Source: Convolutriloba macropyga
Lineage: Eukaryota
Assembly: GCF_964194025.1 (NCBI RefSeq)
Contig: NC_134474.1
Location: 51,646,001-51,710,000 of the forward strand
DNA length: 64,000 nucleotides
Direction of reading: 5' to 3'
Shown: piece after piece, positions 1 through 64,000 of the stretch
How the letters are laid out: each line of letters starts with the position of its first letter
How positions within the stretch are numbered: the stretch's first letter is position 1
The notes under the pieces: generated by a model
Databases searched by the model: none
Told to the model about the DNA's origin: nothing
Seen by the model: only the letters and a program-made list of their open reading frames with translations
Translations under genes and position numbers: made by a program

Positions 1-2110
1 GACAACATATACTCAAAAAATGTTTCTTTGGTCTCACACTAAGAGGAGGGTTGAAAAAACTGCTTCATAGTTGCCAGAAAAGATGCAGAGAGAACACGTG
101 GAAGAAATAGTTTAATAAAGACGGCAATTGACGGACTATGAAATTATACTATGAACCACGATAGTGATTAACCAAGTAATTAAAAAGAGTGCCTTTTAAT
201 TAAACCTATCTTTTTCTTTTAAAACATCAGGATGAATTTGAAATTGAAATTTTCAAAAAGGGTAAGTTCTCTGACATACAGAATTACTTGAAGAGTCTCT
301 CGGAGAATAATTTCATACCAAGTGACATTCGACTCGACAACCAGATAGCACTCACTGATCTTGAAAAGCCGGCCTCTTTAACTGTTACTGTCGATCAGTA
401 TTCGCTTGTTCTAATTATAGAGCGGCTTACACTACCACAAGTCAAAGTGAAGCTTTTCTAATAGGTTTCCACTTTACTAAGCAGGATGTCGAGTACGTTG
501 TACAAAACCTGGATACCCAAAAAGCAAATGGACCCAACAGCATCAGCAAAACTGTCTTTGTATCGTTGGCTTCTCCAATACCTAATTCATTGTACATCCC
601 TTTCAAAACAATAACCAACAAATGTCTTCCCTTTTATTTGGAAAATTAGTGAAGTAGTACCAATCTTCAGGGAGGGAGACCGCCAGCTGACACCTAACTA
701 TCGTCCCATCAGTCTTTCAGCTGGAGTCTCCAAAATACAGGAAAAATTTATCTTTGATAAACAACTTTATTTGATCCTATCACCTCAATTGTCCCCAATG
801 CAACACGGTTTCCGCTTAAAAAGATCCACAGCCAATAACCTCTTTCAATACCTACATCAATTTATTTACGATTCTCAGGACATAACCTACTTACATAGCC
901 TGTACATCGACTTTCAAAAGGCCTTTGACAAGGTAAAGCATGAGCTGCTTCGAGAAATTTTACACTTCTGGAATACAAAAAGCGGGCCTCAGTCATCTTC
1001 CCAGTTACGTTCTGACAGACACCAAAAAGTAAAAGTAAGAACAGGAAACGTCAACTCATATGAACTCTGTGTTTTTAGTGGATTGCCTCAAAGATTGGGC
1101 CCACTTTAGTATACATCAATGACCTTCCTGATTGTGTCATGTCGAAGTAACTATAGATACGCCGGATATTTTAAACAAATCATCTGACGCTCGGAATTGA
1201 TTTCAGAAGAATTTGGCAGTGGTGTGAAAATAACTACATGTCTTTAAAGCGCTGCAAAAGCAAATTGCTTCCCCTAAAAGGCTCGCAAATTATCAATTTT
1301 GGAGAATACAAAATTGTATTGACAGATAAGATAAAAGATCTGGGCTTGATTGTATCGAATAATCTTAGTAGAACAGAACATTGCGGAAATGAATCGCAAA
1401 AGGCACTCAAAGCCCTCCTCAGGTTGAAGCGGATTTTATCAAACACTACTCTTCAGGAATAATAGAAACGCATTCACTAGTTATGTAGTGCCAATTAATA
1501 GCTATGCATCCTCACTGCGGAAGCCCAACAAGTCTGACTTCATTGTATTTGAAAGCGTCCAATGCAAAGTAGTTGTATGGATTCTCGGCACCAATAGTCT
1601 TAGAGTAACAAAAATTCTCTTCTAAAAATTTGCCTCCTACCATTATAACTTTACCAAGAACTTCGTGTGATTCTTCTATTTGCCAAAATGCTGCATGGAA
1701 GCGTTGACTTGAACTGTAGGGACTATATCACAATCCAGGACGTGGGTTGCACACGTGCACAATCAACACGAAACGACAAAGTTTTAGAAAGTGCGAATCT
1801 GATACCTGGATTAGAGCAATTCAACTAGCAAATATCTGCCATGGTTTCTTCAAATGTCACATTATCTTGTATGAACAATACAAGAAGAAACTTCAAAACC
1901 TCTACCAAGAGTTGTTCATCTTGAAATACAATGAAAAAGAGTCCTGCACATAGCAAATACTATGTGGATGTTAAAATTGCAAAGAAATAAATAAACTGAA
2001 CTTGATAAACTTAGACAACAACTAGAAAATGACATATCTATGTACCAGGTTGACCCCCGGATGGGCTTTTTGTTTGTCCAGAAGCCTTTATCAATATATT
2101 GTTATAGCCG
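1..2110 (+). pseudogene. Degenerate non-LTR retrotransposon (CR1/L2/Jockey-group-like) ORF2 RT and 3' end
   Basis: Across frames: KANGPNSIS (~520), WKISEVVPIFREGDRQLTPNYRPISLSAGVSKIQEK (~640-745), QHGFR, LYIDFQKAFDKVKH, SGLPQ-LGPL and KDLGLIV. Many frameshifts and stops. Both boundaries are approximate. Confidence 0.85.
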
Positions 2111-2299
2111 TAAATTGTTGAGTATAGCTGCAATAAGGGCGTCCATGCCGTATAATACAAATGCAAACAGATACATGAGTTGATGAAGTTATTGATGCCG
2201 CCGACGAATCTATTAAGCCACTTAAGGTTACTATCGACAGCTTTCAAGGTCAATGACGGACTCTGTTAAATTGACATCGAACGAAGTTTGAAGACATTT

Positions 2300-3620
2300 T
2301 TTTGTAAACGTGCGTGTCTCAGCCAAATTTTTCGCTTGACCGTTTTTACGCTTTTGTTCTGAAACCTTCTTTGATTTTTCAAGTGACTTTTTCACGCTTG
2401 TCCTCTCCATTTTTGAGTGATCTCAATTGGTCTCTCTTCGAAATTAAGTTTGTTGCTAATTTAAAGGCGGTTTTGACTTAGGAAATCACAAGTGTCTGGT
2501 AAACGAGTGATCAATTCTTCTGTCGAGGACTCCGGAGGTTAGGGTTTCGAAGCCCTCTGCGGTCGGATGTTTTGGCACCCACTGAAAAAATACCTAGGCT
2601 GCAGACCCTGAATTAAATTTCCTTGCCTGTCATTCGAGAGCGATTTGTTCTGTCCGACGTTAGTCGGTCTATTTTTTTTCATTGTTGACTGATTCTAAGT
2701 AATAGTACATACTTTTGCTGGTTCAATTTGATTACTTTTCCGGGCAGAGTTGAAATGGCCGTGTCAAAACGGAGCCCGACTTTTTTCAAGGGGGCTTGGT
2801 TTTTGAATTGTTCTCAAGCAACGTTTGGAGCAATTTTTGTACACATCTTATACAAAATGTTTGCTTGGCCGTTTTTGTAGTAGAACAATCTCGTTAAAAT
2901 AAATTTTTTAATGCTTGTTTTATATTTCAATTGCCCGATTCAATTGTTCTCATTCTGAAATGAAATTTGTTTCTAAAATAAAAGCGATTTTGAGGGATGG
3001 AGTATCGAGGTCGTTATAGCTTAATGTTTAGGATGACAAACCCGTAAAAAGTTTATAATCTACACTGCCTCTAAATTAAATTGCCACTGTCTGTCCTTCC
3101 AGCGTTGTTTATCTGACGTAAGTCGGTTTATGTTTATACAACCTAAACAAAATGAAGTGTCTTCTCAATTATCTATTTGATATTTTTTGACAAAAGTAGT
3201 TGAAAATTTTTCACGACCAGTTCTTATTAATTGCTCTCGAAAAAGGTCTGGATTTTTATGTAAAATTTGCGCCTAACCAGTTTTGAGCTTTGGTTCTATA
3301 GCATTCTTTGACTTCTCAAGTGACGTTTTCAAGCTTTTCTTCATTTTTGAGTGATCTCAACTGCTCTCCTTCCGAAGTAAATGTTTGTGCTTAAATAAAA
3401 GCGGTTACAATATAGGAAATTCAGGGGCCTGATATCCGAGTGGTGAATGGTTCTGTCGAGGACTCCGGAGGTCGGGGGTTTTAATTTGACCTGGTCGGAC
3501 GTTTTTTGCACCCATAAACGAAAATTTATCTAGGCTTCAGCCATTGAAGTAAACTGCCTCGCCTGTCGTTCAAGAGCAATTTGTCCGACGTTAGTCGGTT
3601 TATGTATTCAAAAATTACGC
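2300..3620 (+). repeat. Two diverged copies (~0.9 kb apart) of an interspersed repeat with a tRNA-like (SINE-like) head
   Basis: ttttgagtgatctcaa...tctgtcgaggactccggaggt...ggtcgga...gcaccca...gtccgacgttagtcggt occurs at ~2410-2670 and ~3345-3600. A-box-like tggtaaacgagtg and B-box-like ggtttcgaagccc are present in copy 1. Confidence 0.55.
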
Positions 3621-4594
3621 TTGGTTTTAAAATATTGGATCTAGAATTTTTAAATAGCTGCGATTGCTGAGCGGAGCTATTATTACTCGTTTTTTCGTCG
3701 TCAGGTTTTTGTTGCAACCGTATGACTTCACGCTCAGTTCGAGTCAGCTCTTGATTGCTCCGCGTATTTTTTGTGACTGAATTGCGTGCCTGGGTTCATT
3801 TTAACATCACTTGGATGAACTTTCTTCACGTGAACAATTTTTTTTTGGTCTCGCGTGACTTACCGCACTCCCAAAACGATTTTTCCTCTATCTCAAATTG
3901 ATTCTTGCTCACTTTAATTAGAGGAGTCGAGGCCAATTTAGGATATCCTATTTTACATGAAGTTTATTTGAAGGCAGCTTCACAGTATATCAATTACAGC
4001 AATAAAAGCTTTAATTTTCAAATTTGTTTAGTCTGTTTTTTTGTATTTGGTTTTTGAGACTACCGCTCTATTTTTTGGCAATCTGTCGGCTATGTTTACA
4101 ATTGCTCAATGATTTCCTATTGGTTTTGTTATAGAGCATTTCACTGTCATGAATGGTACATTTGGTAGGAGTTTCCTGCTCATTAAATTGATTGAGATAC
4201 CACAATAAATTTTTGATTTTCCAATATGAAGTTTCTTGCAAATGTTTGCATCGACTTCATACTGATTTTCCCCGGCACCAGTGTCTTGGAAGATCTTGGG
4301 CAACAAAAAACTATCTTTCTCAGTTAACCGCGAAGCTGTTAGCTGAGCGTAGCTGTAATGCGTGGGTCTTGGTTTTTGTTTCGTTGTCTGAACCTTGTTT
4401 TTCTTTTTATTGTTTTTCGCAAACCCTCAAAACAGCGATTTTGTTCATAATTTTATGCCGCTCTGCAGCTGCTTGTATGTGTGTGTGACATCGTTTGTTG
4501 CACTCAACAGCAGTGCGTTTTAGCTGAATTGCGTTATTTTTTAATCTTGAGTTACCCCAATCTGTAAGTGACTTTCAATATTAGTAAACTCAGT

Positions 4595-4799
4595 TGTCAA
4601 AGACACTGTGACTTCTTGTTAGCAAAAGCCCGGCATATGACAACAATCATAATCATCAAACTGGACGGAAGAAGCTGACTTCCAAAAACTGTAACATTAA
4701 AATCAAGCGAAACAAAACACAACTGAATTACATTATTAATCAAAACCGTTCCGAAATCATAAGATCTAATTAACCCCATCCTTCCCTTATTCAATAACA
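4595..4799 (+). repeat. 5' LTR of BEL/Pao element (205 bp)
   Basis: tgtcaa...aataaca. About 7 substitutions versus the 3' LTR (~96-97% identity). Confidence 0.97.
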
Positions 4800-4803
4800 T
4801 TTT

Positions 4804-4820
4804 TGGCACCCAACCCAACA
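4804..4820 (+). promoter_or_regulatory. Putative primer-binding site of BEL element
   Basis: tggcacccaac lies a few nt after the 5' LTR. The TGG start complements tRNA CCA, and the sequence resembles the tRNA-Lys-type TGGCGCCCAAC. Confidence 0.6.
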
Positions 4821-5044
4821 GTTTCAAAACCACACCTAAAGCTAAGTATTGTTTTAAAAAAAATACATTTCCCAATGAGCTAGACCGATGTGCACAATGA
4901 TTTTTTCAATGTTTCAGAATATCTAAAGATCAGAAATTACACCTATATCAAAACACTCTGACTATGGTGGGGTAATTACACAACACACAAAGACAAATCG
5001 ATAAAGATAAACATTGCAACTTTATAGATTTCAATAAAGTTTTA

Positions 5045-5690
5045 TTACTTCTTTCCGGTTCTTCTGGGGTTTTACCCACCCCAAGTACCCCCTTCTGGTT
5101 GGTCGTTTCCCCAACCCCCCGCCTTCTTTCTGGTTATTCTGGGGTTTTACCACCCCGAGGACCCCCTTCTGGTTGGTCCTTTCCCCAACCCCCCGCCTTC
5201 TTTCCGGTTCTTCTGGGTTTTTACCCACCCCAAGGACCCCCTTCTGGTTGGTCGTTTCCCCAACGCCCCGCCTTCTTTCTGGTTCTTCTGGGTTTTTACC
5301 CACCCCAAGGACCCCCTTCTGGTTGGTCGTTTCCCCAACGCCCCGCCTTCTTTCTGGTTCTTCTGGGGTTTTACCCACCCCAAGGACCCCCTTCTGGTTG
5401 GTCGTTTCCCCAACCCCCCGCCTTCTTTCCGGTTCTTCTGGGGTTTTACCCACCCCAAGGACTCCTTCTGGTTAGTCGTTTCCCCAATCCCCCGCCTTCT
5501 TTCTGGTTCTTCTGGGGTTTTACCCACCCCAAGGACCCCTTCCGGTCGGTCGTTTCCCCAACCCCCCGCCTTCTTTCCGGTTCTTCTGGAGTTTTACCCA
5601 CCCCAAGCACCCCCTTTTGGTTGGTCGTTTCCCCAACCCCCCGCCTTCCCAGTTTTTCTGGGGTTTTACCCGCCCCAAGGACTTCTTCTG
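5045..5690. repeat. 75-bp minisatellite, ~8.5 copies, in the BEL 5' leader
   Basis: ttacccacccc recurs at 5221, 5296, 5371 and onward. The translated period is 25 aa (GKTPEEPERRRGVGETTNQKGVLGV). Confidence 0.95.
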
Positions 5691-5711
5691 TTTGGTCATG
5701 TTGAGTTTCAA

Positions 5712-6005
5712 GCTTTTGGTAGGTATTGGTTTTGGTAGGTATTGGTAGGTTCCAACTTTTGGTAGGTATTGGTTTTGTTAGGTATTGTTAGGTTCCGGTT
5801 TTTGGTAGGTATTGGTTTTTGGTAGGTTCCGGCTTTTGGTAGGTATTCTTAGGTTCCGGTATTTGGTAGGTATTGGTTCTGGTAGATATTGGTAGTTTCC
5901 AGCTTTCGGTAGGTATTGGTAGGTTCCGATATCTAGTAGGTATTTGGTAGGTATTGGTTTTGGTTCTAACACTCGTAAGGCATTGATATCGATAGGTATT
6001 AGTAG
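5712..6005. repeat. Short degenerate tandem array of ttttggtaggtattggt / ggtaggttccg units
   Basis: Repeated ggtaggtatt and ggtaggttcc words. Confidence 0.85.
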
Positions 6006-6131
6006 TTTCTGGCTGTAAAAACTACTACTGTTACCACCAAACATTCCTGATTTTACTCGGATTGTGTGAACTACTCTGACTTCTCATTAACGGTCGAGAC
6101 GAGGTCAACCTCAAACAATACAGTGCCCAAA

Positions 6132-8933
6132 ATGAGTACTAGTTCATCCGATTCCCCAGATGGAGCAATGTTAACTCAACAATCCATTGGTACCTCAACA
6201 GCAACCAAGTCAAATGAACAGAAGCGTTTGGAAACCTCTAAACTTATGATCGAAGATGACATCAAACTACATACTGACTGCCACTACCTTATTGCTGCTA
6301 TAGAGTCCTCAGAAGATATCGAAACTTTAGAGGAAACAGTTATTGAAGTTAGGGAAATGCAACAGAAGCTTGAACCAGTTGTCATTGACCTAATCAGTGG
6401 TTTGGAGCCTGATGAACAAGATATTATGTCCAGAGAACCAAGCCGTTTGAAGATAGACATAAAACGGACTCTGACATTATTCAGAAAACATATTGAAGAG
6501 AAAAAGACGCCTCTTCAGCAAACGTCATGGGGTGGATTATCCTTGTACTCCAATGAGAACATAGAAACACATGACAACACCTTGCCACATTTAAAACAAC
6601 GTTCCACTCATTCTGTCTTTGACGACACTCTTTCAATTGACCGCACCACTCAAAACAACACGTCAGCGCCCGCTGAGAATTCCCGTTTTGTCAGTTATGG
6701 TTATACTGCACCCGGTGGTACAACTATACCTGTCAACAACACTTATTTCACCTCAAATTTTAAGATATCGGCTGCACCCTGCAGTGCGCCACAGCAATCG
6801 TTCTCAACTTTTCCTTTCGGATTTCCAACTGATAGCAACTCACTAGGACAAAATAATTCTTTTCCATTAACACAGTCAAAGTTCAGTAATTTTCCAAACA
6901 CATCAGTTACGCAGACGCCATTTGCTTCTTCACACAATGTCTCAATGTCTACTTGCTTTCGAATATCCGTACCCAAGTTGCACGCGGACCATTTTGATGG
7001 TGATCCATTAAGCTGGACGAAATGGTACAGCATTTTTCAAGCTACTATTGACAGAGCACCAATGACATCATCTGAAAAAATGATTCACCTACAATCACTT
7101 TTAACAGGTGAAGCGAACGCCCTCGTCGACAGCTATGGTTGCAACGGTGAGTTATACGCTTCTGCAGTTCATCGCCTTCAAGAACACTTTGGGAATCCAA
7201 AGCGAATTGTAAACGATTTCCTTGAGAAATTGAATAGATTCAAATCACCCAATTTATCCCATCCAGAGAGCTACACACACTTCTCTTCCTTTCTTTTGAC
7301 AATGGTGGATACTTTTCAGCAACTTGGATTCGTTCACGACCTTCATTCAACTACGAACCTGAATGTGGCGCTAGCAAAATTGCCCAATTCCGTACGTCTT
7401 GAGTGGAACAAATTTGTGCTAGAAAAGGACTTCCAGCAACCATCTCTACAGATACTCTCTGATTGGCTTCTGCACTACTCCAAAGCATGTCGAGATTTAA
7501 ACTCTAGCCCCCAAACTTTTCAATCAAGCCACGCACAATCGTCCTGGAAAATTTCTCCAAGTGTACCAAACTCCACAGCAGCTACAAGTGGATGGAAAAA
7601 CAATCAATATAAACAGTCAACTAGCAGCTCTAGCAGGAACTCGGTAGTTGAAGGCAGGCAACCCACTGTGAAAATTTGCCCAAGCAATGAAAGCTGCCAA
7701 TTCCTATACAAGTGTACCCACTTCCAAGCTCTCTCAGCAAGCATTCGCAGAGAGCACATAAGAAAACTTAGATTATGTTTCAACTGTTTTGGAAACCATC
7801 ACGTGGAAAAGTGCATCTCCAAAAACGTTTGCCGTAGCAAAAATTGCGGTATGAAACACCACTCTCTATTGCACAATAGTTTTGCTATTAAGTCAGGTTC
7901 AAAAAAATCTAATGTGAAAACTTTAAATTTACAAGGAACAGGACAGGTAGCTGTTGTTCCTGTACAACTCAAAAACGGTGATAAAGTTTTGGATACTTAT
8001 GCTTATTTGGACGATGGCAGTTGCCAAAGCTTGTTGCTGAGGTCAACTGCAACAAATCTGAACTTAAGCATGAATACCATTGGCAAAATGCCAATTAGTG
8101 GCTATCATATGACTAAAGAAATTGATTGTGCACCTGTAAAACTTCAAATTAGGCCCTTACAAGGGGAACAGTCATTCGAACAAATAGACGTTGTGGCCGT
8201 TCCAGATCTCAATATGTCACCCGTAGATACAAAGAAACTTAATCATCTCTGTGATTCGTTTGAACACCTCAACCATATATGTTTCCCAGACATAGGGGAC
8301 AATAATGTTTCCATCATTCTCGGAATTGACAATCTAGATCTGATACACTACAAACAAATAGTTAAAGGACCCAAGAATGCACCATGGGGAGTTGAAACCC
8401 AACTTGGTTGGACATGTGCTGGAAAAACTGATTTAATCCCAGATGATTGCAATCCAGTTCAGTTCAGTCAACTAAACAGCCATCCTAATATGGACAACAG
8501 TATGTTCAAGTTGGTCTCCAATTGGATGAAAATTGAAAACTTAGGCATAGCATCATCCAAGAAAGCAATGTCTAAAAATGACAAAAGAGCCCTTGATATT
8601 TTACAAAGTACCACTAAACTCGTCAATGGTCATTATGAATTTGGTCTTCTCTGGAAAGAGAAGGCCGATCTCCCAAATAACAGATGGCTTGCGGAGAAAC
8701 AGCTTTATCAGCTCAACAAAAAACTTCCAAACAATCCATTATTAAAGCACAAATACGAGGAAACGCTAGAAAAAGACTTGAAGAACGGCTATGTCAAAAA
8801 AATTAATCAAATAAAAGAACAACCAGATGAAAAAATTTTCCTTCATCACCCCATGACTAATGAGAACAAACCTGGAAAAGTACGCCGTGTCGCTAATGCA
8901 TCAAGTGTTTCAAGGTCAGTCCTTAAATTCTAA
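6132..8933 (+). CDS. gag: BEL/Pao Gag-protease-start of RT (intact ~930-aa stretch)
   Basis: DUF1759-like VPKLHADHFDGDPLSWTKW, Cys/His knuckles CFNCFGNHHVEKC and CRSKNCGMKHHSLLH, protease YAYLDDGS, TQLGWTCAG, GHYEFGLLWKE, KPGKVRRV. Confidence 0.93.
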   Translation: MSTSSSDSPDGAMLTQQSIGTSTATKSNEQKRLETSKLMIEDDIKLHTDCHYLIAAIESSEDIETLEETVIEVREMQQKLEPVVIDLISGLEPDEQDIMSREPSRLKIDIKRTLTLFRKHIEEKKTPLQQTSWGGLSLYSNENIETHDNTLPHLKQRSTHSVFDDTLSIDRTTQNNTSAPAENSRFVSYGYTAPGGTTIPVNNTYFTSNFKISAAPCSAPQQSFSTFPFGFPTDSNSLGQNNSFPLTQSKFSNFPNTSVTQTPFASSHNVSMSTCFRISVPKLHADHFDGDPLSWTKWYSIFQATIDRAPMTSSEKMIHLQSLLTGEANALVDSYGCNGELYASAVHRLQEHFGNPKRIVNDFLEKLNRFKSPNLSHPESYTHFSSFLLTMVDTFQQLGFVHDLHSTTNLNVALAKLPNSVRLEWNKFVLEKDFQQPSLQILSDWLLHYSKACRDLNSSPQTFQSSHAQSSWKISPSVPNSTAATSGWKNNQYKQSTSSSSRNSVVEGRQPTVKICPSNESCQFLYKCTHFQALSASIRREHIRKLRLCFNCFGNHHVEKCISKNVCRSKNCGMKHHSLLHNSFAIKSGSKKSNVKTLNLQGTGQVAVVPVQLKNGDKVLDTYAYLDDGSCQSLLLRSTATNLNLSMNTIGKMPISGYHMTKEIDCAPVKLQIRPLQGEQSFEQIDVVAVPDLNMSPVDTKKLNHLCDSFEHLNHICFPDIGDNNVSIILGIDNLDLIHYKQIVKGPKNAPWGVETQLGWTCAGKTDLIPDDCNPVQFSQLNSHPNMDNSMFKLVSNWMKIENLGIASSKKAMSKNDKRALDILQSTTKLVNGHYEFGLLWKEKADLPNNRWLAEKQLYQLNKKLPNNPLLKHKYEETLEKDLKNGYVKKINQIKEQPDEKIFLHHPMTNENKPGKVRRVANASSVSRSVLKF

Positions 8934-11685
8934 TCTTCTGAAAGGTTCAGATTTGCTAAGCAATCTTACCGGTGTAATTTTGAGATTCCGGGAGAACAAA
9001 ATAGCGCTTTCCGCTAAAATCGAACAATTCCTACGCTTCCTTTGGAACAATGATGGTCGTATTGAAACTTACGAGTACACCAGTCACATTTTTGGAGCCA
9101 CAGACTCACCATGTATTGCCTCATATTCATATGCTTTGCGAAAAACTGCTCGTGACAACGAAGAACAGTTTCCAGAATTTCGCAAATATGTAGAACGCAA
9201 CATTTACATGGATGATCTCTATATTTCCACAAATTCACTCGAAGGTGCTCAAAAAATACTGCAAGGAATGAGAAATGTTCTCTCTAAAGGAGGTTTCAAC
9301 CTAACCAAATGGAACTCAAACAGTCCTCAATTTCTAAATTCAGTTGAAGCTAAAATAAGATTACATCCAGACAACGCTCTCCCTCAGAAACAAAAGGTAC
9401 TTGGTTTACCATGGAACGCAGCATTAGATTGCTATGTGATTGAAAGTAAACTACTACAAAAAATTCAGATTACAGGCAATATAACTCAAGTTGGCGGCTT
9501 CTTTGTTTGATCCCCTTGGGTTCATTGCGCCTCTTACAATTCGTCTACGAAAAGTTTTACAAGCCACCTGGAACCATGGTCCAAAATGGGACAAACCCCT
9601 TTTACTCGATAACATCCAGGATTTCAGTAAGTTAAGGGAAGAAAATCCGGCATTTAAGGACGTCGAAATTCCTAGGAATTATTTCCTAGACAAAACTATG
9701 AGCTCAATTGAGCTTCACACCTTTACTGACGCTTCGGAATACGCTCTATCTGCCGTCTCGTACATGCGAATTGAGTACTCGGATCGATCGATCTCCGTTA
9801 AATATGTAATGGGCAAGGCTCGTGTCGCCCCAATAAAAAGGATGACTATCCCCAACCTGGAATTGCAAGCCGCTGTATATGGAGCTCAATTAGCCCAGTT
9901 TATAAAAGAAGACCAAGATATAGAGTATTCAGATTGTGTTTTTTGGTCTGACAGCCAGCACTACAGTCTTGTACTGGCTGAGAACACCTGAAATGCGCCA
10001 TAGAGTATTTGTTGCAAATCGAATAGCCAAAATTCTTGATGTCTCCTCCGCTTTCGATTGGAAGTACGTTTCATCCACATCTAACCCTGCAGATGACGGA
10101 ACTCGAGGATATAGCGTTGAGCAAATGACATCAAAGTCTCGATGGTTTTCAGGACCGTCATTTTTGAGTCAAAGAAGATCTGAGATCGGAAACAAGAAAT
10201 TTTGCATGCCCAACAAGTAAAGGTTATTTCGTTTTCTTCGGTTAACTCAACTGTATCGAACATTGTCGACGTGACAAGATTTAGCAGTTGGAACAAAATA
10301 ATACGTGTGATAGCACTCTGTATCCTTTTTGCGGACAAGTGTAGGAAACGACACGCAGAAATGAAGTTAGCACATTTCACTAGAGCTTATCTGCATGTTA
10401 TTCACAATATTCAGAGACAAGATTTTAACTCAGAATACATGTTGTTGAAAAAAGGAAGTGAGGTCTCTAGTACTAGCCGATTGAAATCACTATCACCTTT
10501 CCTAGACGAGAATAACCAACTAAGAGCACGTGGTTGATTGGCAAAAGCAAGTCTTCTGATGACCGCTCGTCATCACATAATATTTGACGGTAACAATGCT
10601 GCAGTTAAGCTACTGGTACAACACACACACGAAACTAATTGTCATTGTGGATACTTCGCTTTAGAGCAGTTGTTAAACAGACTATACGCCACTGTCTGCC
10701 ATGTCGTAGAATGCAGCAGGATGTTAGCAACCCCCAGATGGCTGATTTACCCAAGGAAAGATTACCCGAGAAAAATCAGTTCGTCTTTGAAACAACTGGT
10801 CTCGATTTCATAGGACCTTTTCCTGTTAAAAACAAGTGCAGGTTATCTAGTCGATATATTTTGCTCTTCACCTGTCTTGTTGTTAGAACAGTTCATCTTG
10901 AAGTTTCAAATGATCTCACAACAGACTCTACAATCAACTGCATCAGGCGTTTTATTAGCCGCAGAGGAAAACCCAACAAATTCGTCTCAGATTGTGGCAA
11001 GTCATTTGTTGGTTCAAACAACGTTCTGCAATCTAGCATTGTAGAACTGAAGGAATCAAAGTTATTGGCAGCTAAGCTACATTCAATGAATGCGGAGATA
11101 GATTGGAAATTTAATACCCCAGCTGCTCCCTATTTCGGTGGAATATGGGAGAGATTGGTACAAATTTTTAAACTATCACTTTACAAGGTCATGGGTTCGA
11201 GAACTTTAACTGACGAAATTCTGAGTACTGTTTCTTGTGAAATAGAAGCAAGCATGTACTCCAGGCCTCTCACAAATGTTCCATATGACATAAACGACCC
11301 CTTACCACTGACTCCAAATCATTTTCTCCTAGGTCGTTCATCCGTTAACTTGTCTCCTTGCGTCTTCATTGGTAAAAAGTAGAACCTTTCAAAAGGTTGG
11401 CGTTCATCACAACAAATTGCATATCATTTTTGGAATCGCTTCCTACGGGAGTATTTACCAACTCAACAAGTACGATGTAAATAGCGTAAGACGTCGAAAA
11501 ATTTACAGGTTGACGACTTGGTATGGATTCTAGAAGACTTCACCCCCCGTGGCCTCTGGCCTTTGGCTAGAGTCATTCAAGTTTTCCCTGTCATAGACGG
11601 GATTGTCAGATCAGTTAAACTGAAGACGTCATTCGGAGAACGCGTTAGACCCGTTGTGAAACTGAGCAAAGTTTTCTCAGAATGA
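8860..11685 (+). pseudogene. pol: BEL/Pao pol: RT, RNase H (A17 family), integrase, DUF5641-like tail; multiply frameshifted
   Basis: FGATDSP, IYMDDLY, GGFNLTKW, FDPLG, LHTFTDASEYA, TIPNLELQAA, NPADDGTRG, GLDFIGPF, SDCGKSF, GGIWERLV, PLTPNHFLLG, FWNRFLREYL. Confidence 0.95.
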
Positions 11686-12150
11686 AACCCAATTTTCGAC
11701 TTAAACAAGTCAGTCTCTCTAAAGACAGGCATTTTAGGGACAACAATTTGCCCTTCTGAAACAAAAGTGCTAGCTCATATTTTCATTGCTGATCAACACG
11801 TTTTACCCTCTTTCATTGTGGATTGTCATTTACAAACCAGCAGATCGAATCTTTATGTTCCATTGATCATCCCTTATCAACAGCCCATTTCAACTTATTG
11901 GTTTTATTTTCTCGCAGGTCTAAGACCCACCCCTCTTACTTTCCTTTGACAATGGAGGTATTTTGGTTAGTATTTCCGATTAATGATTTGGTTGGCTCGT
12001 TTTTACGAACCACCAGCTTTAATTTGTACCCTTATATTTCATTACAGTCAATTTTTAATTTACTTCCTGTTTCAACTTTACGGATGATTCAATACGCTGC
12101 AATCCGACAGTTTTATTCTTTCTTTGCAATCCTGCAAATGGCGACGGCGA

Positions 12151-12355
12151 TGTCAAGGACACTGTGACTTCTCGTTAGCAAAAGCCCGGCATATGACAAC
12201 AATCATAATCATCAAACTGGACGGAAGTAGCTGACTTCCAAAAACTGTAACAACAAAATCAAGCGAAACAAAACATAACTGAATTACATTATTAATCAAA
12301 ACCGTTCCGAAATCATAAGATCTAATTAACCCCATCCTTCTCTTATTCAATAACA
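12151..12355 (+). repeat. 3' LTR of BEL/Pao element
   Basis: Copy of 4595-4799. Preceded by purine-rich aaatggcgacggcga and followed by TSD tcagt. Confidence 0.97.
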
Positions 12356-13279
12356 TCAGTAAACTCCAATATTAGGGGAAATTGCGATTTCCTTGTCATA
12401 GCACATAGAGGACTTCTACTCGATAAAGACTGTTACTAATAAAACACTGATGAAGCATAAAGACTTTAAGATTTTTCAAACGAATTGTTAAAAGCCGCCG
12501 TCATCTTCTCAGCAGGCTAATATTGCGCTCCCATTTTGTTTTTTAAAATTCAAGTTATTTGAATTGTATTCGGGTGCTTTCTTTTTTACGACTCGAAGAG
12601 GAGTATTGGTGGAGCGTCTTATTTTTTTTGGTAATTTTGTTGCAGGGTATTTGAAACAGGAAGTCAAATTCGTGAAGACAAAGTCTTTAGGTCCTATTGC
12701 GGTTTTGTGTTCAAGTCGCATTTTTGAGAGAGCGAGAGAAGTAGGTGTGAAAAATTTCCACAGCGAGCAAAATTCGATCATGTGCGGGTTTTGGAAGCGA
12801 AGCTGTATTTTATTTTTAACTCCAGTTTTTTTTTTTTAGTAAAATGGGCTTCTCTCAGTTATCTAAAATGGTTCTACTGCGCTTGGAAGTTTTTTTGACA
12901 ATGAAGCAAATTTTACTCTGGTGTCAATTCTTCATTTTTTCGTAGCATTTGAGGAGTTCTGTGGTTAAAATCAGTTGATCTACCACTTTTTGTTGTCTCT
13001 CAGTTTGACGAATTTTAATTCTGAGTACTTTTTGTTGCACAAAATTGAGCAAGTTTGAGCAAGTTTTTACCAATTTTACTTTTTTCAAAACCCTATTTGA
13101 AGTGTTGATTTTGGTCACGCCGTAACAGGAAGTGGAACGAAAAAGTGAGTGTTGTTGCGGTGTGAAATTCTTTCACTCTAATTTTAAAGGAGTTTTAGGT
13201 CTAGTTGTTTGTTTAGTCGATGAAAGTCATTAGAAACGGGATCAACCCTTTAAGCCCGAATTTAGATGCCAGCTACTTA

Positions 13280-16200
13280 TACTTTGTTCAAGTCTTTTTT
13301 AATTGCTCTCAAACGAAGTTTGTAGCAATTATATTAGTCCTGTCGGTCTTTTTTATGCGATTTTTTGCTTGACCGATTTTTCGTCTGACGCTTTTGACTT
13401 TTCGTCCTCAAAAACGGGATAAACAGGTAGCGCCCAGCGGGCATTAAGTGCTCTCAGAGCCTTTCAGCTCTGTTTCAGCTCAAACTGTTTTGGAGACTTA
13501 TACTTATGGTGTGAAGGGCTGTTCATAGAGGTTGAAGACACCCCCACTGTTGACCCCCACCGTGCTGTTGCCCCCCATCCCAACGTTGACCCCCTCCCGC
13601 CCAATCAGCGACTCGGTGCACAAAGCCCCTCTTAGGTTTGACAATAGGTTACTGTATAGTTTGTAAATGTAATGGACTGTTTTCCAAAATTTCAACACCA
13701 CAAATTTTAGAATTTTTTTACAAAACAATTTTTTTTTGAATTTTTTTGACATTTATTGTCATTCAGGTTTTTCATCCTAACAGAAAATCTCTGTTAGAGT
13801 TTGATAATAAGTTGCTCGAAAATGTTTTTCGGCCATGGAGTTTCTAGCTACTGACGAACAACTGCTCGCTAAAAACACGCGAATTTATAATATTTTGCAC
13901 AATTTTTTTTCAAGCTTTTTAAATTTTTTTGACATCTGTTTTTTATTGGCCCTAGGTGTCATGGAACCTCCTACAAGTTTTAATAATATGTTATTGCATA
14001 TTTTCTAGTGGTAATGGAATGGTTTCAATATTATAACGTCACGAATTTTTTTTTCCAAACGTTCAATTTTTTTCAAATTTTTTGACATTTTTTTCCTTAC
14101 TCAGGTTTTTCTAGACTCAGGGGCCAGACAATTTTCTAAGGGGTTTGATAATGAGTTACTGACAAATTTTAATTGGCCATGAAGTTTTTCAACTTTTTTT
14201 GTCACAAATTGTAGCAATTTTTTTATTTTTGAAAATGTTTGTCTTTTTTCCAGCATCATGACCCAAGGAACATCATCTAGGCTTTGAAAAGAGGTTAGTG
14301 TATATTTTCTAGATGCAATGGAATGTCTTGCAAGATTGTATCATCATGAATTTAATCGTTTTTTTTTCGACAATTTTTGCCATTCTTTTTTCAATTTTTT
14401 GACATTGTCATTTATTAGGTTTTTTGGCCTCAGGGGTCAGAAAACCTCCGTGAGGGTTTAACAATAAGTTACTGGAAATTTTTTGTCGGTCATGGATTAA
14501 TTTTCAAATTTTTAATAGCACAAGTTTTAGCAATTGTTGTTATAAAACTTGAATTTTTTTTTAAGTCTTTTGAAGTTTGTGGTCATTTTTTTAGGTTTAT
14601 CTAGCCTCAAGAGCCAAGGAACTTCCTCTGGGGTTTGTTCACAATAATGGAATTGTGACCTATTTTTTCTGACTTCAGTTTTCAAAAATTTTTTTTTCAA
14701 ATGTTTAGAAAATTGTTCATGTTCCAAGTCTATTGATCATTATGAGCAAGTGAAACTATTTCAGGCTTCAAACAGGGCTACTGGATAGTCTCTTGATACA
14801 ATGAAATTGTTCTTAAGGTATGAATATCTTAAATTTTAGCAAGATTATGTTAACATTTGCAATTGTTTCCAAAAATTTTTTGAAATTTTGTTCTTTTCTT
14901 AGTTTAACGACCATTGGAGATGGGCTACTTGACAGAGTTTTCGAGACAAAAAATGGTCTTCAACTTTGTTTAGTGTGAAGTTGAAAACTTTTGTTTTTAC
15001 ATTTGCCTTTTTCGGTTTTTTTTTCCTATATGATCTATCTACTAACAAGGCTAGAAAACTAGAAGTTGCAGAAACGAATACCATCATGCAAAATATTCCT
15101 ATCTCTCTTTCTCTCTGTCGGTTAGATTTTTTTCATTCTTTCTCTTTCATGTTTTCTCTCTTTCTCTCTCTCTCTCACTCTACCTCTGGTTTTTTTGTTG
15201 ACGCTGCCCTTCAGCTGCTGTTATGTGGCGTAATGTCATCATCCCTGATCCTCATTAACAATGAATTATAGTAGAAATGGTTTTTTGTAAATAACTTGGC
15301 AGGCAATTTTTAGGAAATCATTGTTAATTGCTCTCAAAATCAATTTGTAGCAAGTATATTAATCCTGTTTGTCTCTTTTATGGAATTTTCGCTCGGCCGA
15401 TTTTTCGTCTGACCCACTTGACTTTCGTCTTCATAAACGGGATAAAGAGGTAGCGCCCAGTTTGCATAAAGTTATCTTAGAGCCTTTCAGTCCGCTAGTC
15501 TTCAAGTATGCAATTAATAGAAACTGTTTTGGAGACTTATACTTATGGTGTGAAGGGCGGTTCTTAAAGAACGATCCTAAACCCCCACCCACCCACCGCC
15601 CCCACATCAGTCCCCCAATCCGGTTTTGCACCCCCGCTGCGGTGGACCCCCGCTGAGCTCACCTTACGCCCCTTCAATTAATCTAATGCTAGCCGAACTA
15701 AACCGTGGCTAATTAATGACGAAGCCAACCGCTCGCCGGTCGTTTGAGAGCAATTCGCCCGTCGTTAGTCGGTTATGTTTACTATCTCTAATGCGTTCTG
15801 GCATTATTAGCCCCTGCATCACAGGAGTATGCATAAGTACAAAATCCAATCAAAATAGTTTGCACTTTAAAATTAATTAATTATTATCAACAATTAATTT
15901 TTATCATTGTTTTTCTGTTCCTTCAATCCCAGTCGGTGTTATGGGAATCAATGGTGGCTATTTACCCGGCAATGTGTCGGGTATGATTTTTGAAAAACTT
16001 CTGAACTTTTGGTCATGTCGGCTGCGAATCCCATGAACTGATCTATATCTGTTTCTATCTGTATATTACGGCCCTCAAATGTTTTTCTGTGGATGTTTAT
16101 ATCAATTTTGCAGGCAATATTTGTAATCTTGAGTGTACTGCTTATAGAAGAGTGCAAAGTAGTTGAATATCATAAGAGCTACATATTGTTTTGTTAGAGT

Positions 16201-17300
16201 ACTGATAAACCTTGTATTTAGGTGGTCTAATCTATATATACATAAGCTTATACAATACAACAATAATCTTAGAGTACTCCTCTTAGACGACGCTAAAGTC
16301 ATTGGAGTATCATTAGTGCTGTGTACTCTTTTGTTAGAGTACTGATGAATCTGAATCTGTTGTTCAAGTTGGTAATGTTATCAATAGAAATGCATATTTT
16401 GGGGCTATTATTGGCTTTCTCTTATTTTTTTTTACAATTCAAAGAAATTGATTTGTATTGGGGCGCTGTGTATTTTTCAAAGATGTGTTCACACAATTTT
16501 CAATGAATTTGATCTTTCAAAACGGGCTAAACAGGTAAAGCCCAGCGGGCATTAATTTTCCTTGGAGGCCCAAAGTGCACTTTAGTTGTCTTTCATGTAC
16601 TCAGAGTGGTGCAGCTGCTGGTATGGCCTTAATTTAAGGTTGAAATGTCATTTTTAGGAGTGTTTGGGCTGAAAATGGTTCAATTTTTCATGTTTTTTGT
16701 GATTTTTTGAGTTTTTTGTTTGATTAGACTGAAATTGAAGATTTTTGTGATTTTTTTGAGTTTTTTGTTTGATTAGTCTTAGGTTGAAGTTTTTGATGAA
16801 GGTTAAAAGTTAATGGAGGCCTTCTACGCGACAAAATTACTTGTTATGACCATTTTATGAGCAATATGTTTTACAAACACAAACATGCAAGATGATACTG
16901 ATTTTTTCAATTTATTTTGAAAGTTTTTGTCATTTATTGAGTTTTCTAAGTGCCAGAGAATCTATCAGTAGCCAGGTAATCTCATCCAGGGTCAGATAGT
17001 ATGTTATTATTAGTTTCTAGGTGGCAATTGAATGGATTTCAACATTTCATTAGAACGAACTTCTACTTTTTGAAGTTCGAAATTTTTTGTAAAAATTGTT
17101 GCCTATCAATCTTTGAGCTAATGAATTTTTTAAGGCTTGGAATTGGATTACTGGATAACCTCTAGAGACACAGAAATGATTCTGAAGATACTAATATCAC
17201 GATTTACAGCAACATTTCATTAAAGTTTGCAAATGATTTCATTTTAAAAAAAAAATCGGTCAAATTGGAGTTAATCGATCTTTTAATCGATTTTTAAGGG
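13280..17300. repeat. Degenerate AT-rich interspersed and periodic repeats
   Basis: aaacgggataaacaggtagcgcccag-type block at ~13412, ~15436 and ~16520. Recurrent ttttttgacattt...gggtttgataataagtt-like units at 13.7-14.9 kb. Confidence 0.6.
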
Positions 17301-17879
17301 CCAATGAATTTTTTCAGGTCTTGCAGATATAATACTGAACCGATTTTAGAGACAAAAATTGATTTTGAACATATTTTTGAAATAGGTATTTTTAAAGGAA
17401 TCATTTTTTCCCTAGGGGTAATAGCTTCAAGAGTGTTAGCATTGAGTATATTTTTTTTTAATTTGTTTGATTGTTTTAGTTTCTCAATATTTTGAGATGA
17501 TTTTGTTGGTTTTGGCTTTTTGGATGTCATTGTTCAATGGATCTGCTGATCAGTTAGAGTACTTCTAAGTTTTTCATTCAATTCTTTGAACTGTATTTTA
17601 GGACTTGTCCTGCTATGTTTTTTTATTTCGCCTAACAGATTTTTGTTTCGTCTCACCGTGACTTCTTGGAATTGACTTTTTCAACGGCTTCAGTGACTTC
17701 TACAGCTTTGCAGTTAAAATTTGTGTTCGTGACGTCATTTCTGCTTTTCGGTCAATTGCGTGACTTACCTCATGTTGTTTTTTTCATGTTGTTCGTGTTT
17801 TGTCTGGCTTTATTCAATTGATCTGCTGCTCTAATAGAGTACTTCTATGTTTTTCATTCACTTATTTGAATTTTATCTC

Positions 17880-19010
17880 AGGACCTATCCTGCTATTTTT
17901 TTACAATTCAAAGAATTTGAATTGTATTGGGGCGCTGTCTGAAGATCTGTTCACACATTTTCTTGATTTTTGAGGTCAAATTGGAGTAGTGATTTTGGTC
18001 ACGCCGAAACAAGAAATGGAGCAAAGAAGCGAGTGGTTTTGCGGCGTGTTTTTTTGCTCTAATTTTGTAGAGTGAGAAAACTGTGTTTGAACAAAAATTC
18101 GGTTTCTCAGTAGTGGTTTTTTGTTCACATGCGGCAATTTCACTCAGATCTTTACTGTTTTTTCAATTTTTTGGATAGGATTTTTTTCTAAATGGTTTTC
18201 CCAATCCATTCACAGCTCACTCTAGGTCTAGTTTTTTTGCTTGAATTAAATTTTCATTTCTCGCTAGTAGTTTTTTTGTTCACATGCGGCATTTTGACAT
18301 TGATTTTCTGTTTTTTCTAATTTTTTTTCTGATTTTAAAATTAGTTTTCTCAATTCACTCATTGTCCATTCTAGGTCTCGTTTTTCTGTTTAGTCAATGA
18401 AAATTCTTTGAATTGTACGTCAGGACTTGTCCTGCTATGTTTTTACAATTCAAAGAATTTGAATTGTATTGGGGCGCTGTCTTTTTTTTTTAAGATCTGT
18501 TCACACATTTTCATGATTTTTGAAGTCAAATTGGAGTAGTGATTTTGGTCACGCCAAAACAGGAAATGGAGCGAAAAAGCGAGTGGTTTCGCGGCGTGAA
18601 TTTTTTTCGCTCTAATTTTAAAGTAGAGTGCGAAAGTGGTGTTTGAACAAAAATTCGGTTTCTCGGTAGTGGTTTTTGTTCACATGCGGCAATTTCACTC
18701 TGATTTTTACTGTTTTTTTCATTTTTTTGGATCGGATTTTTTTCTAAATGGTTTTCCCAATCCATTCACAGCTCATTTTAGGCCTATTTTTTGTTTGAAT
18801 TAAATTTTCATTACTCGCTAGTGGTTTTTTGTTCACATGCGGCATTTTGACATTGATTTTTTTGTTTTTTTTTTCTTATTTTTTGATCTGATTTTTTTGA
18901 AATGGTTTTCTCAATTCACTCATAGTCCATTCTAGGTCTAGTTTTTCTGTTTAGTCAATGAAAATTCTTTGAATTGTACCTCAGGACTTGTCCTGCTATG
19001 TTTTTTTATT
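17880..19010. repeat. Tandem duplication, ~545-560-bp unit, two copies plus the start of a third
   Basis: ggac(c/t)t(a/g)tcctgcta...ttacaattcaaagaatttgaattgtattggggcgctgt at ~17881 and ~18423. The head recurs at ~18984 and the bodies are collinear. Confidence 0.85.
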
Positions 19011-19479
19011 TCGTCAAGATTTTTGTTACGACCATATCACGTTACAACCACTTTAAATCTGCTTTTTGTTCATTCGTTCATGCAGTTTCAACTGAATTGC
19101 GTGCGTGACGTCATTTTTCACTCTTAGTGGAGCGAGTTTTTGTTCATTCGAGTGATTAAATTTTTGGTCACACGTGACTTACCTCACTCTCAAAAATGAC
19201 TTCCGGACTCTCAACATTGACTTTTTTCAATTTGAAGAGATAAGGTCAGGTGACTGTGTGTCACTCTAATTGAAGGTTATTTAAGAGCAGCTAATAGGAG
19301 CAGCAGTAAGTTATACAGATTCATAATAAAAAAAACTCACTTTTGAAATGACGGAAGTCAACTTCTGGCTAAGTAGTAAATTCTGGCACCGCAGACGTTC
19401 GGCGTTTTGAAATGTGCACGCGAGTGTTTTAAATAGTTATACATATTTTAATACCTTGCTGCAATAATTACCATATACT

Positions 19480-20600
19480 TTAGCACCCACTCAACTTCGG
19501 CTGGACTGAGCCCATCGCCAGCCAGTGAGTGCCACTCTGCCAACCTCACGCTGGGTGATCAGTTGAGCAACTCAATGAGCTCAACGTTTCCACCAGCCAG
19601 TCACTCGAGAGCTAGTTCCGCTACCTCACTCAACTCAGTCCCGGAAGAGTCTCAAAGCAGCACCACCAACACTCTTCATGCCTATATCCAGACTCAAAGA
19701 CTTAACTCGCCTGTTTATGGGAATAATTTGTATACGGCTCAAGGAGCGCTCGGGCTGTCTCAAACCGTGAAGTCAAGTTCCACCAGAGCAGCAATGACAG
19801 GTGTGAATAACCGGATGCCCACTATAACGTTGCCAAGGTCTAAGCTCCGAGAATTGAAGGTTGTTCATGGAACTGAAAATAATGGAGGGAAAACAAACTC
19901 AGAGTTAGCAAAGGTCAATGGATCAGGGGATGGAATAGTTGATGTCTTACAGTTCTTGCGAAGACTGGACGAATTGTGCAATAGGAAATCATGTGGACTT
20001 CCTAATTTGGTGAGCTTCGATTTTTGGTTCAATGAGGCACCGAGGCAAAACAGCCGATCATTACTATTGCATGGCAGGTTCCACAGCTGATTGTTTTCAG
20101 TTGACGCTTTCTACAATTTAAATGACGTATGTGCTGACAGTTTTAGTTTTGTTGTGGTTTCAGGTTTGCAGACAATTGTATCTCGTTTCTGTAGTGAGGA
20201 AACGTCTCTATACATGCGAAGACTCAAGTTGGATGCAATGTGAAACTCAAAAGTTCTTAGAGCGAAGTCAGGATCTCTTGCATCCCAACTACTTCCTACC
20301 TTTTTCGGTCTCAGGGGAAAACTTCCAGCAAAACTGGAGTAGTCTGGCAGTAAATTGCCTTGATTTGAAACATTCAAACTCATTGCCCAGAAACCCTCGT
20401 TCTATAGAATCTATTGCTTATTTAGATTTCATGAATATTGTAAATAGTTTGTAAATGAGCAATTGTAAATAGAAATTGTACAACTTAGAATAGAAATTGT
20501 GTAATTAGCTTTCATCAGTTGAACCTTACCTTCCTTTCCTCTAGTCATCCTAATAGTAATTTGAAGTTTTAACGGAGAATATTTCTAAATAAATCAATTT
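19480..20600 (+). pseudogene. Possible 3' end of a decayed LINE
   Basis: GC-richer island. One frame gives SQLLPTFFGLRGKLPAKL...FETFKLIAQK, resembling a LINE ORF2 C-terminus, followed by a tgtaaata-rich 3' UTR and aataaa (~20588). Confidence 0.3.
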
Positions 20601-21998
20601 CTTAGATTATTTATGTTTTGATGCTCATTATGTGCCAACTATAATTTAAAGTGCCACACATGTCTTCTTCTCAGTTATGGAATTTCTACAGAATACTAAT
20701 TTCTTGTCTCGAGATTCTATAAAAAGTTTGGTTGAAGAGTTCAACTGCGCCGATTTTGAAACGTATAAATGGACATTAAACGTATAAATGGACAGTAATG
20801 CCACAGGTGATGTGGCCGAGCCCAGGAAAAACAAAATTAGTGAGAATTCAAACTGGAAGAGGGTAATTTTAATGAAAATTTGATCATTGATTAATTGATT
20901 GTACTTGTCGGCCGCTAATATGATCACTAATACTATTATAGAAAATATTTTATGCCTACTAAATCATAAGTTCCCAGTGTACTACGCATAAAACTGAACA
21001 TTTAATACTTAATCGAGTAATGTGTAAGTGATACCTTGTCTGGTAGCACGGAGAACCGAAATTGTGCATAAAATGATTAAATGATTAACATTAAAATGAC
21101 TATAATATCTATTGGCTGCAGTTTTTTCATCCAATCAAAAGAAGGGCGAAGCATTACAAGAGTTTAAATGGCTCCGGGCTTTGAAAAAGTTTTGAAAAAT
21201 GAGGCGAAAAAGTGTCAAGAATCAAAGGGCTTGCAGAAAGTGAGCTTGAATCTAGCTCGTTGTGAGTCCGTGATGGTGTAATTGCAAGTGAGACATCAAG
21301 GACTGATTTCATGTCAACTTTCAGTTTAAGAAAGAACATCACCTTTCGCTTCTTCTGTAAGACTTCGAATGGCATTGGAAATTTTTCCCGTTTACATGTA
21401 TTTAGCAAATTTCTTTGTATTCATCAAACGATCGTTTTGCTTTAGTTTGCTCAGACTTTCCTGGATAGCTTTTGCTTCAAGAAACAGGAAATCTATGTCC
21501 ACTTCATCCATTGATCTAACCGTCTTGTAATGGTTTTTTATTTGGGGCGTCATCCTCCGTTCTTGTTCTTGCAAGAATGAGATGAGGCATCACCATTGCG
21601 CAGTATATGGCCGTTTCCTCGTTAGAATCATTTAAAGTGGCAGACAAGCTCAGGATCAAGAGAAAGAAAGTCCGAGCGGAATATAAGCTGGCGAAGAAGA
21701 CCAGTGCAGACGAATGGTGGTTAGATGTCGTGGAAGAAGCCAAATTAGCAGAAAGGAAGGGCGACACCAGGACCATCTATAAATCGCTTCGAGCCGTGGG
21801 GATCAGAAGTCTCCAAACCATCCAAGAGGAGAAACTCTCCCCAGAGGAATTTAAAGAACATTTCATGAAGGTCTCGCTAGAACTCTATGAGCGGGATGCC
21901 AGCGATATAATGAGAACGGCTAACTGATAGCGGAGGCGGGACAGGATTGGACGAATGTTGAAAATTTAGCTAAGGACAGGAAGAAATGGAAGACACTG

Positions 21999-22484
21999 GT
22001 GAAAGAGAGGCAGAGAAAGCTAATCGAGTGGGAAAACGAAATGTGTAAGTACCACAAGGGTGGATTGAAACCCACGCGAAGTCAGCGAGCAACTGGAAAC
22101 TCCCTTCGTTGCAGATGGGAAGGCTGCACGAAAGTATGTAGATCAAAAACTGGACTCGTGCAACATGAGAGGAGCCACAAGCCTCAACAAAAGTTTTTTT
22201 TACATGTGAAGAATGCCAGAGAACTTTCAAACAGAAACAAAACCTGACGAACTATCAGAAAAGTTGCGATGGAGCGCCGGAAGGTTTCTGTGGAGCGTGT
22301 GGTGACCGAATTTCTAGCAGAAACAAATCGCGTCATGTTAAATTGTAGAGCACGAGGGAGTAACGTGCAAACACAGACAAGCCGCAACAGTGAGAGATAT
22401 AAAACAACGCCCCAGTTGCATGGTATGGATCTCAGCCAGGAACATTGCACGACACAGAAACACAAGCGATGGAGAACCGACTGA
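21999..22484 (+). pseudogene. C-terminal zinc-finger cluster of RTE-like ORF2
   Basis: CRWEGCTKVCRSKTGLVQHERSH. In shifted frames: CEECQRTFKQKQNLTNYQKSC and PSCMVWISARNIARHR. Confidence 0.7.
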
Positions 22485-22571
22485 AGACTAATCTACAGTC
22501 CTCAGAGCGAATATCACAATTGTGCTAAATTTGTAAATAATTGTGAATAAACCTTAGCTTTTAATCTCCAT

Positions 22572-23233
22572 ATGAAGACCTGCCCGCTTAATGGAAGAAT
22601 GAGGTTTTCTTTGTAAAGTTCCCATTTGCGGGACCAACTCAGGATACCTTTTTCAGAAGTTATGCTGTGGCCTAAACCGACTTGAAAAGAGACAATTCGC
22701 CATAACATTGATCGGAACAACTGCAAAGTGACTCTAATAAAAGACGAAGTAAAGCGAAATGTCATCACTACCCAACCAACTCCGGAAAAGTACAACCGGG
22801 GGATCCTAGGATCGTCCTTAGTTTTCGGCGTTTTTCTGGAGGACACAGTGTGTGTCAGCTGCCCTGGAGCGGGATGGGTAAAAATGAAGAAAATTGCCAT
22901 GCTAGGGGGGCGGCAACGATGCAGTGAATATGGATCATTCGGAGAATGACGTTGCCGGTGTCCTCCTCAAATTCAAAGAAACGACTTAAAATGTATCTGG
23001 ACAAAGGGTTCCAAATAGTGTGCGTCCAGTGTCCCGGAAGAAAGAAACATAAAGAAGTTATGAAAAATTTTAATAAAGGATACAGAAAAACATGCAAGAA
23101 GCTAAACATTCCCTTCCACTCAAGAAAACGTTTTTCTGTCAAACATCTAGCTAAAGAGGGAGTCCACCCAAAACCTGACAAGATCAATGAGCTGATGAAG
23201 GACATCTACAATGCTCTGAGATCCCTAGGCTAA
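22572..23233 (+). pseudogene. SGNH/GDSL esterase-like ORF inside the RTE-like insert
   Basis: Block I GILGSSLV, block II SCPGAG, block III GGGNDAV (after a frameshift in the G-run at ~22905) and block V KEGVHP. Confidence 0.7.
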
Positions 23234-23314
23234 AGTGTCCCTTTGCGGAACCAACTGCTGTGTCGTCTCATGCATAGCAGTCCCTCAAGGCTAATAAAGA
23301 GAGCCGTAACGAGC

Positions 23315-23349
<35 letters not shown>

Positions 23350-23869
23350 TATGGCCGTTTCCTCGTCAGAATCATTTAAAGTGGCAGACAGGATTTCATT
23401 CAAGGTATCGGTGAACTTAAGGACTGTTTTTTCTTGGCAGCGTAAGAAAGATTGCTTTCCAATGAACGACTTGTCTGTAGATGTTCTTCATAAGCTCTTT
23501 TGTTTTCCTCAAGTTTAAGACAAAAACAGCAAGGTTCAGGACAGGCTTCCCTAGAGGCTTGCGATGTCTGGCCATCAGCCGCTGCATGGTTTAGAGTTGT
23601 TAACTCTGAGGAGATTAGAGTTGCTTTCGTTTCGCAGCTTACGCAGAGGCAGTTATCATGGTGTTCTCGCCTTGCGCTGAGTCCACTACAATTTAAGTAG
23701 TGGTAAGTGGCGCATGAGTAAAACCAAACCCCTCCACCCTGAGATGGTTTGAATTTTTTGAGCTGTGTGACTGCTCGGACATATAGATGAGATCTAAAAA
23801 GCTATTAGTAGTCTGAAAACATATGATTAACTAATGAGTAAAGATTTCAAAAATGCGGGTTAAATAACA

Positions 23870-24345
23870 AGCAAACAGATGGTAACCATAGAAAAAAAAT
23901 GTATACCATCTTTACAGAAGTGATTAAAAGGGAAATTGAAGTATGGGGACACAATCTGAATTGCTGGATGAATAAAACTACTAACTAATTTATATAGAGC
24001 ATAATTTAGATTTTTAGTTTGATTATTTAGAAAACGATTATTTGTGGAGCCAATAGTTGTTGAAGCGTGGATGAAATTTGTCAATTATTGTTTTCAATAA
24101 TTTTCTCCAGTTGTTTGAAAAGTCATGTGTGCTTGTGTCGTGAACATTAAAACCAGCAATTACAGTTAGTGTGTAGTCTCTCTGGTCTATACTGTTGAAG
24201 AGTTCTGGTCCAATCCTCAAGCGTAGCAGCTCTGAAGGAGTGTATCGTCGCCTTTGTTTGCTTAGGGTCCATTGTCCATGAGAAACCTGGAATTTTCTTC
24301 GACTTGAAGCGGGGAGTCAACGTTCACCTAAAAAAGACTGTGGCA
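23870..24345 (-). pseudogene. Second SGNH hydrolase-like remnant
   Basis: Across frameshifts: VFLG..., IHSFRAATLED, LTVIAGFN, FCKDGIHF. Confidence 0.55.
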
Positions 24346-24637
24346 TTACATGGAGAACAAATGATCAAATGGATATTTTAAATATATATTTTGAAAAATT
24401 TAATATGAAAAGAGACAATATAATGATTTTGATGCCTGACGGGTGTCTCAGGGTGTGTTTTGTCACGGGTCCTCTCACTGAATGGCCAAAAATATTTGGA
24501 AAACTAACTTATTAAATCGCAAACGCTATGTAATAAGTTTATCGCAATAATTAGGCTGTAAGTGTAATTTTAAGTGATATATAGTGCAACAGTTTTTTTG
24601 CAACTGTAGTTTTGGTCTGTAGGTTTGTAGGCAGTCA

Positions 24638-25039
24638 GGGAACTGTTCAGCAATTGCCCCCCTTTTGCAAAAGGGGGGCTATTCTTGAATAGAATTTAAG
24701 AGGAATTTATTAACCAATCACAGACGAATAATAACTTTTAAATAACTTCCTTGTATGCGCATAGTATATTAAACTAAATAGAATAAAATACACAATGGCA
24801 TGCCGAATTAGAAGACAAAACGAAAAGAATTTCCGACTGTTGGCCAACGGGACGGTTGGCGCGCGTCCCACAGCGCATGAAATGCATGGCCGTGAACAGC
24901 GGTCCACAATTGTGCTTTAACCAATATTCGGCTATCTAAAGTGTAGGCCAAGTGATAATGTGGTAAAGTATAGCACAGAAAGGGGGACAATTCTCTACTA
25001 GATACCAAGGGGGGGGGGGGCAATTGTTAAAAAAGACCC
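24638..25039. mobile_element. MITE-like element (~400 bp)
   Basis: Imperfect TIRs gggaactgttcagcaattgcccccc and gggggggcaattgttaaaaaagaccc. Flanking direct repeat gcagtca(g) at 24631 and 25040. Confidence 0.6.
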
Positions 25040-25447
25040 GCAGTCAGTATTATCTGTGCTCAGTAGACAAAGCGATTGCCATTTTCTGATAGCAGGCGCT
25101 GGCATGCTTGTGATCAGTTGAGATTTATTTCTAGTTTTAGTGTACATTGCTGCAGAGATTAATAGTCCACTTCACTTAAGCATGGTGAACAAAGTCCTTC
25201 CACTTTCTGTTAAGTGAAATCGTTGACCAAACAGTGCCTGATTTATCTTGGAGAGTGAAAAATTAAATACTGTGAAAAATGTAAAAAAAAATCAGGTTGA
25301 TAATAATTTTATGCCCGGGATTGCAGAGAAAATAGGGGGTGTAATAATTAGTGGTGCGCATTAAATGTGTGTTTATAGAACAATAAAGTTAAACTAATAT
25401 TTTTTCAAAATTTGCATTCTTCGAAAAAGAATTAATGACTAAATTTT

Positions 25448-28400
25448 TCATAATTTTCCTAAAACAATTTAAGCCTTTTCAAACCTTGAATTATGGTGTG
25501 TTTCTATATGATCAATAGTTTTGCAATGACGCTTGTACAATGAAAGTGTCACTATAAATACTCAAAATAATGTTTTCAAAATTATTATACTGCTCTTCGT
25601 TCGCAAGCTACAAATTGGTTGAAAAAAGTGAAGAAAAATGTGCAATATCAAAGTGCTTTTCATCAACTAAAAACGCAGCAGCTGTTTGCTTCTGATGGCG
25701 AAATAGAAGCAAAATTCAGTTTAAGTGATAATTTTTTGGGTGCGCTTAAACTTGATTAGAAGCAAAAAGAAGCAAAAATTTAATTCAAACAGATTTTCTC
25801 ATCCTAAATTTTTTCTACTTCAAAAAATGGCTAAATTTTTAACTACAGAAAAAAATTGCTCGCGGAAATCGCCGTACCCATAAAATTGAAAATTGTATAT
25901 TAATGTTTGAGACTAATCAAATGTTAGCTAACTGATCATCAAAAATTATCATCTTATGCTCTCCTCTAACTGTTTCTGAGTTTGTTACGTCAATTATTTT
26001 TCTCATTAGCAGTGAAAAGTTAGATGAATTCTGTAATAAATCGATTACAATGTATACGCCATCTTGGCACTATAGATAGTTTTTTCTCACTCCTCAACAT
26101 GTTGAAACTGAACATCAACCGTAACTGAAGTGCGAGGTCAAGTGCGGTGGCCTTTAAAGAACTCAGGTAGCATGGAAAAATTTACGTACTCTGGCCAATC
26201 AAGTTTCAGATCGTTATTCTCTTTCCCTCTCTCGACTGCATGTTTTATGAACATTGCTATTCCTAACAATCAAATCACGAAGAACAAAAATAGGGGCTGG
26301 AACATTGTCAAGCCTTATTTTGACAAAGTATTTCAGATTAGTCGTTCAATTGAAACCCCATTTTAAGAAACTCTCCGCTATTTTCTAGAATTGATATAAA
26401 CGATGTTTTTTTGCCTATGGTTTCCTCCAGCAAATGACAATTGTTCCTCATTTTTAGAATACTTGATCGTTCCTTAGAAAGGAATCACATATGAAAGAGT
26501 CTTACTCCTTCTTTGGTTGTCATAATTATATTATTCGTATGAATTCAATTACAGATTCGCCTTTTAGTAAATGCCACTTTTCCATTAGTTAATTGCAAAC
26601 CTAACATAAAATATAGCCGGCAAATTGCCGGAAAATAGCTGCCGTTGAACCGCTTGACGGCAGCTATTTTCCGGCATTCTGCTTATTCGGTTAGATTCTA
26701 AAACTACACTTAACTAAGCTTTTAATCTGAACGCTGTTGAGCATAATACTAATGCCAGCTATCAAAAATTTTAATGAATTTTGATAACCTAATTCACTAA
26801 GACTTAATGACCGGGATTTAAATTTTTATCCCGTTTCTTTTGATTTTGTTCTTTTGACTGTATTCACTACATAGCGCATTTCAGTGCTTGAAAGAATTTT
26901 AAATCCATTCAGTTGAAACAGTTAATGAGGTACGTCAGAATGCGGATGCTCGGAAATAAAGAAATCAAAATTCAAGTCTTGAACAAACTTCCTCTAGCTA
27001 AAAAAAACCTGTAGAATACCAAAACCCATCTTTGAGTCGTAAAAAGACCAACACGAGTAGTATGCCCAAATACACGCTTCGTCACGGGGGACGTCCCCTC
27101 TGTGACGATCCGTGTACACGCTTCGTAAGGGGTGGGGACGTCCCCACCCTTGACGACTCCGTGAGGTACAGTTTTGAGGTCAAAAAATTTTGTCTCTCAA
27201 TTTTGCCAGAGGGACAAAAACTTGTAAAAATTTTCTCGATTTCTGCCGGGGACAAAAACCTGTAAAATTTTCTCAAATTTGTTGGGGACAAAACTTTTGT
27301 AAATTTTTGTCAATTTTGTGCGGAGAGAAAAGCTTACGATATTTCCAGCTATTTTGTGCGGGGGATAAAAACTTGTTAAAATTTCTCAGTTTTCTGGAAT
27401 TATTGAAAAAACTTATGAAAATTTTGCAATTTCTTGGGGTCCATTAAGTTGATTTTAAAGTTTAAAAATTATGAAACCTTTTTTTTAGGCGAAAAAGACT
27501 ATTCATGGGTTTTCAAAAGACATATAACTGACTTACCCTTTCTTTATTTCAATCTTTTGATAAGTTTTATCTAATATATCGACAGTAAAACGAAATGAAG
27601 TTAAATTTTGGTCGTTTTGATCCAACATCTGGTTTTAATTTGATAGTTTTATTGATCATATGTTATCCCAGATAAGGGAGTGTGGGCAGATTAAAAAACC
27701 AAAAAAACTTAAGTGCCAGGGCTCCAAATTGTGAATTCTTGTGTCTGGTATGAAATTTGCAGCGTCAGAGGTGAAAAGAATGCATCTTTGCAGAGAATAA
27801 GGAAGAAATAAACGTATGAAATGGACAAAGTAAATGCTCAAAACTAAATGAAATTTTCCAAAAAAGTACTGAAAAATTGTTTGAAAGTGTGCGGTAGAGC
27901 AATTCATATACCACGTTTAAATGACGGAAGAGTTAAAAATCGAGAAAAAATGTGTATTTTTAGAGTGAAAATTGTTGTTTTTGGACAATTTTATGCAAAA
28001 TACTTCCACAAAAAGCAATTCCATTATGCAAAAATTGTTTTGCCTTGTGAATGACGAAAAAAGCAGACCGGTTAACTGTGCAACACAAGGTGTTTGAGTG
28101 ATAATGCAAATGTGATCACGTAAAATAGTGTAAAACTTGAGGAGAATTTAAAAAATGGTAAAATTTTAACGGGAAAAACTGATGACCGACTGAACCTTAC
28201 TGCGTAACTTAGGCAAAATGATAGAATGAGCAGACTATTTCCCTTATATACTTAAGAAAATAAACTTCTCTTTTTCTGTGAAGGATTTTTTGTTCTTTAC
28301 TTTAATGAACAGTTTTCCTGTTCTGTTTTTGTTCTCCTAATAGGTTTATAGCACTAACAACAACCATAGCTGTATGTCTACAGTGATAATGTATTTTTAT

Positions 28401-28708
28401 CCAGTCTGGACTTCTTTTGCCGACCTCTGATTGGTTGAGAGCTGACTGAAGATTAATTTTAGACTGGTGCATATGACAAAGTATGTTTTTTGATTTTTTT
28501 GTTTCGCAAGTTTTGGTCTCGGCGTTTGTGATGTTTGGCCAAGTTTTAGGAATTATTATGTCTCTAAATGTGTCAACATGTGTCTTCCATTCCCATAAGC
28601 AATTCAGTGTGGTCTTCTCGGCTTCTCTGATTGGTCAGTCGATTTTGAAGCTTTATTACCGTCTTGCACATGTTAGAACAAGTGTTGTTTTATTATCAAA
28701 GACAAGGT
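25448..28708 (+). repeat. Left arm of long inverted repeat (probably extends further left)
   Basis: Reverse complement of 60905-64000, with 25448 pairing to 64000. Near-identical ORF translations 26130..26366(+) / 63051..63320(-) and 27656..27907(-) / 61549..61800(+). Confidence 0.97.
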
Positions 28709-29717
28709 GTAAAAAAGAAATGAGGAAAGACTGTGAAAAGAATTTGCAAAATTTTTTTTAAATTTGCTTTAGAGCAAAGATTTGGATTTTGTGAGCAACC
28801 AAACAGTATGCAAGAATTGAAAGAAAATGATTATTTGTGTTGAATTGTTTTTGCTACATGTTTAGGCGTGTTGCATCTAAGAATAGCTCAGAACTATACT
28901 TGTCACGTAGAGCATAAAAGTTGGAAAAATTTGGTTTTTATCTTAGCCACTCAGAAAACAGCAAACTTTGAAACTTAACTTTATGTCTAGTAAGGCGAAA
29001 GTAGAGTGACTACAGACAGTATACGAATGCGTTGTTCTATGTCTTATCATAACCAACTGGAGAATTCGTGGACAAACAGAGACAACATGCAGTTGGCATT
29101 GCGTTATTAGTGGTTAAATTTATAAAATTTAAAACTCGATGAATTAGTCTGTCGCTATTATTAGAATGACAAATTCTTATTCACTCGTTGCTTAATTATT
29201 GTTAATAATAAATGATTTAGACTCTTCAGAGAAAAAAATTAAAAATTTTGTTGAGTTGCAGTTTGGTAAGTGAAAAAAAAGACTTGGCATGCGTTTTGAT
29301 CAAACAGTTGTTTGCAAAAACTGATTGGAAAACATTCACGAGAAAACCTTATCCATTTCCACGTCTTATCCTGAAAACTCAGTCAGATTAAACTATTTCC
29401 TGGCAGCAGGTGAATACTTTAGTGAGTTGGACGGACTGCTTTGGTCGTGATATTGCTCTAAATTTATGTCCATATGGAGGTCTCATTGGCATCGACAATT
29501 CTTCTTTCGACAAGTACCTAGATGTGTCAACAATTTTCACTTTTGCACGCTATATAACACGACGCAGGTGGTTTCATATATGAAATATATAACCAAGGAC
29601 GTGGTTATTCTCAAATGCTTCCGTGGAAAAGCAGCAACTGTTTTAGCGGGCATTTGTTGGGAATATTATTTTGCTTATATATAAAGATTTTTCATCCCTC
29701 AATGTTTCACTTATTGG

Positions 29718-30200
29718 AATGCTGAGCAGCAAAACGGTTGTGTTAGACGTTGAAGGATTTCGTCACAGAAAAGAAAAATTTTTTGTTAGAGAGTTTGGAA
29801 TTTGTACTGAGGACTACCTTGACTGCGTGTCATTTTTATCAACAACAATTATAGTGAGTCAACAACTCAACAAAAGCAATCTATCAGTTGGTTGAGTAGA
29901 AATTTGCACGGTATTGATTTGGACATAGGAAATTATCCCTATATTTATCTTACACAAATTATTCAAAGCGTTCGCTTGCGGAGTCCTGGTGCAATATTCT
30001 ACGCTAAGGGAGCGGAGAAAGTTAAACTTTTGTCAGAGTTGCTTGAATGCCCTGTTATTGATCTGAATTCACTCGAGAGTCCTTCGATATCTGTGAACTA
30101 TTTTACACAAAATTGTCAAAATCATTCAAATTGCAAAAACAATTTCAACAAACATTGTGCAAAAAAAGACCATTTTCTATTTCAACTGGTTAACCAATGA
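29718..30200 (+). pseudogene. DEDD-like nuclease-fold protein typical of Polintons (frameshifted)
   Basis: VVLDVEGFRH.KEKFFVREFGI, WLSRNLHGI, YAKGAEKVKLL, VIDLNSLESP and a C-terminal C..H...HCA. Confidence 0.65.
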
Positions 30201-30670
30201 AAGAGGATTTGACAAAAGTGGAGGCAATCTTGTCACCGAGTTCAACAATTTGTGCCTTGATTACGGGGCACGGCAATCTGAGTCTTTCAATTTCCAAAGA
30301 CAAAACCATAAAAACCGGAAATTACAGAGAAAAGTTAAATTGTTGCTGACTGAGGACAAAATTTGCTCATTCACTCATTTAGTATATTTTATTGAACCTT
30401 TTTGTCAGTGGAGAAAGCAGAATGTCAAAAAATCAACCCAGAGTATGTCCTACGAAACTCTTACCGATGTCGAAGCACCCGGTTCGTGAGGAAATTGACA
30501 AAAACGATCCTTCACTGCTAAAAGAGATTCAACACTTGGTGAAGGAAGAAAGAGTGCACAAAATTGTTTTGTTTATTATAACAAAACTGTGAGACTCTGA
30601 GTGCTTTATGGTTCATATAAAAGACCTTCTAACTGAGTTCACTTGCTATGAGTTGTTTTATTTGAACTGA
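30197..30670 (+). pseudogene. Unknown Polinton-module ORF with internal stops
   Basis: ATG overlaps the end of the previous gene. The frame continues into ORF 30392..30592. Confidence 0.35.
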
Positions 30671-30714
30671 TATCCAAATTATACTTTTTTAACAATGTTT
30701 TATTTTGTGTTGAG

Positions 30715-30990
30715 ATGGAGGGAGTAACATTTGATCAAATTGACGCTGTTGTACAGGAAAATTATTTTGAAAAAGAAAGTAGCAGCAAATCGTCTTGGAA
30801 ATTTTGTAACCAAACAACTTTGCCAAGCTCAGAAGTTGTATTTTTTATGCAAATGTTTGTTATATTACTGCTAATATCGCTCTGTATTGTGAAATTAACC
30901 GTCTTAAAACCAAATTGTGAAGAAACTTCATTTTGGATATCCATATTGTCAAGTTTAGTTGGATACATTTTACCAAATCCAAGACTATGA
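30715..30990 (+). CDS. Small two-transmembrane protein conserved upstream of Polinton ATPases
   Basis: Intact 91 aa: SEVVFFMQMFVILLLISLCIVKL...FWISILSSLVGYILPNP. The stop overlaps the ATPase ATG (ATGA). Confidence 0.75.
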   Translation: MEGVTFDQIDAVVQENYFEKESSSKSSWKFCNQTTLPSSEVVFFMQMFVILLLISLCIVKLTVLKPNCEETSFWISILSSLVGYILPNPRL

Positions 30991-31690
30991 ATAAAATTAT
31001 ATCCACAGAAGATAGAGTCTTCATAGCCGTTGTAGGGCCTACAGGTTGGGGCAAAACAGAGTTAATTTTCAAAACGTTGAGTGGCAACATATTTTAACCG
31101 AAAATTAACCACATTACATTTTTATACCGAGAAATGCAACAAATATACATCAAAATGGAGCAAAAACTGTGAGTTATTTTCAAAAAGTATGCCAATTTAG
31201 AATTTTTGAATAACCTTGAAAACTGTCTTTTGATAATGGATAACTCGTGCGAAGAAATTTATAACGACAAAGAATTTTTTAAGTTGGCCACTGCAGGACG
31301 TAATAAAAAATTTATTGTTCTTTACATAAAGCACAATCTTTATCAGCAGAGCAAGTCGTCTCGTACAATAGACTTGAAGACATCATACATCTTTTTGTTC
31401 AAATCAATTCGCGATATTCAACGAGTCGAATTTTTAGGCAAGCAGTTAAATCTTGTTAAATTTTTAAAACATTGCTATCAATTCGCAACGAAAAAACCGT
31501 TTGGGCATTTGCTTATCGATCTTGATCAAAATACGTCTGGTTGTTTACGATATTGTTCAAATATTACTTAGCCAGGTCCTACGGTGTTCTATTTTCCATC
31601 TGATTAAGCAAAAGAAACCCCTCTAAACAGTGAAAGAGAAAAAATTATCTATACTGAAGCAAATGGTGCATTTGCAGCCAAAACAGTTCA
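30987..31690 (+). pseudogene. A32/FtsK-HerA-family DNA packaging ATPase
   Basis: MNKIISTEDRVFIAVVGPTGWGKT (Walker A), CLLIMDN (degenerate Walker B), GRNKK...HNLYQQSK..RTI, FLFKSIRD, KPFGHLLIDL. In-frame stops. Confidence 0.93.
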
Positions 31691-31940
31691 AGAAATACGT
31701 GCGTAATTGTGATAGTGATGTTATATTGGTTTTATGTGAATGTCTTCACAATGTTTTGCTGGGTCATGTAGGAGTGAAAGTAAGAAACAGAAAGTTAGAA
31801 AAATACAGACACATATTTGAAAGTGTTCTCAAGAAAAAGTCAACAATGGATAAACGATGAACGCTTTTTCTAACAAAATCCGGTTTCGAATTGATTGAAC
31901 TCATTATAAAATTTTATTTCATTCATTTGAGTTATACCAT
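31630..31940 (+). pseudogene. Small basic Polinton protein (core-protein-like)
   Basis: VILVLCECLHNVLLGHV...LEKYRHIFESVLKKK...KSGF matches the CEC..NVL.G.V motif I recall from Polintons. One internal stop. Confidence 0.6.
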
Positions 31941-32640
31941 GTCAACTGCTGAAGTATTTTTTTTGATTCCCAAAAATCAGTTTATGAAAGAACAACCGTA
32001 TACCTCACAAATTCTAAATGATCCCAATGTTCAGCGTACCGGTGCTCAAATTTGCTTTTTGAACCGTATGCGACCAAATGAAAACACTAAAACAGAGGAC
32101 CAGGAAAATTTAGATACAAGGGAAACAACTGATCCCACTGAGTTGACAAAAACAATTTCGAACAAATTTCTTCAAAATCTTAACGTGTTAGCGCCAGCGA
32201 AGTTTACCAGGACGGAGAAAACAGTGAGTCTCATTAAAGAGTTAAAAAATGTTGTTATAGATGACGGAAATTTCATTGATGACGGAACAGCACAAGGAAT
32301 AAATGCTCCCATTTTGCTCTATAATTTGCAACAACCAACTGAAAAACCAAATAGTCCAGATGATTTTAGCATTCTTGATGTTTTAAACATAAAAGAAGAC
32401 TAGGTGATCAACAGCATTGCTAAATTTGCGATCCGGAAAAGAACTCAAAGAATTGCCAAACCAAAAAAGAAAAAGAAAATTGTTTTGCCAAAAGGAATCA
32501 AGCACAAAGAAACCAGACAATTACTTACAGAAAAATCCTCAGACGCCGGAAGTGGTTTCGAAACTTCATAGGAAGACAGAAATCAGGAGGAGGAGAAAAA
32601 CTGGGAGTCTTTCGACGAATGAGAAAAAAACTGCTTGAAT
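31937..32640 (+). pseudogene. Unknown Polinton-module protein preceding the integrase
   Basis: Open frame MSTAEVFFLIPK... to 32403, with a probable frameshifted continuation. Confidence 0.45.
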
Positions 32641-33558
32641 TAAAATATACGAAAGGTCCCGCAGCATACGGAAGCTTGAGAAAGCACAAATTTGAAACCA
32701 AGTAGAGTGAAATTGTTCCTGGAGAGCAAAAATGCTAACACAAAGCACAAGAAATATCGAAAAAATGTCCCAAAACTGAAAGTTATTGACTACGATATAA
32801 TTGAAATTTGGTCGCTAGATTTGGCTCATGTGGATAAATTAGCAAAAGAAAACGAAGATGTAAAATACTTGATGGTTGCGGTTGATTGTCTCTCACGTTA
32901 TATACGTGTTAAACCCTTGAAATCAAAGTACGCCACATCAACAGCCGATGCATACAATAAAATGATAAAAAACAAGCGACCTAAAAGTGTGGGTAGATTC
33001 TGGTACAGAATTTAAGGGCTCTTTCGGCACTCTGTGTCAGAAAAATGAAATCGAAGTTAATAACACTTTTAGCGAGAAAAAAACGCATTTGAATCCGCAA
33101 AAAAATCCGCAAGAAAAAATACATGATCGCCCAAGAATTTGATATACAACTATTTAGAGGACAAATGGACATACTCGTGTATTAATTAACTGCAGAGCTT
33201 TGTACAAACCATTAACTCTAGAGTCAACAGGGTAACGAAATTGGCGCCGAATAAAATGACCAAGAAAGACGTGCCTTAATTGCTGTCACTAACATTTAAT
33301 GCGTCAGCAACACTAGTTCGTCAACCAAAGTCTTACGTTGGGGACTTTGCGCGAATATCGAAAGCGGATCTTCCCTTTAGAAAAGGATATAAGCAAACAT
33401 TTACGAACAAAGTTTTTGAGATTTACGATATATCTACAACAAATCCCCCTACTTATAGTCTCATTGACGCATCCCAAGAGCCAGTCAAAGGAAACCATTA
33501 TGAAGTAGAGTTGGTCAAAGTTAAGGACAATAGTAGTGAAAAACCAAAACATGAATGA
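32610..33558 (+). pseudogene. Polinton-type retroviral-like (rve) integrase
   Basis: IWSLDLAHV, KYLMVAVDCLSRY, WVDSGTEFKG (shifted frame), INSRVNR..KLAP, VGDFARISK...FRKGYKQTFT..VFEI...PPTY...G.HY..EL.KV. Confidence 0.93.
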
Positions 33559-34030
33559 ATTCACGGTTCACTTAGTTTCATCAGCCTCTATGAATATTTT
33601 CCCTCAAAACACATTGTCTTCTTTCAAAAATTTTTGCAATGAAGAAATAAATTTAGAGGGGGATTGGTGCGTTGCAGTAAGTAAAATATTCTATTTGATG
33701 CTGTATCCCGACCATACGGAGGAGAAAGACGTATCATTGGAATTGGTTCCTATGAAAACCTTGACCATCTTCTGAGATCCATAAAATCAGCTTCTGGTTT
33801 ACTTCATTTTGACTATCAATATAACAAAATATAACAAAAGAGTTTTGTTCCTCTTTTTCGGTAAAAACGAAGGAATTATTTTTCCGGATACCGAAATTCC
33901 AAGCATACTAGGTTTCAACGGTATTCATGGTGGTTCTGGTTATCATATTGATACAAGATGTTGGACACTTTTGCAAATCTGACTATGGCAGATGACAAAG
34001 AAAATGCTTTTGTCGGTGATTATCCTTTCG
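33555..34030 (+). pseudogene. Minor capsid (penton) gene, 5' part
   Basis: MNEFTVHLVSSASMNIFPQNTLSSFKN...LEGDWCVAVSKIFY. Ends ...FVGDYPF at the LTR junction. Confidence 0.85.
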
Positions 34031-34466
34031 ATAAGACGTTTTCTGAGCTTACCTTTAATAGGATACTCCAGGAATTGTCTTATGGTCGTCTCAAGAATAA
34101 TAATGTTCTTAAGAGTTACCTGACTAATTAAAGTTCTATGATTCTAGTCTGTTACTCTTCGATGGGAGTACTAGTGGATAGAGCACGGGCCCCAATGCTG
34201 CTATCTAGACTTAGTCTCAAATATATTTCACAAGCGGAGAAGAGAGAGAGGTTCATATACTTTATTGTTATATCAGGTCTGACTCTGAAGGAACCAACTA
34301 AAGTGTTAAATGAAAGGTTTTAGCACATTTCAAAAAGGGAAAATAATAAATATAGTTTTATCCAATCACAAACGAGTATTTGAGTTTCAATAAATCATTT
34401 ATTCTTTTTTGAATAAATAGTTTTTTCAAGTTTATATCTGGATGTCATTCAAGTTTGACTCCATCT
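34031..34466 (-). repeat. 3' LTR of giant Gypsy element
   Basis: Direct repeat of 57039-57468. About 33 substitutions and one 6-bp indel by eye (~92%). Confidence 0.95.
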
Positions 34467-36299
34467 TTCCATGTTGTTGAGTTTTTGAAAGTTTTGTATT
34501 CTGTATATTTGGTTCTTCTACTTTTCTTTTCTAGTGGAATAATTTGTAGTTGTAGGAAGATTCGTGTTCGCATGCAGTTTTGTAGTCGTTGGGCAGGTCA
34601 GCTATTCAAAGACATTCTCTGATCATCAACAACCGCAAAAGTATCTATTCCATGAACCATCAGAGTTCCAATGATTCCCACAAGCGGCGGCTGCCGATGA
34701 TCCAGTGGTGTGTTGCTGTTCTTTCCTTGTAGTTGTGTAGTGAGTTACCTGACTTACCCGAAAGTTTCTTAGTTTTAATTGTTAGAGGTGAGTTGTGAAT
34801 TATATCAAAAAATATTATAGTGTTACCCGGTAGAGGTGTAGGTGATATTGGGTATTTATTAACAAGTCTATCGTGAATGGTTCACGAGGTTCTTGTTAAC
34901 TATACATTCAAATATTTTTGTAACACTTTTACATGTATACATGTATCCCTCCCGGTTGGAAAAAGAAAAGGATCCGCTTTATTCATGTTAAATTCGTTCA
35001 CATATGTTCTAGGTAATTGAAATGTTAGATGTGAGTATGTAAAAATTCAATGGCAATTAATTAATGGTACAACAATTTTACCTTCTAAGTTATAGTTAAA
35101 ATTACCTGATTCATATGAGGTCAAATTTTGTTATGTAACACGCTCGGCAAGTATCGTGTACATTTGTTTACAGTTCTCGGCTACACACAGTAGAGGTGAA
35201 TGTCTCGAGAATATTCACAGGTGTTTCATTTTGCATTGTGAGTTGTTAATATTCTGTATGGGAGTAATCAGTGTTATCAAACACTGGGTGACATTTAAAT
35301 CTGTCCCTTTAAAGGTTATCTGTTAGAAGTATGTGTTCGATTGTTTGGAAGGAGAAAAAGTGTCTGTCGAAACTGGTCGATGCTGTTTTATATCAGAAAA
35401 TATGGTGTACTATTTACTTCCATGAGTGTTGGCTGTTACTCACGGTAATGTGTTCTAACATGCTATTTTGAAATTTTCGAATTGAGGTCAATGTTATAAA
35501 TTTTTGGGTTGTTATATCTTTTCATGTATGCCTTTACTAGTTAGTGCGCTCCGAAACTAGTTTTGTGACAACGTTTTGTAGGTGTATTGTGAATATTAAT
35601 ACTATATTGTTGAAAATAGGATGGTTAAAACTCATTCAGGTGCATGTTCTTGTGGTAATACCTGTCTTTACATTTTGGCATTTCTTAAATTCTCAACTTA
35701 ATTAATTGCTATTTAATTGCATATATAATTACATGTGGGTGTCATTTGAGTCGTTTACCTAAATACAGTACATTTGTCATTACATATATTACATTGTTGA
35801 GGTAAGTTATTTCAGAAATGTCTTCCGTTTATTGTTCAGAATTATTACAGTGCCTAAATAGGAATATTAATGTGGGGTATTTGAATATATTCACACTAAT
35901 CTATAATTCAGGTGATTTATTATTTCCTAATCTATTTCCCTGAGTTGTTTGTCTCAAGTGCGGTTGCACTTGTCGATATCAAGTGTGTTGGTATTTTGTA
36001 GTTTGATGGCACTTCTTGTAGTGCGGTGGCACTTCAAGTGTAGTGCGGTAGCACTTCATTATTAAAAATAGGTGAAGCGGTGAAGCTTTTATTAAACTAT
36101 GTAATGATTACAAGTTAATCAATGTTTAGAACAGAATAGTGACAATTTGTAATAATGTTTACATAAACTGACATTTACTGAAATACGTTATCAAGAAATT
36201 ACAGGAAGACATTCGTGGTGATATATAGGTGAGATAAAAAAGATAAACAGTTTAATGTGTAGAGATCAGTGCGTTGAGACAGTTTTGAATCAGTTTTGT

Positions 36300-38033
36300 A
36301 TGTTGTGGATAGTTTGTCAGATTTTTGAGGTCTTCAAACTCTTTAAGGAATTCTTTGTTTTGTGATTAAAAATATACTGGCGCATTATGTAATAGGTTCG
36401 GTGTTATGTGTGGTACTGTTGCTTTTACAGGTTTTTGTATTTCCAGTTCTTGATCCGTCGGTCGCGGGATCCTATGTATTCTATGAATTTCTTGACTGAT
36501 TCGCTGGTACGCTTCCGTGAATTTGATAGGTGTGATAATGCTCTGCTGGTTCGAGTGCTTCGATAGGTACTATAGGTGGTCGTTCGGGGTTTTCGATGGG
36601 TTGGAAGATATAATAATTTTACACGGGGTCAAAATATCTCAGGGTGCCTTTCATGTACTTCTCCTTAATAATATATGCAAATTTCATGAAATAAGGTGAT
36701 GTCATCTGATCGTTTATATATATAAAATTTTCATATGGGAGGTTGTCTCGTAGGTAAGTATAATAAATTAAATTATGTATTTTTTTGGTTTCATGCACTT
36801 TAAAATTGTTACATTGTACATCTTTAGGGGTGGGATGTAGAAAATTAAAACTTAATTGAAACATTTCATGAGTGTATGCTTTAAATGCGTTTACATCCTG
36901 CGAAGCTTTTGCAATTACATGATCGCGGGAGGGGCTACGGGGTAAAGTGAATTTATAAGCGTATCGATACAAAAACTTCTCCGTCAAGCTGTAAAATTGT
37001 TTTAGTTGGGGGTATCGTTGGTGATGAACAACGTCTCTCCCAATATTGCGTGTGCTTGTTTTGATTGTTTCTACTGTTTCACAGGGTATTGGTGGAAGGA
37101 ATTCAGGAAGTCGTTGTTGCTGTGAATGGAATTCCTCGATACAAAAATGGTGTAGTTTTTTTCGTACGGGATGTTCGACCAATTGAGGAAAGATAAGAGC
37201 GGGTTATATTGCTCATTATCCGGGTCCACATACAGTCGGGGATCATCATTTTTGAACCATATGGTCTCACTGACGTGCGTGCTGGGTGATTGCTCGTACG
37301 TACTGATGTGGAAAAAACTTTTGGGGTCACTGCTACGTGGGGTGACTGCGTGTGGAAATCTCAGGTTATTAGGACGAATGTTTGAGATCTCTCCCCGTTG
37401 AACTAGGTTGTAGTGTTCAATTATTGGGTTTACATATTTTCCTAGTCGGATATGAACAGGTGTCGTGCCGTTTAATTCTGTAGGTGGTTCTGGCATTGGT
37501 TCTGGCATTGGTGCAGGCATGGGGGGATTGAAAGTGGCTGGAGGCGGGTATACTGGCATTGGTGGATATTGGCTTTCATTGCTATACGGGTTAGTGTAAT
37601 AAACTTGTTGCATTGTTGGTGTTAATATAGGTGTTGACTGGTATAGCGGTGATGCATGTACTTGATTATATTGATATGAAAGGTTTGCTATAGGTTGATG
37701 GGTGGGGTGATACTTGACTTGTTGGTGGACTTGCTTGGCTTGGGAAGCGATGTGTTTCCTCTTCTCCGACAGTGAGCTATGTCGCACTTCTTGTCCGTTG
37801 GTGTTATCGACTTGGACAACGAAGTTCTTTACTTTCTGTTCCTGCTCAGACGGAGGTCGCTCAGATGGGCTCGGTGATTGTGGTTGTGTACTGGTTTACA
37901 CACCAGTATCCATTGTGGTGGATTAGACAATGGTTTCAGCTGAGCTTGGACTCGTTGCTCCTGAGCTTATTTCACCCTCTTCCACGGAGGAGCTAAGTTG
38001 AGAGTCTGGTTTGAATTCTCACTCTGATGACAT
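36300..38033 (-). pseudogene. Accessory ORF downstream of env (Ser/Pro/Gln-rich N-half, unknown C-half)
   Basis: Overlapping ORFs 37071..37787 and 36619..37182 in sense orientation. An upstream in-frame MSSE...SSVEEGEISSG segment contains stops. Confidence 0.6.
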
Positions 38034-38424
38034 ACTAAAACAAATCCAGATGTATTTGTTGTAGATAATTGAATCATTGTAATAAGTCTTTTTAAATATG
38101 AGGTGATATCTACAGGTTATTTTATTAGTAGTAGGTTATTACTACGAATTGAATATTAGTGATGCTTACGATATGTTATTTGTGAATCGGTGAATAACCT
38201 TTCATAATCAGTTAGGTGAATAATCAGTGAGGTGAAAAATCCGTTAGAGCACTGAAAGGTTATACACTAAAAGGTTATACACTAAAAGGTTATACCCAGT
38301 AGTTGAAATTACAATGTGCGTATTACTCTATATAATAGAGGTGAGTATAACTGGTGTGAAAATATCGCTGAAATGGTGAAATAACATTGTGAAATACGTC
38401 TTTTTAATTAGGTAGGCGATAATA

Positions 38425-41400
38425 TTAAATTTCATAATTAGTGATGGATTGTGAGTCTGAAAAGGTGACTTCATTAGTGTGAGGTCTATCTTCCTCATCC
38501 AACATATCCATGTTTTAAGTCAATGGATTTATATTCTTATTAACTTTTAAATGTTTGAAATCCAAAGGCGGTGGGTTTTGTATTTCAAGTAATTTAACAG
38601 AAGGAATTAAATGTTTTGGTGTTTCGTCTTTTTGAGTAGTATCGTAGTTCGGTCTTTTATCGAATAATTCAGGTGCACTTGGAGTTTGATATGGCGGTGG
38701 TGTTATTAATGGGGTTGGTGGGAATGGTGGAGGTATTTTTGGTAATGGTTGAACTCGGATCGATGCTTTGTCGTGTATTGTTGCATATAATTCTTGGTGT
38801 AAAGGTTCCAGGCTGGATTTTCTTGTTGAAACACTGGGTTTACTTTAGTGATTAGTATTCTTAAGTTGTATACCTTTCTTTGATCGTCTGATTGTTGCGT
38901 TATACTGTTTGTAATTGGTATCAACATATATATCATTATCATCAAATACGAATGGTGATTCGGTTATTTGGATATCTGATCTTGGCTGGTGTTCATTGTT
39001 ACTTTTAGTTTCTTCTTTTGTGTGTTACCATTATGTGTTCCGTGGCTATTATTATCATCATCTGATGAATTATCTGTATCTTGTGCTTCGGCAATCAATT
39101 GTGTTAGCGTGTGTGTGAAAATATTTCAAATTTTCCAGATAAAAGAATTCGTGTTAAACTTACTTGTTTACCAATAGCTTTGTGTATTGCAAAGGCGTTG
39201 TAAAATTTATTTATTATATTAAATACGAATAGTAAAAAATTTACCATGGCATATATTATTGCTATTTTTTCGAGTATATACCAAGGCCAACCAAATATAG
39301 TTATGAATTGGTCTTTTAACCATTTTCCATCAAATTTTTCTTTCCAATTGATGGTGGGTTGGTCTATCTGAAAATTAAAACCGTTAATGTTAAGATCTTT
39401 CAGCCATTTGAGTGGATTTTCATAACGTTTATAGCCGTCTAGTAGTCCTTATTGGTCTAGTTCAAGGAGTTTTTGAGCATTAGCTGAGGTGGCTTCATGT
39501 AGTGGCTCGGCTCTGTCTCGGATATACTCTCGTAATAAATCTCGTTCTCGTTCTTTTATTAGTTGTTCTTTACTGAATATTCCGTTTTCAATTAAACTAG
39601 CTCTACTAAAAAGTTTATCGACTCTAATTTCTTCAGGTGAAATTGTATGAAGAATTGTTTCTACTTTTATAGGGAAAGGTGTTAGTCTATATTGTACAGT
39701 TCTTTTTATATCAACGGAAATAAGTTCACCAAAGTTATTGTGAGAACAAGGGACTTTTTTAGCCCAGGTGTAGGTCTTTCGTGTCAGTTGGTGTACGTAT
39801 TGTACAACTCCTTTATACAGGACGGGTATTTTGTTGTAACAAGTTTTATCATCTGGTACCCATAGTTGTGAAACTTTTTTGGCGCATCTGTACATTTTCA
39901 TGACATTTGTACCTTCTTCCTGTACAAATATTGAACGATCTCGTGTTAGTACGTAGCCTAGTAGTGTTGTGTCTTTGTGTACTTGTGTAAGTGCTAGTTG
40001 TCTAATGTTTCGGGTTTGCTCGCATAATTTTGAGTAAAATTCAATGGCTTGTAGGCTGAGTTGAGAATATATTTTACTCATATACAAGTCCATTTGCATT
40101 TCAAGGTGTGTTATTTCATTGACAAAACCATAGTAGTAATATTTTTGTGGTTTTTGGTTTTATTTGGTTGTTGAGAAATATCTTTACTATTGATTTTTAT
40201 AAATTTTTCGTTGTCAAAGGTGTTAATATCTGTATCGTATGTTTTTCTTGTGTTCATATCAAAACCCCGTTCATAAAATATGAAGATGTCTCCGTATTCT
40301 GTTGGGTATAATGTTTTTGTAGATCCGCAATAAAATTCTGGTTTACTATAAACTTCGGTTCTGGTTGCTATTTGGGTGTTATTTTTAGGTTTGGTTTTGT
40401 TTTTGTTATGTTCATTTAGTTTCTGAACTAGGTTCCAGTCGGTGTTTGTTTCAATTCAATACCTATCTTTGTATTTTACCATGTATGCATCAAATCGTAA
40501 CATTTTAAAGATCTGAAAATGTAATTCAGGTTCCCAAACAATGGTTGATTTAGTTAGGGCTGTTGGGTCACAGTATCCTCTTTCTACCTTGCATGGTAAT
40601 TTGGTACCATCTAATGAAATTTCATTCGTTTCTAGGTTAAGAGTTAGTGATAATTCGCTTAATGACAATGTCCAATCTAGGAAATCGAGTCGACTTTGGA
40701 CTTTTCGTCCTCCTGTACAACTGGATTGTCTGTTTTTAGATGTTGTCAGTATCCAGGATTCGTCTGTGTAAACTAATCTTCCGTATTGTGGTGTTAACGG
40801 GGTGATGTATGATAATCTAATTTCTCCTTGTGGTTTTTCTATTCGGTTTTGTAGACTTAGGTTACTCATATAATTAAAAGAAATATTATGAGTTTTAGGT
40901 TGATATTTAGTGTTTTTTAGGATGTTGATTCGTGCTAATTCATTTCTGACCTCATCAGGGTCTAATATTTTCCTTCATTGAGCATCCGAGTAATAAATAT
41001 TTTGACAACTTGCTCGGATGTAATCGGAGTGTTGTGACCACCAATGAACAGTTTCTTTTATTGTTCCTTCAACTGCAAATGCTTTGATTTCTATTGCTTT
41101 TGCTCTAGATAGTAATTGTACTCCAGTTTTTTCCATTTCTAAATCCATAGGTTTAAATGTGCAGGTGCTAACTTTATTAAGTTCGTAGTATTTAACATTG
41201 CTGATTTCGTTGATTTCACAATCATAATGTTCGACAAATATGTCTTGTGGTCCTGTTGGTGGTCCAGCTGTGATTGTGTTAATACTTGGTTATAGATTTT
41301 TATCTATTATTCTTCGTGAGCGTTTCTGTTTTTTGTTATGGTTTGTTTCATTTGTGAATATTGTTTTTGCTGATTGAGGAATACTGTGATTTCTACGATA

Positions 41401-41840
41401 TGGTTCTATTATCGCTCCGTTAAGATTAGTCTGTACTTGGTGTATTTCAGTTATTTTCTGTTTTGATATTGGAAATTCCAGGTTTTTTGGGTATTTGAGA
41501 GTGTATTTCGAGCTGTGCTTTTTCTAGATGTTGTATGTTATCTTCGATTTCTATGTTCCGGCTAATGAATGGTGTATCTATTTGAGTTGGAGGGCTTGGT
41601 TTTCCTCAGTTATGGAACCAATAGTCTGCTCGTATGTTCCATAGATCTTCATAATCTGATTCGGTGATATTTATAATATTCGTTAAGTAAGTATTATTTA
41701 TTTCGTGTTTAGTTCGATCTTGTAGGTTTTTGATGTCTTTTGCACGAAGTTTAATTGGTCCTATACCGTATTCAAGGTATGCTAGTAATAGGAATAGAAA
41801 TATAAAGGTGAAAAGTATTACGTTATTATTACTAGTTGAA
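38425..41840 (-). pseudogene. env: Envelope glycoprotein, class III (chuvirus/Monjiviricetes-like) fusion protein
   Basis: Signal-like VILFTFIFLFLLLAYL (~41780-41825), furin-like KRSRR (~41320), VEHYDCE, LPCKVERGYCDPTALTKSTIVWEP, FYCGS..LYPTEY, LCEQ, MYRC, CYNKIPV...YVHQLTRK...VPC. TM segment IFGWPWYILEKIAIIYAMVNFLLFVF (~39220-39300). Confidence 0.8.
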
Positions 41841-44800
41841 CCGACATGTGTACGTTAGTCCTGTGTGTCGGTTATGAAACGATGCAAAACCAAGTGTTTG
41901 TTGTGTATATCTATCAAATTTGTATATAAATTCAGTGCAAATAAATGGCGGAGGTGTTGTACGAGTGGTAATTGATGGGGTTGCTGCGTGAAAGGGGTGA
42001 TTAAAAATGGTGTTATATCTAATTGTTGATTGAAAATGTAATTCTAAACTTGGTGTTGATAGTACGTTAATTGCGTTTGGTCTCTGTCGTGTAGTGAGGT
42101 TTAGAGTATGTTCAAGTCTTTCTCTTGCCCCATTAGTAAATGTGTCTCCCAAACTTGTTGGTCCGTATAGAACTGGTGCTGGTGTATATGATGTGTGATC
42201 TAATAAAAATCTTTGCGTATGTTCACGAGTTCTGCTTCTCGTTGGTAGCTTTTGGTTATGTATTGCTGGTAGTAATGGTCCTCGTAGTCCTGTATAATTT
42301 TCAGGTAGTCTTATTTTCGGTTCAAAGTTAATACTGGATATAATAGGTGAATGTTCTGATACTAACGATGATTCTATTTGGGAGTATGTATTGGATACGT
42401 TTTCTTTTAAAGATGTGTTTTGTGTTGAGAGGGTTAGGCTTGATCTTGGTGTTCTTTGTGAGCTCGAAATTGATTCTCGTGATGATGCCGACCAAAATGA
42501 GCTTTGGGGTGCGATTGCTTGATGTTGTCTAAGTTGTTGTTGTACAAAGTTAAAATCTTGTACTTGTTGTCTTGTTGGCTGAAAAAAGGGATTCGCTCTA
42601 AGTTCTGTTGATGTGGGAGTGGCTATTGATGATTCGCTAGGTAATTCTGGTGAAGCAATACTAAAATTTTGTAATGTTGGTGTACTTTTTCTGCTAGATG
42701 GTTCTGAACGTCTGTTGCTTAATGGTCTTATTTCATTATCGTCTATTTCAATATCTGCTGTACGATATGGGGTTAAAAGTGCTTGGTTTGGATACGAAAA
42801 CGAAGATGTTCTTCTTGCTTTTTACTAGAGTTCTCCTGGGTGGGACGCTTTCGCGTCTAACTGTGTATAGATTCTCTGTTCCTATTTCATATTCTTCTGG
42901 TGATGTGGGTATATTAGTTAAATCAGTGACTTCGTTGTCGTGCGGGCGTTCAATAGTATTATGATTATTGTTCGACGCAATTGTGTAAATTAAGCGCCCC
43001 TGTCAGGCGTACCTGGCGGTTTATTTTGATGTCTATTATTTGTAGCGAAATAATTATTTATTAATGGATTATTATTTCTTGGTATTATTCTATTCTGTCG
43101 AATATTGTGTTGTGTTATTTGTGAATGTGATTGTAGGTTCAATTGTGTTGTATTATGTTTTGATGTGTTGTTATATAATGCAACTGTGTTGTTTCGTGTA
43201 AATGCGAGTGTGGAGGGATTGTTTTGGTAATTTGGGTCTTGAGTATATTGTGCGTTTAATGCGGTTGGTGGTGATAGAATAAGTAATGAAGTTATGGTTT
43301 GTATAGGTTGGCTTGTCTGTGTACATAGATTAGAAATCCAAACTTCGTGATTTTCGCGTTTGTTTATTTGGTATATTAGAACATTTCCATAATACTGTGT
43401 ATTTTCTGGAAAAGCGACTTGTAAGTAAAAGTTATGGGCTCTTAAAGTATAGTAAATAGCTTCTTCAACGCTTCTGTCGGGATCAATTTTGATTAGTGTT
43501 GTTATGGTCCAAATATAGATTTTAATAAGTTATAGCACATTAATACAAAGAAGTATATTATAAACGCTGTTTTTAGAAATTGGAAGATTTCCAGTTCGAT
43601 GTCTTTCAGAAATGTTTTGCAAAAATGATTTGTGTCTTCCTCGTTTATGCCTTGTCCTTCTGACATTTAATAGATTGGTATAGTTGCATGTATTACTCTA
43701 TTTCTTCGAGGGGCGGTACGGATAATTTCAAATGCTAGGTATATCGAAATAGCTACTATACAAGGTGTTGTGAGTATTGTGATTAGACTAATTATATTGT
43801 AGAATATTATAACGGTATCAATTTTGGCGGTTTGAGGTGAATATTTCGTTATTGTTTTCAGAGACTATTACAAATGGTGTTTTGAATTTAGAAATGTCAA
43901 TACACTTTTCGTATTTGTCGTCTGAGATTCTCGTAATCTATCATAGACTGTAACGTGATTGGTTTTGTCAGTAGGTGATAAACGTAGTGTTCTCCCCAGT
44001 GAAGATCTACTAAGGTATTATTATTTTTGATTGCTGTGCACGCTATAAGGTATTTTTTGTGGTATGTTCTACAATTAAGCAAATGTGATGTATCGTTATT
44101 ATAATGAATATGACAATGTGCGTGTACGATTAATTGTTTGTATTTGTCTCTGTTATTAGGACATTCAACTACAATTGCTACTTCAGATTTTTGCTTTTTG
44201 TCCATCTATATCGTACATATCTAGTTCTAGTGTGTCCGTTTTTGTCTTTCGTTTGAAATCTCAATGTAATATTGATTATTTTAGTTTTTTTAGCTATTCT
44301 GAAATTTGTGTCTATAATTACTTTTCCTGACTTTTGGTCTCGTTACGCGTATTCGCATAAAGGTATTTTGACAATTAATGTGTTAACAGTTTATATTGAA
44401 AGTAAGATTTAGTTGGATATTTTTTGCACTTCTACTATTTCGTTAGCAATCTGTAGTGTTTGTTCGTAAATGGGTACTAGTTCTGGGTGTTCTCTGTACA
44501 AACTAGATTGTAGATTAATATAGATATAGGTGTATCCGGCGATATTAGTATTTATATTTGTATCAGTTACAAAATGTTTATGATAATAAACATACGGGTT
44601 TTGTATGTCTATTGTTGGGTTGATATCTATTTTTGTATTTTTGAAATATGTTTTCTTAATACAAGACAAGGTGGAATTTCTAAATGTTGGAATCGATATG
44701 ATGTAAGTGTCAAGATAATCTAGAAATCTGAATATTATTCTAAATCAGAAAACTATTACAATTGCGGTGAGTATAAATGTCTAAGTAGTTAGTGTACCAT

Positions 44801-46150
44801 GCAAACTATTACAACTATCACAATTTTGTGTACTCACTTGGCAAAGGTGATTATCAAATGAAGAAGGTGATTTGAAATTTGTGGAAGCGGATACTGAATT
44901 GGAGAGGAGTAGAGGAAGTGTGTTTGAGATTACTCCGTTCAACTGGATAAGAACCGGTTGGAATATATTCGTCGATTGGTTGATATTTATTGATTGCAAT
45001 TGGAATCAGAGTAATATCTGATAAGCGATTGATCAGGTGTTAAATAATTGAAAGGATTACCTGTATCCAAGATTGATTCTGATTTTGTGAAAATATTAAG
45101 AGGAATTTGCTTACTGAGCTCTTTTAAGAGTTCTTGTTTGATTGAAGAAATAGAGATTGAATGTTTTGTTTCTGGTTTGATGAGAATGTTGGACTTGGCT
45201 TAAATTATTAAGCTTTGTTGATTCGAGATCTAGTTTGAAATTGGATTTATTCCAAGATTGAGATTGAACTGATAGTGAAAGTCAACTGACTAGCAAGAGG
45301 CAGAATCGAGGTTGTGATGTCAATTCTATATCGAATTGGGTCTATTTTCTATAATTCCCAATTAGCGTTTTGTTTGAGTTTTAGAATCCTTTAAAGCGTG
45401 TCTGCCATTCATCAATAGTGGCCATTAGAAAGGTGTTTTAATGAGCAAGGTGTTTCCATTGGGTTCTGAACAACTCTAATTGAATCTGAACAACAGGAAG
45501 TGGTTTCAATTGGCTTCATTGAGTGGCAGTTGCGATCTCTAAACTTGTTCTACTCTGTTGAACACAGTCTTTCCGTCTTTATTCAGTGATTAAGTATTGT
45601 TTAACAATGTCGATTTGCCTGCTTTAAGAGTTTTTGAGGCTTTCCAAAGCCGTATAAGTGTGTTACTTTGTCGGACTGAATACTTTAATTGCGTCCGTAC
45701 AAGTGTTTGAAATTCTTAAGTATTTGAAAGCATTTTCTTTTAATTATTATATTTGGGTCTTCCATCTATTTTCAAGTGTTTTAATTGAATCCTTAAGGGA
45801 TTTCTGCATGATTTTTCCTTTCTGAGATAGGAAAAATTGAAATTTGTTGGTAATTTTTGAATCTCTCGAGTCCTTAGGTGTAGACTTGGTGTTATTTTTC
45901 AAGTGCTAAAATTGGTTATATCGTACTTCAGTGTTCTTATACGAAGATCGTGAATACGTATTAATGTACTGTTTAATGTAGTAGGCGTTTCTGGGAGTCT
46001 GAGTTTGTGATCCGTTAAAGGATTGAAGTGTTCGTATAATGGATTTAAATGTTGAAGGGTGTTTGATTGACGTTTGCTAATTTCATATCTGATTTATCTA
46101 TTTTCGTTCATTCGGACGATCCGTGTCATTTAGCAGAATATTGTGTGATT
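41832..46150 (-). pseudogene. Degenerate extra coding region between integrase and env
   Basis: Chain of sense-strand ORF fragments: 44781..44999, 44409..44669, 43897..44205 and 41832..42152. No domain recognised. Confidence 0.5.
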
Positions 46151-46779
46151 TAAGGTTATGAATGTCGTGATACAGGTGTTTAGTGTATAGGTCGTAAATG
46201 TAGTGTAGAATTAGAAAATGACATAGTGTCGAATATGTTGTACGCGCGGTGTGTGCGGGTAATTGTGTGTATGTATTGTGTAGACTGAATCGTTAAACAT
46301 AGTGGTTATTAATTTAAACACTTGTTATGAATATCGTAGTGGCACGAGTGAACGGAAGAGTTCACTAAACAGATCGTTGAATAGACAGATTAATAGCTGT
46401 CAAATATGAATGTTTCAAATGTGACTAGAGGCGAATATCAATGTGACAAGATGCTGTCAAATATGAATTTCAATGTGGCTAGAAGTGATTAGATATGTGA
46501 ATTATAACATAATTGTGTAACTAGAGATGACTAGAGGTGATTTGATGTGTGTGTTATCACATAATTGTGTTTATTAAAAAAATTTATTTTGTATTTTTTT
46601 CAGGTGATTGAGAATGGACTTTCGTGTATGTTTTTTGAAGTTGCTGGTGAAGTTATTTATCTTGTTCGTTATGTTGGGGTGTATGGTGTGGGAGTATTTT
46701 ATGGCGGGAGTAGTGGATGGATTGGTAATATCATCAATATTGTCAATATTATGTAGTTGTCGGAATAGATAATATTTCC

Positions 46780-48010
46780 TTTAATATTGAATTATTCTTT
46801 TTGTTATGGTGCTATAATTATTGGTGCTACTTTTAGGTCCGTTACTTTAGTTCAGTTATTAGTTATTAGTTTCAATTTAGTTTCGTTAGTTAGTTTACCT
46901 TTCCTTAGTTTACATTCCTTTAGTTACTTCGATTCTTTTAGTTGTTACATTCGTTTAGTTTAGATTACATTCGCTTAGATTATAATCGTTCAGGTATTTA
47001 GTCTAGATTAGTTTAGGATTATTTTAGGATATTAGTTTAGTTTAGGATTTTTGTAGATTAGTAGAATTAGGTTACTTCATTTTATTACGATTATTTAGAT
47101 TTCAGTTAGTTAGTGAGGTAGTAGTTATTTAGTTATAGTGTAGATAGTTAATTTAAGTAGTTAATTCAATTACTCGTGTTGTAGTTCGTGTTATTTAGTT
47201 AGTTGTAGTTTTATTGAATATTCGTTTATAGTAGTCGGTTAGTTTACAGTTACAGTTACTTATTGTAGTTTATTTGTTTACTTTATAGTTAGCAATGTAG
47301 GTTTAGTTAGTTCTGTGTTTTAAAAGTTTAGCTAGTTTATTTAGTTTAGTTAATTTAGTTAATTAACCGTTAGTTATGTAGATAGTTAGCAGAATTTTAT
47401 TAGAACACTTTAGTGTAGGTTAGTTGCGTGTGTCTAACTGATGTTCCCGGATGGTTGTGCATCAGACGGTGCCGATGTATGGTGCCGGTGCCGGTGCCGT
47501 GTATTATATCCGTGCCGGCCGATGTTTATCTCGGTGCCGTCACTGTAATTAAGTCATTGCAGGTATTTGTGTATGTCTCGCTGAGGTACCCTGCTGATTG
47601 TACATTATTAGTACACTATTATGCATTTTATGCACTTCAAATTATTGGTTTGGGTTTGAGATGTCCTTCGTATACGTGACTTTTTAAAGCGACTAACGAT
47701 TATATTAATTGTTTTTACCAATTGATTAGTTTGATTAGTTTGATTAATAATTTAGAGTAGATTATAATAGGATTTTTTATTTGATTTTTTATTTGTTCGT
47801 GTTTAGCTTTTGTTTATTAATTGAGTTTATTAGTTTATTTATTAGTTTAGTTATTGTGTCATTTATACTTGTAGTTATTATTCGTTAGTTACTTATCAAT
47901 TATTTGTTCGTAGATTAGTTATTCATTTTGTTGTGTTAGATTAATTTTTCATTTTGTTTATTAGTTATTAGTTCTTGATTATTAGTTGTTTGTTTATTGA
48001 CGTTTATTAT
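46780..48010. repeat. Low-complexity ttag/gttag-rich tract with a GC-rich ggtgcc island
   Basis: Dense ttagtt words. (ggtgcc)n at ~47481-47499. Confidence 0.75.
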
Positions 48011-49099
48011 TGCGTGCCTGATGATGCGGCTGGTGAGAAGTGACTGACACTGGTGGTGAATGGTGCCATTGGTGTTGAAGTGACTGACACTGGTGGTGAA
48101 GTGACTTCTGTGAATGGTGTTTACAATAGACGATGTTTACAGATGATGTTTACAATTGATGGTGGTTGGTGTATGAGCAGATGGTGTATCTGCAGATGGT
48201 GTAGAGTATAGTTACATTTTTGGTTCTGATTCACAATTGACGATAAAAGGTGAAACATGTTTTACGAACATTTGAAAACACTTTGTGAACTTCATATTTA
48301 AACGTTTTGAGCTTTCTTAATTTATTGATTTATTTCCTTGTTTTAGTGTATTTGTAGTGTGTAGTATTATATTATTTTGAATTAAATTCCTTTAATTCGT
48401 TTTTAAATGACTGAGTTATAGAATGGAGTGATGTTAGTAGAAGTGATGAAAGAGCATATTTATGAAGGTTGGGGTGTGTATGTGGTATTAGGAGAAAGCA
48501 TGAAATGATGGAAGGAGGAATTGAAAGAAAGGGGGTGAAAGGAGAAGTGTTTAAACGAAAGGTGGAGAAAGTGATTTTCATAATCTTGTTGTAGATTATT
48601 TATTAGTTGACCATGATTAGTTAGTTGAGTGTTAAACACATAATAAGTAAGGTTCGAATATAGATGATGATTACTTAGAATGATGGTGAGAATGGATTAT
48701 AAACAAGGTGGTGAAAAAGGTATGTATTACAAATAATAGTGTATTCAAAATTATTTATGACCCTTCAATTCGATCAAACTATCATTCGGCGAAATGACCG
48801 TTCGGCTAGAGGACCATTCGGTGGAATGTATCATTTAATACTGACTGAATACAGACATTAATACAGGCTTCAAGTTTTCACTGTGCTTGTTTTATTCTGT
48901 TAGGTTTAAATTGTTATCGTCATATAACTAAATGGTCTCGAAACTATTGTCGTCTCGAAACTAAAAGGTTAGTTATTACTTGGGTTTAAAGGAAGAAAGA
49001 AATAGTAATTTGTTTCTCACAGGTACAAAATATAAATCAATTTAGAATGAAGATGTGATTTAAGAAGATGTGACATCAGTATAAATTGCACATGATAGA

Positions 49100-52000
49100 G
49101 TAATAATTGTTTACTGAAATAATTATGGTTAAGCTTCAAATGTGATCTCATATGAGTTATGATAATCATATTAGAACGGGTTAACAGGAATTTGGTTTCA
49201 AGGTTTTTTTTATTTCAAATAATAATCTGTTTTGAAATATTTTTCTGTTATTTCGAATTTATTTTGACTTTTCTTTTTCGTAAATTTTATGGTGAATTTT
49301 CTTCCAGTTTTTCGGTTTCTGGTGTAAAATCCATGCGGTTTTTCTTTAATCTTGTTTTTTCTAGTTGTTTCGATGTTGGTATGTTTTTAAACAAGTAATT
49401 GATGAGTTCTTCTTTAATATGTTTTTCTTTTGGATAGTATGGTAGTATATGATTTCTGTGGATTGTAATTTTTTCTTTATCCTTGTCCTCTAGTATGTAT
49501 GTTGTATCAGTTGGTTTTTCAACTATTAGGTATGGGCCTGTCTTGAGGGGTATTAGTCTTTCGATACTCCTTCTATTTGTGGTTGGTTAGTTAGGAGTAC
49601 AAATGTACGAATTGGTAAAGGTTTAGCTGTTCGAAATCTCGTATTCATTTCATCGGTTAGTTTTTTGCGATTCTGTAAAATTCGTGTTATCAATTGATAG
49701 GTTTCGTTTAATTGTTTTTCTTTATCTAAGAACCTTTTTGCAAAAGTTCCTTTATGCAATTTTGCAAGTTTTGGGTGATTGAATTGTTGTTCTAGGTGAG
49801 TGTGTGTAGGTTGTGTTTTACAAATGCTTTTATCTGAAGGATTTTAATTTCCAAGTTCATCAGTTGTCGTTCCTAATTTTACTTGTGTTGGTTTACGTGG
49901 TTTCTGATTAAGTACTACTTCATAGGGTGACATTCCTAATTTAGTTTGGTTTTGTGTATTATAGGCGTAGGGGAAGAATTTTGCTTTTCGTGACCAATTA
50001 TTGAATTTTCCATCTACTAATGTTCTTATGAACTGTCCATTAATACGATTTGTTTCTTCTACTAAACCGTTGGTCCAGGGTGCGTAGGTAGTACTTGGTT
50101 TAAATTTAATTTCAAAATGTTCACACAGGTGTGTAAGTTCGGTGTTAATATATTCCGACCCGTTGTCTGATCGTAGTTCTTCTGGTAGTCCGAATTTCAT
50201 GAACCAATGTTCGAATAATGCTGTATATGCATAGTAAGCGTTATTTTTTGGTGCACGCATAATGATGACCAAGTGTGAAAATGCGTCTACTATTACGAAA
50301 ATATATTGATGTCCGTCAGAAGGTGGGTTTTTTGGTTCTTTTGTATCTCTCATGATCATTCCGGTGAAATGTGTTGTTTTTGAAGCAAGGTGTTCTGTGT
50401 TTGCCTTGTTGTGGTTATTTGCAAAAATTTTGTTTGTTTGACATTTGATACAATCTGCTAATAAGATCTTGATCCAAGTATGGAGGTTAGGGAAATAATA
50501 TTTTTTCCATCAGGTTCCGTTTTGTCTTTTCTAATCCTGTTTGACCAACTGTATCTATGCAGTGGTTTTCAAAGAATGCACATAGTAGTAGTGTGAGGGG
50601 AAGGCAAATTCGTATGAGTGATTTTTTCTTAATTGTGATAAGCATTGTCATTAATGAGGTGTTTTCGTCTATCACTATTGATTTAAATTTCCTGTAATAT
50701 GCGAATAGTCCTTTATTTCCTCGAATTTCTGGTGTGACTGAATGTGGTTCATTATTATTTGATTTCCACATTCTTACTCTGTGTAGTACTGGGTCTAGAA
50801 GTTGTGTTTCTTTTAGTAAAGAATTGATGATTTTTGTATTTTCGTCGTAGAAGATGCAATTATTTTAACATTGTTAAACTGTTGTTTGGATGCTTGTACG
50901 TTATTAAATAATCGAAGGTAGTCATCGTCGTGATTTTTAATGTTTTGGTTTTTAGATATTATTAGATCATCTTTTTCAATTATTGGTGAATTCCAATTTT
51001 TAATTTTCGGTTTATAATTTGGTATCAGTTTTGTTTTTGTTTCATTTTTAAATTTTTCATATGAAATTGGTTGGTAGTCATTTTTATCGATATTAATTTC
51101 AAAGAAATTATTGTGGATATTAGCTAATAGAGGATAGTGTGTTTGATCTATTTTTTCTACGTTGTTGTTATAACAGATGCTATATTGGCATTCAATATTA
51201 TTTCCAAACGGTGTTTTCGCAAAGTAAAATTTAATATTTTCTGGTATTTCAACTGTGATATCTCTAGTTTTTGTGAATTGATCTCCGTTAATGGTTCTGC
51301 TGAGGAGATCTGGCAGAAGGAAAAAACTGGCATAGCTAAGTTTTTTTCCTTCTGTCCATATAATATGGACAGAAGGAAAAAACTGCCAAAGCTAAGTTTT
51401 TTCCTTCTGTCCATATAATATGGAGGTTGGAGAATTTCATTAGTATTAATTGGAATCGGTAAACTCTATGATTAGGTTTATTTTTCTGGGTGAATAGATA
51501 TATAATAGGTTTATGGTCAGAAAATAGTATTATTGGGTGTTTGTTTTGATCCTGTTAAAAGGAATTCATATTCCATTAATGCAAATATTATTGCACTACA
51601 TTCGCGAATGAGAGTTGATAATCTCATTCCGATAGGTGTAAATAATCGTGAATTTGTTGATATCAGATTCATTTTATTTTCAGTTGGGTGTTGTTGCTGT
51701 AATGCTGCTCCGATTCCCGTGTTGGAAGCATCAGTAATGATGTAAAATGGTTTACTAGTGTCTGGCATTCTCATTTTGAGTTGTTTGGTTATCGTTTGTT
51801 TCATTTTCTCAAATACTATTTGGTGTTCTTTTGTCCATTTAAATTCTGTTTCTTTATTTAATAGTTTATAAAGTGCTTTTAGTATGGGTTGCAGTCCATA
51901 GACATTTTTGGCTAAAAAATTTATAGTTCCAAGGTATCGTTGAAGTGATTTCATGCTATTTGGTGGTTCTATTTTTTCGGAATTCTTCAATAAGTGAAGT

Positions 52001-63900: not shown

Positions 63901-64000
63901 ACTTTCATTGTACAAGCGTCATTGCAAAACTATTGATCATATAGAAACACACCATAATTCAAGGTGTGAAAAGGCTTAAATTGTTTTAGGAAAATTATGA
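60905..64000 (-). repeat. Right arm of long inverted repeat (runs off the window)
   Basis: Reverse complement of 25448-28708. Lacks ~115 bp found at 28462-28575 and ~80 bp around 28230-28300. Confidence 0.97.

What the first reader, a model, noticed from the sequence alone, without database searches (positions are those of the whole stretch)
25448..28708. Age paradox: outer inverted arms look younger than their cargo
Seen: the outer ~450 bp of the arms differ at only ~5-6 positions (~98-99%). The nested Gypsy LTRs differ at ~33 of 430 (~92%), and nearly all Polinton genes are broken. Identity falls to roughly 85-93% at 27450-28300 and recovers near 28310-28460. Inference: the arms were homogenised after the Gypsy insertion, either by arm-to-arm gene conversion or by panhandle-type replication and mobilisation in trans of the whole ~39-kb unit. 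The latter would make a dead DNA virus a vector for an env retroelement.
Basis: partly seen in the sequence, partly recalled or inferred. Interest (0 to 1): 0.8.

Follow-up and report, generated by a model that had tools for sequence, protein, structure and literature searches.

The report
Inverted repeat grown into host flank
The "too young" outer arms are not part of the dead Maverick/Polinton: they are 1.66 kb of host DNA from its right flank, later copied upside-down onto its left side by a repair event seeded in the element's inverted ends, an ordinary kind of rearrangement and no sign that the unit moved.

Summary
In detail: the arms are about 98.5% alike over their outer 2 kb, the nested LTRs 92.3%, and the inner arms 87-94%. 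The interpretation changes.

The source contig and a sister locus (same flanks on both sides, same Gypsy insertion, about 5% diverged) were recovered from the same assembly. Three Gypsy-free relatives were also recovered.

The true Polinton ends lie at window 27056 and 62394, with an AGTAGT...ACTACT end motif and 1.65-kb TIRs. In the sister they are flanked by a perfect 6-bp duplication, CGTGTT.

The outer 1,659 nt of the left "arm" (25397-27055) are absent from the sister. They are an inverted copy of the right host flank, including the reverse complement of the target duplication, and they replace 63 nt of ancestral left flank.

The copy runs seamlessly about 400 nt into the left TIR, where the left arm carries right-arm-derived states. 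Its outer junction has about 1 nt of microhomology.

That is inverted-repeat expansion, after the Gypsy insertion and the locus split.

Older arm-to-arm conversion tracts also exist. Movement of the 39-kb unit is not supported: it has no outer target duplication and no copy with different flanks was found. The Gypsy family also sits on about 20 contigs that carry no hit to the two Polinton ORFs searched.

The parts
21205..25396 (.). Left host flank, shared with the sister locus
   Evidence: Window 21205-25396 matches L006 1-5222 at 92-95.5%. Substitution divergence is 3.9%.
25397..27055 (.). Left outer 'arm': a derived inverted copy of the right host flank. It is absent from the sister locus and from unrelated copies. 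Its last 6 nt (27050-27055, AACACG) are the reverse complement of the target-site duplication.
   Evidence: The sister has 63 unrelated nt here (L006 5223-5285). Three-way site counts: ourL-only 15, ourR-only 8, sister-only 47 of 1654. The outer junction 25396|25397 has about 1 nt of microhomology.
27056..28708 (+). Left TIR of the Polinton/Maverick. It starts with AGTAGT. Segments: 27056 to about 27460 overwritten with right-arm sequence; 27461-27925 alike already at the locus split; 27926-28246 never homogenised; 28247-28462 a low-divergence block.
   Evidence: Homology with L006, L005 and L007 ends exactly at 27056. Four- and five-way site patterns support the segments.
28709..34029 (+). 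Polinton interior, left piece, with decayed genes: unnamed ORFs 29289-30338, A32/IVa2-like ATPase 30987-31705, rve integrase 32707-33558, and the first piece of a 226-codon gene model from 33551.
   Evidence: Bounds come from mapping L004 gene models. There is a weak rve hit, rve hits in L004 and L007 and a sub-threshold ATPase match.
34030..57468 (-). Nested Ty3/Gypsy-like LTR retroelement, 23.4 kb. LTRs 34030-34466 and 57038-57468; gag 54935-55336; RT, RNase H and integrase pieces 49847-53491; env-like Monjiviricetes-type fusion glycoprotein pieces 39107-41289.
   Evidence: The empty site is present in L004, L005 and L007. The same insertion is in the sister locus.
57469..60904 (+). Polinton interior, right piece, with decayed genes: end of the 226-codon gene to 57582, 132-codon model 57770-58162, 285-codon gene 58145-59001, adenain-like protease 59418-59840, and a minus-strand 196-codon model 59904-60457.
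   Evidence: Peptidase_C5 was precomputed for the L004 orthologue. About 170 family ORFs were found in the same assembly.
60905..62394 (-). Right TIR of the Polinton. It ends ...ACTACT at 62394.
62395..64000 (.). Right host flank and source of the inverted copy (the copied stretch runs to 64052, outside the window). Its first 6 nt, 62395-62400 = CGTGTT, are the target-site duplication. It continues without a break into distal flank in both loci.
   Evidence: Divergence from the sister is 2.9%.

Best explanation
This is inverted-repeat expansion by homology-seeded repair.

A Polinton/Maverick-type element with 1.65-kb TIRs integrated here, making the 6-bp duplication CGTGTT. A Ty3/Gypsy-like element later inserted into one of its genes. 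Soon afterwards the whole locus split into two lineages (duplicate, divergent allele or related genome).

Later, in this lineage only, a break at or just outside the left end was repaired using the right TIR, which lies inverted on the same molecule, as template. Pairing within the TIR converted about 400 nt of the left arm to the right-arm sequence. The extended end was joined back to the left flank by end joining with about 1 nt of microhomology, and 63 nt of the original left flank, including its copy of the target duplication, were lost.

The result is arms of 3.3 kb whose outer 2.06 kb are only about 1.5% diverged.

Shown: the structure, the polarity (right to left), both junctions, the relative order of events, and additional older arm-to-arm conversion. 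Inferred: the initiating break and the repair pathway (SDSA or BIR-like synthesis followed by end joining).
For: 1. Three independent loci end their homology exactly at window 27056/62394: the sister's left side (L006), the left side of L005 and the right side of L007.

2. The sister keeps AGTAGT...ACTACT ends flanked on both sides by CGTGTT. Here the right side has CGTGTT but the left side has its reverse complement, AACACG.

3. Window 25397-27055 is missing from the sister's left side, while the sister's right flank has the sequence and runs on without a break.

4. The tree is ((ourL,ourR),sister R): 15 and 8 private sites against 47.

5. Within 27056-27472 there are 8 sites where ourL, ourR and sister R share a derived state against sister L plus the outgroup. 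No other TIR segment has any such site. The first retained ancestral left/right difference is at 27479.

6. The outer junction is non-homologous with about 1 nt of overlap.

7. The unconverted TIR segment is 12.7% diverged, more than the LTRs at 7.7%, as a host element must be.

8. Composition does not explain the pattern: CpG o/e is 0.8-1.0 and transitions roughly equal transversions.

9. The mechanism has precedents. For plastid IRs: a break in one IR is repaired against the other, and the copy progresses through the junction into single-copy DNA (PMC8592052, citing Goulding 1996). For human inverted-repeat rearrangements: one junction lies in the IR by BIR and the second shows microhomology (PMC4352052).
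Against: No reads were available, so neither the junction at 25396|25397 nor the two arms are verified by spanning molecules.

The relation of the two loci (paralogue, divergent haplotype, or second genome in a metagenome-style assembly) is unknown.

Divergence from the sister is lower in the copied flank (2.9%) than in the TE interior (5-6%). Timing therefore rests on within-region comparison, although the proximal left flank is similarly slow at 2-3.4%.

The repair pathway itself is inferred from the product alone.
Confidence: 0.85

Rival explanations
1. Plain arm-to-arm gene conversion inside a genuine 3.3-kb Polinton TIR.
For: Arm-to-arm conversion does occur here. Ten sites are locus-specific on both arms, against none of the control 'crossed' pattern. 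The sister's arms are nearly identical over about 27660-27925. The arms were already alike over 27461-27925 at the locus split.
Against: The outer 1,659 nt are not TIR. They are absent from the sister's left side and from L004, L005 and L007. They contain the reverse complement of the target duplication and are continuous with host flank on the right. Conversion between pre-existing homologues cannot create them.
Confidence: 0.07
2. Panhandle-type replication and movement in trans of the whole unit of about 39 kb, with the Gypsy as passenger.
For: Only the high identity of the outer arms. A second locus does carry the same Gypsy junction.
Against: - That second locus shares both host flanks for at least 4 kb on each side.
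- There is no target duplication at 25396/64053.
- No pPolB was detected in this family.
- For the left-interior ORF the sister is the only relative above 77% identity.
- Three other copies inspected have the empty site.
- About 20 contigs with Gypsy relatives share no contig with the listed relatives of the two Polinton ORFs searched.
Confidence: 0.02
3. The ancestor was symmetric: the element landed in a pre-existing palindrome, and the sister later lost its left outer copy.
For: It would also explain the presence/absence difference between the two loci.
Against: The sister's left junction has the direct 6-bp duplication expected of the original integration. Ours has its reverse complement instead. 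ourL and ourR are closer to each other (1.4%) than either is to the sister's right copy (3.3-3.7%). The 63 nt in the sister have no counterpart here.
Confidence: 0.03
4. Assembly or polishing artefact: a repeat-induced misjoin, or homogenisation of the arms.
For: It cannot be checked without reads. Long inverted repeats are hard to assemble.
Against: The two outer copies differ at 23 of 1654 sites, with a sensible tree. A misjoin through the TIR would continue into distal right flank, not return to the true left flank at a non-repeat junction. Polishing cannot create 1.66 kb that the sister lacks.
Confidence: 0.04

Closest known systems
Expansion of the plastid inverted repeat by double-strand-break repair (the 'ebb and flow' long-expansion model of Goulding et al. 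1996, as described in PMC8592052)
   Same: A break in or near one repeat arm is repaired against the other arm on the same molecule. The copy progresses through the repeat boundary and incorporates adjacent single-copy DNA into the repeat. The result is a longer inverted repeat with a young outer part.
   Different: This is a nuclear locus, and the repeat arms are the TIRs of a dead virus-like transposon, 34 kb apart. The event ends with a non-homologous junction and a 63-nt deletion.
Inverted-repeat-mediated inverted duplications in human genomic disorders (DUP-TRP/INV-DUP; PMC4352052)
   Same: It has two junctions: one within inverted homology, attributed to BIR, and one non-recurrent with 1-4 nt of microhomology. 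The duplicated segment is inverted.
   Different: The scale here is 2 kb, not tens to hundreds of kb. There is no triplication. This is a fixed or polymorphic evolutionary event seen only as its product.
Polinton TIR-mediated rearrangement of host loci in C. elegans (eri-6/7; PMC11414722)
   Same: Long Polinton TIRs act as substrates for recombination that reshapes neighbouring host DNA.
   Different: There the rearrangements are inversions between several Polinton copies. Here a single copy's two TIRs seeded an inverted duplication of flank.
Maverick/Polinton elements (PMC8097293; definition in PMC5499653)
   Same: The (AGT)2//(ACT)2 end motif, the 6-bp target duplication, long TIRs, an rve integrase, an adenain-like protease and an A32/IVa2-like ATPase.
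   Different: No protein-primed polymerase was detected and the interior is only about 8.8 kb. The TIRs (1.65 kb) are slightly above the 46-1,447-bp range reported for vertebrate Mavericks.

Membership tests
Polinton/Maverick | [quoted passage not shown] | tested here: not met
   No polymerase family hit for any of the 20 stop-free pieces of at least 77 codons that were scanned from the interior, nor in 20 gene models of L004 and L007. No ORF longer than 285 codons in L004 or L005. The interior is only about 8.8 kb. A very diverged or lost gene cannot be told apart.
Polinton/Maverick | Retrovirus-like (rve) integrase | tested here: met
   PF00665 in L004 (precomputed) and in L007 (E = 6.8e-10). 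There is a weak hit in the decayed window copy. The orthologous region is 32707-33558.
Polinton/Maverick | Adenain-like cysteine protease | tested here: met
   PF00770 Peptidase_C5 on L004 11851-12276. Its orthologue in the window is 59418-59840 and is broken.
Polinton/Maverick | A32/FtsK-type packaging ATPase | tested here: inconclusive
   The L007 307-aa P-loop protein matches Pox_A32 at E = 1.2e-3 and Adeno_IVa2 at E = 0.024. Both are below the curated cut-offs. PDB hits are to generic ABC ATPases only.
Polinton/Maverick | Jelly-roll major and minor (penton) capsid genes | tested here: inconclusive
The AlphaFold2 model of the 285-aa gene family had mean pLDDT 41.5 and was unusable. The profile search against PDB found nothing. 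There were no Pfam hits.
Polinton/Maverick | Long TIRs, 6-bp target-site duplication, (AGT)2//(ACT)2 end motif | tested here: met
   TIRs are 27056-28708 and 60905-62394. The ends are AGTAGT...ACTACT. CGTGTT lies on both sides in the sister and on the right side here. The motif and TSD are as reported in PMC8097293.
Ty3/Gypsy-like LTR retroelement with env | LTR pair, gag, RT-RNase H-integrase order, short target duplication, envelope-like gene | tested here: met
   LTRs at 92.3% identity. Retrotrans_gag, RVT_1, RT_RNaseH_2 and rve in that order on the minus strand. PF24664 fusion glycoprotein at 33.7 bits, above the 27-bit cut-off. Empty site and an imperfect 4-5-nt duplication.
Inverted-repeat expansion / IR-mediated inverted duplication | The new repeat segment is single-copy flank of one arm, copied inverted next to the other arm, and continuous with the old repeat | tested here: met
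Inverted-repeat expansion / IR-mediated inverted duplication | One junction inside the homology, with donor-type sequence on the recipient arm; the other junction non-homologous or with microhomology | tested here: met
   Eight right-arm-derived states on the left arm, confined to 27056-27472. The outer junction has about 1 nt of overlap and a 63-nt loss.
Inverted-repeat expansion / IR-mediated inverted duplication | Initiation by a double-strand break or collapsed fork | not testable with these tools
   Only the product is visible.
Composite element moved as one unit | Target duplication at the unit's outer ends, and copies at other sites with different flanks | tested here: not met
   No duplication at 25396/64053. 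The only other copy shares both flanks. No contig is shared between the Gypsy and Polinton relatives listed.

The most novel reading that the evidence does not exclude
The long TIRs of dead Polintons may be recurrent recombination substrates in this genome. On this reading they repeatedly convert each other, which makes TIR-based dating unreliable. They also occasionally grow outward into host DNA, seeding multi-kb near-perfect palindrome arms tens of kb apart, and so a general source of inverted segmental duplications and fragile sites. This locus and its sister each show independent conversion tracts, which hints at recurrence. Generality is untested.
Probability: 0.3. Interest if true: 0.4.

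Novelty: new member of a known kind. Interest (0 to 1): 0.3.

Why it matters
It removes an apparent paradox and an exciting but unsupported idea, that a dead DNA virus ferried an enveloped retroelement.

It gives a clean, base-resolved natural example of inverted-repeat expansion at a nuclear transposon. The ancestral state is preserved at a sister locus, so donor, recipient, both junctions and the relative timing can all be read directly.

There are two practical lessons:
- Arm identity is not a safe clock for elements with long TIRs.
- The edge of an inverted repeat is not necessarily the edge of the element. Target duplications and independent copies are needed to place the termini.

Tried and rejected
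- Pfam on 40 stop-free pieces of the window, 20 of them from the Polinton interior, gave only a weak rve hit for the Polinton part. Annotation had to come from the less decayed relatives L004 and L007.
- Structure prediction of the 285-aa gene from a 25-sequence family alignment failed (pLDDT 41.5). No fold search was run on it. The PDB profile search was empty. Capsid and penton identity therefore stays open.
- Rfam, tRNA and Pfam scans of the arms and flanks found nothing.
- A compositional or CpG explanation of the identity gradient was rejected.
- A faster clock in this lineage, suggested by LTR private counts of 31 against 17, was rejected: interior counts with an outgroup go the other way, 105/81 against 129/113.
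- Higher amino-acid identity of some short family fragments (for example P0074 at 89%) does not mean closer copies. Its locus, L007, is Gypsy-free and 84-88% identical at the DNA level.
- The low-divergence block 28247-28462 could not be assigned. It had only 1 retained ancestral left/right difference and few private changes, yet it is 12-16% from the outgroup.
- A 10-nt match between the lost 63-nt flank and the TIR near the inner breakpoint is at chance level (E = 2.9).
- The source organism could not be identified.
Full report
**1. The observation**

The window has no N runs. A long inverted repeat pairs 25448-28708 with 64000-60905.

On a global alignment the arm-to-arm differences are:

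| Segment | Divergence |
|---|---|
| 25448-27460 | 31 of 2008 (1.5%) |
| 27461-27925 | 5.9% |
| 27926-28246 | 12.7% |
| 28247-28462 | 1.7% |

Identity is lost beyond about 28700.

The direct repeat 34030-34466 / 57038-57468 has 33 mismatches in 431 aligned positions, 92.3%. The difference between the young tract and the LTRs is highly significant (Fisher p = 4e-10). It is not compositional: CpG o/e is 0.8-1.0 everywhere and transitions about equal transversions.

One caveat matters. The right arm runs into the window edge, so 25448 is only the mirror of base 64000.

**2. Anatomy**

The direct repeats bound a 23.4-kb minus-strand Ty3/Gypsy-like element. It has gag, RT, RNase H and integrase in that order, plus pieces of a Monjiviricetes-type fusion glycoprotein.

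The DNA around it belongs to a large family of decayed virus-like elements. About 170 and 102 ORF relatives of two of its genes were found, all in one ENA assembly. Less decayed members carry:
- an rve integrase;
- an adenain-like protease (Peptidase_C5);
- a P-loop ATPase with sub-threshold matches to Pox_A32 and Adeno_IVa2.

No protein-primed polymerase was detected, and no member seen has an ORF above 285 codons.

Against the gene models of relative L004, 15 of 16 mapped models have at least one frameshift or stop in this copy.

The Gypsy splits a 226-codon gene model. Its two pieces, 33551-34032 and 57471-57582, are contiguous in three Gypsy-free relatives. Whether that gene is the penton could not be tested.

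**3. Source contig and true outer edge**

An exact-protein look-up placed the window on ENA ERZ25071359 contig ctg35175_57x_l, 161.5 kb. Beyond base 64000 the repeat continues for only about 52 nt. The repeat therefore spans 25397 to 64052, about 38.7 kb. No target-site duplication flanks these outer edges.

**4. A sister locus**

A second contig of the same assembly, ctg37183_63x_l (loci L003 and L006), is collinear with this locus from at least window 21205 to 68252. The collinear stretch covers the left flank, the Polinton, the same Gypsy at the same junction, and at least 4 kb of right flank. About 5 kb of it was not fetched: no sister sequence was obtained for window 42477-47412.

Substitution divergence is 5-6% over the transposon interiors and 2-4% in the proximal flanks.

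Because both flanks are shared, this is a duplicate, a divergent allele or a related genome in the sample. It is not a transposed copy.

A four-way comparison of the LTRs shows no site where the 5' and 3' LTRs already differed at the split: 0 'orthologous' sites, and 17, 14, 8 and 9 private ones. So the Gypsy inserted only shortly before the split.

**5. Where the Polinton really ends**

In the sister's left half the flank matches up to window 25396. Then come 63 unrelated nt, and homology resumes at window 27056.

Two unrelated Gypsy-free copies also end their homology exactly there: L005 on its left side, and L007 on its right side at 27056/62394.

The sequence at that point begins AGTAGT and the other end finishes ACTACT. 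This is the (AGT)2//(ACT)2 end motif reported for Mavericks, together with 6-bp target duplications (PMC8097293).

In the sister both ends are flanked by CGTGTT. Here the right end is followed by CGTGTT, but the left end is preceded by AACACG, its reverse complement.

The element proper is therefore 27056-62394, with 1.65-kb TIRs. The outer 1,659 nt of the left 'arm' are an inverted copy of the right host flank, target duplication included.

On the right, that flank continues without interruption into distal flank in both loci. So the right copy is the source and the left copy is derived. The 63 ancestral nt have no counterpart here.

**6. Polarity and extent of the copy**

Three-way counts over the outer segment give ourL-only 15, ourR-only 8 and sister-only 47 of 1654 sites. 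That is the tree ((ourL,ourR),sister).

Inside the TIR, over 27056-27472, our two arms differ at 4 four-way sites. Eight sites show ourL = ourR = sister R sharing a derived state against sister L plus the outgroup. That signature occurs in no other TIR segment, and the reverse signature occurs twice. The first retained ancestral left/right difference is at 27479.

So one tract of about 2.06 kb was written from right to left. It begins within the TIR homology, crosses the terminus seamlessly and ends at 25397 in a non-homologous junction with about 1 nt of overlap.

Its age is 1.3-1.5% arm-to-arm, against 2.9% between the loci in the same sequence. That is roughly a third to a half of the time since the split.

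**7. The rest of the arms**

- **27926-28246.** This segment carries 20 sites where both loci keep the same left/right difference. It was never homogenised, and at 12.7% it is older than the LTRs, as required of the host element.
- **27461-27925.** There are few such sites, so the arms were alike at the split. Seven locus-specific both-arm sites (overall 10, against 0 of the crossed control pattern), together with near-identity of the sister's arms over about 27660-27925, indicate further independent arm-to-arm conversion.
- **28247-28462.** This block is low in divergence among all four arms, yet it is 12-16% from the outgroup. Its history is unresolved.

**8. Mechanism**

The product matches a known class. 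In plastid IR expansion, a break in one repeat is repaired against the other and the copy progresses through the junction into single-copy DNA (PMC8592052, describing Goulding et al. 1996). In human IR-mediated inverted duplications, one junction lies in the repeat by BIR and the second shows 1-4 nt of microhomology (PMC4352052). Polinton TIRs are already implicated in rearrangements of host loci in C. elegans (PMC11414722).

Two break positions fit equally well:
- within the 63 nt outside the left end, with clipping of the non-homologous tail and heteroduplex correction over about 400 nt;
- near 27460, with loss of about 460 nt from the other end.

This step is inferred.

**9. The vector hypothesis**

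Nothing supports movement of the 38.7-kb unit:
- It has no outer target duplication.
- The only other junction-bearing locus shares both flanks.
- For the left-interior ORF the sister is the only relative above 77% identity.
- The three other copies examined have the empty site.
- About 25 relatives of a Gypsy ORF lie on about 20 contigs, none of which is among the contigs listed for the Polinton ORF relatives. This comparison was made by eye on contig lengths, and only the best 120 of 170 hits were listed.

The Gypsy family evidently spreads on its own.

**10. Verdict**

The finding is an instance of inverted-repeat expansion plus recurrent TIR conversion at a dead Maverick-like element. It is well documented here but of a known kind.

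**Remaining uncertainties**
- There is no read-level verification.
- The relation of the two loci is unknown.
- The host is unidentified.
- The capsid genes are unconfirmed.
- The family has no detectable polymerase.

Pieces on either side of the Gypsy were always compared apart. For broken genes only counts and outer bounds were printed. The consensus line that the alignment tool printed by itself was not used.

Noticed in passing
window 27056-62394 and loci L004, L005, L007: This Maverick-like family has more than 100 decayed copies in one assembly. It shows integrase, adenain-like protease and an A32-like ATPase, but no detectable protein-primed polymerase and no ORF above 285 codons. It carries the (AGT)2//(ACT)2 end motif described for vertebrate Mavericks, although CpG o/e of about 0.9 argues against a vertebrate host.
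   Followed up: partly
window 34030-57468: The nested Gypsy-like element is unusually long at 23.4 kb. It carries pieces of a Monjiviricetes-type fusion glycoprotein (PF24664) at 39107-41289, plus several unnamed minus-strand ORFs between integrase and env (about 41.8-45.2 kb) and after env (36.6-37.9 kb).
   Followed up: partly
LTRs 34030-34466 / 57038-57468 and their sister copies (L006 12258-12702, L003 9275-9711): The four LTRs form a star: 0 sites separate 5' from 3' across loci. The Gypsy insertion and the locus split were therefore almost simultaneous. Private counts are uneven (31 here, 17 in the sister), but interior counts do not confirm a rate difference.
   Followed up: yes
window 4973-5716: Tandem array of a unit of about 75 nt, at least 7 copies at 66-85% identity.
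   Followed up: no
window 4595-4800 and 12151-12356: A 206-nt direct repeat pair at 97% identity, 7.6 kb apart. It is possibly the LTRs of another, younger retroelement.
   Followed up: no
window 17862-19005; also 13058-13171: Tandem or dispersed repeats with a period of about 550 nt (88.6% over 606 nt), with related fragments elsewhere in the left part of the window.
   Followed up: no
window 13299-13575 and 15324-15569; L007 11874-12164: A dispersed repeat of about 250-300 nt is shared between the window's left part and the flank of an unrelated Polinton copy on another contig (80-81%).
   Followed up: no
L006 2315-3396 (sister's left flank, equivalent to window 23583-24254); L004 10870-11924: The sister has a tandem duplication of about 680 nt in the left flank that this locus lacks. 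Relative L004 has a 528-nt tandem duplication (95.5%) that doubles one small gene model.
   Followed up: no
window 27195-27318: A 37-nt tandem repeat (3.3 copies) lies inside the outer part of the TIR. The sister arms carry deletions here, which inflates pairwise mismatch counts in this stretch.
   Followed up: partly
window 27454-27463 / 61990-61999 and L006 5224-5233: A 10-nt string lies next to the outer breakpoint in the ancestral left flank and recurs in the TIR at the inferred inner breakpoint. It is at chance level (E = 2.9) but positionally striking.
   Followed up: partly
window 62001-64000 and 23501-25396: The host flanks nearest the element diverge from the sister only 2-3.6%, against 5-6% in the transposon interiors and the distal right flank. 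The cause is unknown (slower mutation, constraint, or exchange between the loci).
   Followed up: no
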